Shown here in pieces: positions 1 to 64,000 of a DNA stretch of 64,000 nucleotides; within the stretch, counting starts at the first letter, position 1; the number at the start of each line of letters is the position of its first letter. The stretch lies in the IMG/VR virus record IMGVR_UViG_3300022876_000098, one strand, 5' to 3'. The translations under genes were made by a program, and so were the position numbers. This stretch comes from an uncultured virus (IMG/VR IMGVR_UViG_3300022876_000098) (taxonomy: Duplodnaviria > Heunggongvirae > Uroviricota > Caudoviricetes). The notes under the pieces were generated by a model. It was not told the origin of the DNA, ran no database searches, and worked only from the letters and a program-made list of their open reading frames with translations.

Positions 1-1156
1 GGCCCACCCCGGCCAGGGCGAGCAGGGCCGCCACGCAGAAGATCGAGGCGTACCCTAGGTGCACGGCTACTGCGCCCATTACTGGCCCGGCGATAGCCAG
101 GGCCATATCGAAGAACACCGCATAGGCTCCCAGCCCCGCACCGCGGCTGTTGCTGGGGACCTGCTTGATGGCCTCCACGCCCAGCGCCGGGTACACCAGC
201 GACAGCCCGAAACCGGTAAGCCCTGCGCCGACCAATGCCCAGGCCGGCGAAGGCGCCAGCCACAGCAAGCTCAGGCCGAGCACTTCAGTGGCCATGCAGG
301 CGACCGCCACGCTGTAACCACCAAAGCGGTTGACCGCGTTGACGAACAGCAGACGCGAAAGGATGAAGCACACACCAAACGCACTCAGGCACCAGGCTGC
401 GCCTAGCCAACCGCGCTCCAGGTAGTACAAAGTGACGAAGGTGGTCAGCGTGCCGTAGCCGATCGAGGCCAGGGTCAGCCCAAGACCACACGGCGCGACC
501 CGGACAAACGCCGACCAGAACGGCAGGCGCTCGCCACGCACCACCACCACGTCGGCACGCTTGCGCAACACCAGCAGGGCAAGGGTTGCCAGCACCAGCA
601 AAGCAGGGCCCAGCACGCTGAAGTCCAGCTCATCCACGGCCACTACGCCCAGTGGTGCGCCAATGGCGATGGCGCCGTAGGAGGCGATGCCGTTCCATGA
701 GATCACCCTGGCGGTGTGTTCGGGGCCGACCTGGCTGATGCCCCAGCTCAAGGTGGCCACACCGATCAGCCCCTGGGCGATGCCGAGCAGCAACCGGCCC
801 CCAAGCAACAACGCCAGGCTCAGCAGCGGCAGCGTCAGGGTCCAGGCCGATAACAGGGTCAATACCCCGCAGCCGGCAATCCCCATCAGGCCGAAGCGGA
901 TGGCTTGCTTGCCCCCGAGGTTATCTGCAACGCGCCCGGCAAACGGGCGGCTCAGTAGGGTGGCCAGATACTGCAAGCCGATGGTCACCCCTGCGATCAC
1001 CGCACCAAAGCCCAGCTGGTCGTGCACGTAGCTGGGTAACACCGCAATCGGCAGGCCGATGCAGAGGAAGGCAATGAAGGTGTAGAAAACGATCGACAGG
1101 ATCTGCAGGGTGATTTGCAGCGTATGGCTGGCGGGGGCAGGTTGTTGCGCGGTCAT
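1..1156 (-). CDS. MFS transporter (YhhS-like), 3' end outside the window
   Basis: Read manually from ATG at 1156: MTAQQPAPASHTLQITLQILSIVFYTFIAFLCIGLPIAVLPSYVHDQLG...SRPFAGRVADNLGGK. Multiple TM helices and an MFS motif-A-like segment. Confidence 0.85.
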   Translation of the reverse strand, partial: MTAQQPAPASHTLQITLQILSIVFYTFIAFLCIGLPIAVLPSYVHDQLGFGAVIAGVTIGLQYLATLLSRPFAGRVADNLGGKQAIRFGLMGIAGCGVLTLLSAWTLTLPLLSLALLLGGRLLLGIAQGLIGVATLSWGISQVGPEHTARVISWNGIASYGAIAIGAPLGVVAVDELDFSVLGPALLVLATLALLVLRKRADVVVVRGERLPFWSAFVRVAPCGLGLTLASIGYGTLTTFVTLYYLERGWLGAAWCLSAFGVCFILSRLLFVNAVNRFGGYSVAVACMATEVLGLSLLWLAPSPAWALVGAGLTGFGLSLVYPALGVEAIKQVPSNSRGAGLGAYAVFFDMALAIAGPVMGAVAVHLGYASIFCVAALLALAGVG

Positions 1157-1269
1157 GGGCTCTTTCGCGGGCGGGCGGTTGGGCGTGGTCCCATGATGGC
1201 TGTTACATGAAGGAAATGAAAGCAGGCTAACGAATTATTCGTCGGGTTGTGTCAGCTGTGGGGCTGGCG

Positions 1270-1312
1270 GTGGGATCTTCGCGGGCAAGCCCGCGAAGAG
1301 GCGGGCCCAGCC
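1270..1312. repeat. Degenerate Pseudomonas putida-type REP palindrome
   Basis: Intergenic CTTCGCGGGCAAGCCCGCGAAG inverted repeat resembling the P. putida REP core. Confidence 0.55.
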
Positions 1313-1341
1313 ATACACAATGGCCAGGCCTTACCCATCAA

Positions 1342-2928
1342 TCAGACCAGTACGCCTTGGCTGCGCAGGTAATCGTCGTAGGTGCCGCTGAAGTCCACCA
1401 CGCCATCGGGCGACAGCTCGATGATGCGCGTGGCCAACGACGACACGAACTCACGGTCGTGGCTGACGAACAACAAGGTGCCCGGATAGTTTTCCAGCGC
1501 CAGGTTCAGCGCCTCGATCGATTCCATGTCCAGGTGGTTGGTTGGCTCGTCCATCACCAGCACGTTCGGCTTTTGCAGGATCAGCTTGCCGAACAGCATC
1601 CGGCCTTGCTCACCACCGGAAATCACCTTCACCGACTTGAGGATCTCGTCGTTGGAGAACAGCATGCGCCCCAGGGTGCCGCGAATCACTTGCTCGCCGG
1701 AGGTCCACTGGCCCATCCAGTCAAACAGGCTCAGGTCGTCTTCAAAGTCGTGAGCGTGGTCCTGGGCGTAGTAGCCCACTTCCGCGCTGTCAGTCCATTT
1801 CACCGAACCTGCGTCCGGGGTCATTTCGCCGACCAGCGTGCGCAGCAGGGTAGTCTTGCCAATACCGTTGGGGCCGATGATTGCAACGCGCTCACCCGCT
1901 TCGACGGTAATGTCGAAGTTTTTGAACAGCACCTTGTCGTCGAAGGCCTTTGCCATCTTCTCCACCACCACCGCCTGACGGTGCAGTTTCTTGGTCTGCT
2001 CGAAGCGAATGAACGGGCTGACGCGGCTGGAAGGTTTCACTTCGGCCAGCTGGATCTTGTCGATCTGCTTGGCACGCGAAGTCGCCTGCTTGGCCTTGGA
2101 GGCGTTGGCCGAGAAGCGGCTGACGAACGTCTGCAGTTCGGCGATCTGCGCCTTTTTCTTGGCGTTGTCCGACAGCAACTGCTCACGCGATTGGGTGGCC
2201 GCAGTCATGTACTCATCATAGTTGCCCGGGAACAGGCGCAGCTCGCCGTAGTCCAGGTCGGCCATGTGGGTGCAGACGCTGTTGAGGAAGTGGCGGTCGT
2301 GGGAAATGATGATCATGGTGCTGTTACGCGCCGTGAGGATCGTTTCCAGCCAGCGGATGGTGTTGATATCCAGGTGGTTGGTCGGTTCGTCGAGCAGCAG
2401 CACGTCCGGGTCCGAGAACAATGCCTGGGCCAGCAGCACACGCAGCTTCCAGCCTGGCGCCACTTCGCTCATCGGGCCGAAGTGTTGCTCCAGGGGGATA
2501 CCCAGGCCGAGCAGCAGTTCACCGGCGCGGGATTCGGCGGTGTAGCCGTCCATTTCGGCGAATTCGGTTTCCAGCTCGGCGACGGCCATGCCGTCTTCCT
2601 CGGTCATTTCCGGCAACGAGTAGATACGGTCGCGCTCGGCCTTGACCTTCCACAGCTGGCCGTGGCCCATGATCACGGTGTCGATCACGGTGAATTCTTC
2701 ATAGGCGAACTGGTCCTGGCGCAGCTTGCCCAGGCGGGTGTTCGGCTCGAGCATGACCTGGCCACCGGACGGCTCCAGGTCGCCGCCGAGGATCTTCATG
2801 AAGGTCGACTTGCCGCAACCGTTAGCGCCGATCAGGCCGTAACGGTTGCCGTTGTTGAATTTTACGGAAACGTTTTCGAACAGCGGCTTGGAGCCGAACT
2901 GCATGGTGATGTTAGCGGTAGAAATCAA
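1342..2928 (-). CDS. ybiT: ABC-F family ATPase (YbiT-like)
   Basis: Two ABC domains ([19 protein letters not shown] and [22 protein letters not shown]), no TM segments, TTG start. Confidence 0.9.
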
Positions 2929-2960
2929 GTGCTTGTCCTGCGGGGGTTCCAGAGGTGTAT

Positions 2961-4175
2961 TTAGGCCCTGTCGTCAGTCTTGGGCCAATTTTGGGCCAAT
3001 TCGACTCGGGGCGGCAGCTTCTCCAGCTCCCTCCAGTCCGAGGAGGAGCTGATCCATTTCGCGTAGGTAGAGAGCAACATCTCGACGCTGTGGCCAAGCT
3101 GGCTCGCGATGAACGCGGGGTTCATCCCAGACATCAGGCACATGGTTGCGTAGGTGTGGCGGGTGTCGTACTGACGGCGTTCACGGATGTTCAGCGCCTT
3201 CAGCGCCGATTTGAAGTGGCGGATTGTAACACTTGGCTCGTTAATCCACAGCCCACCTTTGCTAGGTTGGAACACGAAGGGGCTCGTAGGGTGGGCCGAC
3301 TTGGACGCCATGCGACGAAGAGTAGCCATTCGCTGGGCCTGGTTGATGGCGTTCAGTGCGCGCTCGTTTAACAGGACCACCCGATGATGCTTGGTTTTCG
3401 TGCGTTCCTGGGGCGCACGGTTGACGATGATCCGGCGAACCGTCGCGGAGCGCTGATCAAGGTCGATGTCCTCCCACTTCAGGCCCATTGCTTCGCCAGG
3501 GCGGACTCCAGTAAAGAAGCAAAACTCAAAGAACGCTGCGTAGATCTGCGAGTATTTCTGAAGCGTCGCATACAGGTGGGAGATTATCGCCTCTGCTTCC
3601 GCCCTGGTGTAAGGGTCTACGACCTTCTTGACGGCCCTTGGCTTATCGAGCGAGTTGGTGGGGTTCTTGGCGATCAAACCATCGAGGACCGCTGTCTTGA
3701 AAACGCTGGACAGCTTGATGATCGCATTCCGCTTGACGCCAACTGACGTCCACTGGATCTGGGAAATGACCCCGCGAAGCATGGTCGGCGTGATCATGTC
3801 TATCCGGCGTAGGCCGAGGTACGGCATCCAGTAGATGTTGAACACGCTCTTGTAGTTGTTGCGGGTGCCTTCGACGATGTGGCGACTATCCAGCCACATC
3901 TGGGTGTAGGCGCCCAGGCTCGGAATGGACTCCGCCGTCCGGCGGGCCACCTCCGAGCCCGGGAATAGCTCGGCATACTTCTCGTCGTCCAGCAGGTCGT
4001 GGCGGATCAGGTTTACTACTTGATCACGTACACGGCTGGCTGCGCGGATGCCCTGCGCCGTCGGGGGATGGGCGAGGGTTTCCCCGCGACGCTCACCGTT
4101 CCAAGTGAAACGGATTCGGAGCGAGTCTCCTCGGATTTCAATTCCAGGGGGCAGACCCACAGGCTTTCGAGCCAT
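2961..4175 (-). CDS. int: Tyrosine recombinase (phage integrase) with N-terminal arm-binding domain
   Basis: FTGVRPGE (catalytic R), [20 protein letters not shown] (catalytic Y). Confidence 0.95.
2980..3001. repeat. Tandem 11-bp direct repeat TTGGGCCAATT x2, putative integrase arm-type sites
   Basis: Exact tandem repeat inside the 3' end of int, next to the inferred att junction. Confidence 0.55.
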
Positions 4176-4390
4176 TCCTCATATCTCCATCTGCTGTACA
4201 TGATGTTGCGGCCGTTCTTATTCCAGACGCCTTCAGGGATTTTCCCGCGCTGGCGCCGGGTCTGAAGCGCTCGCAGCGTAATTCCCAGCAGTTCGGCCAT
4301 CTTTTCCTCCGTTACCTTGTCCATTTCCTGGGCAACGGCCTCTTCCAGCCCGGCGCGTTCATCGCCTGGCTTCTTCCTTTTTGAATGCAT
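4016..4390 (-). CDS. Excisionase-like DNA-binding protein overlapping the int 5' end
   Basis: MAELLGITLRALQTRRQRGKIP winged-helix pattern, directly upstream of int, 160-nt overlap. Confidence 0.65.
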   Translation of the reverse strand: MHSKRKKPGDERAGLEEAVAQEMDKVTEEKMAELLGITLRALQTRRQRGKIPEGVWNKNGRNIMYSRWRYEEWLESLWVCPLELKSEETRSESVSLGTVSVAGKPSPIPRRRRASAQPAVYVIK

Positions 4391-4426
4391 GTTGGTCTCC
4401 ACGCCGCCGGTGGCGGCAGGTTGGGG

Positions 4427-4924
4427 TCAGGCGGGCATTTTCTCGAGCACCGTGTCGGCGACCTTGAGCGCCGCCTGGGCATCGTCGACGTAAGCTGGAT
4501 CGAAGCCGCCGGCGTAGTGGATCGCCCGCTGGCAGGCGTCCAGCTCTTTACGAGCGAGGCGGAGTGCCTGAATCAGTTCTTCCTGCAGTGCGCCCTCGGC
4601 CCGGCCGATATCCCAGAACCGCTGGCCCCAGTGCCCTCCGGGCGGCTGGTTATTGTTCTGTTTCCCGGCCGCCATTGCCCCTACGGCTACATCGCATACC
4701 CCGCGCTTGTAGGTGTTGTCGCCATCAAGGCTCAGGGCGGCACGCCGGCGCAGGGCGTTCACGACCTCATCAGCAGCAACACCAGGGCCCATCAGGACGA
4801 TGTCTTGCTCAGGTTCGCCTGGTACGTAGATCGCCAAGGTGAGCTTGGCTCCTGGCACCAGATGGTCGCTGATCTGTACCAGGGCATCGTTGGCTACTTC
4901 GTGGAAACGGTTTATTGCGGACAT
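4427..4924 (-). CDS. Phage hypothetical protein
   Basis: ORF with SD-like GAGG in the early-left operon. Confidence 0.7.
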   Translation of the reverse strand: MSAINRFHEVANDALVQISDHLVPGAKLTLAIYVPGEPEQDIVLMGPGVAADEVVNALRRRAALSLDGDNTYKRGVCDVAVGAMAAGKQNNNQPPGGHWGQRFWDIGRAEGALQEELIQALRLARKELDACQRAIHYAGGFDPAYVDDAQAALKVADTVLEKMPA

Positions 4925-4977
4925 AGGTGATCCTCGACCGGCAGCCATTGCCGCCGGCCTTGAGTGGAAGAAGGGAA

Positions 4978-5898
4978 TTATTTGGTCAGTTCGTGTCCGA
5001 ACGGCACGCGGAAGCCGGAAGCGTTGCGGTGCCCACCGCCGCCGTACTGCTTGGCGATCTCCGACACATCCATGCCCTCGTCGGTGCTGCGCAGGCTGAA
5101 TACGCGGCCATCAGGGGTGTCCCAGTAGCAGGCGGCGAAAGGTTCGCCCTGGGCCATGAGGTGACCCGCATCGCTGGTGAGCGTGTACGGCAGGCTGGCC
5201 ACCGGCACATCGTGACCTCCGATGACCAGGCGGCGCTTGGTCACGGCCACCAGTTCGGCAACGTCCTTCTGGTGCTTTCGCTCAATCGCGGCGCCGTCCG
5301 AGCGGAGGGTCTGCACATCAGTCGCCATGAGCGTGTCCCAGACTTCGAAGTCATAGGGGTAGCTGAAGAGATTGGCCTGAATCTCGCGGGTGCCGTCCAG
5401 CTGGAACAGCCACAGGTCTCGGTCCTCGATGTGGCGCAGCAGCATGGGAGGTTCTTGCGCGGGGAAGAAGTGGTCCCAGGCAAGCATGGCGCCGCTGCGG
5501 TTCATGTCGAAGCAGCAGGCGATAGCGGGGGAGTTCTGCGAACTCATCAAGATGTGCGCGCTTTCCCACCCCAGCGCGACCGTGCCGTCGGCGTGCCGGC
5601 CATCCAGCCGAACGCCTGCGTGGAAAGGCGGGAATTTGCCCAGATCCTCCGCTGCCGACTTGTGGTGGTCCAGGATGATTATGCTGTTGGCTTTCCAGCT
5701 CATCCTGGCCATGACTTCGTACTTGTAGCTGAAGTCCACGATGATGACGTTTTTGCCCTCAACGTCAGGCGGCTCCTGGCCGTACACGCCGGCGACGAAC
5801 TCGACCTGGTCGCCCATGGCCTTGCGGACAACCCAGGCGGCGCCGAAGCCGTCAGCACAGTTGCCATGGTAGATGCACATCGTTTTGCGTTCAGACAT
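4978..5898 (-). CDS. DHH/DHHA1 family phosphoesterase
   Basis: YHGNCADG, VDFS, ILDHH, DRDLW and GGGGHRNASGF motifs. Confidence 0.9.
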   Translation of the reverse strand: MSERKTMCIYHGNCADGFGAAWVVRKAMGDQVEFVAGVYGQEPPDVEGKNVIIVDFSYKYEVMARMSWKANSIIILDHHKSAAEDLGKFPPFHAGVRLDGRHADGTVALGWESAHILMSSQNSPAIACCFDMNRSGAMLAWDHFFPAQEPPMLLRHIEDRDLWLFQLDGTREIQANLFSYPYDFEVWDTLMATDVQTLRSDGAAIERKHQKDVAELVAVTKRRLVIGGHDVPVASLPYTLTSDAGHLMAQGEPFAACYWDTPDGRVFSLRSTDEGMDVSEIAKQYGGGGHRNASGFRVPFGHELTK

Positions 5899-5970
5899 AG
5901 AGGTTCCTCGCCCGCGCACAGCGGCGGGCACGCATGTTTAAATAGTGCCCCCAAAACAAGGAGCATTGAA

Positions 5971-6156
5971 ATGGCAAAGGAAGCCAGGAAGCCGTTTGGC
6001 TACGTAGCGGTCACGCTCATACCTACGGGCATCGGGTTCGTTATGGGCGGGCTGCTGTCAGACCAGCCGGCATTCATCTACAGCGGCCTGGGCATGGCTA
6101 TACCTGGGGTGTTGCTAGCCGCGACGCACTTCTGGACGACCCGTCGACGGGCTTGA
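5971..6156 (+). CDS. Small two-TM membrane protein (moron)
   Basis: AGGAG SD, MAKEARKPFGYVAVTLIP..., opposite strand to its neighbours. Confidence 0.65.
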   Translation: MAKEARKPFGYVAVTLIPTGIGFVMGGLLSDQPAFIYSGLGMAIPGVLLAATHFWTTRRRA

Positions 6157-6172
6157 GTTGTAGGGGGAGGGG

Positions 6173-6653
6173 TTAGGCTGCTGGGCGTTTCATGAAGGTG
6201 ATCCAGTGCGTCTTTTCGCGCTTGCCTGACTTGTGGCCAAACAGGGGGCTTCTCATCGCTGAGGGCCAGCTCGCTGACCAGCACCTGGGTTTCATTCCAC
6301 TTGAAGATCAGGATTCCCTCGGGCTCCAGCACGCGGAAGCACTCGGCGAAGCCCTGGCGGATATCCTCCCGCCAGTCGCTGGTCAGCAGTCCGTACTTGG
6401 CGCGCATCCAGCTATCGACGCCGGCCCGGGTTAGGTGCGGCGGATCGAACACGACCAGGCGGAAGGTTGAGGCCTCGAAGGGCAGGCTGCGGAAGTCCAT
6501 CAGCACATCGGGCTCAACCTTCAGCACCCGGCCGTCGCATAGCAGGTGCTCCTCGTCGCGGATGTCACCGAAGAGGGCGCGTTGGTCTTGCTTGTCGAAC
6601 CACATCATGCGGCTGGCGCTGCAAGGGTCGAGCACTTTGGCTGCGGCGCTCAC
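6173..6653 (-). pseudogene. SAM-dependent (DPPH-motif) phage methyltransferase, frameshifted at a G5 run (6244-6248)
   Basis: VLDPCSASRMMWFDK and VVFDPPH motifs. The C-terminus LFGHKSGKREKTHWITFMK lies in a shifted frame; span is 481 nt (3n+1). May be a sequencing error. Confidence 0.7.
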
Positions 6654-7015
6654 GGCATCAGCTCCTTCGGCACCTGGACGGTATCGCCGAGCTTGGTGAT
6701 GACGAGGGTGCGGCAGAAGGCGATCAATGCGGTTGGCCCGTAGAGCCAGATGCCGGCACCTGCAGGGCCGGCGCTGTACCGGCAACTGTCATCCTCCAGA
6801 TGCGAGTTGTGATGGGCGCTGCCCAGGTGCTTATCGAACAGGGGCCCGCCTTGGGCCCAGTTCCAGCTCGGACGCCAGGCGCTGGTGTCATCCGGCAGCT
6901 TTCGCACCCATCCTTGGTGATCGATGAAGACCGGTACGGCCTCGGCCTTCGCCACGGCCCAGTCCAGCGGCGCGCCGACCAGGTTGGATACCCTCACTTC
7001 GATCAGGTCGGTCAT
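6650..7015 (-). CDS. NinX/DUF2591-like phage protein
   Basis: LVGAPLDWAVAKAE, WRPSWNWAQGGPL and GPTALIAFCR patterns. Confidence 0.75.
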   Translation of the reverse strand: MTDLIEVRVSNLVGAPLDWAVAKAEAVPVFIDHQGWVRKLPDDTSAWRPSWNWAQGGPLFDKHLGSAHHNSHLEDDSCRYSAGPAGAGIWLYGPTALIAFCRTLVITKLGDTVQVPKELMP

Positions 7016-7524
7016 TGCTGCACCGCCTGCCAGAAGGGACCCTTGTTGGTCACCAAGCCCTTTCGCTTCAGACGCTGGCATGCCTTGCTGATCTCTTCCC
7101 GAGATTCGCGGATGGCGCCGCGCATGGCGTGGGCCGTTGATCCCTCGATGCCGATCAAGTGCCCCAGAACTCGCTCATCTGTCCCGCCGGCGAGCATGCC
7201 CTGGCCATACTTGGCAGCCACTGTTGCAACCGCCAAGCGCAGCGGGCTCTTCCGGGCGCCAGGTTCGTCTGCATGCGACACCTCACTTTGCTTGAAGCCG
7301 ACATACGGAACATGAGCTGTGGCCCGAGCGAGGTGGTGCAAGCAGCAGATGTCCATCCTGAGCTTTGCGATGATGAGCATCGTCTGCCGGTCATCCCGCA
7401 TCGGCAGCCAAACCTCCCGGCCTGTCTCCGGGTCGTCGTAGTAGAAGGCGTCACTGCCGCGCCGGTACTCCAGCTCGAAGCCCATGGCCTTGGCCGACAG
7501 CTTAATGATGTCGTCTTCTGTCAC
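7012..7524 (-). CDS. Phage hypothetical protein, possible C-terminal wHTH
   Basis: Coupled ORF (4-nt overlaps on both sides). Confidence 0.65.
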   Translation of the reverse strand: MTEDDIIKLSAKAMGFELEYRRGSDAFYYDDPETGREVWLPMRDDRQTMLIIAKLRMDICCLHHLARATAHVPYVGFKQSEVSHADEPGARKSPLRLAVATVAAKYGQGMLAGGTDERVLGHLIGIEGSTAHAMRGAIRESREEISKACQRLKRKGLVTNKGPFWQAVQQ

Positions 7525-7724
7525 AGCTGATACCTCTCATCAATCCAGCGCCCAGGCGCCAGTGCGGGTGTAGGTTCGGGTTGTGTTTCGTGCGGGGAGA
7601 GCTGGCGCTGGTGATGGGTAACGCAAGGCGTCGCCTGCTCGACCTTGTATTGGTTCATCCATGAGGCGCCGATCAGCGCGCCGATGGCGCCGTATGTCAG
7701 GGCCTCAATCAGCCAGCCGATCAT
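7521..7724 (-). CDS. Small phage membrane protein
   Basis: MIGWLIEALTYGAIGALIGASW; coupled overlaps. Confidence 0.55.
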   Translation of the reverse strand: MIGWLIEALTYGAIGALIGASWMNQYKVEQATPCVTHHQRQLSPHETQPEPTPALAPGRWIDERYQL

Positions 7725-8017
7725 GGCTGCACCTCGGCGTTGTAGCGCTTGTAGTCCTCGCCGAATTCCCAGCAGTAGGTGGCCGGCCACGCGCCTTGCG
7801 TCCCTTCTTCGACAAACACATATCGATGTGCAAACTCGCCCGACCGATCCGGCACCGTCCTGCACCATTTGTGCTGCGGCCCACCCAGGAACCAGCCCGG
7901 GCACTCCTTCACGGCTTCAGCCATGAACGCCTCAAGGTCATGGTGACCCTTGCTCATCGCGATGTAGGTGTCGCTGCCGACGCTTTGCACGTTCAGCGGA
8001 TACTGTTTCAGCCTCAT
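7721..8017 (-). CDS. Phage hypothetical protein
   Basis: ATGA coupling with neighbours. Confidence 0.65.
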   Translation of the reverse strand: MRLKQYPLNVQSVGSDTYIAMSKGHHDLEAFMAEAVKECPGWFLGGPQHKWCRTVPDRSGEFAHRYVFVEEGTQGAWPATYCWEFGEDYKRYNAEVQP

Positions 8018-8343
8018 GGCTTCACCTCGCGGCGACCCCACCAGCACACAGGGCCGTCATCGATGTCGTGGGTCGCAAGACAGAACCAGCCATCGCCTTC
8101 AGGCTTGCCCGGCTCCCAATAGCCGCAATGCGGCTCATCGGATGCGAAGTACCGATCAGCTATCTCGTCAGGCGCATCGGTCTCCAAATGCACCATGACG
8201 AGCTGCAGGCCTTGCTGAGCAATCCAGGCCTTGCACTTCTCGCCGTCGCCCTCGTCGAAGTCGGGCAGCTCTGGGTGTTCGTACATTCCGTATTCGTCGC
8301 GCACTACCGGCGCCGGCTGGATCAGCTTGATTTCTTCAGGCAT
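8014..8343 (-). CDS. Phage hypothetical protein
   Basis: AAGGA SD; VVRDEYGMYEHP and WEPGKPEGDGWFCLATHDIDDGP. Confidence 0.75.
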   Translation of the reverse strand: MPEEIKLIQPAPVVRDEYGMYEHPELPDFDEGDGEKCKAWIAQQGLQLVMVHLETDAPDEIADRYFASDEPHCGYWEPGKPEGDGWFCLATHDIDDGPVCWWGRREVKP

Positions 8344-8521
8344 GACGATTCCTTGGCCGCCATATCGCGGCAGAATTTGTACAAGTTATTGGAGGTGTAG
8401 AAGTTTGCGGGCCGATGGTCTGATTCAGTTCACAGTTCGGCCTTTTCCGGTTGTGCAGCGGCACCGCTTCGCTATGGTGGTCTTTGGCCATACACAAAAA
8501 ACTTCAGTCGTAGGAGGCGGC

Positions 8522-8824
8522 ATGCGAATTCGCGGAGACGTTTATTGGCAGTGGGCGGATCCCACGCTGCACCACCGGGAGCACGACGAAACTCTCGACG
8601 ACGGCACGTTTATCGATGTTCAGGTGAGGCTCTCGCGCACGGGTGAAACGCAAATGTTTATCGGCGTCTATGCGCCGGCTGGCACTGCGCTTCACGAAGA
8701 GGCTTTCGACTCCCGCCCAGGCGAGTCGATGACCAGAGCACTGGCTTGGGGCGTGGGGCGTGCTCGCCGAATCGCCACCGAGGGCCTTGCAGCAACGGAA
8801 AAGCTTGCAGCCACCTCGAAATAG
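8522..8824 (+). CDS. Hypothetical protein (moron)
   Basis: AGGAGG SD, antisense to the operon. Confidence 0.7.
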   Translation: MRIRGDVYWQWADPTLHHREHDETLDDGTFIDVQVRLSRTGETQMFIGVYAPAGTALHEEAFDSRPGESMTRALAWGVGRARRIATEGLAATEKLAATSK

Positions 8825-8912
8825 AGGTAGATCGTTGGGTGCAGCCGTGCAATGACTGCTATAGCTTAGTAGTCTAAAGTCCCCAATCCTTGGAACGGGC
8901 AGTTGTTAGGTC

Positions 8913-9146
8913 GTGACAGACGATATTGAACCTGCATCAGTCTCTTACGAGCACTGTATAGAGCTGAAATGGACCGTCCCGGGGCCAGTTGGGCCTGATG
9001 ACATAGTCATCAGCATTAAGCACCAAGGGTATCAAAAGCACAGAATGAGGCTTTCTTCGAACTATGCCTCGGTAGAAGAAGCTATAGCGGCTGCCGAAGG
9101 TTTGGTGAGGCATTACACCTCAGTGGTTGGGGGTAGGGCAGGCTGA
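8913..9146 (+). CDS. Hypothetical protein (moron)
   Basis: AT-richer ORF antisense to the operon. Confidence 0.5.
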   Translation: MTDDIEPASVSYEHCIELKWTVPGPVGPDDIVISIKHQGYQKHRMRLSSNYASVEEAIAAAEGLVRHYTSVVGGRAG

Positions 9147-9757
9147 CGAGGGAGCAGTGCTCTGATGTGTGTGCACTCGTCGGTCGGCTCTGCGTTGGCG
9201 AATAGGGCGGCCCTCACCTTTTGCTGCAATCTGAACTCCATAGCGGCTGGCGGCGCGTCTGCCAGTTCGCGCAGCAGCGCATCCTGCTCGGCCAGCTGGG
9301 CGCGCTGATTCGAAATCCGCAAGCTCTGCCGTTGGATGTTCGAGTCGGAATGTTTGATGACTTCGCGCAACTGCTCGTTCTCGCCGCGCAGCCGCTCAAC
9401 CTCTGCGGCACCGGTCATCGGTCCCAGGTCACCAATCGGCAGCCCAGTCGCCGCGGCATCCCGCTCCGCCTCTCCTTTGGTCCACCAGATGGCAGTTCCA
9501 ACCATCCAGGCTATCGGCTCGGGGTGGGGCTGCGTGGCTGGCGCGAGCGCCTTTATGTGCGTCCGGCCGCCGATGTAGTGCCAGTCGATTTTCCAGCCGG
9601 TGACAGCGGACAGGCTCTGGCAGATGGTTTCAACAGCATGCTTCGGCACATCGCCCACCAGGCAGGCACAGATGCCGCTCTTGTAGACGTCAGTTGCGCA
9701 GGGCGGCAGCTGCTCTGCCGCCATCTCGGTGTTGCTGGATTGGTTTTCTGTGGGCAT
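9113..9757 (-). CDS. Mosaic phage protein with coiled coil (Ead/Ea22-like position)
   Basis: MPTEN start; AEVERLRGENEQL coiled coil. Confidence 0.6.
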   Translation of the reverse strand: MPTENQSSNTEMAAEQLPPCATDVYKSGICACLVGDVPKHAVETICQSLSAVTGWKIDWHYIGGRTHIKALAPATQPHPEPIAWMVGTAIWWTKGEAERDAAATGLPIGDLGPMTGAAEVERLRGENEQLREVIKHSDSNIQRQSLRISNQRAQLAEQDALLRELADAPPAAMEFRLQQKVRAALFANAEPTDECTHIRALLPRQPALPPTTEV

Positions 9758-9891
9758 GGGGAGACCTGTCAGTGCTGGCTTTGAGCCATGATTTTAGGTA
9801 GCGTTTGGGGACAAGCGCAGGGTGACCGAGCGTATTTTTAAAAGGCTGGTTTTTTGGCCAGGCAATATCGCCAGAGGAGGGCAATAGCAAA

Positions 9892-10692
9892 GTGAATTTC
9901 ACCGATTTGTTAAATATGCCAGATGGAGGTGAGATCTCGAAAAGGACGCTCTTTGATTTGATACAGTTCTCCAAGGTACCCGGATCCGCCCACTGGTCCG
10001 GAGAGTCTTCAATAATTAACAATACTCCTCAGCAAGGTATTAATTGGGTAGGTGAAATTCCTGCGCTTGGCGGTGTCTTGGTCAAAGTTCGTTCTGGTAG
10101 TTATAAGCATGACGGATGGGTCGGTGCAGGTAGGGAGCTATATCGGTACTCGTTGAAAGCGCGCAAGGGCGTTATATCTTTAGCAGAAAAAGCGAATCGT
10201 GCTTTGCTCAATCAGCCAGATTTTGGGTATCCGGTACTTTTGTATAGTGAACAGAAAACTAATTGGATTTTTGAAGGGGTTTTCGGAGTAAATGAATGTA
10301 CGGGCGAGTATGTGGTACTTGGTCGTCGCGCCCCGGCGTCGGATTTTATCGATAAACCTACCCAAAGCTTTCTGGAAGGCGGAAAAAAGTTTGTTACCCA
10401 CTTGGTGTCTGAACGAAATACCCAGGTGGTGAGGCTGCTGAAGGCAAATGGCTCGTGCTTGTGTGAAATATGCCAAGAAGATTTTCAGGAAAAATACGGC
10501 ATCCAGTACATCGAGGCTCACCATAAGATTCCAGTGTCAAACCTAGAGTCAGAGGCGGCGGTGACGATGGAAGATCTCGCCCTGTTGTGCTCGAATTGCC
10601 ATTCAGCGGTGCATTCTTATATGCGTGGCGGTCTGCAAAATTATGATGAGATAAAGGCAGTGATCATTGGGGCACTGATGTCAAAGACTTGA
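9892..10692 (+). CDS. HNH endonuclease with putative SRA/PUA-like N-terminal domain
   Basis: CEIC...IEAHHKIP...LLCSNCHSAVH (McrA-type HNH). N-terminal YKHDGW..YRY..NRALL..PVLLY..FEGVF pattern; AT-rich. Confidence 0.8.
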   Translation: MNFTDLLNMPDGGEISKRTLFDLIQFSKVPGSAHWSGESSIINNTPQQGINWVGEIPALGGVLVKVRSGSYKHDGWVGAGRELYRYSLKARKGVISLAEKANRALLNQPDFGYPVLLYSEQKTNWIFEGVFGVNECTGEYVVLGRRAPASDFIDKPTQSFLEGGKKFVTHLVSERNTQVVRLLKANGSCLCEICQEDFQEKYGIQYIEAHHKIPVSNLESEAAVTMEDLALLCSNCHSAVHSYMRGGLQNYDEIKAVIIGALMSKT

Positions 10693-11614
10693 TCAGTCTA
10701 TCGCCTATCCATCGCACAATTGCAACTGGTTTACTGTTGCCCAACGCTTTGTATCTGTGAGCATCTGGGCAGTCTAGCGCGCTATTACCTTTCCAAGGTA
10801 TTGCGGTGTAATTGTCCGGAAATCCTTGGCATCGCTCCCATTCCACTGGTGTGGTTCTGCGCACGCCTCCGGACTCCAGTACATATGCCTCTCGGTCATC
10901 GAGAGCGCCTCCCCCTCGAGCCGTGAGAGTAGGATGAAGTGCGAACTTCTCCGGCCGTCCCGGCGGGCTATCCCGGCGAGGGCCTTCTCGCTCAAAAAGT
11001 ACTTCGAGGGGATCGAATCCTGCTCGAGCACTTCCGACAACGAACACACGGCGGCGTCGTTGGGCCAGGCCGAAATATTGGGCATCCAGAACCCGCCAGG
11101 CGACTGTTCGCGTGGGTCCATACACACAACCAGCGTTCTTCCATTTGCCCCCTGGCGGTTGGAGTTCTTCGGATTCGCCCACCAGGGCGCCGAGGAAGCA
11201 GCCAAACGCGTTGCCTTTGTCGGAGAGGACGCCGGGGACGTTTTCCCAGAGGCAGGCAGCCTCGGGCTCGCCGCGCTTTGTTCGAACATGGTCAATTGCA
11301 TCGAGGAGCTCCACGTATTTGATGGTAAGGGCGCCGCGGGGATCGGCCAGGCCCTCGCGCATGCCCGCCACACTGAAGGCCTGGCAGGGCGTGCCGCCGA
11401 CTAGGACATCGGGCGCAGGGATCTTGCCAGACAGCACCATGGCTGCGAGGCGAGTCATGTCGCCGTGGTTTGGCGTGTTCGGGTAGTGGTAGTTGAGCAC
11501 AGCACAAGGGAAGGGCTCGATCTCTGCGTACCATTCTGCGCGCCAGCCCAGCGGGTGCCAAGCCACGGTCGCAGCTTCAATGCCGCTGCAGACGCTTCCG
11601 TAGGTGATGGGCAT
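10664..11614 (-). CDS. dcm: Phage DNA (cytosine-5) methyltransferase
   Basis: Motif I SVCSGIEA, IV GGTPCQAFS, VI WENVPG, VIII QRRRRVF, IX RRTTPVEWERCQGFP, X ALGNS. Confidence 0.9.
   Translation of the reverse strand: MPITYGSVCSGIEAATVAWHPLGWRAEWYAEIEPFPCAVLNYHYPNTPNHGDMTRLAAMVLSGKIPAPDVLVGGTPCQAFSVAGMREGLADPRGALTIKYVELLDAIDHVRTKRGEPEAACLWENVPGVLSDKGNAFGCFLGALVGESEELQPPGGKWKNAGCVYGPTRTVAWRVLDAQYFGLAQRRRRVFVVGSARAGFDPLEVLFEREGPRRDSPPGRPEKFALHPTLTARGGGALDDREAYVLESGGVRRTTPVEWERCQGFPDNYTAIPWKGNSALDCPDAHRYKALGNSKPVAIVRWIGDRLIKSLTSVPQ
10774..11301 (-). CDS. Overprinted ORF inside dcm (M.EcoHK31I beta-like)
   Basis: Alternative frame starting MQLTMFEQ, with FWMPNISAWPNDAAVCSLSEVLE...KYFLSEKALAGIARR. 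Confidence 0.5.
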   Translation of the reverse strand: MQLTMFEQSAASPRLPASGKTSPASSPTKATRLAASSAPWWANPKNSNRQGANGRTLVVCMDPREQSPGGFWMPNISAWPNDAAVCSLSEVLEQDSIPSKYFLSEKALAGIARRDGRRSSHFILLSRLEGEALSMTERHMYWSPEACAEPHQWNGSDAKDFRTITPQYLGKVIAR

Positions 11615-11627
11615 TGGTGATCCTCCG

Positions 11628-12018
11628 CTACGCAACCTTTGGCGTCATCTCTGGCTGGTAGTCGACCCAGCCAATCCTCGGCGCCTTCGTTTTCTTGTTG
11701 ATGAGCGGATTGCCCTCGGCGTCAGTCAGAGTGCACCTGGCCCTGACCCGGAGGTCTCGGCAGTTACCGCCCTTGCGTGCGAGCGAGACGAACTGCTCGG
11801 CATACTGCGGCGCATCAAAGGTAGGGCTGAGCTGGCGCACCTTCTTGCCCTGCATGATCTTCACCGCCTGCTTGTGGACTGCCTCGTCCCATTCAGCGAC
11901 TGTCAGGTCGATGGGGGGGGCAACCAACCTTTCCGCTGGGCTTGGTGGTCTTCGTGGTTTTCCTGGCCTCGGCCAGCGCTACATCACGGGTCATTCCGAA
12001 CACTGCGAATGTGCTCAT
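11628..12018 (-). pseudogene. Phage hypothetical protein with +1 frameshift at a G8 run (11913-11920)
   Basis: MSTFAVFGMTRDVALAEARK...GKVGC joins PPIDLTVAEWDE only if one base of the run is removed; span is 391 nt. Confidence 0.65.
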
Positions 12019-12162
12019 GGTGATCTCCAGGCAGGCGCCGCCCTCGCCGGGGAGGCGTTATCGTTGAATAGGGAAAGGCGCTGGCTGATGGCACGACGCC
12101 ACGTTTTGCGAGAGGGGTGGAACTTTGGTATAACGCCCGGCCATTTCACAGGAAGGAACCTC

Positions 12163-12336
12163 ATGAAACGCACAATCGTTGGCGCGATCCTGGTCGCTAT
12201 CACTGCTCTTTCTCTCGGCGGTTGCTGGGAGTCCGAAGCAGAGATCCAGGAGAAGGAAAAGGATCAGCACTCCAAAGATTTCTGGGATATGGGCGGCCCA
12301 ACTGACCGCAGCAAGAGTGAAGGCTTCAAGCCCTGA
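12163..12336 (+). CDS. Small lipoprotein moron (exclusion-protein-like)
   Basis: Signal peptide with lipobox LGGC; extended -10 TGGTATAAC at ~12126; own terminator. Confidence 0.75.
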   Translation: MKRTIVGAILVAITALSLGGCWESEAEIQEKEKDQHSKDFWDMGGPTDRSKSEGFKP

Positions 12337-12351
12337 CTCAACCTTCCCGTT

Positions 12352-12384
12352 AACGCCGCCGACACAAGGCGGCGTTTTCGTTTG
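12352..12384 (+). terminator. Intrinsic terminator
   Basis: ACGCCGCC-GACACAA-GGCGGCGT followed by TTTCGTTT. Confidence 0.75.
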
Positions 12385-12500
12385 TGGAGAAGGCGCTGGC
12401 GGGCAGCGCCCGAGTGATATGCTTCGCCGCTCACCAAACAAGGATGGTGGTAATGGGGTTGCGAGATCGAGGAAGATCGCCAAGATCAGGAGCTGCCGCG

Positions 12501-12908
12501 ATGAAGACCCGAACGGCATCATTCATAGGGCTCGCGATTTGGATAGCGTTTCTTTGGCTGGGAAAGCCATCTGCGTCGTTGATCAGCTATTCTGTGCCGT
12601 TTGGAATTGCTCTGATCGCCACAGGCCCCCTCGAACTGATCCCAGATCGTTGGCACAGGCTTAATTTCCTCGTCAATGCCTTGGCGACTGGATTCTTCTT
12701 CGTCAGCATCATGTTTGCGATAGTGGCAATTTCTTTCGCCCTGTCATTGAGCACAAGCGAGCGTTCGATTTTCTGCCTTGCTGCATGGGCAACGCTGTTG
12801 ATTGTTTACCATTTCGCAATCCCTCGGCTGAAGCGGTCACCTTTTCACCGACTCAGCGAGGATAGAGGGATGTACAGCCCTCCAACGGATGACGATAAAC
12901 GGAACTGA
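12501..12908 (+). CDS. Four-TM membrane protein (moron)
   Basis: AGGAG SD, four hydrophobic segments, flanked by 17-bp direct repeats. Confidence 0.7.
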   Translation: MKTRTASFIGLAIWIAFLWLGKPSASLISYSVPFGIALIATGPLELIPDRWHRLNFLVNALATGFFFVSIMFAIVAISFALSLSTSERSIFCLAAWATLLIVYHFAIPRLKRSPFHRLSEDRGMYSPPTDDDKRN

Positions 12909-12963
12909 GATCAGATAGGCCAATGCCGGAGCAGATTAGTCGCTGGCGGGCAGCGCCGGAGGG

Positions 12964-13380
12964 TCAGACGGCGGCGCGAACCTTGAAGCTCAGCATGGCG
13001 GTGGCGTCGTCGTTGAAGCACTCAGCCAGTTCTTGATAGGCCCGGTACTTGGCTTGGCTTCGAGTGGCTGCCCAAATGCGCTGCACGTAGTGGTGTGCAT
13101 CGCCCAGCATGTGACGCACATCGTCCCAGTAGTACATCCCGTTGGTGAGCACCTCCCACTGCTTGAGAGGAAGCTTCTCGGCCATTTCGCCGTACTGCAT
13201 TTCCCAGGTTGGGTGGTAGTTACGGATGCGCTTCTTCGGGTCGCTGTCGAGGATTACGCCGATGTACTGACCGCGGTCGGCCACGATCACGCCAGGCTCG
13301 CCGTTGGCTATGACGCGCCGGCCTATCTCAGCTGGTACGCCGTAATGGCGTCGGACGTAGTCGCAGTTGTAGTTGCTCAT
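12964..13380 (-). CDS. Phage hypothetical protein
   Basis: GGAG SD; YVRRHYGVPAEIGRRV. Confidence 0.75.
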   Translation of the reverse strand: MSNYNCDYVRRHYGVPAEIGRRVIANGEPGVIVADRGQYIGVILDSDPKKRIRNYHPTWEMQYGEMAEKLPLKQWEVLTNGMYYWDDVRHMLGDAHHYVQRIWAATRSQAKYRAYQELAECFNDDATAMLSFKVRAAV

Positions 13381-13538
13381 GGCTTTCTCCATGCATGCGC
13401 CGCCCTCCGTGGCCGGATGCGGCGATAGATTCTCGGAAAATATGGAAACCAAAACCGCTTGGATACCAGCGTGATTTTCGATAGCCTCCTGCCAGCATTG
13501 GTCTGAGTCGGCTGGTCTCTAAGCAAGGAAGTACTGAA

Positions 13539-13883
13539 ATGAGTGAAGCGAAAAGCAATGGCGTCCTGTTAATGGTGCTGGGAACGGCAGTGCTAGCGTT
13601 GGGAGGTGTAGGCTTTGCCAGTTGGTTCCAGTCGAAGCAAAAGGCTGAAGCATTTGCGGAATCGCGAAACAACGAATGTTTCAACCAGGTGAAACGAAAT
13701 TTTCGCTATCCGTCTAAGGCGGTTTTGCTAAGCACGGTCGAAGTGTCGCCAACCGAATTGGGGGGGCGAGCGGAATTCATGAATGGATTCGGCGCTATGA
13801 TCCCCTACAGATTCCAGTGCGAGTTTTATTCAGACACATCGGACACGGTGAAGGGGCGACCGAGGATCACCGAAGGTGATTAA
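13539..13883 (+). CDS. Membrane-anchored exported protein (moron)
   Basis: N-terminal TM; two Cys; NGFGAMI motif. Confidence 0.7.
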   Translation: MSEAKSNGVLLMVLGTAVLALGGVGFASWFQSKQKAEAFAESRNNECFNQVKRNFRYPSKAVLLSTVEVSPTELGGRAEFMNGFGAMIPYRFQCEFYSDTSDTVKGRPRITEGD

Positions 13884-14096
13884 TTCCCTCGCGAATGCTG
13901 AAGCCTTTCCAATATTGCTCTGGCGCTTGCTATTAAAAGGGCCGCAGGGCTGCCGTCCGGCTTCTTGTCCATGAAGTGGACACTGCGTGGCCAATGCGCA
14001 TGGGTGTTCCTCCGTGGCCGGCTGGCGGCATGGTGGCAATTTGGTTTGGGGTGGGGTATTACGGGTGACCGGCATGGGGCCGGCCCGGAGGTGATT

Positions 14097-14663
14097 TTGA
14101 CAGAGGCTGAAAAGGACCAACTTGACGCTGCCAAGCGGGTATACGAGCAATGCCTGGAAATCAGAAACTTTGAGATCGGACAGCTGACAAATCGCAACAA
14201 CTTCCTGATGATTTTTCAGGGGGTTTTGTTTGCCGGATTGGTGCAGTCAGCAGGTTCGTTTCCAATTGTGACCTTCATGGCTTGCCTCACGGGTGTGCTT
14301 GTATCTTGGTATCAGACGAAGATCGCAGCTGGTGCAAAGTATTGGCAGGAGCACTGGGAAGCCGAGGTAAGAGAATCCGAGATCAGATTGATCGAGATTC
14401 TTGCTAAAATCCCTGACCGGACACCTGTCAGGCTTTTTTCTCAAGAGCAAGCTGATATTCGATCAGCGGTTCAAAAACGCCTGGAAAAAGGGAATACGGG
14501 GTTTGTCATGAGGACACTTATCCTGGAGAAATTTTCGGTAAGTAAGGTTCCGATTCAGCTGGGCATAGCTCTCATGCTCATCTGGGCAACGCTACTAATC
14601 TGTACCGTTAATTTCGGGTTGTGTTTGTCAGTTCCAGATTTCATAACCGGATTCAAGCGCTGA
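14097..14663 (+). CDS. Membrane protein resembling the RipA/8xMP oligomeric-pore family
   Basis: GGAGG SD then TTG. YEQCLEIRNFEI..RNNFLMIFQGVLFAG, TM, GAKYWQEHWE, C-terminal TM. Family recalled from memory. Confidence 0.55.
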   Translation: MTEAEKDQLDAAKRVYEQCLEIRNFEIGQLTNRNNFLMIFQGVLFAGLVQSAGSFPIVTFMACLTGVLVSWYQTKIAAGAKYWQEHWEAEVRESEIRLIEILAKIPDRTPVRLFSQEQADIRSAVQKRLEKGNTGFVMRTLILEKFSVSKVPIQLGIALMLIWATLLICTVNFGLCLSVPDFITGFKR

Positions 14664-15203
14664 AGCTTGTGCAAGCGTTTCTCCGGTGCAGTTCCCAGGA
14701 CCAATAATTTCATCACCTAGATCCTGCTGAATCTTCAGCATACTCTTCCGGTCGAAGGCCAGGGCCAGCCTTGGTGAGATGCTGATTTCATGCCGCGGCG
14801 GGGTGAGAAACTTCGCCGCGTGCAGCCTTCCCAGTGCGTGGATTCCGTAGATCAATGCTTCGATCATCTGGCTGTAGGTCGAGTCCGCCCAGCCGCATAT
14901 TGCGCGCAGGTGCTGGCCAGTCCGCTGCCTGGCCGATAGCCTCAACGGCTCAGTCCGCGCCACAGATCGGTGAGCCTCGATTTCGTGGCGCGCGACCCTA
15001 AACAGGGCTTGATGCCCTAGAGCTTCGATGTGATGAATCATCAGCGTCATCGCCTCGCCCTGTTCCTCGATCCCGGCCCACTCCATCAGCTCAAGCAGGG
15101 CCTGTTTAGTCCCTGGTCGAACCTTCAAGCGCAGGTCTTCTTCCTGCAACCGTGCGGCTTTGGCGCGGCGTTTCTCGTCGCGCTCCTTGGGTGACATCGC
15201 CAT
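14628..15203 (-). CDS. Phage protein with internally duplicated DNA-binding-like module
   Basis: EDLRLKVRPGTKQAL..W..IHHIEALG is echoed by EPLRLSARQRTGQHL..W..IYGIHALG. Confidence 0.65.
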   Translation of the reverse strand: MAMSPKERDEKRRAKAARLQEEDLRLKVRPGTKQALLELMEWAGIEEQGEAMTLMIHHIEALGHQALFRVARHEIEAHRSVARTEPLRLSARQRTGQHLRAICGWADSTYSQMIEALIYGIHALGRLHAAKFLTPPRHEISISPRLALAFDRKSMLKIQQDLGDEIIGPGNCTGETLAQASALESGYEIWN

Positions 15204-15284
15204 ACGGCACCTCCATGATTCCGCTGGGCGGGATGTGTATGTGCAGCTGGCGGCGACGCTGCTGCGTGAGCTTCTGAATGCGTC

Positions 15285-15449
15285 TCATGGGTGGCACACC
15301 TCAATGGGCGTTTTCTTCGTCGAGCCAGACGGCATAACCACCAGTAGACGCTTGTTTCCTCGGTATACGCCCCAAGGCTGACCAGTGGATCTGGCCATGG
15401 CCGCCGCGTACTTCACGGCGGGCACAGGCTGAGACATGGTGGCGATCAT
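15285..15449 (-). CDS. Small phage hypothetical protein (54 aa)
   Basis: [33 protein letters not shown]-coupled to ssb. Confidence 0.55.
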
Positions 15450-15982
15450 GCGCCCGCCAGGTGGTTGAGCGGGGCGAACGGGATGTCGTCGTCGAAGCTT
15501 TCGGGGTCCGGCCCATACCCTGCTTGCTGGTTCTGTTGCTGCGGCGCCTGGCGCTGCTGTTGGTACTGCTGGCGCTGCGGCTGCTGTCGTTGCTGCTGAG
15601 GCTGGCGTTGTTGCTGTTGCTGCTGGCCGCCTTGGTTGTCAGGCCGCCCCCCGAGCAGCTGCAGGGTGCCGTTGATGTCGACGTGCACCTCTGTGGCGTA
15701 GCGCTTGATCCCGTCTTTCTCCCATTCGCGGGTTTTCAGCTTGCCCTCGATGTAACACTGGGAGCCCTTGCGCAGGTACTCGCCGGCAATCTCAGCGACC
15801 TTGCCGAACAGCACCACGCGGTGCCATTCGGTCTTCTCGACCCTCTGGCCGGTCTGCCTGTCGTTCCACGATTCGCTGGTGGCCAGGCTTAGATTCGTGA
15901 CCGCGTTGCCGTTGGGCAGGTAGCGGACCTCGGGGTCCTGGCCGCAGGTGCCGACCAGGATGACTTTGTTGACGCCTCTCAT
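15446..15982 (-). CDS. ssb: Single-stranded DNA-binding protein
   Basis: [11 protein letters not shown] fold, Q-rich linker, DDDIPF tail. Confidence 0.95.
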
Positions 15983-16746
15983 GCTGCTTTGCTCCTCAGC
16001 TGTTGCTCGAAGCCGTCGACCAATAGCTTGAACTCCCACAGGTCCTGCTCAAGCTGTTCGATGTAGTCGTCATCGCGCTTGAACTCACGCCACCAGAGCT
16101 GGCGGCCTACCGGCTTGAGGAGGGGGCAGTACATCCCGATGTGCCACCATTTCCGGCCAGTGATCCACATGCAGCCCTGCACCTGGTCGATGACATCACT
16201 GGCGTCGTTGTCGATGTGGAAGGCGCGGAGCTTGTCTGGGGCCAGGAAGCACTTGTACTCGCTGCCGCCGTCTTCGCCGATGAAGCCGTCCGCGCTGGCG
16301 CCGAACGAGCCGTCGTCTGTTTTGACCAGACCGACCTGCGTGACAATCAGACCTGTCTGGATTTCGTGCTCCATCCGCGCCTCCGGCTCCAGTTCATGGC
16401 CGCGGCGCATCTGCCAGGTCTCGAACCCTCCATCGAGCGGGGCGCCCCCGATGCGCTCGACGGCCAGCTCGAAGGCGTAGGTGAGGGCGGCATTCGATGG
16501 CTCTCCCACCTTTTCGCCATCCAGCGCCCTCTGAACAACCTCCGCCTTCGGCCCAGCCTTGTATCCGGCAAGATCGCGCGCCTTGGCTTCACTGTGCCCC
16601 GCCAGAATGGCGTCGACGTAGGTTCGCTGCTGCGCGGTCAGCCCATTCACTTTCGAGCGGGCGGTGCTGAACATGCTGGCGGTGATCACTCCAGCGCGGG
16701 CCTGCAGCCACTCGGGCGAGCCTTGGGTGCAATTGACGATAATCAT
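15979..16746 (-). CDS. YqaJ/lambda-exonuclease family protein
   Basis: [33 protein letters not shown]. Confidence 0.9.
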
Positions 16747-17504
16747 GGGTTGGCCTCCAGTACTGTTTTCCGCTTGGTAACGGCGATCTTCACCGCGTCG
16801 TATCCGGCTTTGTCACCGCTCGCCTGCATGACCTTCACGGATGCCTGCCATACATCCTTGAGCTCATCTGGCGTGGCGGCCGCTTCGACTTGGGCAAGGA
16901 TGTCGTTTAGCGCCTGGGCCCGCATTTCCGCCGTATCGGAGCCATCCGACGATTGCGCGTCGTCGTCCCTGACGTCGCCGGTTGTGATGTTCAGCAAGGC
17001 GCACATCACGTAGCGCTTGCCGTAGGTGGTGGACGAACCGACGGCTTGAACATCGTTCCGGCCTTTGCCGATGTCGGCCGGCAGGGTCATGGTTGTCTGC
17101 TCGCGGTGGCCGTCGCGGTGCATCAGGATGCCGGTGACGCTGATCGACTTGTCCTGGTTCTCCACCTTGAAGGTGATCGCGAAGCCGTGCCGCTGCATGA
17201 TCGGCTTGACCACCCGGGTGATGTCGTCGAGCGTGGCGTAGGCGTTGCCGGTGTGCAGATTCACCGCCGCTTCGAACACGGTCGGGATCTCGCATTGCAT
17301 CTGCGCCATGCCGGCGTTGAAGGCGGCTTCTGCTGTCTTGGCCTGCATGCGCTCATGCATGGCCAGGAGCCGCTCCATCTTCTCGATGTCGCAGGTTGGG
17401 TCGGCGGCTGCTCGGCTGATCACCGCCATTATGCTGTTGTCGACGGGGCCGGGCGCAGCCACTGCCTGGCGACGCTGTTTGGGCACAATGATTGCCCTGG
17501 TCAT
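16743..17504 (-). CDS. erf: ERF family ssDNA-annealing protein
   Basis: YATLDDI and QAVGSSTTYGKRY..DDDA motifs. Confidence 0.9.
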   Translation of the reverse strand: MTRAIIVPKQRRQAVAAPGPVDNSIMAVISRAAADPTCDIEKMERLLAMHERMQAKTAEAAFNAGMAQMQCEIPTVFEAAVNLHTGNAYATLDDITRVVKPIMQRHGFAITFKVENQDKSISVTGILMHRDGHREQTTMTLPADIGKGRNDVQAVGSSTTYGKRYVMCALLNITTGDVRDDDAQSSDGSDTAEMRAQALNDILAQVEAAATPDELKDVWQASVKVMQASGDKAGYDAVKIAVTKRKTVLEANP

Positions 17505-17514
17505 GGTCTGTGCC

Positions 17515-18636
17515 TCAGTAAGTGATGGCGATGTTGGGGATCTTGCGCTGGGCAATCAGGGTGATTGCCTGCTTGGCGCACTCCTCGGTCATGCCGCCGG
17601 CAGCGAAGGCCTCCAATGCGGCGCGGTTGATGCTGGCCCGGTGCGCCTTGTCGCGCTCGCGGGCCTCTTGCTGCCGGAGGATTTCGGCTGCTGCTGCATC
17701 GGCGCGGCGACGCTCTTCCTGGCGCGCCTGCTCGGCTGCCTCCTCTTGCCGTCGAGCGGCGTCCTGGCGCTCCTGCTCCATTCGCTGCTCGGCCGCAACG
17801 CGGTCGGCCTCGGCCTGAATCCGGGCGCGCTCGGCTTGTTCGGCTTGCAGCTTGAGTTGCAGGCGCTGGTTCTCGGCTTCGCGCTCTTGTGCGGCAGCCT
17901 GATCAAGCAGTTCCTGCTCGCGGCGGGCTGCGGTTTCACGCGCTGCCTGCTGCTCTTGGGCCACACGCTGACGCTCCGCCTCGACTGCGGCCTCCTGTGC
18001 CAGACGGATACGGTCCTGCTCGGCCCGCTCTTCTGCTTCGCGGCGCAGTCGGGCCAGTTCGGCCTGTTCGGCGTCGTACTTCTGGCGGACGACCAGGGCG
18101 GCCTGCACTGCATTCAGCGAAGCCTCTTTGGTCCGAGCTGCCTCAGCCTCGAATTCCTCCCACGCTTCGCCCAACTGGAACTCGGAGAGCTCGCTGAGGC
18201 GCGCCTGCAGTTGCTCGGCATCCAAGGTGCCCAGCTCGGCCAGGTCCTTCATACGGTTGATTGCGTCGTTGTGGCGGTCGATCCGAGCATCCTCGGCAGC
18301 TTCCCACTCGGTGAGCGGCCGGCGCGTCTCGTCCCGTAGGGCGTCCATTTTGGTCACGAACTCGCGCAGCTCGGCCTCAACGACCTTCGGCATTTCCTTG
18401 AGCCGGCGCAGGTAGTCGCGGCCAGGCTTCTCGACAGCGGTCTTCGACTTGCTGACTTTGGCGGCAAGGCTGGCGATGCGCTCGCGGCCCTTGCGGGTTT
18501 TCAGGTCAGGCACTTCGCCCAGTACCTCACCCTTCACCAAGTCGATGAATTGCTGCAGGCCGCCGGCCACGTAGATGGCCGGGGCGTTCGCCTCGCTGAT
18601 CTCTTCGATCGCGATCAGTTTCTGTTCTGCGGACAT
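17515..18636 (-). CDS. Long coiled-coil phage protein
   Basis: PDLKTRKGRERIASLAAKV; E/A/Q/R-rich heptads; upstream of erf. Confidence 0.8.
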   Translation of the reverse strand: MSAEQKLIAIEEISEANAPAIYVAGGLQQFIDLVKGEVLGEVPDLKTRKGRERIASLAAKVSKSKTAVEKPGRDYLRRLKEMPKVVEAELREFVTKMDALRDETRRPLTEWEAAEDARIDRHNDAINRMKDLAELGTLDAEQLQARLSELSEFQLGEAWEEFEAEAARTKEASLNAVQAALVVRQKYDAEQAELARLRREAEERAEQDRIRLAQEAAVEAERQRVAQEQQAARETAARREQELLDQAAAQEREAENQRLQLKLQAEQAERARIQAEADRVAAEQRMEQERQDAARRQEEAAEQARQEERRRADAAAAEILRQQEARERDKAHRASINRAALEAFAAGGMTEECAKQAITLIAQRKIPNIAITY

Positions 18637-18810
18637 TAGAAAACCTCGCGCCAGGCCGGCGCCGTCAGTTGAGTAGGGGAAATGCCAGGTCACCCAGGCA
18701 CGGAGGTACGCTCCAGGCCCTGGCTGCGGTGGATGGTTGCGCGCTCTCGCCGCTTACGCTCCGGGTAGGTCCGGTTATCCCCTAAGGGCCCGCCGGGCTC
18801 GGGTGTGTAT

Positions 18811-18927
18811 TCAGGAAGTGATACTGCCGGCCAGTGCGCTGGCGAGCATGAAGAAGGTGCAGGCGAAGAGCATGGAGAAGGAGCCGCGCCAAGCCGCGAT
18901 GCGGCGGGCCCGTTGGTAGGAGGTCAC
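18811..18927 (-). CDS. Small membrane peptide (38 aa)
   Basis: MTSYQRARRIAAWRGSFSMLFACTFFMLASALAGSITS; GTGA coupling. Confidence 0.5.
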   Translation of the reverse strand: MTSYQRARRIAAWRGSFSMLFACTFFMLASALAGSITS

Positions 18928-19145
18928 GCCCGAACCTCGTAGCCGACCGTCCACTCCCCGCAGATGCAGGCGCGGCACTTCCAGGCAGCGGGGTTCTCGA
19001 TGCTGGCCAGCGCCGCTTCATTCACCGCGGCGGCGAATGTCGGCCCCTTGAACAGCATCAGCACCCGGTCGGCCGGCATGGCCTGAGTCTCGGGCAGTTC
19101 CGCGATCTGCTCGTTGATGAGCGTGGTGATTAATGGCGTGGTCAT
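18924..19145 (-). CDS. Phage hypothetical protein
   Basis: Coupled ORF. Confidence 0.65.
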   Translation of the reverse strand: MTTPLITTLINEQIAELPETQAMPADRVLMLFKGPTFAAAVNEAALASIENPAAWKCRACICGEWTVGYEVRA

Positions 19146-19345
19146 GGGGCCTCCTTGCGCCGTACGGCAATACGCCGGATGCGCTCGCAGTAGTGTTTGA
19201 ACTCGTTGGACTCGATGGCCGAGAGGGAGAAGTAGGCGACCACCAGGGTTTCGGCCTTGGCGTCCTCCACCGGGCCAGAGCCCGGCAGAAGCATCGTTTC
19301 GATTGCGGCCTCGATGGCGCTGACTGCCAAGCTGTGAGGGCTCAT
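19142..19345 (-). CDS. Phage hypothetical protein
   Basis: Coupled ORF, GGAGG SD. Confidence 0.65.
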   Translation of the reverse strand: MSPHSLAVSAIEAAIETMLLPGSGPVEDAKAETLVVAYFSLSAIESNEFKHYCERIRRIAVRRKEAP

Positions 19346-19758
19346 TGCGCCTCCTCGGCCTGGGCCAGCCCTCCCTCTTTGGCGAAGGGGGTTAGCAGCT
19401 GGCGGGCGATCTCTTCCAGCGCTGACTCAGGGTTGGCCACGCTCAGGATCTCTTCGGCTGCGGCTGCTGCATCGCTGGTGACCTTGCAGCGCGCAGCCAG
19501 AACCAGGCGGCCCAACACCGAGTTGCTGATGCCATTCAGGCCCAGCTGGCCCATAACGAACTCATCCACCGCCTGGGCGAAGCGCTCATAGGTGACGCCC
19601 TGCTTCGGGCGCATCCGACGCTGAAACACTACGTCGCGGCGCGCCATCAGCTCAGCGATGCCGTCGTCGATCCAAGTGGATTCGGCGTCAGCTACTTCGC
19701 TCACCGCCGGCGGCATCCGGTTGTCGTACTCAAACTGTGCTGCTCGAAGTGCGCCCAT
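19342..19758 (-). CDS. Phage hypothetical protein
   Basis: GGAG SD. Confidence 0.7.
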   Translation of the reverse strand: MGALRAAQFEYDNRMPPAVSEVADAESTWIDDGIAELMARRDVVFQRRMRPKQGVTYERFAQAVDEFVMGQLGLNGISNSVLGRLVLAARCKVTSDAAAAAEEILSVANPESALEEIARQLLTPFAKEGGLAQAEEAQ

Positions 19759-19777
19759 GGCGATCTCCAGGTGGGTT

Positions 19778-20140
19778 ATGCGGCCGCATTGGTCAGGAGC
19801 CAGACGCGGGTGACCAAACCCACCGTGAAAGGTGGCCTGGCGCCTGCCAATGCGGTCGATGTGAAGGGAAGGGGTGCAGGCGGTGAGCGCTACCTCACAT
19901 GCATCTGGTCTGGCCGGGTAGGCCCCGGATTCGCCTGCGGTGAACGTCGATTAAGGTGAATACGGGTGAGCGTTACGTTGTGTAAGGCTCACGGTTATGC
20001 GCTTTAAATCGATGAAAACTGCATCGGGGTGTGATCTGCATGACGTTTGCCGCCCATTGCTCTCGCGCTGGGTGACGGTACTCAGATCACACTCCGATGC
20101 AGCCTGCGATGGGGAGCAGGGCATCGGGCAGTTTTCGTCA
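19778..20140 (-). ncRNA. Cluster of structured RNA modules in the pL transcript (unassigned)
   Basis: Several long inverted repeats, a tRNA-like fold at 19872-19938, and a 20-bp stem at 20019-20038/20083-20102. Confidence 0.45.
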
Positions 20141-20154
20141 GGCTGACGGGGCGC

Positions 20155-20451
20155 TCACTCGTTGTTGAGCCAGCGCAGAACCTCTTCCTCGTCAATAGCG
20201 CTGAGGAATTCGGTCGGGTCTACATCGTTGCTGGCCAGCCATTCGGAGATCTCGGCCTCGTCCATGGTCTCCAGCAGTTTGCCGGCGCCGACGTGGTGGA
20301 CGATTTCGTGCGGCTCAAGGTCGTGCAGGCGGTCGTCGATGTGCAGCGCCTCGGCAATGTCGCTACCTTTGCCTTCAACCGTCACACGCACTTGGCTGTT
20401 CCGGCCCACGCTTTCCACGCTGATGCTATCCGCGTCGAATTTAATGCTCAT
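20155..20451 (-). CDS. Acidic phage hypothetical protein, first gene after the pL leader
   Basis: GGAGG SD. Confidence 0.7.
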   Translation of the reverse strand: MSIKFDADSISVESVGRNSQVRVTVEGKGSDIAEALHIDDRLHDLEPHEIVHHVGAGKLLETMDEAEISEWLASNDVDPTEFLSAIDEEEVLRWLNNE

Positions 20452-20687
20452 GCTGTGTTCCTCCAGTGGATTTCCAAAGCACCCGGTCGCCCAGGTGCTT
20501 CAGTGAATCGCTCTGTCCCATTACCGCCGGGGTGGCGGGGCGCATTGCATGCCCGGGTCGTTCTCTCGGTTTAGGCGTTTCACCTTCGTCAGCCGTACAG
20601 GGTTGTCCCTGTCGTAGGCAGCCTTTCGGGGCTGTCTGATCGCCGGTCGCCGGTAGAGGCAATGCGGTCTGTTGGTTGTTGCGCTGG

Positions 20688-20700
20688 TTGTTAAAGAGCG
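20688..20700 (-). promoter_or_regulatory. boxA antitermination element
   Basis: CGCTCTTTAACAA on the minus strand just downstream of the predicted pL. Confidence 0.75.
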
Positions 20701-20750
20701 GTGAGGCTTGAGGGCCTCCCGAGGGGCTGTGTAGCGCCTCGATGAAATGA

Positions 20751-20793
20751 ACGATAAGCCAATGCCTATTTTTTGTAAATAGGTAATGCCTAA
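20751..20793 (-). promoter_or_regulatory. pL promoter with OL operators
   Basis: -35 TTTACA, 17 bp, -10 TATCGT. Operators TAAGCCAATGCCTA and TAGGTAATGCCTA match those at OR. Confidence 0.7.
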
Positions 20794-20864
20794 CCTTTTC
20801 ATAAGCGCCTAATCCGCTATCCGGGCTTGCATCATTCGATGGCTCGGGTAAGCTCTGCTTAACA

Positions 20865-20880
20865 CTGGATGGATGTACAG
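20865..20880. promoter_or_regulatory. LexA (SOS) box
   Basis: CTGGATGGATGTACAG = CTG-N10-CAG directly before the SD of the downstream gene. Confidence 0.7.
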
Positions 20881-20895
20881 TTAAAGGAGGAAGAT

Positions 20896-21222
20896 ATGGC
20901 CAAGCAGAAGAAGTCGAGCCCGCAAGCGCGCCAAGAGATGACCGCCCTTGAGCGGCTGGGTCTGCGGGTCTCGTCGATGATCAATCACCCGATCGCCCAA
21001 GCTCAGCGCTGGGTAACGATCCATCGCCTAGACACGGACGGAGACATGGAGTGGGAGGAGGTGATGGGGCTGCTGGCTGAAACGTCGGAGCTGGACCTGA
21101 CGTTCAATGATGACGAAAGCGTGACGGTGAGGTGGGAGGCTCAGGACGCCGGAGATCGAGACGACCTGGTCGTGGAGAGGGATTGGGAGAAGGAAAGGGT
21201 GGAGGAGGAGGTGCCTTTCTGA
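20896..21222 (+). CDS. DUF1654-like protein
   Basis: ERLGLRVSSMINHPIAQAQRWVTIHRLDTDGD. Confidence 0.75.
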   Translation: MAKQKKSSPQARQEMTALERLGLRVSSMINHPIAQAQRWVTIHRLDTDGDMEWEEVMGLLAETSELDLTFNDDESVTVRWEAQDAGDRDDLVVERDWEKERVEEEVPF

Positions 21223-21229
21223 CCAGCAC

Positions 21230-21257
21230 GAAAAGCCCGCGCAATGCGGGCTCTTGC
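21230..21257. terminator. Bidirectional intrinsic terminator
   Basis: AAAAGCCCGC-GCAAT-GCGGGCTCTT between convergent genes. Confidence 0.75.
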
Positions 21258-21259
21258 AG

Positions 21260-22288
21260 CTATTCCGTTGGCATACCCAATTTTAATGACTTTGCATGTG
21301 CTGCTATGAACGGTGGGGGTAAGGCATTCCCGATCATCAAAGCAATAGCTTCCTTTCCATGAGCGGGGTTGAAGTAATAGTCATGGGGGAACCCTTGAAG
21401 AACTGCCGCTTCCCGTAGCGTTATAGTTCGATCAAGCTCCGGGTGTAAAAAGCGCCCTTTTGAAGGATTATGACAGCCACTGGTAATTGTTGGGGAAACT
21501 GAATCCCAGTTCATTCTCCCGTAAACATCTCTAAAACCGTCACTTTTTTTGTGGCAGTCTAGTTGATATTCAGCGGCTAAGTCTCTTCTACTTCCACCAT
21601 TCTTCGGGATCAACGAAATGATACGTTGAACGGCCGGGGTCCTACGTTCAGGAATTAAATGTACAGGATCTTCAAAAGACGCTGAGTCAGGAATGGAGGA
21701 AAATGCTTCACGCACAGTCATTCTAGTTTCTGATTTCATTGCTACAGCGGGCACGTGAACTCGTGAGGCAAGCATAATTAGTCGCTTGCGTCGCTGTGGT
21801 ACTCCAAAATTGGCAGCGTCTAATACTTGGACTGTACAGTTGTAGCCAAGAGCTTCAAGGTCACGTATTGCTAGCTCAAATCTATTATCTTTCGTAAGCG
21901 AGGGAACGTTCTCGAGCATAATGCATTTTGGCATCATGATTTTTGCAAAACGAATAAAATCGCTTATGAGGTCGTTCCGCGCATCAGCTACAGAGTTGGC
22001 CTTGTTTTTAGTTCGCAGTCTAGAAAAACCTTGGCAAGGCGGGCATCCGGCGAGCAAATCTAGCTGTCCTGGATTTATCCCAGCATCAAGCATGATCTGG
22101 CTTGGATCCAGTTCGCGGATGTCTCTGTCATAAAGCGCAACATGCGGATGGTTGGCTCTATATGTTTCAATAGCTTTCGGCGCAATCTCAACTGCGGCGG
22201 TAACGCGGAAACCCGCTTGCTCTAGGCCAAGGCTTAAACCTCCGCAACCACTGAACAGGTCTACGGCGATGAATTCGCGGGTTTTCAA
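21260..22288 (-). CDS. DNA (cytosine-5) methyltransferase, bacterial/RM type
   Basis: DLFSGCGG, GCPPCQGFS, MLENVP, PQRRKR, LREAAVLQGFP, IGNALPP; AT-rich. Confidence 0.92.
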   Translation of the reverse strand: MKTREFIAVDLFSGCGGLSLGLEQAGFRVTAAVEIAPKAIETYRANHPHVALYDRDIRELDPSQIMLDAGINPGQLDLLAGCPPCQGFSRLRTKNKANSVADARNDLISDFIRFAKIMMPKCIMLENVPSLTKDNRFELAIRDLEALGYNCTVQVLDAANFGVPQRRKRLIMLASRVHVPAVAMKSETRMTVREAFSSIPDSASFEDPVHLIPERRTPAVQRIISLIPKNGGSRRDLAAEYQLDCHKKSDGFRDVYGRMNWDSVSPTITSGCHNPSKGRFLHPELDRTITLREAAVLQGFPHDYYFNPAHGKEAIALMIGNALPPPFIAAHAKSLKLGMPTE

Positions 22289-22325
22289 TGATTTTGATCC
22301 TGGTGCCAGTCAAGCGCTTCGCGCC

Positions 22326-24092
22326 CTATTTTACATGATTCAGCCATAATTTCAATTGTTGGCGAATCGTGTTCAAATCATCATTATCAATCGGGATCTT
22401 GGCGGTCGATACTTTCTCTAAAACGCTCATTTCTGCTTGAGGGAGTTCAATTGCACCTTGAGTCAAAAAGATCCTTAATTGGTCTTTAGCATCTTGCGCA
22501 TCTTTGCAATCGGCGCCGAGTTGGGGGTCATGAGCGTCAAGAAGTATCTGTTCGGGACAGCGTTTAGGCAGATAGGCTAGCCGCTTTCTAGCCCAGGCCA
22601 GGTATTCTAAATGGGAATTTATCTTGGCTGCGTTGTGTTGCTCCGCTCCGTTCCCTCCTTGAAGAAGGAAATGCGGTGCGCAGCCAAATTCTGCTTTAAG
22701 CAACAGTTCGAGGCTGGAGTATTCAGCTGGTGGTATTTTTAGTGGGTCGGTGAAATCATTAACTTTCTTTTTATCTCCGTCCAAGTAAACGAATATATCA
22801 TCGCCAGATGTCATTGCTGAGGGTATATGGTACTTTAAGATTGATTCAGCCCCGCCAGGGGCAATTTTTATTTCAATTGCCTGTTGGTCTCCTGCATCTA
22901 AACCCTTAATCGAGTGGGTTATTATTTGTTCGGCGAGCGGGTCTTCAACAAGAATTCTTTTTGTTTTAGGCTGTTGCCTCCCTAGGCGATGAAGCGCAGC
23001 ATATGGAGAGCAATGAGGCAGAGCTCGAGTTTGCTGTTGGCCGTTGTCTTCAAGGACCTTTATTGCAGAGGCTGGAAGGCCATCTAGGAAGTCGCTTGAG
23101 TGTGTTGATATAATTATCTGGTGGTGCTTAATCTTGATTTGCTCAAGTAGAAATCTCAGTAGGGCTCGCTGGGCTCCGGGGTGTAGAGATGTCTCTGGTT
23201 CATCAAGCAAGATAAGCGAATACTTTTCAGCAGCAAGGAGTTGCACGACAGCACTTACAGCAGCGATCTCGCCGCTTCCTGCGAAAGCTTCTGAGTATTC
23301 AAATCCGCGCTTAAATACTACGCTCATGTCTTGGCCCCTGTTGCCCGGGTAGAGCGAGTGGCGTACAAGTTGCGCTGACGTGTATTCCCTTCCGAGGATA
23401 TTCGATACGTGAAACAGTTCTTCGTCTGTCAGTGGCCGGTTCTCAAAAAGCTTTTGCCTAGGCCCGTGCTTATAGCTCTGTTTGTTTTCAGCGATAATAC
23501 GTTTCAGGCGTTGGGCCTCAAGCTTCATTGAGCTCCTATTCTGATCTCCTCCTTCATCGGTATAAAAATACCGATCAAAAGACCCGAAAGTCATTTTGAA
23601 GTTTATGTAAACAACCTTTCGCCTTACTGGGTTCCATCTATCCTTAGATTTTCCCTCGAATTTTTGTGCTGGGATGGGTGGCATGCCATCTGCTTCACTC
23701 CTGCGGTAGGGCTCCCAGTAGTCCTCTTTGCGGCCAAGCCTTGCCTTACGTGTTTCTACAATACCTTTGTAAGACTCGTTCCAATGGCCATAGACATATC
23801 GTTGTGGATCCTTTTTGGATCCCTCAATAGGGTCCAAGTCAGTGGCGAACCAAAATTTGCTGGTTGTATAGCCGAAGGGCATGCCCCATAAAGCGTGCAA
23901 TATCGAGCTTTTGCCAATTCCGTTGGCGCCTACAAGTGCCGTTAACGGAAATTCAAAATCTATTTGAGTTCCTGGTTCAATTCCTTTGAACTTCGGAAAT
24001 CGAGCATGAGTGATGTAGCTTTTGAGAGGCTTGCCGGGTTTAAATTTTTCTAGCGTAGTGACCAGTTCGGCAATGGCTTCATTGTCATTCAT
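22326..24092 (-). CDS. ABC-type ATPase fused to TOPRIM nuclease (OLD-like)
   Basis: Walker A GANGIGKS, signature AGSGE, Walker B LLDEPETSLHP, STHS; TOPRIM ILVED and YLDGD; AT-rich. Confidence 0.85.
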   Translation of the reverse strand: MNDNEAIAELVTTLEKFKPGKPLKSYITHARFPKFKGIEPGTQIDFEFPLTALVGANGIGKSSILHALWGMPFGYTTSKFWFATDLDPIEGSKKDPQRYVYGHWNESYKGIVETRKARLGRKEDYWEPYRRSEADGMPPIPAQKFEGKSKDRWNPVRRKVVYINFKMTFGSFDRYFYTDEGGDQNRSSMKLEAQRLKRIIAENKQSYKHGPRQKLFENRPLTDEELFHVSNILGREYTSAQLVRHSLYPGNRGQDMSVVFKRGFEYSEAFAGSGEIAAVSAVVQLLAAEKYSLILLDEPETSLHPGAQRALLRFLLEQIKIKHHQIIISTHSSDFLDGLPASAIKVLEDNGQQQTRALPHCSPYAALHRLGRQQPKTKRILVEDPLAEQIITHSIKGLDAGDQQAIEIKIAPGGAESILKYHIPSAMTSGDDIFVYLDGDKKKVNDFTDPLKIPPAEYSSLELLLKAEFGCAPHFLLQGGNGAEQHNAAKINSHLEYLAWARKRLAYLPKRCPEQILLDAHDPQLGADCKDAQDAKDQLRIFLTQGAIELPQAEMSVLEKVSTAKIPIDNDDLNTIRQQLKLWLNHVK

Positions 24093-24215
24093 ACTCTGAT
24101 CCGTGTCATAGATTTAGTTTTGGTGTAGAGCTTAATGGGTATTATTAAAGGCTACAGGTTTCTTTAAGCACAAGTCGGGCAAGGGTCGGGGGGTGGTTAG
24201 TCTCACTATTTATTT

Positions 24216-25058
24216 TCAAACTAAATGTGCATTCCACACCAACAGCACACGAGCCTGAATGTAGGTCATGTCCCGGCGGATCAGCCGATCCTTGTGCCTG
24301 GTGTTGTCCGAAATCATCTCGAAATGTTCCTCATCCGCCACCTGCAGGCGCTTGATGTAGATGTGGTCATCCCAGTAGAAGAGGTAGATCCCGTCGCCCA
24401 CGAATTCGCGGACGTTGATATTTACGATCAGCGGGTCACGGTGCTTGATGGTGGGCTCCATCGACTGGCCCCAACCGGTGACCACCTTCAGGTGGTAGTG
24501 CTCCTCGAACTCGACGCCGATTTCCCGCAGGTGACTGGGGCTGACGCGAATGTCCTTTAGCATCTCCGGGTAATCGTGCGGGATCTGGCCGCCACCCATT
24601 GCTGCGCGAATATCGTAGTGGGCGATCCGGACCTCGTCGCCGACCAGGCCAGGCCGGGAGAAGTCCGCGGTAATCACATTTCCCTCATCGGTCGCTTCGG
24701 CGGCTGCAATCAACTGCGCGCGCGCCGAATCCGACAAGTTCTTGCCTTGGTTCGCGAGCATGGCGCGAACCATGTCGGCAGCTGAGGTTGGCGCCGGCTC
24801 TGCGACAGGTTCCGAAGTGACGTCCTGGATGCTCTCGTAGGAAAAGCCAGGGCGAAGCCCCCAGTGTTCAGGACCCACTACGTCAGAAAAGTATGCGATC
24901 ACGTCCATCAGCTTGGACTTGTCGATCCGGCCGTTTTTCACCCAGCCCTGCACCGACGGAGGCTTCACCTGGAAGTCGTCTGCGAGCTGTTTCTTAGATA
25001 CGCCCTTGGCGATCCGCGCAGCATCAATGGCTGCACCTAATTCTGGTCCGGTAAGCAT
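24216..25058 (-). CDS. cI: CI-like repressor (HTH + S24 autopeptidase)
   Basis: N-terminal HTH; AAMGGG cleavage-site region, GQSMEP, YIKRLQ. Confidence 0.92.
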   Translation of the reverse strand: MLTGPELGAAIDAARIAKGVSKKQLADDFQVKPPSVQGWVKNGRIDKSKLMDVIAYFSDVVGPEHWGLRPGFSYESIQDVTSEPVAEPAPTSAADMVRAMLANQGKNLSDSARAQLIAAAEATDEGNVITADFSRPGLVGDEVRIAHYDIRAAMGGGQIPHDYPEMLKDIRVSPSHLREIGVEFEEHYHLKVVTGWGQSMEPTIKHRDPLIVNINVREFVGDGIYLFYWDDHIYIKRLQVADEEHFEMISDNTRHKDRLIRRDMTYIQARVLLVWNAHLV

Positions 25059-25127
25059 TGCCTAATTAGGCCTATCGCTAGTGCGATTAGGCAATGGCTT
25101 GTATAAGATAAGGTATTGCCTTATATT
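25052..25127. promoter_or_regulatory. OR operators with pR (and pRM)
   Basis: TAAGCATTGCCTA, TAGGCAATGGCTT, AAGGTATTGCCTT; -35 TTGTAT, 17 bp, -10 TATATT. Confidence 0.75.
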
Positions 25128-25154
25128 CATCGGTAAATCTCCAGGATAGAACTC

Positions 25155-25403
25155 ATGAAATCAGCAGAAGCAGCCAAAGAAGCATCCCGCGTGCTGGGCA
25201 GCCAGGCGGAATTGGCGCGCCGGCTGAATGTTGCGGCACCCACCGTCAACCAATGGTGTTCAGGAGAGCGCACGGTCCCAGCCAAGCGCGCACTGCAGAT
25301 TGAGGCGCTTACGAATGGCGCCGTGAATCGTGCCGATCTGTGTCCGTCGTTCCCGTGGAACCAAGTCGACAGTAATCCGACCCGCGCGCTTTCCGCCGCC
25401 TAA
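25155..25403 (+). CDS. cro: Cro/YdaS-like HTH regulator
   Basis: GSQAELARRLNVAAPTVNQW..ADLCP; divergent from cI. Confidence 0.85.
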   Translation: MKSAEAAKEASRVLGSQAELARRLNVAAPTVNQWCSGERTVPAKRALQIEALTNGAVNRADLCPSFPWNQVDSNPTRALSAA

Positions 25404-25433
25404 CCACTTTCCCAAGCAAGGAGCCACCACTCA

Positions 25434-25628
25434 ATGAGCTACGACGATAGCCGGCATCTGAAAGACCGGGAGATCAAGTCCCGTTATGACGAGGATACCT
25501 ACGAGGCTGTGAGGGCGGTTGCAAAGCTTCACCGGCTTCAACCAGCGGTGTTCGTACGCATGTGTGTAGAGGAGAAGCTCGCTCTGCTAATTGCTCAGGA
25601 TGATAACGAGACTGCGCACACGGCCTGA
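25434..25628 (+). CDS. Small regulator in the CII position
   Basis: Position after cro; RHH-like pattern. Confidence 0.6.
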   Translation: MSYDDSRHLKDREIKSRYDEDTYEAVRAVAKLHRLQPAVFVRMCVEEKLALLIAQDDNETAHTA

Positions 25629-25647
25629 AGGCCCGCAAGGGGGACTC

Positions 25648-25827
25648 ATGGCCGAAACGATGATTTGTCACGGCCTCGAGGAGCGCTTCTACCGAAAGCT
25701 TGAAGAGATGGCGATGAAAGCCGGGATGACCCCCGAGCAGTACGCCGTCCAGTTAGTACGGGAAAGCCTCCTAGAGAAAACGAGGCCTAAAGGCGCCGGC
25801 AAGCTCCGGCACCTGCCTCGGCCTTAA
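25648..25827 (+). CDS. Small hypothetical regulator
   Basis: GGGG SD; MAETMICHGL. Confidence 0.55.
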   Translation: MAETMICHGLEERFYRKLEEMAMKAGMTPEQYAVQLVRESLLEKTRPKGAGKLRHLPRP

Positions 25828-25999
25828 AAGGCCCTGAAAAGGGAGCGTCTGGCTACAGGCAGCGCAACCGGAAGGGCTTCATTTTTCCGCGCATGCGCGG
25901 ATCGGTGCCCATGGGCTTCGCACTATCAAGGTACGAACCCCAGGCACAAAAAAACCGCCTGGCGGGGCGGTTTCTTCAACTACTGCTTCGAGGACGATT

Positions 26000-26809
26000 A
26001 TGCATACCTCCTTCCCTCATGTACAGGCCCTGTCCAGGGCCGCGCCACACCATGCGAACCACGAGTTCGTGGCGCGCACGATGTCATCCCGTGAAATTGC
26101 AAACTTGACCGGAAAGCGCCACAACAACGTGAAGCGTGACATCGCCGCCATGCTGGCTGACCTGAAAGAAGATGCGCTCAGTTTTGAGCACATCTACCTG
26201 GACGGTCTTAATCGCGAGCAGGTCCAGTACCTGCTCGACCGAGAGCACACCGATTGCCTTCTGGCTGGCTACAGCCCGGCGCTTCGCATGAAGGTGATAC
26301 GCCGCTGGCGTGAGCTGGAAGGCCAGTCCGAGGCGCCCCAGGCCGTCATGGCCAACGGCACCAAGGTGATTGGCGAGATCGCCATCATGGAGTGCTTCGC
26401 GCGCCTGCTGAAGCCGGCCGCGTCGTGCCAGATGCAGATGCTGGCCAAGATTGCGGAGAACAACGGCCTCGATCCGAAATTTCTGCCGAGTTATGCGGTG
26501 GATGCCCCCGCTGATGCAGCTGGCGGAAGTTCGTTGCCTACCAAAGCGCTGACTGCGTTGCTCAAGGACAACGGCGTCCGGATGCCTCCAGCTTCGTTCA
26601 ATAAGGCCCTGCAGGAGGCCGGGCTGATCAAGGTCATGCAGCGCAAAAACTCCAAGCAGGAAACGGTCACGTTCTGGGCGATCACCGACAAGGGGCTGCG
26701 CTACGGCAAAAACCTGACCAGCCCTCGATCCCCTCGTGAAACGCAGCCGCATTGGTACGTCGATCGCTTCCTTGAACTCGCCGGATTGGTCGGCGTAGGG
26801 AGTGAGTAA
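26000..26809 (+). CDS. Rha family regulator/antirepressor
   Basis: MSSREIANLTGKRHNNVKRDI..GYSPALRMKVIRRWRELE; C-terminal WAITDKG. Confidence 0.85.
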   Translation: MHTSFPHVQALSRAAPHHANHEFVARTMSSREIANLTGKRHNNVKRDIAAMLADLKEDALSFEHIYLDGLNREQVQYLLDREHTDCLLAGYSPALRMKVIRRWRELEGQSEAPQAVMANGTKVIGEIAIMECFARLLKPAASCQMQMLAKIAENNGLDPKFLPSYAVDAPADAAGGSSLPTKALTALLKDNGVRMPPASFNKALQEAGLIKVMQRKNSKQETVTFWAITDKGLRYGKNLTSPRSPRETQPHWYVDRFLELAGLVGVGSE

Positions 26810-27588
26810 TGGCCGGAGACTGGATAAAAATGCGCGTAGATCTTCAGACCCATCCGAAAGTTTTCCGCATGGTGTCCGCATTGCGTGCGGACAGGTTGCG
26901 GGTGATTGGTGGACTGCATGTTGCTTGGAGCATCTTCGACACCCATTCTGCTGATGGCGTGCTGTATGGGTACACCACTGATGCGATGGATGCGGTTATC
27001 GGCTGGCCAGGTTTCACGCAGGCCATGATCGACGTTGAGTGGGCCGACATCGATGAGGATGGAAGCCTTGTCATGCCCCGCTTTGACGAGCACAACGGGG
27101 CCAGCGCCAAGCGCCGAGCGAATGACAGCGAACGCAAGCGCGAGTCGCGGAAAGCGAATTCTGTCCGCAATTCGTCCGCAAGTGATGCGGACAAATCGCG
27201 GACCAGAGAAGAGAAGAGAAGAGAAGATAAAGAACAAGATCAAAAGACTTCGTCATCTGGCGATGACGCTGACCTGTTCTCTCGCTTCTGGAAGCTGTTC
27301 CCGCGCAAAGTGGGCAAGGCCAACGCCGAGAAGGCTTGGGCGAAGCTCAAGGTTGACGCCGACCTGTTCGACCGTATGGCTACGTCGCTGGCAGCGTGGA
27401 GCATGTCCGTGGACTGGACCAAGGACGGCGGCCAGTTCATCCCCCACCCAGCCACCTGGCTGAACGGCAAGCGCTGGGATGACGAACTGCCACCTGCTGG
27501 CAACGTCCACCAGTTCCCACCGCGTCGTCAGGCCAACGGCCCCGATTTCAGCGACACGTCCTGGGCTGACGACTTGGGTGACCTATGA
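26809..27588 (+). CDS. Phage replication initiator (O analogue)
   Basis: MAGDWIKM, FSRFWKLFPRKVGK, PHPATWLNGKRWDDE. Confidence 0.85.
   Translation: MAGDWIKMRVDLQTHPKVFRMVSALRADRLRVIGGLHVAWSIFDTHSADGVLYGYTTDAMDAVIGWPGFTQAMIDVEWADIDEDGSLVMPRFDEHNGASAKRRANDSERKRESRKANSVRNSSASDADKSRTREEKRREDKEQDQKTSSSGDDADLFSRFWKLFPRKVGKANAEKAWAKLKVDADLFDRMATSLAAWSMSVDWTKDGGQFIPHPATWLNGKRWDDELPPAGNVHQFPPRRQANGPDFSDTSWADDLGDL
27161..27240. repeat. Putative ori: GTCCGCA/TGCGGAC iterons plus purine tract
   Basis: Four copies at 27161-27203, further copies at 26872-26893, followed by (GAGAA)n. Confidence 0.6.
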
Positions 27589-28346
27589 GTGCACAACCGA
27601 AGGTGCTCAGCGTCATGCAGATTATGGCGGCGACCAAGAACCTGCCCGCCGAGGTGCAGGCCCCGGCCAAGCAACTGGACCAGCGCACCACCAAGGTGGT
27701 CAACGCTTTGTTTCTGGAGCTGCAGGCCATCTTCCCTGCGTGGAAGCAGGCTTGGCCTGATGACGACGCACTGATGGCCGCCAAGCGCAGCTGGATCAAG
27801 TCCTTCGCCGCGGCTGGCATCAACACCTTGGAGCAGATCCGCTTCGGCATCCAGAAGTGCCGGTTGCTGGGTACCGACTTCGCCCCGAGCAGCGGCAAGT
27901 TCATCAAGCTGTGCCAGCCGACGCCAGAAGAGATGGGCATTCCACCGCTTGTGCGCGCCCTGGCAGAAGCGCTGGAGAACTTCCACCCCAGCAGGGCAGG
28001 TTCCCGCACCTGGTCGCACGCAGCGGTGCGCCACGCGGCCCTGCAGTGCGAGGCGCACAACCTGGGCCATATGGAGCCAGAACGCGCCGAGAAGGTGTTC
28101 GCCCGGGCCTACGACATCACCATCCGCATGCTGGTCTCCGGCGAGCCCCTTGGCGATATCGCCACCGGCATCGGCCACGACAGCCAGAAGAGCCTGATCG
28201 AGCTAGCCGACGAGTATGCAAGCCAACGCCAGGCCCGCCTGCTGGACCTCCAGCAGATCCCATCGAGCGCGGCCGCCTGCCGTGCACACCTGCTGGCCAA
28301 GTTGAACATCAAGCGCGCCGGGCAGCCGGCCGGGGAGGGGGTGTGA
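27585..28346 (+). CDS. Replication protein P-like helicase loader
   Basis: LQAIFPAW..KRSWIKSF..PSSGKFIKLC. Confidence 0.85.
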   Translation: MSAQPKVLSVMQIMAATKNLPAEVQAPAKQLDQRTTKVVNALFLELQAIFPAWKQAWPDDDALMAAKRSWIKSFAAAGINTLEQIRFGIQKCRLLGTDFAPSSGKFIKLCQPTPEEMGIPPLVRALAEALENFHPSRAGSRTWSHAAVRHAALQCEAHNLGHMEPERAEKVFARAYDITIRMLVSGEPLGDIATGIGHDSQKSLIELADEYASQRQARLLDLQQIPSSAAACRAHLLAKLNIKRAGQPAGEGV

Positions 28347-28501
28347 TGAATTCCCTGTGGCTGGCTTTCGTCTTCGCGCTGTGCGCTCTCGGCGGATGGG
28401 TTGGCGCCTACGAGAGCATCAAGAACGACTGCGATCGTGTCGGCGGCTTCTACATCGGCAACACCACTTACAACTGCACCATCGGGAGAGCCAGGCCATG
28501 A
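28346..28501 (+). CDS. Small membrane protein
   Basis: MNSLWLAFVFALCALGGWVG; coupled. Confidence 0.55.
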   Translation: MNSLWLAFVFALCALGGWVGAYESIKNDCDRVGGFYIGNTTYNCTIGRARP

Positions 28502-28968
28502 CCGAGAAGATCAGCGTCAACAGCCAGGCCAAGCTGTCCGAGGCCGTCACCATGCTCACCCGCCTGTTCCGCGACAAGAAGTTCGTCGTGGTCAGCATGC
28601 GCCCGGGCAAGGACCGCACCCTGGACCAGAACGCCCTGTGGTTCGCCATGTACGAGCGGATCGCCAAGAGCACTGAGATGGGCGACATCGAGGACGTGCG
28701 CCGTTACTGCAAGCTGCACCTGGGAGTGCCGATCATGCGCGCTGGCTGCGCGGAGTTCCGCACCGGCTGGGCTGAGTCGTTCATCCACCTGGATTACGAC
28801 GTGAAGCTGCGCCTGATGGGGCCGTGCGCCATGTTCGGGCCGGATGGGTTCCCGGTCACCCGGTTGTTCGACCGTGCACAGGGCTGCCAGTACACCGACC
28901 GGATCGTCGAGGAGTTCACGCCGCGGGGCGTGCACTTCGCTGACCTGCTGGGGGAGGAAGCGGCATGA
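28498..28968 (+). CDS. NinB-like protein
   Basis: RTLDQNALWFAMY motif. Confidence 0.7.
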   Translation: MTEKISVNSQAKLSEAVTMLTRLFRDKKFVVVSMRPGKDRTLDQNALWFAMYERIAKSTEMGDIEDVRRYCKLHLGVPIMRAGCAEFRTGWAESFIHLDYDVKLRLMGPCAMFGPDGFPVTRLFDRAQGCQYTDRIVEEFTPRGVHFADLLGEEAA

Positions 28969-29279
28969 GGCATCAATTCAAGGCTGGTGACCTTGCGCTG
29001 ATCGTCGGCACCCTCACGGCATACGAGACGCTGGGCAGAACGGTGGAGCTGATTGAATACCTTGGGAATGACCGGGTGATTTTCCTTGAGGCTGGCGGCT
29101 GGGTAGACAACGTCGAGGAGAACCGTATCTGGCTCGTTCGGCTGACCGATGGCCAGTACACCGACAAGCGCGGTGTGACGACCTCCGAAGGGCCATGCAG
29201 AGAGCAGTTCCTTATGCCCCTGCGCGGCGACTTTCAACCCGCGCAGCAGAAAGCCAAGGAGGCCGAGCCATGCGCGTAG
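28965..29279 (+). CDS. Phage hypothetical protein
   Basis: FKAGDLALIV..LMPLRGD. Confidence 0.7.
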   Translation: MRHQFKAGDLALIVGTLTAYETLGRTVELIEYLGNDRVIFLEAGGWVDNVEENRIWLVRLTDGQYTDKRGVTTSEGPCREQFLMPLRGDFQPAQQKAKEAEPCA

Positions 29280-29872
29280 CCGAGATCAAGCTGAAGAAGT
29301 GCAAGGCGCCAGGTTGCGGCCAGCGCTTCAAGCCGACAATGACCACGCAGAAGGTGTGCAGCATCGCCTGTGCCAAGGCCATGGCCAAAGATCCGAAGCT
29401 GCAGAAGGTCGCGGCCAAGGTCATCACCAAGCAGGCCCGCCAGGACCTGCAGAAGCGCCGGGAGAAGCTGAAGACCCGCCGCGAGCACATGGCCGAGGCG
29501 CAGGCCGCGTTCAATGCCTACATCCGCGAGCGCGACGCCGGCCTCCCGTGCATCAGCTGCGACTCGAATCCGAGCGACCACGACCTGATTACCGGCAGCC
29601 GCTGGGACGCTGGCCATTACCGCTCGGTGGGCGCCTGCCCCGAGTTGCGGTTTGAACCGTTCAACGTCCACCGCCAGTGCGTGAAGTGCAACCGCAACCT
29701 GTCGGGGAACGCGGTCGAGTACCGCATCCGCCTGGTGAAGCGCATCGGAGCTGACCAGGTTGAATGGCTCGAAGGGCCTCATAAGCCCCAGCGCCTGACC
29801 ATCGAAGACCTGCAGGCCATCAAGGCCCTGTACAGGCAGAAGCTCAAAGACCTGAGGAGGGCGGCTGCATGA
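29270..29872 (+). CDS. ninG: NinG/Rap recombination endonuclease
   Basis: FNAYIRERD..PCISC..DAGHYRS..NVHRQCVKCN. Confidence 0.9.
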   Translation: MRVAEIKLKKCKAPGCGQRFKPTMTTQKVCSIACAKAMAKDPKLQKVAAKVITKQARQDLQKRREKLKTRREHMAEAQAAFNAYIRERDAGLPCISCDSNPSDHDLITGSRWDAGHYRSVGACPELRFEPFNVHRQCVKCNRNLSGNAVEYRIRLVKRIGADQVEWLEGPHKPQRLTIEDLQAIKALYRQKLKDLRRAAA

Positions 29873-29987
29873 CCTGGACTATCGCAGATACAGCCGGCGC
29901 GCTGCTGGTGGTCATGACCATCGCTTCCACCTGGTGCGTAGTGCGCGCCAAGGGCATCGAAAGTCGCCGCAAGAAGGAGAACGGCCC

Positions 29988-30578
29988 ATGCAACTGAACA
30001 GCGCACGCCAAGCGTGGCACGACTGCCTCTACACTGCGTGGGACAGCCAGGGCGCATTCATCGAACAGCTGGGCCTGTTGGGCACTATGGTCCAGACCAC
30101 AGAGAAGCAGCGGAAGGCGAGCCATGCCGTGCACCAGGCGTTGGCCGGTGGTGTGCAGGCGGTAATCTTCAAGCTGCCCGGCAGTCTACGCGCCTTCGGC
30201 AACTTCATGTACGCCCCGCAGAGCGGCGACAACGAGCGCGAGGTGGCCGAGGAGTGCGTGTTCTCGCTGGCAATGGCCAGGTCGGGCCGTATGACCGCGG
30301 CCAAGCGCGAGCGCTGTGAGTATGTGGCCAAGGGCGTGATGTTCCGGTACCGCCGCATGCACCAGGGCGGGCAGTCATCAGCGCAGGACCCGTTTGAAAG
30401 CCCGGAGTGGTTCAAGCGCTGGATCGACGATGTGCACGGCGTGACGCTTCCCTCATGCGCCTGGGCCAGGGACTGGGAGCCATTCGTGCAGATTTGCTTC
30501 GAGGTCTGCGAGGACCTGGACAAGCGCGCACTGTCGCCGGTGTCAGCCGCAATCTACGAAATGAAGGAGGCCGCTTGA
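29988..30578 (+). CDS. Late antiterminator (Q position)
   Basis: MQLNSARQAWHDC; last nin-region gene before the late promoter and terminators. Confidence 0.65.
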   Translation: MQLNSARQAWHDCLYTAWDSQGAFIEQLGLLGTMVQTTEKQRKASHAVHQALAGGVQAVIFKLPGSLRAFGNFMYAPQSGDNEREVAEECVFSLAMARSGRMTAAKRERCEYVAKGVMFRYRRMHQGGQSSAQDPFESPEWFKRWIDDVHGVTLPSCAWARDWEPFVQICFEVCEDLDKRALSPVSAAIYEMKEAA

Positions 30579-30654
30579 GGGCCTATTGCGTTCCCGCACG
30601 TGTGATGGCACTATTTGTCCATTGTTAGAGTTTTGCCTTCGGCAAGCTCATCTA

Positions 30655-30730
30655 GAAACCGGCCAAAGCGCCGGTTTTTTTGTGCCCGCAGAAAAGCAAA
30701 AGCCCCGAACTGGTCGGGGCTTTCTTGTTT
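30655..30730. terminator. Two tandem intrinsic terminators after the late promoter
   Basis: ACCGGC-CAAAGC-GCCGGT-T6 and AAAAGCCCCGA..TCGGGGCTTTCTT. Upstream TTGCGT-N17-CACTAT promoter at ~30587-30615. Confidence 0.75.
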
Positions 30731-30880
30731 GTGCAGCGAGAAAAAGAGAGGGCGACTCCAGCGGGTGCTGTAACACCCAAGGGAGACGCCAGATCGCAGA
30801 CTACACCTGCAAGCCAGCCAAGGCCCTCACTGCTCGCGCGAGCGGGGCGGAGCCTAGCAGAAAAATCCAAGGCTTTGCAG

Positions 30881-31063
30881 ATGCTTAAAGATATCCGTTG
30901 CGGTAATTGCAAACGACTCCTCGCCCGAGCGGCGGGGATCACCCAGCTCCAGATCAAGTGCTCCCGCTGTGGGGCGCTGAATCATGTGAGGGCCTCGAGC
31001 CCCGAGCCATCGCCTTTGAGCGACATGAATGCGGAAATTCCGCAAATCAACCCTCGCTTATAG
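30881..31063 (+). CDS. Mu Com-like zinc-ribbon regulator
   Basis: IRCGNCKRLLA..IKCSRCGALN. Confidence 0.8.
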   Translation: MLKDIRCGNCKRLLARAAGITQLQIKCSRCGALNHVRASSPEPSPLSDMNAEIPQINPRL

Positions 31064-31074
31064 GAAAAAAATCA

Positions 31075-31950
31075 ATGGCTTTTAACTACCCTCTGCTCGC
31101 TCAAAGCGGTGGCTCTGTTTTCCCTCCTAAAACCATTCTTGGTGTTAATCAGTACATTCAGTCGCCCAATGGGCGGTACAGGCTGATCAACCAGTCGGAC
31201 CTGAACCTTGCTCTGTACGATGGCCCAACCGCAATTTGGGTTGCTGATAAGCACTCCCCAAATAGTGACGAGTATTATCCGAAGGTGTGGAAGAAAGACG
31301 ACGCCTCCCAGGTCTACATGAACCACGTATTGGGGCTGCTGGACCTCGACCGCCGCCGTATTTGGCACACAGTGAACACCGACATTCCCTACGGCGGTAG
31401 CCAAGAAAATGCGGCCGGGCGTACTTACCTTCAGCTCCAGGATGACGGCAACATGGTCATCATCGATGCATTTCCCCTGTGGGAGATTACTGCATCGGTC
31501 TCTATCAAGCCGCAGTCCACTGCCTCAATCATCAAGCCTGGCACCATTCTTAATCCCGGCGACACCTTCAAAGCCGGCAAGTCCCGGCTTGTCTTCCAAG
31601 GCGACGGCAACCTGGTCTTCTACGGTGAGAACGACCGTGTTATTTGGGCGTCCTACACCCAAAATAAAGGTGCTGCCTTCGCAGCTATGCAGACGGACGG
31701 CAACTTCGTCATCTACAGCACCGATCGGAAGCCCCTGTGGCATACCGGCACTGATGGTCACCCAGATGCCTACGCCCGGGTTCAGGAAGACGGCAGCTTC
31801 TCGATCGTGATGGATCGCGTGTGCTGGGCTCGCTTTGGCTTTACGCCGACCGTTAAGCCGATTCGCGTGTATTACCCAAATCACGCCGACCCGATTGAGC
31901 AAGGCACTGACCCATTCCCTACCTATGGCCATATCGGCTTTGAGTTCTGA
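31075..31950 (+). CDS. llpA: Lectin-like bacteriocin (LlpA/putidacin L1 family)
   Basis: Tandem B-lectin domains with QxDxNxVxY motifs (QGDGNLVFY, QTDGNFVIY) and a C-terminal extension ending in Phe. Confidence 0.9.
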   Translation: MAFNYPLLAQSGGSVFPPKTILGVNQYIQSPNGRYRLINQSDLNLALYDGPTAIWVADKHSPNSDEYYPKVWKKDDASQVYMNHVLGLLDLDRRRIWHTVNTDIPYGGSQENAAGRTYLQLQDDGNMVIIDAFPLWEITASVSIKPQSTASIIKPGTILNPGDTFKAGKSRLVFQGDGNLVFYGENDRVIWASYTQNKGAAFAAMQTDGNFVIYSTDRKPLWHTGTDGHPDAYARVQEDGSFSIVMDRVCWARFGFTPTVKPIRVYYPNHADPIEQGTDPFPTYGHIGFEF

Positions 31951-32075
31951 TCTGTAACAAGGTGAGGCATGTCTGAAAGGCATGTCTCGCCACACTTTAG
32001 ATCGAGCGTGCTTATTGACGCCCGAAATCACGATTTTATGGCGGAGCCGCCCGCTGCTTAGCCAGGAGAACACTG

Positions 32076-32447
32076 ATGGACCCGACCGACCTCGGCCCAG
32101 GCACAGCCACCTGGCTGGGCGGAACGGGCACCGTCTTACTGGGCGGCTTTTTATGGCTCCGCAAGTTTCTCTCGAAGGATGCCGCCGACCGCGCCATGGA
32201 CAACGCTGACATCGGCACCGTGCGCCGTCTGAACGAACTGCTCGACTCCGAGCGCGAGGCCCGCAAGCTTGCCGAGGCGCGCGCCGACCAATTCGCCAAG
32301 GAGCGTAACGAGCTCGCTGCAGCAGTTGGTCGAATGGAGGGGAAGATTGAAGCGCTGACCGGGCAGGTGTCTCAGCTCACCGACAAGGTGACGAGCCAGA
32401 GCGCCGAGATCGCCCGGCTACGCGCTCAGCTTGGAGGTGATGCGTGA
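32076..32447 (+). CDS. Holin-like protein (TM + coiled coil)
   Basis: MDPTDLGPGTATWLGG; lysis position. Confidence 0.6.
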   Translation: MDPTDLGPGTATWLGGTGTVLLGGFLWLRKFLSKDAADRAMDNADIGTVRRLNELLDSEREARKLAEARADQFAKERNELAAAVGRMEGKIEALTGQVSQLTDKVTSQSAEIARLRAQLGGDA

Positions 32448-32764
32448 TGGACAGATGCGCACTTGAATTTGTCGCTCGCCGCTGGTGGCGCCGGGCTGAG
32501 ATCTGGGTTATCGCCCTGGTGTTGATAACCGGTGGTGCGGTGCTGGGCTGGCAGTCGGCTTATTGGGCCATGACCAGCACCCAGGCCAGCCAAGTAAAGC
32601 AGATCCGCGAAGCCTACGACGCCGCCATGGCTGAGCGCGATCAGCGCCTGGATGAGCTGACCCGGAAGGCGGAGAACGCCGCCGCCAAAGCATCCAAGGC
32701 TGCAATGACCGCCAACCAGGCAGCCGATAAAGCGGACGAGGCCCTCAATCGGGTTGCGCCGTAA
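32447..32764 (+). CDS. Lysis-cassette membrane protein
   Basis: One TM plus coiled coil; coupled to the previous gene. Confidence 0.6.
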   Translation: MDRCALEFVARRWWRRAEIWVIALVLITGGAVLGWQSAYWAMTSTQASQVKQIREAYDAAMAERDQRLDELTRKAENAAAKASKAAMTANQAADKADEALNRVAP

Positions 32765-32972
32765 CTGCGCTATAGGATCCTTTGATCACTGAAAGATCAA
32801 GATTCGTCTCATCGTTGTCAGGCGTTACGCCGAACGAATGATTGCCAAATTGGCCCAGTGAGATGCAAGCGGTCACCCGAGGAGTGGTGCCGGCATCACG
32901 GACTCGGATCATCTCTCGAACCAATCCATCCATGATAGGGCCGTGCGCATCTATTTGAAGGTGTGTGACCAT
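32745..32972 (-). CDS. Small antisense hypothetical protein
   Basis: ORF track; start uncertain. Confidence 0.35.
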   Translation of the reverse strand: MVTHLQIDAHGPIMDGLVREMIRVRDAGTTPRVTACISLGQFGNHSFGVTPDNDETNLDLSVIKGSYSAVTAQPD

Positions 32973-33017
32973 GGATATACGTTCTGCCAGCGCGTGCGCA
33001 TCGGTGTACTGATGAGA

Positions 33018-33179
33018 CTACTTGTTCCTGACCCTGAAATTCTTACTGAGGTCGAGGCACAAAGTTACTTCGCCATCCTTGTTGCAGATCTCAGCATCGG
33101 TTGATTCCAGTCCGTACCAAGTATCGCCGTCAATCTCGATGTGGATTGCAGTTGTCTTCTTCAATAGCGAGCGCCGCAT
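33018..33179 (-). CDS. Small antisense hypothetical protein (53 aa)
   Basis: AGGAGG SD; MRRSLLKKTTAIHIEIDG. Confidence 0.5.
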   Translation of the reverse strand: MRRSLLKKTTAIHIEIDGDTWYGLESTDAEICNKDGEVTLCLDLSKNFRVRNK

Positions 33180-33209
33180 GAGACCACCTCCTGAAAAGGG
33201 CAAGCATAC

Positions 33210-33638
33210 ATGACCACCATTGCGTACAAGGATGGCGTGATCGCCTACGACTCGCAGATCACTCGTGGAGAGGTAATCGTCTACGACGACTATGACAAGT
33301 GCCTGGTCCGTGATGGCGTGCGCCTGTTCTGTTCGGGTGCTACGCCAGACTTCCTGGTGCTGGTTGACGTCTACTTTGGTGCAAAGCCTGCCGGGCCAGT
33401 AGATGTGACGGCTATGGTGCTCGATGGTGAGAGCCTGATGCTCGTGGCAATCGACAATGACACGGGCCTCTCGAGGTCGCCAATCATGCTCGACAGGCCG
33501 TATGCCATAGGTAGCGGGACGCCATTCGCCTTTGCTGCCATGGATATGGGGGCATCCGCCGAAAAGGCCGTCGAGATGGCAGCCAGGCGAGATACCAGTA
33601 CTGGCGGCAGGGTTCGTACATTCCGGATATGCGAGTAG
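33210..33638 (+). CDS. Ntn-hydrolase (HslV/proteasome-beta-like) protein
   Basis: MTTIA..AYDSQIT..K..AIGSG..A..RDTSTGG. Confidence 0.8.
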   Translation: MTTIAYKDGVIAYDSQITRGEVIVYDDYDKCLVRDGVRLFCSGATPDFLVLVDVYFGAKPAGPVDVTAMVLDGESLMLVAIDNDTGLSRSPIMLDRPYAIGSGTPFAFAAMDMGASAEKAVEMAARRDTSTGGRVRTFRICE

Positions 33639-33687
33639 GCAGCCGCAGTCTAATGCGGCGCCTTGAGAAGTTTCAGCCACCTACCTG

Positions 33688-33891
33688 CTATAGATCATCA
33701 AGCTTGTAGTGAGCTCCCTTGTGTTTTCTATCTAGCTCAATGAACTCGTCGGTCGCTTCGCTCCAGAGCTCAATGTATCTCTCTGACTCCGGCCTGCTGA
33801 GCCCGACGAAGACCTCTTCACCGGCGGAGTTCGTATAGATGGCCTTCTGAAGTGTCAGAAGTTTGCGGGTTGAGGGTTCCAGATTAAGCAT
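33688..33891 (-). CDS. Small hypothetical protein (moron)
   Basis: ORF directly following the next gene. Confidence 0.5.
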   Translation of the reverse strand: MLNLEPSTRKLLTLQKAIYTNSAGEEVFVGLSRPESERYIELWSEATDEFIELDRKHKGAHYKLDDL

Positions 33892-34086
33892 TCATTCGGC
33901 CTCGTTCAGACGGTCGCATTCCCGCTCGGCATCAGCCTGAGACGAGTAGTAGTCAGGCAGGTTTTGTTTAGTGCTCGAATCGTAGATGGCAAAGCCAGGC
34001 GGGGATGACGTCGAGGTTCTTAGCCCATGCTTTGCGCCGCCGATCTCAATAGAGACTCGCCGTTTCACTTTGTATCTCGGCTCCAT
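33892..34086 (-). CDS. Small hypothetical protein (moron)
   Basis: AAGGA SD. Confidence 0.55.
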   Translation of the reverse strand: MEPRYKVKRRVSIEIGGAKHGLRTSTSSPPGFAIYDSSTKQNLPDYYSSQADAERECDRLNEAE

Positions 34087-34162
34087 GGTTCCTTCCTTGT
34101 AGTTGGCGTACGAGCCCCATCAATACCGGCAAACAGCCAGTACTTCAAGATGTAGGTTTTTT

Positions 34163-34771
34163 ATGAGTCGACCTGTGCCTCCGACAGATCTTCTGGGTTC
34201 CCCGTGTTTGACTCTTCGCCCAGCACCTGAGGTTTGGGAGTGGGTACAAACCGAGATCCTCGCTGATACAGGTAGCATCCATAACCCCGAGCACGCCCAT
34301 TTGATTGACGCAAACATCGGCGTCCTGTGGGCATCGACGGGATTCGCCAAACAGGGGCGCGTGGTTCTCGGTCAGGCCGAACAGCTGATGTTCCGCGCTG
34401 GCGGGTGGCAGAAAGCCCGGCAAGAGCAGCAGATGCGGGAGTGGTTCGGGGAAGAGCCGTCCTACCTCATCACCCTGGCTGGTGATTACTGCGCCCAGTG
34501 CAGCGACGCGGAGTTCTGCGCCCTGGTCGAACACGAGCTCTACCATATCGCCCAGGCAACCGATGAGTACGGCGCCCCGAAGTTCACCCAGGAGGGGCTG
34601 CCCAAGCTATACCTGCGTGGTCACGACGTAGAAGAGTTCGTCGGTGTTGTTAGGCGCTACGGTGCCAGCGAAGACGTACAGCAGCTTATCTACGCTGCAA
34701 GCCGGCCGCCAGAGGTGGCCAAGATCATCATTTCGAGGGCCTGCGGAACCTGTCTGCTCAAGTCGGCGTGA
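34163..34771 (+). CDS. Putative phage metallopeptidase
   Basis: LVEHELYH and HDVEEF. Confidence 0.85.
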   Translation: MSRPVPPTDLLGSPCLTLRPAPEVWEWVQTEILADTGSIHNPEHAHLIDANIGVLWASTGFAKQGRVVLGQAEQLMFRAGGWQKARQEQQMREWFGEEPSYLITLAGDYCAQCSDAEFCALVEHELYHIAQATDEYGAPKFTQEGLPKLYLRGHDVEEFVGVVRRYGASEDVQQLIYAASRPPEVAKIIISRACGTCLLKSA

Positions 34772-34802
34772 TCCTTGACAGCCCTTGACGGAACCCAAAT
34801 CT

Positions 34803-35279
34803 ATGGCAGCCCTGAAAAATGAGGTGAAGGCCTTCATCGTTCAGGCTCTGGCCTGCTTCGATACACCGAGCCAGGTGTCGCAGGCCGTCAAGGAGCAATA
34901 CGGGGTGGAGGTATCTCGCCAGCTGTGTGAGAGGTACGACCCGACGAAGTATTCCGGGCGCGACCTGGCGCAGAAGTGGAAAGATTACTTTCACGAGTGC
35001 AGGACCCGGTTCAGAGAGGAAACCAGCGACATCCCGATCGCCAACCGGGCATACAGGTTGCGCGGTCTGAGCAGGATGGCCGAGAAGGCCGAGAACATGC
35101 GAAACCTCGCCTTGACAGCCCAGCTTTACGAGCAGGCGGCCAAGGAGTGCGGCGACATGTACGTCAACCGCAAAATCGAACCCGACAAGCCCCTGGGCTC
35201 CCAGGCGGACCAGCAGCACGCCATTGCTGAGTACAAGCTGGAGCCAGACGAGAATGTCCCCGCTACCCCGTACCTATGA
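34803..35279 (+). CDS. terS: Terminase small subunit (DUF2280-like)
   Basis: FIVQALACFDTPSQV..YDPTK..EQAAKE. Confidence 0.85.
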   Translation: MAALKNEVKAFIVQALACFDTPSQVSQAVKEQYGVEVSRQLCERYDPTKYSGRDLAQKWKDYFHECRTRFREETSDIPIANRAYRLRGLSRMAEKAENMRNLALTAQLYEQAAKECGDMYVNRKIEPDKPLGSQADQQHAIAEYKLEPDENVPATPYL

Positions 35280-36573
35280 GGCACCGGTAAAACTGACGCC
35301 CAAGCAGGCGAACATCTACGTCTGGGGCTTCCAGCGTAATGCGCGCTTCCGTGATGCGGTATGCGGGCGTCGATTCGGTAAGACCTTCCTCGGCAAGGCG
35401 GAGATGCGCCGCGCGGCTCGCCTGGCTGCTGAGTGGGGCGTGAGCGTAGAGGATGAGATCTGGTACGCGGCCCCGACGCAGAAGCAAGCCCGCCGGGTGT
35501 TCTGGCGCCGACTGAAGCAGGCCATCCCGCGAGAGTGGCGAGAGTGCAAGCCGAACGAGTCGGACATGCTGATCACGCTCAAAAGCGGTCACCTGATCCG
35601 CTGCGTGGGTCTGGAGAACTACGACGACCTGCGCGGTTCAGGCCTGTTCTTCGTTCTGGTGGACGAATGGGCGGACTGCAAGTGGGCGGCTTGGGAAGAA
35701 GTCCTGCGGCCGATGCTGTCGACGTGTGAGTACGTGATACCTGACGTCGGCAAGTGCAAGGGCGGCCACGCGCTGCGCATTGGCACCCCCAAGGGCTTCA
35801 ACCACTGTTTCGATACATACCGTGATGGGCAGCCAGACGGCGAGCCCGATCACAAGAGCTGGCTCTACACCTCGTTGCAGGGCGGCAACGTCCCGGCCGA
35901 GGAGCTGGATGCCGCTCGCCGGAAGATGGACCCGCGCACGTTCCGGCAAGAGTACGAAGCCAGCTTCGAGAACTATGCCGGGGTCGTTTACTACACCTTC
36001 AGCCGCAGCGAGAGCCGCACCAGCGAGCGAATCAAGCCGGGCGAGGCCCTGCACATCGGCATGGACTTCAACGTCATGAAGATGGCGGCGGTGGTCTACG
36101 TCGTCAGAGATGGCCTGCCCTTGGCCCTGGATGAGATCCATTCGGTGCGTGACACGCCGGAGATGATCGAGAAAATCAAGGCGCGCTTCCCTGGGCACGG
36201 TATCGCGGTTTACCCCGATGCCAGCGGCCAGAACACCAGCAGCAAGAACGCCAGCGAGTCTGACCTGTCCCTGCTGCGCAAGGCTGGATTCACGGTGATC
36301 GTGGGTACGCAGAACCCTAGCGTCAAAGACAGAGTGAACTCGGTCAATGCAATGCTGCTGAACACCTACGGTGATCGGCGCCTGAAGGTCAACATCGACC
36401 AGTGCCCACAGCTGGCTCTGTGCCTCGAGCGGCAGACCTACGACAAGCATGGCGACCCGGACAAAGACCCGAAGAAGGGGCACGACCACATGAACGACGC
36501 CGCCGGCTACTTCATCGCCAAGCGATACCCAATCAACGTGGAAATGACCATAAGCCAATCCCTGAGAATGTGA
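35254..36573 (+). CDS. terL: Terminase large subunit
   Basis: GRRFGKT, LVDEW, GTPKG, GMDFN, DHMNDA. Confidence 0.95.
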   Translation: MSPLPRTYEAPVKLTPKQANIYVWGFQRNARFRDAVCGRRFGKTFLGKAEMRRAARLAAEWGVSVEDEIWYAAPTQKQARRVFWRRLKQAIPREWRECKPNESDMLITLKSGHLIRCVGLENYDDLRGSGLFFVLVDEWADCKWAAWEEVLRPMLSTCEYVIPDVGKCKGGHALRIGTPKGFNHCFDTYRDGQPDGEPDHKSWLYTSLQGGNVPAEELDAARRKMDPRTFRQEYEASFENYAGVVYYTFSRSESRTSERIKPGEALHIGMDFNVMKMAAVVYVVRDGLPLALDEIHSVRDTPEMIEKIKARFPGHGIAVYPDASGQNTSSKNASESDLSLLRKAGFTVIVGTQNPSVKDRVNSVNAMLLNTYGDRRLKVNIDQCPQLALCLERQTYDKHGDPDKDPKKGHDHMNDAAGYFIAKRYPINVEMTISQSLRM

Positions 36574-36575
36574 CC

Positions 36576-37955
36576 ATGAGCGATAACCCGAGCATCACGC
36601 TGCCAGCAGTCAACGCGATGCGTGAGTACTGGGCTGTGATCTCTCCGCTGATGGGCGGCACCATGGCCATGCGGGCCGCGGGTAAGTGCCTGCTCCCGCA
36701 GTATCCGGCCGAGGCCGACGATTCCTACCAGGAGCGCCTAAGGCTCTCGACCCTGCTGCCGGCCTATTCCGAGACGGTCGGCAACATGACTTCCCGCGTG
36801 TTCGCTGAGCCGCTGCAGATTGGCGACGATGTTCCAGATGACATCGTGGAAATGACCAAGGATATCGACTGTGCGGGCAACGACCTGAACTCCTGGGCGG
36901 TTGGCTTCTTCAGCGAGGGCATGAGCCACGGGCTTTGCCACGCGTTCGTTGACCACCAGCGCGCCGACCAGGTGAAGACGAAGGCCGAAGAGAAGGCCGC
37001 AGGCGTTCGCCCCTATGTCGTGCTGGTTAAGCCCGAGCAGGTGCTGGGCTGGCGGTCCAAGAACGGCGTGCTCACCATGATCCGCTTCCTCGAAGTGGTT
37101 GAGGAAGAAGACGGCGAGTTCGGCGCGATTTGCGTCGAGCAGATCCGTGTTTTAGAGCCTGGCGCATGGCGAATCTATCGCCGGAAGGAAAAGGGCGGCG
37201 AGTTCGTCATCCATGACGATGGTGTGAACAGTCTGACCCATATTCCATGGGTTACCTTCTACACCGGTCGCACTGGCTTCATGACCGCCAAGCCGCCGAT
37301 GCTGGAGCTGGCGCACCTGAACGTGAAGCACTGGCAGAGCCAGAGCGATCAGGACAACATTCTCCACGTCATCCGCGTGCCTATCCTAGTGCGCATCGGC
37401 GTGCAGATGAGCTTCAATGACCAGGGCGTCCCGGTATCTCCTGAGTTCAAGGTCGGCACCGGCTCGCTGACTGACCTGCCGAAAGACGGCAACCTCAAAT
37501 ACGTAGAGCATACCGGCCAGGCTGTCGAGTCCGGGCGCACTGCTTTGCAGGACCTGATCAACGAGATGCGCATGGCCGGCGCCAAGCTGCTCACGCCTGA
37601 CAAGTCCGCGACCAAGACCGCGACTCAGGCGGAAGAGGAGGCAGCTCAGGAGTTGTCGCCTCTGGCCCGTGTGGCTCATCACTTCGCCGACTGCCTGGCC
37701 CAACTGCTGCAGTACATGGCTGACTACCGCTCTCTCGGCGATGGCGGCACTGTCGAGATGCGAGGCAACTTCGACGTTGACTACATACCAGAGGTGTCGC
37801 TCCCGACGCTGGTCTCCATGGCGAACGCAGGCATGATCTCCAAGGAGACGCTATTCACCGAGATGCAGCGCCGCGGCGTGATCAGCGATGAATACGACTG
37901 GGAAGACGAACTGGCCAAGATTGAGGCTCAGGGCCCGGCCCTCGGTACGCTGTGA
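36576..37955 (+). CDS. Portal protein (DUF4055-like)
   Basis: Position; LMGGT..YQERL..PPMLELAHLNVKHWQSQSD. Confidence 0.88.
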   Translation: MSDNPSITLPAVNAMREYWAVISPLMGGTMAMRAAGKCLLPQYPAEADDSYQERLRLSTLLPAYSETVGNMTSRVFAEPLQIGDDVPDDIVEMTKDIDCAGNDLNSWAVGFFSEGMSHGLCHAFVDHQRADQVKTKAEEKAAGVRPYVVLVKPEQVLGWRSKNGVLTMIRFLEVVEEEDGEFGAICVEQIRVLEPGAWRIYRRKEKGGEFVIHDDGVNSLTHIPWVTFYTGRTGFMTAKPPMLELAHLNVKHWQSQSDQDNILHVIRVPILVRIGVQMSFNDQGVPVSPEFKVGTGSLTDLPKDGNLKYVEHTGQAVESGRTALQDLINEMRMAGAKLLTPDKSATKTATQAEEEAAQELSPLARVAHHFADCLAQLLQYMADYRSLGDGGTVEMRGNFDVDYIPEVSLPTLVSMANAGMISKETLFTEMQRRGVISDEYDWEDELAKIEAQGPALGTL

Positions 37956-39040
37956 TGAGTACGGCTAATGAGCAGTTGCTGAACGAACTGATCGGGCATG
38001 AGGTTGATCTGTCCAGGCTGAGCAACAGTCAGGTCGTGACGATCATCAAGATCTTGAACAACAAGGATGCCGACCTCCGGGCAGCCTTGATCGAGGCGAT
38101 CGACAACCTGGACGCCGACCTGTCGGCCTCGGCCGTAGATTTTGCCCTGTCAGCGGTGCTTCGGATCAACCAGCAGACCTTCGTCGAGATCCGCCTGGCG
38201 ATGGACCGGATAACCGACGGGCTGATCAGCTACGAACTTGCATTCCAGCAGAGCGCGCTTCGCGCGGCTCTACCGGCGCTGGTGCAGGAGGCATACCCCG
38301 TTGTGTCGCCGGCGTTCAGCGCGGTGAAAGCAATCGCTCAGGCGCGGCCATTCCAGGGGCGCTTGCTCAGGGAGTGGATGGCTGGCATTGAGTCCAGCCG
38401 TGCAGCCACAGTGCGCGACGCGGTGCGTGCGGGTGTGGTCGAGGGGCGTACTACTGCCGACATCGTTCGCACGGTCATGGGCAGCCGGGCTCAGCAATAC
38501 GCAGATGGCTCGCTCCAGAAGGCCAGGCGCGACGTTGAGGCGGTTGTGCGATCTGCGGTATCCCATACGGCCGAATCGGCCAGTGACGCAGCGTACGAAG
38601 CCAACAGCGACATCATTAGCCATGTCGAGTGGCTCAGTACATTGGACAACCACACGTCGTCCGACTGCCGAATCCGTGACCGCCTGCCGTACACGCTGGG
38701 AACCTACAAGCCCATTGGGCACCAGGTTCCCTGGCTGGCCGGCCCCGGGCGCATCCACTTCTGCTGCCGATCCTCCAAGGTTCCTGTGCTCAAGAGCGCC
38801 AAGGCCCTGGGCTTCAGCGACGGAGCAACGCGGGCGAGCATGGACGGCCAGGTGCCGGAGTCAACCACCTATGCCGAATGGCTTGGGAAGCAGTCGGCAG
38901 CTCGTCAGGACGAGATCCTCGGGCCTGAGCGCGGCAAGCTGATGCGCCAGGGCAAGCTCAAGCTCAAAGACTTCTACAACGACAAGGGCAAGTTTCTTAC
39001 TCTTGAGGAACTGCGCAGCCGTATGACTGGTGCCTTATAA
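37955..39040 (+). CDS. Minor head morphogenesis protein (gpF/gp7-like)
   Basis: WLSTLD..C..D..HFCCRS. Confidence 0.85.
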   Translation: MSTANEQLLNELIGHEVDLSRLSNSQVVTIIKILNNKDADLRAALIEAIDNLDADLSASAVDFALSAVLRINQQTFVEIRLAMDRITDGLISYELAFQQSALRAALPALVQEAYPVVSPAFSAVKAIAQARPFQGRLLREWMAGIESSRAATVRDAVRAGVVEGRTTADIVRTVMGSRAQQYADGSLQKARRDVEAVVRSAVSHTAESASDAAYEANSDIISHVEWLSTLDNHTSSDCRIRDRLPYTLGTYKPIGHQVPWLAGPGRIHFCCRSSKVPVLKSAKALGFSDGATRASMDGQVPESTTYAEWLGKQSAARQDEILGPERGKLMRQGKLKLKDFYNDKGKFLTLEELRSRMTGAL

Positions 39041-39070
39041 TCCTGGCTTTTCCTGGCCTAGGTAGATCTG

Positions 39071-39658
39071 ATGAAGGTTGTATCAGTATTGATTGCTGTC
39101 ATGGTTGTCGGTGTCTTGTCTGCGCTTGCAGGTCTGACGGCCGGCATTAACTTCAATCCTCAGTCCACGGTAAAATTTGTGCCCGACTGGGGAAGTCTTG
39201 GTGACTGGGTTTCAGGTGTAGGCGCATTTGGTGCTATCTGGGTGGCATTGGCGCTGGCAAACAAGCAGCGGAGCCAAGAGCTTCCAGATCTGCGATTCTC
39301 CATGTCGGGTAAATATACGTTTACACTCGTCAATCATGGAAAGCTCCCAGTCATGGTGAATGCTCACAACGTAATTCTGTCTAACCCTAAGGGCGGGGGA
39401 TCGTTCTGGTTTGGACCTGACTGTCTGTCTAATGATCCTCAGGTGGTAGAGCTGGCGTTTGGGCAGCAAGTGTCTTTCAAGTACTCGGAAGATGTGCTGG
39501 GGCACATTGTAGATTGGATTAATAGTAGTTGTGGCGGTAATTTCCAAGATATGAGGTTTATTGTTGGTACGCCGACCAAGGCCTTTGATTTTCCAGCCGA
39601 TGATTACTTGATTAATCATATAAGATTTGAAATGAAAAAGTCTCCTTTGACTAAATAA
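39071..39658 (+). CDS. AT-rich membrane protein (moron)
   Basis: Two TM segments, WGSLGDWVSG; followed by a terminator at 39677-39704. Confidence 0.7.
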   Translation: MKVVSVLIAVMVVGVLSALAGLTAGINFNPQSTVKFVPDWGSLGDWVSGVGAFGAIWVALALANKQRSQELPDLRFSMSGKYTFTLVNHGKLPVMVNAHNVILSNPKGGGSFWFGPDCLSNDPQVVELAFGQQVSFKYSEDVLGHIVDWINSSCGGNFQDMRFIVGTPTKAFDFPADDYLINHIRFEMKKSPLTK

Positions 39659-39775
39659 GTAGTTGAATCCTTGATGAGGCCCTACCTACGTAGGGCTTTT
39701 TTTTGCCCGCAGTTCGGATGGACGGGGCGCAATAGGGCCGGATGGCCTGCGATGGGCGGATGCCCGGAGACCGAT

Positions 39776-40564
39776 ATGAAACTGAAGCTCGATGACCAAG
39801 GCCATGTTGTTGTTCAGGATGGCAAGCCCGTCTACATCTACGACGACGGTAAGGAACTGCCCTTCGATGCGGCTGGTACCGCCGGGACCATCTCCCGCCT
39901 GAATGGGGAGGCGAAGTCCCATCGCGAGCGTGCCGAAGCTGCCGAGGGCAAGCTGAAGCTGTTCGATGGTATCGAGGATGGCGAGGCCGCCCGCAAGGCG
40001 CTGGAGACCATCAAGAACATCGACGAAGGCAAGCTCATTGCCGCCGGCAAGGTCGAAGAGATCAAGCTTGCAGCCCAGAAGGCCGCACAGGACCAAGTGG
40101 CTGCTGCCAGCAAGACGCATACCGAAGAGCTCGCCAAGGCTCAGCAAGGCCTGGCACAGCGCGACCAGACCATCCACAACCTGCTCATCGGTGGCTCGTT
40201 CAAGGGCTCCAAGCTCATCAGCGAGAAGTTCGCCATTCCGGCCGACATGGTGGAGTCCCACTTCGGCAAGGCCTTCATGGTCGAGGAAGGCAAGGTCGTG
40301 GCCTACGGCGACGACGGAAACAAGATTTTCTCCCGGGTTCGCGCAGGCGAGCTCGCAGACTTCGACGAGGCGCTGGAAACCCTCGTCGAGCGCTACCCGC
40401 ACAAGGACTACATTCTGAAAAGTTCAGGTGCTAATGGCGGTGGTGCACAGCACGGCGGCAATGGCCAGACCGGCAAGAAGTCCGTCACCCGCCAGCAGTT
40501 CGACCAGATGAACCCCGCCGAGAAGTCCGCATTTGCTGGCTCCGGCGGCATCGTCACCGAATAA
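39776..40564 (+). CDS. Capsid scaffolding protein
   Basis: Coiled coil, G-rich linker, position before the capsid gene. Confidence 0.8.
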   Translation: MKLKLDDQGHVVVQDGKPVYIYDDGKELPFDAAGTAGTISRLNGEAKSHRERAEAAEGKLKLFDGIEDGEAARKALETIKNIDEGKLIAAGKVEEIKLAAQKAAQDQVAAASKTHTEELAKAQQGLAQRDQTIHNLLIGGSFKGSKLISEKFAIPADMVESHFGKAFMVEEGKVVAYGDDGNKIFSRVRAGELADFDEALETLVERYPHKDYILKSSGANGGGAQHGGNGQTGKKSVTRQQFDQMNPAEKSAFAGSGGIVTE

Positions 40565-40666
40565 CCGCTGGCAAACAGTCCATGCCGTGCCCCTGGATAG
40601 GGGGCGGCGCTTGGGTCGGATGACCCGTATTCACAAAACCCAAACGCCGATCCTTAGGAGATCCAA

Positions 40667-41821
40667 ATGGCTAACACCCTTACTGGCCTGATCCCAACCC
40701 TCTACAACGCGCTCGATGTCGTGTCGCGCGAGTTGGTTGGCTTCATCCCTGCCGTGTCCTCGGACATGACCTTCGAACGTGCTGCGCTCGGTCAGACTGT
40801 TACCTCTCCGGTAACCAACGGCGCGACCGCTAGCGACATCGTCCCAGCGGTAACCCCGCCAAATGACGGCGACCAGCAAATCGGCCAGGTCTCGATGACC
40901 ATCAACAAGGCCCGACGCGTGCCGATTCGCTGGAACGGCGAGGAAAAGCTGGGCCTCGACAACAACGGCGCCTCGTTCAACGTCATTCTGCGTGACCAGA
41001 TGGCCCAGGGCATGCGCACCCTGGTCAACGAAGTCGAGGCTGACCTGGCTGCGGTGGCCGTGAACGCCTCGCGCGCCTACGGCACTGCTGGCACAACCCC
41101 ATTTGCCACCAACCTGGCTGACAGCGCCCAAATGCGCCGCATCCTCTCCGACAACGGTGCTCCGCTTGGCGACCTGCAGATGGTGATCGACACCTCCGCC
41201 GGCGCGAACATGCGGACCTTGACCCAACTGTCGAAGGCGAACGAAGCAAACGACGACAGCCTGCTGCGCCGCGGTGTGCTGCTGGATGTGCACGGCTTCG
41301 CTATCCGCGAGTCGGCCCAGGTGAAGACCCCAATCATTGGCAGCGCTGCTTCCGCGACCACCAACACTGCCGGCTATGCCGTCGGTACCACCGCCATCGT
41401 CCTGGCCTCGGCCGGTACCGGCGGTGTTGTGGCTGGCGACATCATCACCTTCGCCAGCGACAGCAACAAATACGTCGTCGCCGCAGGCGATACCGATGTT
41501 TCCAACGGCGGCACTATCACCCTGGCTGCTCCTGGCCTGCGAAAAGCCATCCCGGCCGCCGCCACTGCGCTGACCGTCGTATCGGCCAGCACCCGTAGCG
41601 CAGCATTTGCCCGCTCGGCGATCGCACTGGCTACCCGTGCACCGGCTCTGCCACCTCAGGGCGACTCGGCAATCGACCGCATGCTGATCACTGACCAGGT
41701 CAGCGGCCTGACCTTTGAAGTGGCGATGTACGCCCAATACCGCCAGATGCAGTACGAAGTGTCGCTGGCCTGGGGCACCAAGGCGGTCAAGTCCGAGCAC
41801 ATCGCCAGCCTGCTGGGCTGA
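40667..41821 (+). CDS. Major capsid protein (P22 coat-like)
   Basis: MANTLTGLIP..VVSRELVGFIP; position. Confidence 0.9.
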   Translation: MANTLTGLIPTLYNALDVVSRELVGFIPAVSSDMTFERAALGQTVTSPVTNGATASDIVPAVTPPNDGDQQIGQVSMTINKARRVPIRWNGEEKLGLDNNGASFNVILRDQMAQGMRTLVNEVEADLAAVAVNASRAYGTAGTTPFATNLADSAQMRRILSDNGAPLGDLQMVIDTSAGANMRTLTQLSKANEANDDSLLRRGVLLDVHGFAIRESAQVKTPIIGSAASATTNTAGYAVGTTAIVLASAGTGGVVAGDIITFASDSNKYVVAAGDTDVSNGGTITLAAPGLRKAIPAAATALTVVSASTRSAAFARSAIALATRAPALPPQGDSAIDRMLITDQVSGLTFEVAMYAQYRQMQYEVSLAWGTKAVKSEHIASLLG

Positions 41822-41880
41822 TACCGAAACCGGTTGCGGCTGGCGCTGCGTGCGCTGGCCCACCTCTCCAGGAGAAGTTC

Positions 41881-42225
41881 ATGAGCAACAAGACCCTGAA
41901 AGTAAAGCCATGGGGCGAAGGTCAAGGCGATTTCGTTGTGATCAACGAGGCGGACTTTGATCCGGACCTGCATGACCTGCTGGGCGAGGCTGAGAAGCCC
42001 GGCAAGGCCCCGAGCATCGACGACATCCGTGCAGCCCTGACCGGACGAAACATCCAGTTCGATCCCAAGGCCAAGAAGCCGGAGTTGCAGAAGCTGCTCG
42101 ATGACGCGATCGCGGCTGAAGAGTTGGTCACCAAGCTGAAAGCGGCCCTCACCGAGAAGGGCGTCCCGTTCGGCGATGAAGCCAGCCTGGAAGACCTGCA
42201 GAAGCTGCTGGGCGAGGCCGAGTAA
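41881..42225 (+). CDS. HeH/LEM-like repeat protein
   Basis: Two repeats of LxxxL..xxF..A...LQKLL. Confidence 0.65.
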   Translation: MSNKTLKVKPWGEGQGDFVVINEADFDPDLHDLLGEAEKPGKAPSIDDIRAALTGRNIQFDPKAKKPELQKLLDDAIAAEELVTKLKAALTEKGVPFGDEASLEDLQKLLGEAE

Positions 42226-42596
42226 TGACCACCTACATCACCGTCGAGCAGGTAGACGCCCTGCTTGGGCAGGCCTGGGCGCCCGACGACCAGAAAGCCC
42301 GGGCGGTGCTGATGGCCAACACCTGGCTGACGAACCTCCGTCTCCCTTCGTTCGATCCGGTGCCGGATGCCGTCGTGCAGGCCGGTGCTGAGATTGCCCG
42401 GGAGGCGGCTGCCGGCAACATCTACGGCACAAAGGAGACCGGCGTGCTGAGCAAGTCGGTCAACGCCGACGGCGTGTCCAGCAGCAAGACGTTCTCCCAG
42501 TCGTCTCGCAAATTTAGCGCTGGTGAGTCATTTGCCCTTGCACTGCTGGCGCCATATCTGAACAACACTGGCCAGACTAAGGTTGTGAGGAGCTGA
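42225..42596 (+). CDS. Head-tail adaptor
   Basis: Position; YITVEQVD. Confidence 0.7.
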   Translation: MTTYITVEQVDALLGQAWAPDDQKARAVLMANTWLTNLRLPSFDPVPDAVVQAGAEIAREAAAGNIYGTKETGVLSKSVNADGVSSSKTFSQSSRKFSAGESFALALLAPYLNNTGQTKVVRS

Positions 42597-42597
42597 T

Positions 42598-42984
42598 ATG
42601 GGGCTTCGCGATGAACTACAGGCCGACCTAGCCGAGGCGTTCGATACAGACCTTGCCGATGCGGTTTCGGCGGTTGAGGGTAGTAGGTCGGTGGCGGGCA
42701 CGTATGACCCGGTAAAGGGCGGCAGTACGCCGGCCGCAACCCTGTCATACGCCGGCCGCGGCGTCTTTGGGCAGTACCAAGCCCGCGAGGTCGACGGCAC
42801 GCGCATCTTGACCTCGGACGTGCGCCTCAAGGCCCTGCAGAACGAACTGCTCTTGAGGGATGGCGAGCAGATCACTGATATCCCCGCCACTCCTGCCATC
42901 GGCGATCGCATCAGCGGCTATCGGGTCATGAACGTGGGGCAGGACGCGGCCAAGGCCACTTGGACCATCCAACTGAGGAAGTGA
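42598..42984 (+). CDS. Head closure protein
   Basis: GTYDPV..D.TRI..D; position. Confidence 0.7.
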   Translation: MGLRDELQADLAEAFDTDLADAVSAVEGSRSVAGTYDPVKGGSTPAATLSYAGRGVFGQYQAREVDGTRILTSDVRLKALQNELLLRDGEQITDIPATPAIGDRISGYRVMNVGQDAAKATWTIQLRK

Positions 42985-42986
42985 CC

Positions 42987-43658
42987 ATGGCCCGCGGCTC
43001 ACACATGACAGACCGCTATGGCGGGCTGGATGGAAGCTTCGCTGCTCAGCTACAGCAGTTCGCCGAGCAGGCAAAAGAGGCAATGGACCTGACCTTTCGT
43101 GAAGTCGTGATCATGGTTGGTCGAAGGCTGGTGACTATGTCGCCGGTCGGCAATCCGGACCTCTGGAAGGTCAACATAGAGGCTCAGGGCAGTGCATCGG
43201 AGAAGATTGCGGCGTACAACTCCAGGGCCGAAGCCATCAATGCCAGTATCACGTCGAACCCCGGCAACTACACCAAAAGTGGAAACCTCAAGGAAGGACT
43301 TCGCCTTCGTAAACCACTCACCAAGCGTGAACAGCGCGAAAACTTCGGGTTTGGCGTTCGAAGCGTTGGCCAGGGCTATGTCGGTGGCCGATTTCGCAGC
43401 AACTGGCAGCTTTCTACTGGTGTTCCAGCAGTTGGCGAGATTGAGGATATCGAAAGCGCGGGTGAGACCCTGGACAGGATCATCGCTGCAGCTGGTGACC
43501 TGAGCGCAGGCGAGGTCGCATTCATCGTAAACAACCTGCCATATGCCATCCCCTTGGAATACGGCCATAGCACCCAGGCTCCGGCCGGCATGGTCCGTGT
43601 CACCGTCGCCGATTTCCAGCGGATCGTAGAAGCAGCCATTAGGACCCATCGAGTATGA
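42987..43658 (+). CDS. Neck protein (HK97 gp10-like)
   Basis: SPVGNP, GGRFRSNW, NNLPYAIPLEYGHSTQAP. Confidence 0.8.
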   Translation: MARGSHMTDRYGGLDGSFAAQLQQFAEQAKEAMDLTFREVVIMVGRRLVTMSPVGNPDLWKVNIEAQGSASEKIAAYNSRAEAINASITSNPGNYTKSGNLKEGLRLRKPLTKREQRENFGFGVRSVGQGYVGGRFRSNWQLSTGVPAVGEIEDIESAGETLDRIIAAAGDLSAGEVAFIVNNLPYAIPLEYGHSTQAPAGMVRVTVADFQRIVEAAIRTHRV

Positions 43659-44083
43659 GCCATGCACGAGCCCGTCAGGCCATCGAGATAAAGCTGATGG
43701 CCTGGGCAGCGGCGCGCCCGATCCGGGTCGCGAACTTCGAGCAGGGTTTCGAGGCCTTGCCGGGAGAAACATACCTGCAGGCTTACCAGCTGCCTGGGGA
43801 AACCACCTGCCGTTACTTGGGTGGCGAGGCCTACGAGTACACCGGAATCTACCAAGTCAGTATCACCTGCCCGGCGGGCCAGGCCTTGGCGACCGCCGAA
43901 TCGCTGGTAGATGAGCTCAGCGCCCTGTTCCATGTCGACTCTAAGCTCAGCCGCAACGGCTTCGAGGGAATGGTCACCGAGCCAGTTGACCAAGGCCCAA
44001 GCATCCCCGAGTCGGCGACCTACACGGTGCCGGCCAGCTTCACCTACCGCGGTGTCGCGGACCAATCGCCCGCTGGGGCATAA
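43655..44083 (+). CDS. Tail terminator protein
   Basis: Position; GIYQVSI. Confidence 0.75.
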   Translation: MSHARARQAIEIKLMAWAAARPIRVANFEQGFEALPGETYLQAYQLPGETTCRYLGGEAYEYTGIYQVSITCPAGQALATAESLVDELSALFHVDSKLSRNGFEGMVTEPVDQGPSIPESATYTVPASFTYRGVADQSPAGA

Positions 44084-44121
44084 CCAACCGCCGCCTGGCG
44101 GGCTATCAAGAGGAAACAACC

Positions 44122-44781
44122 ATGGCCGCACGCTTCCCGCTGCCGAACGGCTCCGTGCTGGAAATCGCCAGCGTACTCGCCGCTGCCGTAGCCTTCACCG
44201 CTCTAACCAACGCTGCGCCGCCTGTGGCCAGCGCTGCAGGACACACCATCAAGAACGGTGATGTTCTTGTCGTCAGCTCAGGTTGGTCGCTGATCAACGA
44301 CCGCGCTGTTCGCGCGGCCAGTGTTGCCGCTGACAAGTTTTCGCTGGCCGGGCTGAACACCACCAACACCGATAAGTACACGGCCGGGGCGGGTGTGGGC
44401 TCTGTTATCCCGGTGACCAACTGGGCTCAGATCTCGAAGGTGACCGCTTTCACCTCTTCGGGAGGTGAGCAGCAGTACCTCACGGTAGGGTACCTGGAGG
44501 ACGACGACGATCGCCAGTTCCCCACCAATCGCAACCCGATCACGCTGTCGATCACTGTCGAGGATCAGCCTGCGGCTGCCTACGTGGGCCTGGTCGAGGC
44601 CTATGGCGATAGCAAGGAACTGACCGTGGTGCGCCTGAAGTTGCCAAATGGCGACCAGATCCTCTATCCGGGTTACGTGAGCATCACCACCACCCCAACG
44701 ATGGAGCGTAACAACCTCATGACCCGCACCATCAGCATCGCGCTGTCGGGACGTCCGGTCCGTTACTTGGCCGGCGCATAA
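44122..44781 (+). CDS. Tail tube protein
   Basis: LPNGS..SGGEQQY..LED. Confidence 0.85.
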   Translation: MAARFPLPNGSVLEIASVLAAAVAFTALTNAAPPVASAAGHTIKNGDVLVVSSGWSLINDRAVRAASVAADKFSLAGLNTTNTDKYTAGAGVGSVIPVTNWAQISKVTAFTSSGGEQQYLTVGYLEDDDDRQFPTNRNPITLSITVEDQPAAAYVGLVEAYGDSKELTVVRLKLPNGDQILYPGYVSITTTPTMERNNLMTRTISIALSGRPVRYLAGA

Positions 44782-44790
44782 GGAGCCCCC

Positions 44791-45174
44791 ATGGCGAAGA
44801 TCAAAATCGCGCAGGACCCGACGTTCACTGCCGAGGTGCAGGTTCCTCGAATCGGTGGAGAGCCAGTGCCGGTGGAATTCGAGTTCCGCTATATGGATCG
44901 CGTGACGCTGGCCGGCATGTTTGATCGCTGGAACAAGGCTCGCGACGCTTGGGCGGAGCAGGCTAGGGTCGACAACGCTACGTGGGAAGAGGTGACCGCT
45001 GGCGAAATCGCTCTGCAGGCCGAGCAACTGGGCGAAATCGTCACAGGATGGGACTTGGAGGACAAGTTCAGTCAGAAGGCGATCCTCGAGCTGGTCCGTA
45101 CCTGCACGGGTGCGCCTAAGGCCGTCATCGACGCCTTCCAAGCTGCTTACAGCCCGGCCCGATTGGGAAACTGA
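44791..45174 (+). CDS. Tail assembly chaperone (G analogue)
   Basis: Ends with slippery GGGAAAC-TGA. Confidence 0.85.
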   Translation: MAKIKIAQDPTFTAEVQVPRIGGEPVPVEFEFRYMDRVTLAGMFDRWNKARDAWAEQARVDNATWEEVTAGEIALQAEQLGEIVTGWDLEDKFSQKAILELVRTCTGAPKAVIDAFQAAYSPARLGN

Positions 45175-45488
45175 GGGCGGCGGCCCGGGCCTGTTATGAG
45201 CGTGGGCCATCTGCCGAGCAACTGGCCCCGCTGGGGCTGACCCTGGCGGACATCCCTGAAGAGGAAGTGGAGGTTTGGCCAGACGCTTGGCCAGCCTTTC
45301 GGCTGTTCGACGCGATGGGCACGCAGTGGCGGGTTGGAACGGGCGGCCCGTCTGGCCTGGACTACTCAGCCATCCCCGCAACAGCCTCGATGCTCGGCAT
45401 CAAGCGCCGCGACCTCACCGACATTTTTCCCGATCTCCGCGTCATGGAGGTTGAGGCCTTGGCCGTCATGGCCGAATCCATGGAGTAG
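45171..45488 (+). CDS. Frameshift extension of the tail chaperone (T analogue, DUF1799-like)
   Basis: The -1 frame is open from the slippery site: KLRAAARACY..VWPD..TQWR..GLDY. Confidence 0.8.
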   Translation: MRAAARACYERGPSAEQLAPLGLTLADIPEEEVEVWPDAWPAFRLFDAMGTQWRVGTGGPSGLDYSAIPATASMLGIKRRDLTDIFPDLRVMEVEALAVMAESME

Positions 45489-45491
45489 ATC

Positions 45492-48400
45492 ATGACCACC
45501 ATTGCCTCTCTCGGTCTTCAGATCGATTCCGGCGATGCTGTCGAGGCCAAGGATAACCTCGACCAGCTGACGGACGCTGGCAAGCGCACCGAGGAGTTGG
45601 CTGGACGAACTGGGCGCGCCTGGGAGACTGCCCTGGGCAGCTTGCAAGGTGATACCCGCCAGATCGTCCAGGAGCTGCAGTCGCTCAACGCCAAGCAGGC
45701 CGAGCTGGCGCAGCAGATGGCGACCGTGGGGCGTGCTGTTACCAGCGCCTCAACGGCGTTCAGCAGTGCCGCAGCGAATATGGGGGCGTTCCGAACCGAA
45801 GCCGCTCAGGCGGGTAAGGTTCAGGAAACGCTGACCAGTGCCACAGATGCGGGCGCCCAAGCCGGCCGGCGCGCTGCCGAATCCGCCGACGAGCAGCAGG
45901 CCAGGATTCTGGCCGTGGCCAAAGCCTCGATGGAGGCCAGCCAGTACGTTCAGTCGCTCAACCGGGCCACCGAGCACACAGTCGAGGTCACCTCTCAGGC
46001 TAACGCTGTCCTGTCCGAGAGCGCAAGTCGGCAGGCTGCCATCAACAGCCGGGCCCAGGCCCTCATTGCCACAGAAGAGCGCCAGGCGGAGGCGGCGAAG
46101 AAGGCAGCCGGCGCGCATCGGGAAGAAGGCCAGGCGCTGGAAGAGCTGCTGGGTAAGATCGACCCGACCGTCGCAGCTATGAGCCGGCTGGATCAGATGG
46201 AGCAAAAGCTGAAGGGCTTCCGCACCCGCGGCGCGCTCGATACGGAGACCTTCGGCGAGTATCAGGCGAAGATCGACCAGGCGCGCACTGCATTGGGCGG
46301 CGCCGATATTGCGCTGAACAAGACGGGTATGTCGGCCAAGGCCACCGCAGCAGCACTGCGCGGCGTACCGGCTCAGTTCACCGATATCGTGGTGTCCTTG
46401 CAGGGTGGACAGGCTCCGCTCCAGGTATTACTACAGCAGGGCGGGCAGCTCAAGGACATGTTCGGCGGCGTGGGCCCAGCCATTCAGGCGCTGGGCGGCT
46501 ACGTCCTTGGCTTGGTGAACCCGTTCACCGTCGCAGCGGCGGCGGTCGGCGTGCTCGGATATGCCTACTACTCGGGCAGCGAAGAGGCGGTCGGTTTCCA
46601 GAAAGCGCTGATCACCACCGGCAACGCGGCCGGCACGACGTCGGACCGGCTTTCCGGCATGGCGCGCGAGGTCGCCGCGACTGTCGGTACCACCGGCGCC
46701 GCGGCCGAGGTACTCACCCAGCTGGCCGGCAGCGGCAAGATCGCCGCTGGCAGCTTCGTCGAGATCACCGAAGCCGCTTTGGAGTGGCGCTCGGCGACCG
46801 GGGAGGCGGTAGAGGAAACAGTTGCCGAGTTCGTGAAGATCGGCAAAGACCCGGTGACGGCGGCCAAAGACCTCAATGAGCAGTACAACTTCCTTACCGC
46901 AGCGACCTACTCGCAGATCGTTGCATTGAAGGAGCAGGGCGACACCATCGGGGCCGCCAAACTGCTCACCGACACCTATGTCGATACCATCAAAAATCGC
47001 AGTAAGGAAGTCACCGAGAACCTCTCGATCTGGGAGCGTGGCTGGAAGGCGCTGCGCGGCGAGGTCGCTGCAACGGTGGATTCGGTCAAGAACATTGGCC
47101 GGGATCAGGACATATCGAGCCGAATCGTTGATCTGCAGCGCCAGGTGGCCGCAGCGCAGAGTGCAGTTAATGCTGACAAGGACGACACCGACGCCCAGAA
47201 AAAGCTCACCAACGCCAACCTTGAGCTGAAGGGACTTATACAGCAGCGTGACACGCTTGCAGCGATAGCCAGCGCCCGCGCTCTGGACGCCCAGCAGCAA
47301 CAGGCGGCGGTGGTTGCAATCGGGAAGATCGACGCCCTGGAGAAGTCCGCCAGGACCAATGCCGAGAAGCGGGCCGACGCACTGAAGGAGTACAACAAGT
47401 CTCTGGATGCGATCCGCAAGGTCAACCCGAATGATGAACGGCTCAAGCCTGAGACTATCGCCCGAGTGCAGGCCGACATCGCCAAGCAGTTCAAGGATTC
47501 TGCAGGGCGCACCACGTCGGTTGACCTCTCCGGGTTCAACGACCAGAAGAACGCGTTGAGCGCCATCCTGACCGAGTACAAGAATCATCAGAAGGAGCTG
47601 GATGCGGCGCAGAAGGCCGGGCTTATCTCACAGGAGTCGTACGCCGCCCAACGCGCTGCGATCATCGAGCAGCAGAAGGCCGAGGTCACGAACGCCCACG
47701 AGGCAGAGATCAAGGCGCTGGAGGAGGCCAAGGGGCGAAGCAGTACCAGCGCCCAGCAGCGAATCCAGCTGGACCAGAAGATCGCCGACGCCCGGGCTGC
47801 CGTGGTGAAGGCGCAGAAGGATGCCGATACCGAGCTTTCGGTGCTCGCGACCAATGAGCAGGGCCGACTGGGCAAGCAGGCAAGGGCCGTGCAGACCTAC
47901 ACCGACGCCCTCGACCAGCAGGTCCTGGCGTTGAGGCTTCAGGGGCAGCGTGCCGCCGATGGCCTTGGGCTGAGTGACCGCGGGCGCGGCCTGCAGGATC
48001 AGCAGAACGGTATCACTGACCGCATCAACCAACAGCGCCTGGATCTGGCCAACCAGTACGGTGATGGCTCTCGCGGCATGAGCCTCGATGAGTACAACCA
48101 GAAGCTGGCGGCCCTGAACAATACCGAGAAGGACCTGCAGGAAACCACCGTCGCCAACTACGACCAGATCAAGGCCGCCCAGGGCGACTGGCGCAATGGG
48201 GCGTCTTCGGCCTTCCAGAGTTACCTGGATCAGGCCCGGGATGTCGCCGGGCAGACGAGATCTTTATTCACGAATGCGTTCAGCTCGATGGAGGATGCGG
48301 TCGTGAACTTTGTCATGACTGGCAAGTTCTCGTTTGCGGACTTCACTAAGTCGATCCTTGCTGACATGGTTCGGATCGAGACCCAGCGGGCGGCATCAGG

Positions 48401-48950
48401 GCTGCTCGGTAGTCTGGTGAGTTGGGGGGGCACTGCGGCATCCGCCTATTTTGGCGGTGGCGGAGGTAACGGGTTGGAAGCCGGGTCTGCTGGTGCCATT
48501 TCCTCAAACCTAGGCGCCTCTCAGGCAGGCTACAGCAGCACCTACTTCCCGCAAGCGCTTGGCGGCGCCTGGTCGAATGGCGTTCAGCTGTTCGCCAATG
48601 GCGGCGCATTCACCAACTCAATCGTGAGTACTCCGACCGCATTCGGTATGTCTGGCGGCAGGATGGGCGTAATGGGCGAGGCTGGCGACGAGGCAATCAT
48701 GCCGTTGACCCGCACCTCCGGGGGGCAACTGGGAGTAATGGCGGTGGGCGCTGGATCGGGAACGTCGATCAGCCTGTCGGCGCCGGTCAGCATCGTCACC
48801 GAGGACCGCAGCAGCGATGGCATGCAGTTGGACCAAGAGGCCCTGCAAAGGAACATGCAGACGCAAATGAAGGCTGCGGCCGAGAGGGCGGTCGCTGATT
48901 CTTGGAAAGCCGGCGGGATCAGTTATCGCAACACGCAGGGGAGGCGCTGA
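45492..48950 (+). CDS. Tape measure protein (lambda H family)
   Basis: 1152 aa, Ala-rich; QQGGQLKDMFGG; FANGGAF..MGEAG. Confidence 0.93.
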   Translation: MTTIASLGLQIDSGDAVEAKDNLDQLTDAGKRTEELAGRTGRAWETALGSLQGDTRQIVQELQSLNAKQAELAQQMATVGRAVTSASTAFSSAAANMGAFRTEAAQAGKVQETLTSATDAGAQAGRRAAESADEQQARILAVAKASMEASQYVQSLNRATEHTVEVTSQANAVLSESASRQAAINSRAQALIATEERQAEAAKKAAGAHREEGQALEELLGKIDPTVAAMSRLDQMEQKLKGFRTRGALDTETFGEYQAKIDQARTALGGADIALNKTGMSAKATAAALRGVPAQFTDIVVSLQGGQAPLQVLLQQGGQLKDMFGGVGPAIQALGGYVLGLVNPFTVAAAAVGVLGYAYYSGSEEAVGFQKALITTGNAAGTTSDRLSGMAREVAATVGTTGAAAEVLTQLAGSGKIAAGSFVEITEAALEWRSATGEAVEETVAEFVKIGKDPVTAAKDLNEQYNFLTAATYSQIVALKEQGDTIGAAKLLTDTYVDTIKNRSKEVTENLSIWERGWKALRGEVAATVDSVKNIGRDQDISSRIVDLQRQVAAAQSAVNADKDDTDAQKKLTNANLELKGLIQQRDTLAAIASARALDAQQQQAAVVAIGKIDALEKSARTNAEKRADALKEYNKSLDAIRKVNPNDERLKPETIARVQADIAKQFKDSAGRTTSVDLSGFNDQKNALSAILTEYKNHQKELDAAQKAGLISQESYAAQRAAIIEQQKAEVTNAHEAEIKALEEAKGRSSTSAQQRIQLDQKIADARAAVVKAQKDADTELSVLATNEQGRLGKQARAVQTYTDALDQQVLALRLQGQRAADGLGLSDRGRGLQDQQNGITDRINQQRLDLANQYGDGSRGMSLDEYNQKLAALNNTEKDLQETTVANYDQIKAAQGDWRNGASSAFQSYLDQARDVAGQTRSLFTNAFSSMEDAVVNFVMTGKFSFADFTKSILADMVRIETQRAASGLLGSLVSWGGTAASAYFGGGGGNGLEAGSAGAISSNLGASQAGYSSTYFPQALGGAWSNGVQLFANGGAFTNSIVSTPTAFGMSGGRMGVMGEAGDEAIMPLTRTSGGQLGVMAVGAGSGTSISLSAPVSIVTEDRSSDGMQLDQEALQRNMQTQMKAAAERAVADSWKAGGISYRNTQGRR

Positions 48951-49288
48951 TGGCAATTGAGAGATTCAACTGGCCGACCCAGCGCGGCGAAACGCCGGAC
49001 ATCAATTATCGGGTACGTGAGTCCCGGTTCGGCGGCGGCTATCGGCAGACGGTTGGCGATGGACCGAACAATAAGGAGGACAGCTACCCGATCACCGTCA
49101 CTGGGACGAAGGCCCAGGTCCGCAAGATCATGGAATTCTTTGACCGGCACGGCGGCGCCAAGGCCTTTCTGTGGTCTACGCCGCTCGGTGATCTGGGGTT
49201 GTTCACATGCAAGGATCCCAAGCCAACGTCTGTAGGCGGCGGTCGATTCAAGGTCTCCGCCACCTTTGAGCGGGCCTTCCACCCATAG
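48950..49288 (+). CDS. Minor tail protein M
   Basis: FGGGYRQ..GPNN..FFDRHGGAKAFLW. Confidence 0.88.
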   Translation: MAIERFNWPTQRGETPDINYRVRESRFGGGYRQTVGDGPNNKEDSYPITVTGTKAQVRKIMEFFDRHGGAKAFLWSTPLGDLGLFTCKDPKPTSVGGGRFKVSATFERAFHP

Positions 49289-49297
49289 GAAGAGAGC

Positions 49298-50047
49298 ATG
49301 TCACTGATCAAGGACATCCAGACCCTAGAGCCTGGCAACGAGGTGTTGCTGTTCGAGCTGGATGGCTCGGATTTCGGCGCCAATACGCTGCGGTTCCATG
49401 GGCATGCAATCCCGCACTCTGCACAGGAACTGGCCGCCGCTGGCGAGAACGCCGACCAGCTGCCTGCCAAGTCGATCTGGTGGCAGGGCAATGAATACGG
49501 CGCCTGGCCCATGCAGATCGACGGCATTGAGGCGAACTCGGACGGCACCGCCGTGCGGCCCACGCTGACGGTCGGTAACGTCAACGGCAGGATCACGGCT
49601 CTGTGCCTGGCCTTCGACAACCTGCTCGAGTTCAAACTGACCATCCGTCACACCATGGCGCGCTACCTGGACGCGGAAAATTTCCCAAGCGGCAACCCCG
49701 AGGCTGACCCGACCGAGGAGGCGATCGAGGTCTGGTACATCGATCAGAAGGTCTCGGAGAACGGGACCACGGTTTCTTGGGAGCTGGCTAGCCCTGGCGA
49801 CGTTGGCGGGGAGACGATCGGCCGGCAGATGACTCAGCTGTGCCACTGGGCGATGACCGCAGGCTACCGCGGCCCTAACTGCGGATACACCGGCCCGTAC
49901 TACGACCTCGATGGAACCGCCACGGACGACCCGGCCAAGGACCAGTGCAATGGTTGCCTGGATTCAGGCTGCACAGTCCGTTTTGGCCAAGGCAACGAGT
50001 TGCCATTCGGCGGCTTCCCGGCCGTTTCCCTGATCGCACGGAGTTGA
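49298..50047 (+). CDS. Minor tail protein L
   Basis: LCHW..YRGPNCGY..C..C..RFG..FGGFP. Confidence 0.9.
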   Translation: MSLIKDIQTLEPGNEVLLFELDGSDFGANTLRFHGHAIPHSAQELAAAGENADQLPAKSIWWQGNEYGAWPMQIDGIEANSDGTAVRPTLTVGNVNGRITALCLAFDNLLEFKLTIRHTMARYLDAENFPSGNPEADPTEEAIEVWYIDQKVSENGTTVSWELASPGDVGGETIGRQMTQLCHWAMTAGYRGPNCGYTGPYYDLDGTATDDPAKDQCNGCLDSGCTVRFGQGNELPFGGFPAVSLIARS

Positions 50048-50049
50048 CC

Positions 50050-50805
50050 ATGCGCAAACACCTCCTCGTTGCCGTGCAGACGCACGCTGCGGCAGAGTAC
50101 CCGCGCGAGTGTTGCGGGCTGATCATTTCTGCTGGTCGCTCCCACCGTTATGTGGCCTGCGAGAACACTGCCACAGATCCGGCAGAGGAATTCCGCATCT
50201 CGCCTGAAGCCTACGCTGCATCCGAGGATCTGGGCGAGGTGATTGGGATCGTGCACTCACACCCAGACGCTACCAGCAGGCCCTCACCGCGTGATCTGGC
50301 CATGTGTGAGGCCACCGGCTTGCCCTGGCACATCCTGTCGTGGCCTGAAGGTGATCTGCGCACTATCACGCCAACCGGTCATACACCATTGCTTAACCGG
50401 CCGTTCGTGCACGGTGCCTGGGACTGCTGGCAGGTCTGCGCGGACTGGTACAAGCGGGAGTGGGGGCTTGAGTTCCCGGCCTATGCCCGTGATGAAGGGT
50501 GGTGGGAGAAAGCCGACGGCCCGAGCTTGTACGAGCAGGCCTACGAGGCCGCCGGCTTCTACCAGGTCACTCAGCCTCAGCGCGGCGACATGATCGTCAT
50601 GGCAGTTGGGCGAACCGCTCACCCGAACCACGCCGGTATCTACTTGGACGCGAATGCGCAGCTACCCGAGGAACATGCAAAAGTCTTCGGGGCTGGCCCC
50701 TTCATGCTCCACCATCTGCTCGGCAGACCATCAGAAATCATCGTGTTTGGCGGGCCCTGGCTCGACCGGACGCGCCTTGTGTTGCGTCATCGGGACGCGA
50801 AGTGA
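50050..50805 (+). CDS. Tail assembly protein K (JAB + NlpC/P60)
   Basis: PRECCG, HSHPD, DCW, HAGIY. Confidence 0.9.
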   Translation: MRKHLLVAVQTHAAAEYPRECCGLIISAGRSHRYVACENTATDPAEEFRISPEAYAASEDLGEVIGIVHSHPDATSRPSPRDLAMCEATGLPWHILSWPEGDLRTITPTGHTPLLNRPFVHGAWDCWQVCADWYKREWGLEFPAYARDEGWWEKADGPSLYEQAYEAAGFYQVTQPQRGDMIVMAVGRTAHPNHAGIYLDANAQLPEEHAKVFGAGPFMLHHLLGRPSEIIVFGGPWLDRTRLVLRHRDAK

Positions 50806-50830
50806 AGCGGTGAATCCATAGGAGCATTGA

Positions 50831-50998
50831 ATGAGCTCAACATCGGCTGACGGGCTGAAAGAAGCAAACCGTAGGATTGAAGAGCTGCAAGCTCGACTCA
50901 CGACGGAGTCGAGCTTGCGGCTAGCATATGAGGCGATATTAACCGCCCGCATTGCTGCCTTAGATGAGAAAGTCAGGCAGTTGCAGCGACCCGTTTGA
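50831..50998 (+). CDS. Small coiled-coil protein (55 aa)
   Basis: AGGAG SD; MSSTSADGLKEANRRIEELQARL. Confidence 0.5.
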   Translation: MSSTSADGLKEANRRIEELQARLTTESSLRLAYEAILTARIAALDEKVRQLQRPV

Positions 50999-51161
50999 GT
51001 TCAGCTCGTGCGAGCTCCTCAATTTCCTTGATCGAAAAATCACCGATCGGCTTGCCCAAGAGGTCTACTTCAACCATCAGGTTCGCGCTGGTCCCATTCC
51101 CGAGCCCTACTATCGCCTTGGGCGCGAGGGACAGGTTGAGTTGAACAAGTTTTGTGGCCAT
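50973..51161 (-). CDS. Small hypothetical protein (moron)
   Basis: AAGGA SD. Confidence 0.55.
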   Translation of the reverse strand: MATKLVQLNLSLAPKAIVGLGNGTSANLMVEVDLLGKPIGDFSIKEIEELARAELKRVAATA

Positions 51162-51354
51162 TCGATATCCTTAACTGATTGCGCTACAAGAAACGCTATC
51201 CAGTCCATGGGCTTTCCGGCAACGGACCGGGGCGGTTTTTTGGAGGCACAACGCTACTACGGCTGCTGGCAAGCGGGTTACTGGCTTTCCATCCACGCTG
51301 GATGCCCGGCCAGTTCGGCTGCTACAGTCGCTGGTTTCAAGGGAGGGATACCTT

Positions 51355-51729
51355 ATGAAGCTCGATAAGGAACTGGTGCGGGAGATTTTGCTTGCAGTTG
51401 AGGCTCATGACGAAGCGCATGGCTGGATGGAGTTAGCTATCGAAGGGCGGACAGCCAAAGAGGTCTCCTACCACGTTATGTTGCTGGATGAGGCAGGGCT
51501 TCTTTCGGGGATAAGTCTTGGCGGGATAAATCATTTCGAATGGCAACCGAAGCGATTGACTTACAAAGGGCACGAGTTTCTCGACACCGTTCGCGACCCT
51601 GAAGTATGGCGGAGAACGAAGGAGGGAGCCGAAAAGGCAGGTGTGGCCGGCCTTGGTATGCTCTTGGAGCTCGGCAAGGCTTATGGTAAGCAGTTGCTAA
51701 AAGAGCGCCTGGGCTTGGAGCTCTCCTGA
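51355..51729 (+). CDS. DUF2513-like winged-helix protein (moron)
   Basis: DKELVREILL..YHVMLL..AGL..RLTYKGHEFLD.VR..VW; terminator at ~51740-51765. Confidence 0.8.
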   Translation: MKLDKELVREILLAVEAHDEAHGWMELAIEGRTAKEVSYHVMLLDEAGLLSGISLGGINHFEWQPKRLTYKGHEFLDTVRDPEVWRRTKEGAEKAGVAGLGMLLELGKAYGKQLLKERLGLELS

Positions 51730-51833
51730 TAAGCCGGCGGGCCCAGCCCCGCGCAGGGCTTTTTGCATCTGCTGTCGCGAGTTTCGATTTCCCGTAAACT
51801 GCCCGGCCTATCCACCATTCAAGGAATGAGACC

Positions 51834-52145
51834 GTGGCATCCAATCACACCGTTACCTGCCCTCACTGCATTACCGAAGTGCCGTGGGGCGCTCGTGTAT
51901 GCCGAGGTTGCCAAGCCGAGATCGAGTACGGCACGCCTCGTGGCATTACTGCCTTCCTAGGGATCCTCTGCCTGATCGCGGGCTGGTATGCCGCCAAGGT
52001 CTTTCACCTCTACATCACCGACAACTCGACAGTCCTCTGGGCGGTGTTCGGGATCGTCTTCGGAGGGCTGGCCTTGGCTTGCACGAGGTTCTGTAGGCGC
52101 CGGTACGCCCACAAGACCATGTTCAAGCGTTTCTACCGGAAATAG
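51834..52145 (+). CDS. Zinc-ribbon + two-TM protein (moron)
   Basis: CPHC..CRGC followed by two TM helices. Confidence 0.7.
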   Translation: MASNHTVTCPHCITEVPWGARVCRGCQAEIEYGTPRGITAFLGILCLIAGWYAAKVFHLYITDNSTVLWAVFGIVFGGLALACTRFCRRRYAHKTMFKRFYRK

Positions 52146-52153
52146 GGGATCAC

Positions 52154-52498
52154 ATGCGAATTCTGATCGGTGCTATGGGGCTGGCGCTGCTGGCGGGGTG
52201 CGTGTCGCCGAGCGACCTGAAAGGCAATTCTCCAACGACCAAAGCTGTTACCAAGAAATCGCCAAAGGAGTACGTGCTATGTGTATTCCCTCAATGGCAG
52301 GATGCTCGATCTGAAGCGACCATGTCAGAGACTCAGAATGGCTACCGTCTAGTCATTGGTGCAATGAACCTGACAGACGAATTGCTTGAGGTCTCTAAGA
52401 CGGGCACAGGTAGCTCGGTTGTGTTTTATCAGCGGGTTCCGTGGATGCCAGGTGTTGGGCGTTCCGCGATAGAGGGTGCAGTAAAATCGTGCCTTTGA
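52154..52498 (+). CDS. Lipoprotein (moron)
   Basis: Lipobox LAGC; terminator at 52516-52540. Confidence 0.8.
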   Translation: MRILIGAMGLALLAGCVSPSDLKGNSPTTKAVTKKSPKEYVLCVFPQWQDARSEATMSETQNGYRLVIGAMNLTDELLEVSKTGTGSSVVFYQRVPWMPGVGRSAIEGAVKSCL

Positions 52499-52553
52499 TG
52501 TAGCACCACCTATCAACCGCCTTCGGGCGGTTTTTTATTGCCCGGAGGAAAGT

Positions 52554-53150
52554 ATGGCTGCAACGGTTGCGCATTATGCGCAGATGACAACGATCAAGCT
52601 TTCCGGCTCGCTGGCTCAGAAATTTGGCCGTGAGCATCGCCGCCAGTTGGATAGTGGAGAGGGGTGGGAGGCGTTCAAAGCGTTGCGCGTTACTCTTCCC
52701 GGCTTCGTGGAGGAAATCAGACGGCTTGATGTCCTGGGAGTCCGCTTCGCCGTATTCCGCAACCGAAAAAACGTAGGCGCCGATGACCTTGGGCGCCGTG
52801 GCACCAAAGAGATACGCATTGTTCCCGTCATTGGCGGGAGCAAGCGCGGAGGTCTTCTTCAGACGATCATTGGAACCGTAATCTTCGTCGCGTCTTTTTT
52901 CGTTCCTGGGATGCAGGGGTGGGGGCAGTCTCTCGGCGCATCACTCGCCTTGGGCGGTGTCATCCAGATGCTAAGTCCCCAGGCAAAGGGCCTCTCCCAA
53001 AGCGCAGCGCCCGAGAACCTGCCGTCGTACGCCTTCGGCAGCGCCAAGAACACCACAGCTAGCGGCAACCCTGTCCCAATTTGCATCGGCGAACGTCGCT
53101 GGGGCGGGGCAATCATCTCTGCCTCGATTCGCGCCGAAGATAAGAAGTAG
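52554..53150 (+). CDS. Tail assembly protein I
   Basis: IKLSGSLAQKFGR..IRIVPVIGGSK..GNPVP..G. Confidence 0.9.
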   Translation: MAATVAHYAQMTTIKLSGSLAQKFGREHRRQLDSGEGWEAFKALRVTLPGFVEEIRRLDVLGVRFAVFRNRKNVGADDLGRRGTKEIRIVPVIGGSKRGGLLQTIIGTVIFVASFFVPGMQGWGQSLGASLALGGVIQMLSPQAKGLSQSAAPENLPSYAFGSAKNTTASGNPVPICIGERRWGGAIISASIRAEDKK

Positions 53151-53206
53151 CCACAGCTGAACGTACAAGCCGCCTCTGGGCGGTTTTTTATTGCTTGGAG
53201 AAAAAT

Positions 53207-56200
53207 ATGGGCGCAGCACAGCACCTGGACATCGCTGGCGCGAAAGGCGGCAGCAGCAAGCCGAAGACGCCTGTTGAGGCGCCGGACAGCCTACAGTCGA
53301 CCAACATCGCGAGCATCCTGCTAGCCGTGGGGGAAGGGGAATTCGACGGCACGCCAACTGACCGTGACATTTACCTCGACAACACACCGATCATGGATGT
53401 CAGCGGCAACGTGAACTTCCCGGGCGTGAGTTGGGAGTGGCGTACAGGCAGCATCGATCAGGAATACATCAAGGGTATTCCTGCAATCGAGAACGAGAAC
53501 ACGGTTAACGTCGAGCTGCGTAGCGAAAACCCATTCACGCGCGCTCTGAGCAACACCCAGCTTTCGCGCCTACGCCTTCGCTTCACCTGGCCTCGCTTGG
53601 CCAGCCAGGACAGTAGTGGCAACACCAACGGGTATCGTATCGAGTATGCGATCGACATCGCTACCGACGGCGGTGCCTATGTCGAGGCTCACCGTGGCGC
53701 AGTGGACGGCAAGACCACCAACGGCTATCAGCGCTCCGTCAGCGTCGACCTTCCAGCCAGCACTTCGGGCTGGATGTTCCGTGTCCGTCGGATAACGCCG
53801 AACCAGAACAGTGGCACTGTAGCCGACACTATGACTATCGCCGGCTACACCGAAATCATTGACGAGAAACTGCGCTACCCCAACACCGCGCTCCTGTACA
53901 TCGAGTTTGACGCCCAGCAGTTCCAGAACATCCCTGCGGTAACCGTGAAGTGCAAGGCCAAGCGCTGGCCGGTGCCGACCAACTACGATCCCGTTGCACG
54001 CACCTATACCGGCGTATGGGACGGCACCTTCAAGCAGGCCTGGACCAACAACCCGGCCTTTGTGACTTACGGCCTGTGCGTCGAGGATCGTTTCGGCCTA
54101 GGTAAGCGCATCAAGTCGTGGATGGTCGACAAATGGGAGATGTACCGCATCGCCCAGTACTGCGACCAACTGGTGCCGAACGGGCAGGGCGGCCAGGAGC
54201 CGCGTTTTTTGTGCGACATGAACCTGCAGGGTCGCGCTGAGGCTTGGACGCTGCTGCGCGACCTGTCGGCTATCTACCGTGGCATGGTGTACTGGGCTCA
54301 CGGCTCGTTGTTCATGCAGGCGGACATGCCGCGCGCCCAGGACATCGACTACGTCTTCACCCGGGCCAACGTCATCGATGGCGAGTTCGTGTATGGCGGC
54401 GCCGAGCGCAATACGCACTACAGCCGCGCCCTGGTCAGCTACGACAACCCCGCCAACAACTATGACACCGACGTCATCCCGGTGACCGACCTGGCGCTCC
54501 AGCGCCGGTACCGTGACCGTCCGGTGGAAATTTCGGCCATTGGCTGCACCCGCGCCTCCGAGGCACAACGCCGCGGTAAGTGGGCGCTACTGAGCAACAG
54601 CCAAGATCGAACTGTCACCTTCAAGACCGGCATGGAGGGCCGCATCCCGCTCCCTGGCTATGTCATTCCTGTGGCGGATGAGCTGGTGGCTGGCCGCCCG
54701 AACGGTGGCCGGATTTCGTCGGCAGCCGGGCGCGTCGTGACGCTGGACCGTGATACGCCGATCAAGGCCGGCGACCGTCTGATTCTGAACCTGCCGAACG
54801 GCACCGCCCAGGCGCGAACTGTACAGTCGGTTGCCGGGCGCGCAGTGACGGTGACTACCGCATACAGCGTGCAGCCAGAGCCAGAACTGCAGTGGGCGAT
54901 TGATTACGACGACCTGGCTGTCCAGCTGTTCCGGGTGCTGAAGACTACGCGCACCCAGGAAGGTGCCTACGAGATCACCGCGCTCGAGTTCAATCCGAGC
55001 AAGTTTGCGGCCATCGACACCGGCGCCAAGCTGGACGAGCGCCCGATCAGTGTCATCCCGGTGACGACCGTGCAGCCACCGGCCAGCGTTACCCTGACTT
55101 CGGCCTACGCCGTGGATCAAGGTATTGGCGTGAACACCATGACCATTTCCTGGCCTGCAGTGCAGGGGGCCGTCGCCTATGACGTGGAATGGCGCAAGGA
55201 CAATGGCAATTGGGTTCGAGTACAACGCACCGGGGCGGCTTCTGTCGATGTGGTGGGTATCTATGCGGGGGCCTACCTGGCGCGTGTGCGCGCTGTGAGC
55301 TCGTTCGATATCACGTCGACCTGGCGCGACTCCATGCTTACCCAGTTAAAGGGTAAGGAAGGTCTACCGCCTGCAGTTGCATTTCTCACTACTACGCCGC
55401 TGGTGTTCGGCACCCGACTGAACTGGGGCTTCCCGGCTGGCGCGGAGGACACTGAGCGCACTGAGATTTGGCAGGGCACAACCACCAAGCGCGAAGAGGC
55501 TAGCAAGCTTGGGGACTTCGCTTATCCGCAAGCTGGGCACGAAGTTCACGGTCTAGCGGCTGGTGTATCGTTCTTCTACTGGGCGCGCCTGATTGACCGT
55601 AGCGGGAACGTTGGTCTGTGGTATCCAACCGGCGTCGGCGTGAACGGCCAAGCCAGCAGCAACCAGTTCGAGTATGAGGAATACTTCAAGGACAAAATCA
55701 GTAACGGTTCCCTGTACCCGGCACTGCGCGACGAGATCGCCCTCATCTCTGGCCCGCCCGATCTCCCGGGGTCGGTGAACAACCGTCTGGAAGAGCTGGA
55801 CGAGCAAGTCACCGAGATCACCGACCAACTGGGTGATGCGGTGACGCAGGTTCAATCCAACCTCGACACCGCCACTCAACAGGCTCAGCAGGCCATCGAC
55901 CAGGTTGCCGAGGCCGCCCGGCAGGTGCAGCAGGACCTCGATGAGGCCACCCAAGACCTGCAGGGCCAAATTGACGGCGTCAGCCAGATCGCCAAGTCGC
56001 TGCCGTACAACGCCGACAAAACCTATACCTCTGGCCAAACCGTGTTGGGTACCGACGGCAAGCTGTACCAGGCATCGAAGGCGGTACCGAAAAACACCGC
56101 GCCGCCGAATACCAGCTATTGGACTGATGTCGGCCAGGTTGTGCAGTCGGCGAACGGGCTTGCCGCCCGCGTGCAGACCGTGGAGACCAAGGTTACCAAC

Positions 56201-59200
56201 CTGGAGGGCACCACCACTTCGCAAGCCACCCAGCTCACCGGCTTGCAGTCCAGCCTGACCACCACCAACCAGAACGTCACGGCGGCTCAGCAAGCGGCGC
56301 AGGATGCGGCGACCCTCGCCGGCGGCAAGGGCAAGGTCATTGTCCAGGCTGCAGCGCCTGCTGTTGCTGACCGACTGGCGCAGAACCTCTGGATCGATAC
56401 CACCGGCAACGCCAACACGCCGAAACGCTGGAATGGCAGCGCTTGGGTGGCGGTCACCGACAAGGTCGCAACGGACGCAGCGGCGGCAGCAGCGAACGCA
56501 CTGACCGTGGCGCAGACAAAGGCCGATGCCTCGGTGGTCAACAACCTGTCGACCCGGGTCACTGATGCTGAGGGGGTAATTACGTCGCAGGGCCAGGCTA
56601 TGACCGGCCTGCAGAACAGTCTGGTCACCACCAATCAAAACGTGTCCGCCGCACAACAAGCGGCGCAGGATGCGTCCACCTTGGCCGGTGGAAAAGGCAA
56701 GGTGATCGTGCAGTCTGCTGCCCCTGCCGCAGCTGACCGACTGGCGCAGAATCTCTGGATCGATACCACGGGCAACGCAAACACACCTAAGCGATGGAGC
56801 GGTAGTGCCTGGGTGGCAGTGACGGACAAGGTGGCGACCGATGCGGCAGCCGCCGCGGCCAATGCATTGTCGGTCGCGCAAACCAAAGCCGATGCCTCGG
56901 CTGTTGATTCGCTGTCCACGACCGTGACTCAGCAGGGCAACACCATCACGTCGCAAGGCCAGGCACTCACTGGCCTCAACAACAGCTTGACCACCACCAA
57001 CCAGAACGTCACTGCAGCTCAGCAGGCAGCCCAATCTGCTTCCGACCTGGCCGGCGGTAAGGGCAAGGTTCTGTTCCAAGCAACAACACCGGCGGTTGCT
57101 GATCGGGCGGCCCAGAACCTCTGGATCGACACCACCGGCAACGCCAACACTCCGAAACGCTGGAACGGTAGTGCCTGGGTGGCTGTGACCGATAAAGTGG
57201 CCACTGATGCGGCGGCTGCCGCTGCTGCAGCAAGCGCGCTGGCGCAGACCAAGGCCGACGCCTCGACAGTGACCGCGCTGTCCAACACGGTGATCCAGCA
57301 AGGCAGCACGATCACCGCGCAAGGCCAGGCCCTCACGAACATTCAGGCCAGCATCGGGAACATTTCCGGTGAGAACCTGCTGCTGGACCCATCTTTCTCC
57401 AGTAGCAACGGCGTCAACGCTCAGCCCGGCATCCTGGTGCTGAACCGAAACGATTCCAGCGTGCCGGCACTGGCTCCCACGGCGCGCGTGGTGAAGTGGG
57501 ACGTGCCCGCCAGTACGGGGAACACCTATGTTGGATTTACGTCTGCCCTCAACGTCAGGCCTCCTGAGAGCTCCAACGCGACCCAGATCGCTGTGGCGGC
57601 CGGTGAGGTTTACGACTTCGAACTGGTACTGCACAGCGAGAAGGTGAGGCAGTTCGGCCTGTGGGCGCAGTACTACGCATTGGACGGATCCTCCGTTACC
57701 CATGGTTGGGTCCAGCAGGGAGGGGATGGCCTCAACATTGCCACCACCGCAGGTCAGTGGGTGAAGCTGACGGGTATGGTGACGGTCCCGGCCGGCGCCG
57801 TGCGCATGGCGATGACGGTTCGCATGTCTACCGGCGACGCCTTGGTTGCTTACATGGCCGCCCCGGCTGTACGCAAGCGTGCCGCCCAGACTAATGCGCT
57901 GGCGTCTGCTACGCATTCTCTGGATGCGCGGGTCGCGCAGACCGAGGCCGACCTGACCTCGCAGAGCTCGTCGATCATCTCCCTGCAGAGCAGCCTGACG
58001 ACCACGAACCAAAACGTCACCGCCGCGCAGCAGGCTGCCCAGGCAGCATCTGACCTGGCGGGCAGCAAGGGCAAGGTGATCGTGCAAACGGCTACCCCTG
58101 CGGTGCCTGACCGCCTCGGGCAAAACCTGTGGATCGACACCACAGGCGGCGCCAACACGCCTAAGCGCTGGAGTGGGTCTGCCTGGGTAGCGGTAACGGA
58201 CAAAGTTGCCACGGATGCGGCGGCTGCGGCCGCTAACGCTCTGGCCGTGGCTCAGACCAAGGCCGATGCAACTGCGGTGAACAACTTGGGTACCCGGGTA
58301 ACCAGCGCTGAAGGCAAGATCGAAGCGCAGGGATCTGCGCTAACTCAGGTGCAGGCAGCGGTGGGCGATATCGCGGGCAACGGGGCCAACCTGGTGCCAG
58401 CCGAATACGCTGTGTTTGGCCCGGCAGTACCCGCTCTGGTGATGGGCGGGGGCCAGGCTGCCACGGTTGAAGCTGATCCGCACGGTTTCAACGGCTATGT
58501 GCTGCGCTTGCTTCAAACCTCCGGTGCCGGCACCACGTACTTTGCGCCGAGCAACATCTACTCGGGGGCAAACATCGCCCTCAAAAACAAGAAGTACATC
58601 CTGGCTTGGGACGCCAAAAGTACTTCTGGGGCCAAGCAGATGCAGGTCAGCCTGCGGACTATTGCTGCCGACGGTGCCGTGAGGTTCGCACCTGGTCAGG
58701 ATGTCGCCATTACCGATCAGTGGGGCCGGTACAGCGCCGTGTTTGACCTGACCAGCACTGCTTTCGTAGCTGACCGGATGGTGGTGTGCATATCTGCGTC
58801 GCCCAACCCGAAGGATGGAATCGCGGTACTGGTAGACCGCATCATGCTCGAGGAGCAGGTCGGGGCCGGCACAACCCCGTCGACCTTCAACATTGGCAAC
58901 AGTGCTGGTCAGGTCGGCGCCTTGGCCAACTCGGTCAACCAGCTCGATGCCCGGGTGGTGCAGACGGAAACGGGGCTGACCTCGCAAGGGATCGCGCTGA
59001 CCGGCCTGCAAAACAGCCTGACCACGACCAATCAGAACGTCACTGCTGCCCAACAAGCAGCACAGGCGGCGTCCGATCTTGCGGGTGGGAAGGGTAAGGT
59101 GATGTATCAGTCCACGGCCCCGGCAGTAGCGGATCGCCTGCCGCAGAACCTCTGGATTGATACAACCGGCAGCGCGAACACGCCGAAACGCTGGAGCGGA

Positions 59201-62200
59201 ACTGCATGGGTGGCGGTTACCGACAAGGTGGCCACGGATGCAGCTTCGGCGGCAGCCAGTGCGCTGTCCCAAGTGGCGACGAAAGCCGATGCCTCGACTG
59301 TGCAACAATTAAGCAACACAGTTTCACAGCAGGGGCAGACGGTGACCGCCCAGGGGCAGGCGATTACCAACATCCAGACATCGGTTGGCAACTCATCGCA
59401 GGACAATCTGCTGCGCAACCCCGACTTCAATGCGGCCGGTGATTTAGTCAACAACAGCACCGCTGACTTCAAGATGGAGTACTTCAGCAAGACGGATGTG
59501 GGTGTACCAGCTGCAGCACCTGCAAATCGACTGCTTTGTATGTCCAAGTTGCGGGATGTATCTGGATGGGGCGGTCAGGCGCTGGTGTTCACCAACGGCA
59601 GCGTGCGCACCGCCGCGACGCCGGGGGAAGTCCTTAACGTGGAATGCCAGATGTTCTGCGAAAATGCGACGACCAATGCGGGCAAGATCGCTATCACGTA
59701 CTGGATCGACAGTTCCACCAGCGTCAGCGGCAACGTTCGAATCCTCGGCTACAGGGCTGCAGATGGGGGGTGGCAGAAGCTTACCGTTCAAGTGACTGTG
59801 CCAGCCCAGACGACCGAGATTTCGTTGTACATCGTGCCGGATGGTCCTGCTGTGGTCGGTTTCAAAATGTGGATCGCGAACTTGAAAATCGCCAGGCAGG
59901 GGGCTGGCGAAGCGGCACTTGCATCTGCCACGCAGCAGCTTGATTCCCGGGTGAGTCAGACTGAGCTGGGGTTGACCTCCCAGGGCTCTGCAATCACGGG
60001 CCTGACCAACAGCCTCTCCACCACCAACCAGAACGTCACTGCAGCGCAGCAGGCCGCGCAGGCAGCTTCGGACTTGGCCGGCGGCAAGGGTAAAGTGATC
60101 ATCCAGAGCGCGACGCCGGCCACGGCTGACCGCTTGGCGCAGAACCTCTGGATCGATACCACGGGCAACGCCAACACACCCAAGCGGTGGAGCGGCAGCG
60201 CCTGGTTGGCGGTGACGGACAAGGTGGCAACGGACGCCGCTACTGCTGCAGCAAGCGCTTTGAGCCAGGTTGCCGCCAAGGCTGACGCATCAACGGTCCA
60301 GGCACTGACCAACACGGTCACCCAGCAGGGATCGACAATCACGGCGCAAGGAAGCGAGATCACCAACATCAAGGCATCGGTTGGCGTTCTGTCGGCTGAA
60401 AACCTGCTGTTCAACCCGGCATTCGCAGATGGCCCGGTGTTCTCTGGTTCTCCAGCGTTCGCCGTGCTGGCGCGCAATGACGCCTCAGTGCCATCTGGGG
60501 CGCCGTCGCCCCGGGTGGTGAAGTGGCCCGTGGCAACGTCCACCGGCAACAACTACCTGGGCTTTCAAAGTGCCCTCAACGTCCGGCCTCCCGAGAATGC
60601 GGTGACTTCGCAAATCTCTGTTGCGGGCGGCGAGGTCTATGATTTCGAGCTGTATGCCTACAGCTCAGTGGCGCGTCAGCATGGGTTGTGGATTCAGTTC
60701 TATGATCTCGAAGGCACGAGCGTCGGTCACAACTGGGTGGTTGCAGCGGGCGATGGGGTTCGTCTCACAAACGTTGCGCAAACCTGGACGAAGCTGACTG
60801 GGCAGGCCACCGTGCCGGCTGGATGCGTGCGTATGGCGATGACCTTCCGCGTGTCGGTGGGTGATGCCACCGATGTGTTCCTGTCCTCGCCAATTGCACG
60901 CAAGCGCGCCGGTCAGGACAATGCCCAGGCCAGCGCACTGCAATCGGTTGACGCCCGTGTTTCGGTGACAGAGGGGACGGTCTCCAGCCAAGGATCTGCC
61001 ATCACCCAGCTGAACAACGCTGTGGCGGGCAAGGCGGACAACACTGCGCTGCAGAGCCTGCAGGGTACCGTGACACAGCAGGGCAACACGCTGAGCTCGC
61101 AGGGTCAGGCAGTTACTCAACTGCAAAGCTCCATAAGCGGGATCGGGGGAAGCGGCTCCAACCTGCTGGCGGATGACTACAGCTGGCTGACTTCTACCAC
61201 GCTTCCGGCTACGGCCGTCGGCAGTGGTGTGACGCGAGAAGGCGTGGCAGTGCCGGACGCTGACTCCGGCTTCGGCTACCTGGCTGGGAGCAGCACCAAT
61301 AGCTTCCTCATGCTGAGCCCGACCAACAACCTGGCTGGCTGGAACGTGCGGATCGAGCCTGGCGTGTACCTGGTGTCTATGTACATCCAGTGCAGCGCGG
61401 TCACCAACGGGCGTGTCTCGCTATACAACGGCACGCATCGGTATGGGCCCACGCTTGCCCTGCCGACGACGCGGACACGCGTGACCTTCCCGGTCACCGT
61501 CACGGATAGCGGCAAGGTCGGCATCACCATCTACTTCAACATGAGCGCTGTTTCCGGGCTCACGGCTATCATCGATTCGGTGATGATCGAGAAGCGGGTG
61601 GGGGAGAGCAACACGCCTTCGCCGTTCGTAGCGGGCCCATCCGCGCGGGCGGTGAGTGGTCAGGCCACGGCCATCAGCCAACTGAACACCACGGTGAACC
61701 AGCAAGGGACGGCGATCACCGCGCAGGCCAGCCGCTTGGATGGTCTGTATGTTCAGGTGAACCCGGAAATGGAGGGCGACAGCACCGGCTTGGCTGGTGC
61801 CACCGGCGGCCTGGTTGGTGTCTGGACCGAGCAGTCGGCCCGGATCGAGGATGGCGTTGCCATGGGCAAGCGGGTGGACACGGTCCAGTCGCAAGTCGGC
61901 GGCGTAGAAGGCTCGGTACAGGCCGTGAGCGCCTCGGTGCAGCAGGTCTCCGAGACTATTGCCGGCGTAGATGGGCGCGTTTCCGCCATGACCACGATCA
62001 AGGCTGAAACGATTGCCGACGGGCGCCGCGTGATGGCGGGGCTTGCGCTGGGCAGTAATGGAGAAACTGCTGAGATCCTGGCCTACGCGCAGCGCTTTGC
62101 GATTGTGGATGAGTCGTCTGGACAGGTGACCCTGCCGTTTGTTGTTTCGAACGGTCAGGTGTTCATCAACCAGGCGGTGATCAATCAGGCGTTCATTCAG

Positions 62201-62398
62201 AACATCGTGGCCGGCATGACGATTCGCTCGCAAGCAGTCAACTCACAAGGACTTCCCCTTCTGGAGCTGAACTTTGTGACGGGTGCTGTGAGTATCAGGG
62301 GGCAGGATGCCAATGGATCGACGCTGCTGAACAACGCCGGGCTGTACGTTTACGACGCCAATGGCATCGAGCGTACGGCGGTAGGGAGGCTTACCTAA
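53207..62398 (+). CDS. Giant tail tip/host-specificity protein J with internal repeats
   Basis: Lambda-J-like N-terminus, FN3-like region, six ~120-aa repeats, five jelly-roll-like modules, J-type C-terminus. Confidence 0.92.
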   Translation: MGAAQHLDIAGAKGGSSKPKTPVEAPDSLQSTNIASILLAVGEGEFDGTPTDRDIYLDNTPIMDVSGNVNFPGVSWEWRTGSIDQEYIKGIPAIENENTVNVELRSENPFTRALSNTQLSRLRLRFTWPRLASQDSSGNTNGYRIEYAIDIATDGGAYVEAHRGAVDGKTTNGYQRSVSVDLPASTSGWMFRVRRITPNQNSGTVADTMTIAGYTEIIDEKLRYPNTALLYIEFDAQQFQNIPAVTVKCKAKRWPVPTNYDPVARTYTGVWDGTFKQAWTNNPAFVTYGLCVEDRFGLGKRIKSWMVDKWEMYRIAQYCDQLVPNGQGGQEPRFLCDMNLQGRAEAWTLLRDLSAIYRGMVYWAHGSLFMQADMPRAQDIDYVFTRANVIDGEFVYGGAERNTHYSRALVSYDNPANNYDTDVIPVTDLALQRRYRDRPVEISAIGCTRASEAQRRGKWALLSNSQDRTVTFKTGMEGRIPLPGYVIPVADELVAGRPNGGRISSAAGRVVTLDRDTPIKAGDRLILNLPNGTAQARTVQSVAGRAVTVTTAYSVQPEPELQWAIDYDDLAVQLFRVLKTTRTQEGAYEITALEFNPSKFAAIDTGAKLDERPISVIPVTTVQPPASVTLTSAYAVDQGIGVNTMTISWPAVQGAVAYDVEWRKDNGNWVRVQRTGAASVDVVGIYAGAYLARVRAVSSFDITSTWRDSMLTQLKGKEGLPPAVAFLTTTPLVFGTRLNWGFPAGAEDTERTEIWQGTTTKREEASKLGDFAYPQAGHEVHGLAAGVSFFYWARLIDRSGNVGLWYPTGVGVNGQASSNQFEYEEYFKDKISNGSLYPALRDEIALISGPPDLPGSVNNRLEELDEQVTEITDQLGDAVTQVQSNLDTATQQAQQAIDQVAEAARQVQQDLDEATQDLQGQIDGVSQIAKSLPYNADKTYTSGQTVLGTDGKLYQASKAVPKNTAPPNTSYWTDVGQVVQSANGLAARVQTVETKVTNLEGTTTSQATQLTGLQSSLTTTNQNVTAAQQAAQDAATLAGGKGKVIVQAAAPAVADRLAQNLWIDTTGNANTPKRWNGSAWVAVTDKVATDAAAAAANALTVAQTKADASVVNNLSTRVTDAEGVITSQGQAMTGLQNSLVTTNQNVSAAQQAAQDASTLAGGKGKVIVQSAAPAAADRLAQNLWIDTTGNANTPKRWSGSAWVAVTDKVATDAAAAAANALSVAQTKADASAVDSLSTTVTQQGNTITSQGQALTGLNNSLTTTNQNVTAAQQAAQSASDLAGGKGKVLFQATTPAVADRAAQNLWIDTTGNANTPKRWNGSAWVAVTDKVATDAAAAAAAASALAQTKADASTVTALSNTVIQQGSTITAQGQALTNIQASIGNISGENLLLDPSFSSSNGVNAQPGILVLNRNDSSVPALAPTARVVKWDVPASTGNTYVGFTSALNVRPPESSNATQIAVAAGEVYDFELVLHSEKVRQFGLWAQYYALDGSSVTHGWVQQGGDGLNIATTAGQWVKLTGMVTVPAGAVRMAMTVRMSTGDALVAYMAAPAVRKRAAQTNALASATHSLDARVAQTEADLTSQSSSIISLQSSLTTTNQNVTAAQQAAQAASDLAGSKGKVIVQTATPAVPDRLGQNLWIDTTGGANTPKRWSGSAWVAVTDKVATDAAAAAANALAVAQTKADATAVNNLGTRVTSAEGKIEAQGSALTQVQAAVGDIAGNGANLVPAEYAVFGPAVPALVMGGGQAATVEADPHGFNGYVLRLLQTSGAGTTYFAPSNIYSGANIALKNKKYILAWDAKSTSGAKQMQVSLRTIAADGAVRFAPGQDVAITDQWGRYSAVFDLTSTAFVADRMVVCISASPNPKDGIAVLVDRIMLEEQVGAGTTPSTFNIGNSAGQVGALANSVNQLDARVVQTETGLTSQGIALTGLQNSLTTTNQNVTAAQQAAQAASDLAGGKGKVMYQSTAPAVADRLPQNLWIDTTGSANTPKRWSGTAWVAVTDKVATDAASAAASALSQVATKADASTVQQLSNTVSQQGQTVTAQGQAITNIQTSVGNSSQDNLLRNPDFNAAGDLVNNSTADFKMEYFSKTDVGVPAAAPANRLLCMSKLRDVSGWGGQALVFTNGSVRTAATPGEVLNVECQMFCENATTNAGKIAITYWIDSSTSVSGNVRILGYRAADGGWQKLTVQVTVPAQTTEISLYIVPDGPAVVGFKMWIANLKIARQGAGEAALASATQQLDSRVSQTELGLTSQGSAITGLTNSLSTTNQNVTAAQQAAQAASDLAGGKGKVIIQSATPATADRLAQNLWIDTTGNANTPKRWSGSAWLAVTDKVATDAATAAASALSQVAAKADASTVQALTNTVTQQGSTITAQGSEITNIKASVGVLSAENLLFNPAFADGPVFSGSPAFAVLARNDASVPSGAPSPRVVKWPVATSTGNNYLGFQSALNVRPPENAVTSQISVAGGEVYDFELYAYSSVARQHGLWIQFYDLEGTSVGHNWVVAAGDGVRLTNVAQTWTKLTGQATVPAGCVRMAMTFRVSVGDATDVFLSSPIARKRAGQDNAQASALQSVDARVSVTEGTVSSQGSAITQLNNAVAGKADNTALQSLQGTVTQQGNTLSSQGQAVTQLQSSISGIGGSGSNLLADDYSWLTSTTLPATAVGSGVTREGVAVPDADSGFGYLAGSSTNSFLMLSPTNNLAGWNVRIEPGVYLVSMYIQCSAVTNGRVSLYNGTHRYGPTLALPTTRTRVTFPVTVTDSGKVGITIYFNMSAVSGLTAIIDSVMIEKRVGESNTPSPFVAGPSARAVSGQATAISQLNTTVNQQGTAITAQASRLDGLYVQVNPEMEGDSTGLAGATGGLVGVWTEQSARIEDGVAMGKRVDTVQSQVGGVEGSVQAVSASVQQVSETIAGVDGRVSAMTTIKAETIADGRRVMAGLALGSNGETAEILAYAQRFAIVDESSGQVTLPFVVSNGQVFINQAVINQAFIQNIVAGMTIRSQAVNSQGLPLLELNFVTGAVSIRGQDANGSTLLNNAGLYVYDANGIERTAVGRLT

Positions 62399-63453
62399 TG
62401 GCTGATCTATATGGGCTCCGGACGCGGGATGCGTCTGGGGGCATCACCCTCGACACCACGATCACCTCGGTGCGATCTCTGAAAATGATGCAGGTGACCG
62501 GCAACGGCGAATTCGACCAGTACATCTCGATTCCCGAGATCCAGGCGCAATCCTTCGTGGTCGTGGACGCGTTGTATGACGGAGGAGAGAACACCACCAG
62601 TCCTCAGGCCTGGTTCTCCGCGGGGCAGTTGCAGCTGCGGCAGCCCTACACCCGCACCTGGCAAGTGATGATTCTTTCATTGGGTGGCGAGCCGTTCGCT
62701 GCGCCTGGGTCCTATGGCATCCGCGCGTCGAACAACAACATTCGGACGCAGATCGATTCAATCAATCAGGTGCTAACGGTTCGTTACAACGGAAGGTTCA
62801 ATATCGGTTTTCAAGGCCCTGGCAGCGGAAATCAGATCCAATGGGCTGATGTGAACTTTGCTGCGCCGATCACCACGTATGAAAGGCCGCTGGTCTTTTT
62901 GAATGCCGATGATTACATGATGGTCGGTAACTTCTCGGTGAAAGGCAGCCCGGGAAACTGGACCGGGTTCAGATTGAAAGCCTGGAACAACCAAAACGGG
63001 CATGGGCAAACTGCGCTTTATCCAATGATGATCAACTGGTTCTGCGCGAGTTACATGGCGCCGGATACTGCTCCTGGGCAGTATGGGGCTGCTGTAAGGA
63101 ATAGCGCAGGCAGCCGGACCTTTGTCACCACTGCCAATCTAGCGTTACTGAATGGTCAGCCGGCGTCCAATGCCTTTGTCCAGGCAGGTGACCCCCTGAC
63201 AGGTGGCGCGTGGTATGCGCCGAGTCAGCAGATGCGTTGGACAGGAAGCTATCAGGACTATGTTCTGGCCAATGCTTTGTTCTCGGTCACCAATATCGGA
63301 CAAACAGACCAGCCTTTGCGCGCCAACTTCGGTGGTTTTCTGCCGGGGAATAGATCGGTGTTGCAAATGTATTGCGACAACGGTTCAGGCATTAACCCAC
63401 TCACAGCCAATGGCCGGACGCTTTTCGCGTCTCGTCCGATGAAGCCTTTTTAA
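62398..63453 (+). CDS. Tail tip accessory protein
   Basis: Three YG(L/I/A) repeats typical of genes following J; coupled to J. Confidence 0.7.
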   Translation: MADLYGLRTRDASGGITLDTTITSVRSLKMMQVTGNGEFDQYISIPEIQAQSFVVVDALYDGGENTTSPQAWFSAGQLQLRQPYTRTWQVMILSLGGEPFAAPGSYGIRASNNNIRTQIDSINQVLTVRYNGRFNIGFQGPGSGNQIQWADVNFAAPITTYERPLVFLNADDYMMVGNFSVKGSPGNWTGFRLKAWNNQNGHGQTALYPMMINWFCASYMAPDTAPGQYGAAVRNSAGSRTFVTTANLALLNGQPASNAFVQAGDPLTGGAWYAPSQQMRWTGSYQDYVLANALFSVTNIGQTDQPLRANFGGFLPGNRSVLQMYCDNGSGINPLTANGRTLFASRPMKPF

Positions 63454-63462
63454 GGAGCATAC

Positions 63463-64000
63463 ATGGCAAAGCAAGTAATCAACCTCGGCACCGCTCCCAG
63501 TGGAGCCGGCGGAGATGATCGCCGGGGAGCCTGGGTTAAGGCCCGAGCTAACTTCACCGAGCTGTTCAACTGGATCTCCAACCTGGCGCAAACTGATGAC
63601 CAGGCGACATCTCTTCCTGCGTCTCTGCCAATCGCGAAAGGTGGCACTGGCGGTACCTCTGTGGCTGCCGCACTGAACAACCTCGGATTAGGGGCGAGCA
63701 GCGCTGTAAACTTTGCCGCCATCGAGCTGAGCTCTTCCACTCCGTGGATCGACTTCCATGCAGGCAGCAGCGGGGCAGACTACACCTCACGACTGATCGC
63801 TAGAACGGCGGGTACTCTCCTGTGCGAGGGCTCGCGCTTCGGTGCCACCGGCTATCTGACCAGAACGGGCGAGTCTGGCGCGAACCAGAACAACGTCTTC
63901 AACATCGCCTGGACCTCGGGAGCCGCCGACCTGTACGTCGACGTGACCCGCATCGGCTCACTACAGGTCACCTCTTCGGACTACCGAATCAAGAAGAACA
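63463..64000 (+). CDS. Tail fibre (partial) with start of an S74-type chaperone domain
   Basis: MAKQVINLGTAPSGAGGDD..KGGTG..IDFH..DY..SDYRIKKN; runs off the window. Confidence 0.8.
   Translation, partial: MAKQVINLGTAPSGAGGDDRRGAWVKARANFTELFNWISNLAQTDDQATSLPASLPIAKGGTGGTSVAAALNNLGLGASSAVNFAAIELSSSTPWIDFHAGSSGADYTSRLIARTAGTLLCEGSRFGATGYLTRTGESGANQNNVFNIAWTSGAADLYVDVTRIGSLQVTSSDYRIKKN

Follow-up and report, generated by a model that had tools for sequence, protein, structure and literature searches.

An OLD-type ATPase–Toprim nuclease gene linked to a C5 cytosine methylase gene behind the cI-type repressor of a lambdoid Pseudomonas prophage

In a 64,000-nt stretch of phage DNA (the window), we found a gene for an OLD-type nuclease next to a gene for a C5 cytosine methylase; the linkage of these two protein types is the new result reported here. 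The methylase and nuclease genes are inherited as one mobile unit: 24 of 27 informative clusters had them linked, they occurred in four relative orientations and they diverged together (Mantel r 0.69). In the window, the pair is a low-GC insert directly downstream of the cI-type repressor gene of a lambdoid Pseudomonas prophage. As far as sequence comparison can tell, the pair travels together in many bacteria and phages and is probably a kind of restriction-modification (R-M) defence.

Gene Pair and Its Surroundings

Both genes lie on the minus strand: the nuclease ORF at 22326–24092 (588 aa, ATG start) and the methylase ORF at 21260–22288 (342 aa, TTG start). The two co-oriented genes with a 37-nt gap described in an earlier, sequence-only reading of the window were thus recovered. 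The region contains the following features (source of the assignment in brackets):

20869–21222, convergent with the pair: DUF1654 gene (annotation)
21231–21255, minus strand: intrinsic-terminator-like hairpin with U-run, from 5 nt past the methyltransferase stop (folding)
21260–22288, minus strand: C5 cytosine DNA methyltransferase, 342 aa, full motif set, catalytic PCQ C85 (PF00145, TIGR00675, PADLOC)
22289–22325, minus strand: 37-nt spacer from the nuclease stop to the methyltransferase TTG start (sequence)
22326–24092, minus strand: ATPase–Toprim nuclease of the OLD superfamily, 588 aa (ORF, Foldseek, PADLOC)
22329–22967, minus strand: Toprim nuclease domain and C-terminal helical region, residues ~376–588 (invariant columns, VIA-align)
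22968–24020, minus strand: ABC-type ATPase head, residues ~25–375 (AAA_15, AAA_21, AF2, VIA-align)
24093–24215, minus strand: AT-rich spacer of 123 nt from the cI stop to the ATPase start (sequence read)
24216–25058, minus strand: cI-type repressor, HTH and S24 autopeptidase, 280 aa (Peptidase_S24, PHROG)
25155–25403, divergent from the repressor: Cro/YdaS-like gene (annotation)

The pair had been called AT-rich, and its GC content was indeed 0.43–0.49 versus 0.56–0.68 in the flanks, with a GC3 of 0.44 and 0.41 in the two genes versus 0.6–0.85 in neighbouring genes. The gene upstream on the same strand, previously named cI, matched Peptidase_S24 (6.7e-16) and a PHROG annotated as transcriptional repressor/CI-like, and its N-terminus was RacR-like; it is the upstream gene of a putative lysogenic transcription unit. 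No restriction endonuclease (REase), helicase or reverse transcriptase (RT) gene adjoins the pair, in agreement with the earlier description, the neighbours being cI and the convergent DUF1654 gene.

The consensus terminator scan found no terminator-like site in the spacer between cI and the ATPase gene, nor did this spacer have a stable fold (z 0.19; 108 of 200 shuffles folded equally well). Past the methylase gene, the minus strand forms a hairpin of −23.6 kcal/mol (z −3.5; one of 200 shuffles was as good) followed by UUUU, although the consensus scan did not call it. A bidirectional terminator had been proposed at this site. The minus-strand hairpin is real, but on the plus strand the fold is less stable (−16.8, z −2.0) and lacks a U-run, and the structure is therefore not clearly bidirectional.

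The suggested location of the pair between OL and OR is plausible, as there is an inverted pair of ATTGCCTAA between cI and cro. The number of operator words was not above chance, however: ATKGCCTAW had two matches versus 1.08 expected, and 24 of 100 shuffles reached two. Words similar to the inverted ATTGCCTAA pair were also seen by eye near 20750–20815.

The slot behind the repressor was seen again elsewhere, an S24 repressor gene being located directly upstream of the ATPase gene in five of the 12 other viral contigs examined. In a related phage, a different gene occupies the slot. Lack of a terminator between cI and the ATPase gene, the hairpin after the methylase gene and the repeated S24 repressor placement together support the slot, and by analogy with lambda rexAB the pair is probably transcribed with cI. 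Contigs from soil RNA libraries span both gene junctions (X4 record 4, 21185–22705; X7 record 13, 23541–24471), which is a weak hint of co-transcription, as the libraries may contain DNA and a contig is not a transcript. Word depth in the methylase and cI bins exceeded that of the flanking early genes in all four RNA runs, which were chosen for holding this stretch; as contig depth does not allow genes to be ranked and the libraries may contain DNA, no inference was drawn from this observation or from uncovered parts.

Nuclease Sequence and Structure

In the nuclease, a member of the OLD superfamily, the ATPase head contains Walker A (G55-x-N57-G58-x-x-K61), AGSGE (271–275), Walker B (D297-E298) and the STHS H-loop (329–332), and the Toprim domain contains ILVED (380–384) and DGD (438–440). 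These motifs, all picked out in the sequence-only reading, are invariant or nearly so across 76 homologues. The head matched AAA_15 (1.4e-21) and AAA_21 (6.3e-19). An AF2 model covering it had a pLDDT of 93 and a pTM of 0.88, and its residues 20–375 aligned with SMC, Rad50 and PtuA heads at Z 16–17.6 (VIA-align). MADS was rejected as a candidate, as its MAD3 matched the ATPase head only (6.7e-14).

The Toprim domain, folded alone, had a pLDDT of 94. When it was compared with 48,161 PDB representatives, the best match was the C-terminal region of Burkholderia pseudomallei OLD (6nk8_B; Z 8.6, rmsd 4.4, 164 residues aligned), followed by Thermus scotoductus OLD (Z 7.4), the hypothetical protein PH0156 (2p62, Z 7.3) and AriB (Z 7.2). 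Foldseek returned nothing at E ≤ 0.001 for the isolated domain, for which OLD C-terminal regions were best at 1.3e-3. For the whole nuclease, its best match was T. scotoductus OLD (6p74, 1.1e-16), then GajA, PtuA and retron Eco8.

Residues E383, G414, D438 and D440 of the Toprim domain were invariant in 76 sequences. In B. pseudomallei OLD, the corresponding Glu, Gly and DxD motifs are described as binding metal A (PMC6755086), so the protein is predicted to be competent as a nuclease. D384, E514 and K536 were invariant as well and are candidate metal-B ligands and catalytic lysine; their spacing is unlike that in B. pseudomallei OLD, for which E404, T506/E508 and K562 are given in these roles (PMC6755086).

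Methylase Sequence

The methylase had been described as a complete C5 enzyme, and it matched PF00145 at 1.3e-62 (cutoff 22 bits) over 320 of 324 profile positions. It also matched TIGR00675 above the cutoff (1.4e-50) and PADLOC MTase_II (1.4e-84). Its translation contains FSGCGG, PPCQ, ENV, QRR, REAA and GNALPP, so that motifs I, IV (PCQ), VI (ENV), VIII (QRR), IX and X are all present, and residues C85, E126-N127-V128, Q165/R167 and G320-N321 were invariant among 22 homologues. The target-recognition region has a PTIT(S/G)GC motif and was 64–81% identical across 21 sequences. No methylation specificity could be derived from the PDB relatives (DNMT1, cytosine methylase 8yf3, M.HaeIII and M.HhaI) or from the source names of the 120 homologues listed. 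The window holds a second C5 methylase at 10664–11635.

Linkage of the Two Genes

We scanned metagenomes and viral sequences with a family-specific sub-alignment of the ATPase, as the full-length alignment picked up generic ABC motifs and mostly irrelevant loci. ATPase homologues were found in 40 loci, forming 28 clusters at 98% identity, of which 27 were informative. A homologue of the methylase (38–71% identity to that of the window) was located beside the ATPase in 24 of these, which answers in the affirmative the question of methylase linkage on which the sequence-only reading had made its interpretation depend. The two genes were adjacent on the same strand in 22 of the linked clusters, with the methylase downstream in 16 and upstream in six. 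Of the other two, one was divergent, and in one two inserted genes separated the methylase from the ATPase, at a distance of 5.2 kb. Convergent pairs occurred in further viral loci (L092, L094, L095, L096, L099 and L100). Linkage was thus seen in upstream, downstream, divergent and convergent arrangements, and in non-phage contexts too, and it persisted down to ~32% ATPase identity. The two genes were separated by 0–37 nt or overlapped, the gap being 0–22 nt in the six clusters with the methylase upstream.

The nuclease and methylase co-diverge: pairwise identities of the two proteins were correlated over 22 pairs (Mantel r 0.69), with none of 2000 permutations giving so high a value. In one of the three informative clusters without a methylase, the ATPase was broken (L028). 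Intact ATPases without a methylase were found in L032, with 2.2 kb of upstream flank, and in L043/L044, with 5.6 kb on either side and a Vsr gene nearby. Two of 17 methylase-linked viral copies (L096 and L098) retained an intact methylase next to an ATPase that was frameshifted or interrupted; like the broken ATPase of L028, this fits the asymmetry typical of R-M systems. In two related loci (L055 and L057), a UvrD-PD-(D/E)XK gene adjoins the pair.

A tblastn search with the ATPase found no match among 50,697 deposited phage genomes. Among plasmids, it found only distant solo relatives (26–33% identity), which had no annotated methylase neighbour in an incomplete gene table; the best E. coli plasmid matches had 28.6% identity and covered residues 301–442 only.

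Partners of the Methylase Family

To view the linkage from the other side, we classified the gene adjacent to the methylase in 52 viral loci carrying the target-recognition region of the window methylase. The neighbour was an OLD-type ATPase–Toprim gene in 17 loci and a GHKL/MORC-like ATPase gene in 24. Rarer neighbours were a UvrD-PD-(D/E)XK fusion (two loci), Response_reg_2/HEF_HK (two), HerA-like plus an unknown protein (one) and an unknown protein plus a double GHKL (one). No recognised neighbour was present in five loci, three of which were cut at the locus edge. Overall, a large ATPase or nuclease-type partner stood beside the methylase in 47 of 52 loci. A quick tree of 56 methylases required at least three changes of the OLD label, counting well-supported branches only. 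Iyer et al. 2008 (PMC2292703) predicted an R-M function for operons of GHKL/MORC ATPases and cytosine methylases, and the partner spectrum suggests that this methylase family may be an anchor for interchangeable restriction-type ATPase or nuclease partners.

Possible Function

With modest confidence, we favour the reading that the pair is an R-M-like module in which an ATP-dependent Toprim nuclease does the cutting and which lysogens express along with cI. As a moron, the pair would sit in the immunity region of the lambdoid Pseudomonas prophage. Its C5 methyltransferase would mark a specific cytosine-containing site in both the lysogen chromosome and the prophage; the ABC ATPase head of the OLD-type protein would serve as an ATP-dependent switch or clamp, and the Toprim domain, as a two-metal nuclease, would cut incoming DNA without the mark. 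Through co-transcription with cI, the lysogen would be guarded against other phages. DNA as the substrate, protection from cutting by methylation, the role of ATP and the co-transcription are what we infer in this scheme. Several findings were counted against it: the nuclease showed no separate domain for DNA recognition, its gene stands ahead of the methylase gene in the window, a control protein was not seen, and two intact ATPases (L032 and L043/L044) had no methylase within the flanks covered. The nearest characterised relatives also need no methylase and act in different ways, which argues against an R-M role. Reported activities include tRNA cleavage by PARIS AriB and tRNase action of P2 Old, which leaves room for a Toprim substrate other than DNA, and IbfA is described as acting by abortive infection (PMC12111858).

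The sequence-only reading had envisaged a linked two-gene anti-phage system of either R-M or guard type. That interpretation is supported, and the evidence favours the R-M-like alternative. In the abortive-infection or guard alternative, which we consider unlikely, the ATPase–Toprim protein would be an infection sensor and effector in the manner of HEC-04, IbfA, PARIS or P2 Old, and the methylase would be guarded bait or an antidote: a phage protein inhibiting the bait would fire the nuclease against host nucleic acid, or the methylase would silence the nuclease on self. The closest named relatives are sensor-effector or abortive systems, HEC-04 is reported to be toxic on induction, ABC ATPases of this clade are described as sensing phage proteins in PARIS, and the tight coupling of the genes (short gaps or overlaps) would suit a protein complex. 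The methylase family, however, pairs with partners of at least five unrelated kinds that resemble restriction motors or nucleases, a pattern that looks like R-M with swapped cutters, and the solo plasmid relatives, with no annotated methylase neighbour, imply that a sensor of this kind needs none. Type II-like C5 methylases are also not known to have an established phage inhibitor of the Ocr kind, which was counted against a guard role.

Linkage in 24 of 27 clusters, in four orientations and in non-phage contexts, together with co-divergence and the partner in 47 of 52 viral loci, makes it highly improbable that the genes are two independent morons that happen to travel together, one an orphan methylase by which the phage would evade restriction in the host, the other a HEC-04-like defence gene acting by itself. 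Orphan methylases are nevertheless frequent in phages, the window has its second C5 methylase (10664–11635) and HEC-04 is described as functioning as a single gene. A sub-form of the R-M reading is more tentative than that reading itself: a Type III-like holoenzyme in which the methylase, as the sole reader (Mod), recruits or licenses the ATPase–Toprim protein (Res) at unmethylated sites. The C5 methylase family might then be a shared, Mod-like, sequence-reading subunit for interchangeable ATP-driven cutters (OLD ABC-Toprim, MORC-like GHKL, UvrD-PD-(D/E)XK and HerA-type), with the OLD pair as one holoenzyme and the methylase finding unmethylated sites for a Toprim nuclease without sequence specificity of its own. 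The conserved target-recognition region, common to methylases with unrelated partners, would fit such an arrangement, as would the nuclease's lack of an identified recognition domain and the 0–22 nt gaps in the six clusters with the methylase upstream. Speaking against it, no fused methylase–nuclease protein was found at 1e-20 among longer proteins (weak evidence), and PF00145 was not present in near-length nuclease relatives among the 120 matches listed. If true, it would define a sixth, methylase-coupled OLD class and a general modular design of ATP-dependent restriction.

Comparison with Known Systems

No two-gene named system matched the pair, a point that the sequence-only reading had left for checking. 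The best PADLOC model for the window nuclease was the single-gene system HEC-04 (1.4e-32, 111 bits, profile positions 157–387 of 494), which was also the best model for 76 of 76 family members (best 1.2e-41). HEC-04 (Payne et al., preprint 2024) and IbfA of IncI plasmids share with the window nuclease a single polypeptide in which an ABC ATPase is followed by Toprim. They act as single genes, whereas the window protein (~590 aa) is methylase-linked. Given the partial HMM match of 111 bits, the window nuclease appears to represent a distant sister family of HEC-04 and not an orthologue. As described in the preprint, HEC-04 defends alone and its anti-phage defence depends on the lysine of Walker A and the acidic residues of Toprim, being lost in Walker A and Toprim metal-site mutants (bioRxiv 10.1101/2024.01.29.577857).

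Class 1 OLD proteins (P2 Old, T. scotoductus OLD 6P74 and Vibrio cholerae OLD) have the same two-domain architecture. Structure 6P74 was the best match by profile (7.4e-11) and Foldseek and second by VIA-align for Toprim (Z 7.4), with 17–20% identity. The class is defined, in the descriptions given in PMC10568477 and PMC12392090, by a lone gene that lacks a conserved partner, whereas the window family has a methylase partner in 24 of 27 clusters. Gabija GajA (Class 2) and PARIS AriA/AriB (Class 4) likewise couple an ABC ATPase to a Toprim nuclease in phage defence, and both matched the window nuclease structurally (GajA 6.6e-13, Foldseek; AriB Z 7.2, Toprim). Unlike in Class 2, the nuclease gene of the window is followed not by a UvrD-like GajB gene but by the C5 methylase gene and then the terminator. 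Unlike the retron-associated Class 3, the pair has cI and DUF1654 as neighbours and no RT domain. Unlike Class 4, the ATPase and Toprim are fused in one 588-aa ORF, and AriA models matched the ATPase part only. By their descriptions, none of OLD classes 1–5 has a methylase partner.

The MORC/paraMORC operons of Iyer, Abhiman and Aravind (2008), predicted R-M systems, combine a C5 methylase with a large ATPase with nuclease function and share the methylase family of the window, as seen in the 24 of 52 viral loci with a GHKL ATPase partner. They differ in that the ATPase has a GHKL and not an ABC fold and the nuclease is not Toprim; in its account of these operons, the paper mentions no OLD-type partner (PMC2292703). 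WonAB (PMC12137116), an ABC ATPase plus PD-(D/E)XK protein without a methylase, was ruled out as a candidate. A full-text literature search found no published OLD/Toprim and C5 methylase pair; the ABC ATPase survey of Krishnan et al. 2020, a possible description, lay outside that search.

Lambda rexAB has the same slot and logic: its accessory defence genes follow cI on that strand, ahead of a terminator. The likeness is positional only: Pfam, NCBIfam, PADLOC and PHROG scans of both proteins showed no Rex family. Being compact (2.8 kb), phage-borne and located in the immunity region, the pair may account for patterns of superinfection immunity among soil Pseudomonas.

Classical R-M systems (Type II C5; Type III Mod/Res) share with the pair the combination of methylase and nuclease, mobility, variable gene order and nuclease decay beside an intact methylase. 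The ATPase of Type I and Type III systems is an SF2 helicase, whereas that of the window nuclease is an ABC head. To our knowledge, none of the catalogued REase folds (PD-(D/E)XK, HNH, GIY-YIG, PLD and half-pipe) is Toprim. Nucleases of the OLD family are common in defence, and their triggers and substrates are still debated; a methylase-locked OLD clade would give a simple self/non-self rule for an OLD nuclease and would add Toprim to the few nuclease folds that serve in restriction. That a single methylase family is combined with several unrelated ATPase-nuclease partners points to a modular principle, which might be put to use or looked for in a systematic way.

The Gene Pair and Its Prophage Setting

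The window is a lambdoid prophage in which an ATPase-Toprim gene and a C5 methylase gene occupy the slot behind cI. The main features are the following:

2961-4175, integrase
left of the pair, minus strand, Erf, exonuclease, and SSB genes
21260-22288, minus strand, C5 DNA methyltransferase, 342 aa (PF00145, 1.3e-62)
22326-24092, minus strand, ATPase-Toprim protein, 588 aa (AAA_15/AAA_21 ABC-type ATPase matches)
24216-25058, minus strand, cI-type S24 repressor, directly upstream of the ATPase gene
25155-25403, cro, divergent from cI
right of the pair, replication, NinB/NinG, terminase, portal, head, and tail genes

As the sequence-only reading had described, the two genes are co-oriented (both on the minus strand, with 37 bases between them) and lie downstream of cI, the S24 repressor gene being directly 5' of the ATPase gene in the same orientation. 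The GC content of the pair is 0.43-0.49 versus 0.56-0.68 in the surroundings, and its GC3 is 0.44 and 0.41 versus 0.6-0.85 for neighbouring genes, so the pair is an acquired insert. Neither a terminator nor a stable structure was detected in the 123-nt cI-ATPase gap. A hairpin (-23.6 kcal/mol) followed by UUUU begins 5 nt past the methylase stop codon. This part of the bidirectional terminator proposed earlier stands; bidirectionality is not established, because the same hairpin on the opposite strand is weaker and has no U-run.

Four soil RNA libraries contain contigs covering the pair. One contig from library X4 (21185-22705) spans the methylase/ATPase junction, and contigs from libraries X7 (23541-24471) and X4 (23955-24300) span the ATPase/cI junction. 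These contigs are compatible with expression from a lysogenic unit, without proving transcription or a single transcript.

The nearest deposited phages are Pseudomonas phages with 76-78% identity, over cI/cro only, one of which carries a different gene (212 aa) in the slot. Among 12 other viral contigs, an S24 repressor gene lies immediately 5' of the ATPase gene in five (L053, L054, L092, L094, and L099), integrases adjoin the pair in three, and UvrD-nuclease genes in two. A search with the window's cI did not pick up the repressors of L053 and L054, so the pair has entered this type of slot in phages whose immunity genes differ.

A DUF1654 gene just past the methylase gene (window 20869-21222, L053 8558-8878, L054 8731-9075) might delimit the insertion slot on its far side; it is convergent on the pair in the window and co-oriented with it in the related prophage contigs L053 and L054. 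Elsewhere in the window, a second C5 methyltransferase gene (10664-11635, minus strand; PF00145 1.2e-32, PHROG DNA methyltransferase) overlaps the end of a convergent gene for an HNH-domain protein (9892-10692, plus strand, GC3 0.48), and the two may form another methylase-nuclease moron, or accessory insert, in the early-left region. The same region encodes a member of the 8xMP octameric membrane protein family (PF24838, 1.3e-21; 13965-14663). A very long tail fibre J-like protein (3067 aa) is encoded at 53195-62398, and an ABC-F-type ATPase gene (1342-2928) adjoining the integrase probably belongs to host DNA flanking the prophage.

An OLD-Type Nuclease

Across an alignment of 76 ATPase-Toprim homologues, reaching down to 30% identity, the invariant positions were those of Walker A (G55, N57, G58, and K61), the signature (G272, G274, and E275), Walker B (D297-E298), and the H-loop (H331), together with the three Toprim hallmarks E383, G414, and D438/D440. 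The last three define Toprim, and metal A is bound by these motifs in Burkholderia pseudomallei OLD (PMC6755086). The AlphaFold2 model of the 588-aa protein (pLDDT 93, pTM 0.88) matched Thermus scotoductus OLD first in Foldseek (1.1e-16) and then GajA, retron PtuA, and retron Eco8; residues 20-375 matched SMC/Rad50/PtuA heads with Z 16-17.6. The C-terminal 217 residues, folded alone (pLDDT 94) and compared with 48,161 PDB representatives, were closest to OLD Toprim regions (6nk8_B, Z 8.6; 6p74, Z 7.4), then to the hypothetical protein PH0156 (2p62, Z 7.3) and AriB (Z 7.2); Foldseek matches of this isolated domain were weak (1.3e-3 at best). The fusion of an ABC ATPase to a TOPRIM domain read from the sequence is borne out, and the invariant motifs and structural matches identify the protein as a predicted OLD-superfamily ATPase-Toprim nuclease.

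Linkage of the Nuclease and Methylase Genes

The ATPase family is large: 2123 of the 8000 scored proteins had E <= 0.001, and there were 367 clusters at 50% identity with E <= 1e-30. The best 120 of the 2123 were 54-100% identical and, except for two (461 and 547 aa), about 585-640 aa long. When a family-specific sub-alignment was used to scan metagenome and viral sequences, ATPase homologues turned up at 40 loci, which collapsed to 28 clusters at 98% identity, one of them too short to be judged. The methylase linkage recurs among these homologues: a homologue of the window's methylase was present in 24 of the 27 informative clusters. It was directly adjacent on the same strand in 22 (16 downstream and six upstream of the ATPase gene), divergent in one (580-888 nt; one variant has a second methylase gene and another gene inserted), and 5.2 kb away in one, where two genes, one of them for an ORC/Cdc6-like kinase, intervene. 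The three clusters without it were L028, where the ATPase is broken; L032, flanked by Z1 and Mrr genes and with only 2.2 kb of upstream DNA; and L043/L044, with Vsr, HNH, and UvrD genes nearby.

Pairwise identities of ATPases and methylases co-varied (Mantel r 0.69, 0/2000 permutations), with shared ancestry contributing. ATPases at 32-48% identity, reached via the methylase, were likewise linked, some convergently; solo plasmid relatives (26-33% identity) had no annotated methylase neighbour. In two metagenome loci (L024:423-5346 and L028:5155-9680), the OLD-methylase genes are flanked or separated by a gene for a large ORC/Cdc6-like protein whose N-terminus is kinase-like, together with a small neighbouring gene; the L024 copy interrupts the pair in the manner of an 'embedded' defence gene.

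Partners of the Methylase

The target-recognition region of the methylase is 64-81% identical over 81 residues across the family, and a viral scan with it returned 52 loci, not de-duplicated. Partners were classified by Pfam scans of exemplars, BLASTP to exemplars, and a family HMM. OLD-type ATPase-Toprim proteins were the neighbour in 17 loci and GHKL/MORC-like ATPases (about 640-700 aa) in 24; two loci had a UvrD-PD-(D/E)XK fusion, and one had an unknown 524-aa protein together with a double-GHKL protein. Another two-gene partner, a Response_reg_2 protein with a HEF_HK/GHKL protein, occurred in two (L097:5405-10049 and L106:1-4289), and a HerA-like ATPase with a 712-aa protein lacking a Pfam match in one (L105:5374-9089). 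In five loci no partner next to the methylase was recognised, three of these being cut at the locus edge. Two of the 17 OLD copies had a frameshifted or interrupted ATPase gene beside an intact methylase gene. A quick maximum-likelihood tree was built from 56 methylases after rows that were near-identical, edge-cut, or duplicated from the same contigs had been dropped; it required six changes of the OLD label, at least three on well-supported branches, indicating that partners were swapped repeatedly.

GHKL/MORC ATPases beside cytosine methylases were predicted to be restriction-modification (R-M) systems in 2008 (PMC2292703). Here, such pairs (L068, L072-L086, L089, L102, L104, L108-L110, and L113-L114) sit at about 5350-7400 or 700-4300 within each locus. 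Some of the ATPases, in L089 and L104, have a C-terminal Hypoth_Ymh domain, and a P2-type replication gene A precedes the pair in L079.

Possible Function

The pair is a real and conserved two-gene module carried by phages. We lean towards an R-M-like system in which the nuclease would be the ATP-dependent OLD/Toprim cutting arm, because five patterns of R-M modules were seen: linkage is independent of gene order, the two proteins co-diverge, the nuclease decays and the methylase does not, intact nucleases without a methylase are nearly absent, and several restriction-type motors use the same methylase. Within this R-M-like reading, a narrower form is tentatively suggested by two observations: methylases with different partners share their recognition region, and no recognition domain is visible in the nuclease. 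In this form the methylase alone would read the sequence and license the nuclease, much as in the Mod-Res relationship.

The main rival, an abortive or guard system, seems rather improbable to us, yet it is favoured by the behaviour of HEC-04, IbfA, PARIS, and P2 Old, some of which are reported to cut tRNA, not DNA. That the two genes are independent morons is very unlikely.

Relation to Known OLD Systems

The top PADLOC model for the nuclease was HEC-04 (1.4e-32, only part of the profile matched), which was also the best model for all 76 relatives (strongest, 1.2e-41). HEC-04 protects E. coli from T4 and T5 (PMC12111858) and depends on the Walker A lysine and Toprim acidic residues (10.1101/2024.01.29.577857); its plasmid homologue IbfA acts abortively (PMC12111858). 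By profile similarity, the nuclease family is a sister group only distantly related to HEC-04/IbfA and does not strictly belong to it, and whereas HEC-04 is a single-gene ABC-Toprim system, the window's nuclease is paired with a methylase.

A full-text literature search did not find an OLD/Toprim and C5 methylase pair described, although an earlier in-silico mention is possible (Krishnan et al.). The published OLD classes, with contexts taken from sections of PMC10568477, PMC12392090, and PMC12796447, are class 1 (single gene), class 2 (Gabija, with a UvrD partner), class 3 (retron), class 4 (PARIS, split), and class 5 (archaeal Cran1 with a membrane protein); eleven more clades are uncharacterised according to the same sources. 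As described there, classes 1-5 have no methylase partner, whereas the window's nuclease has one, and the pair may represent R-M-like defence or, alternatively, an OLD nuclease class coupled to a methylase.
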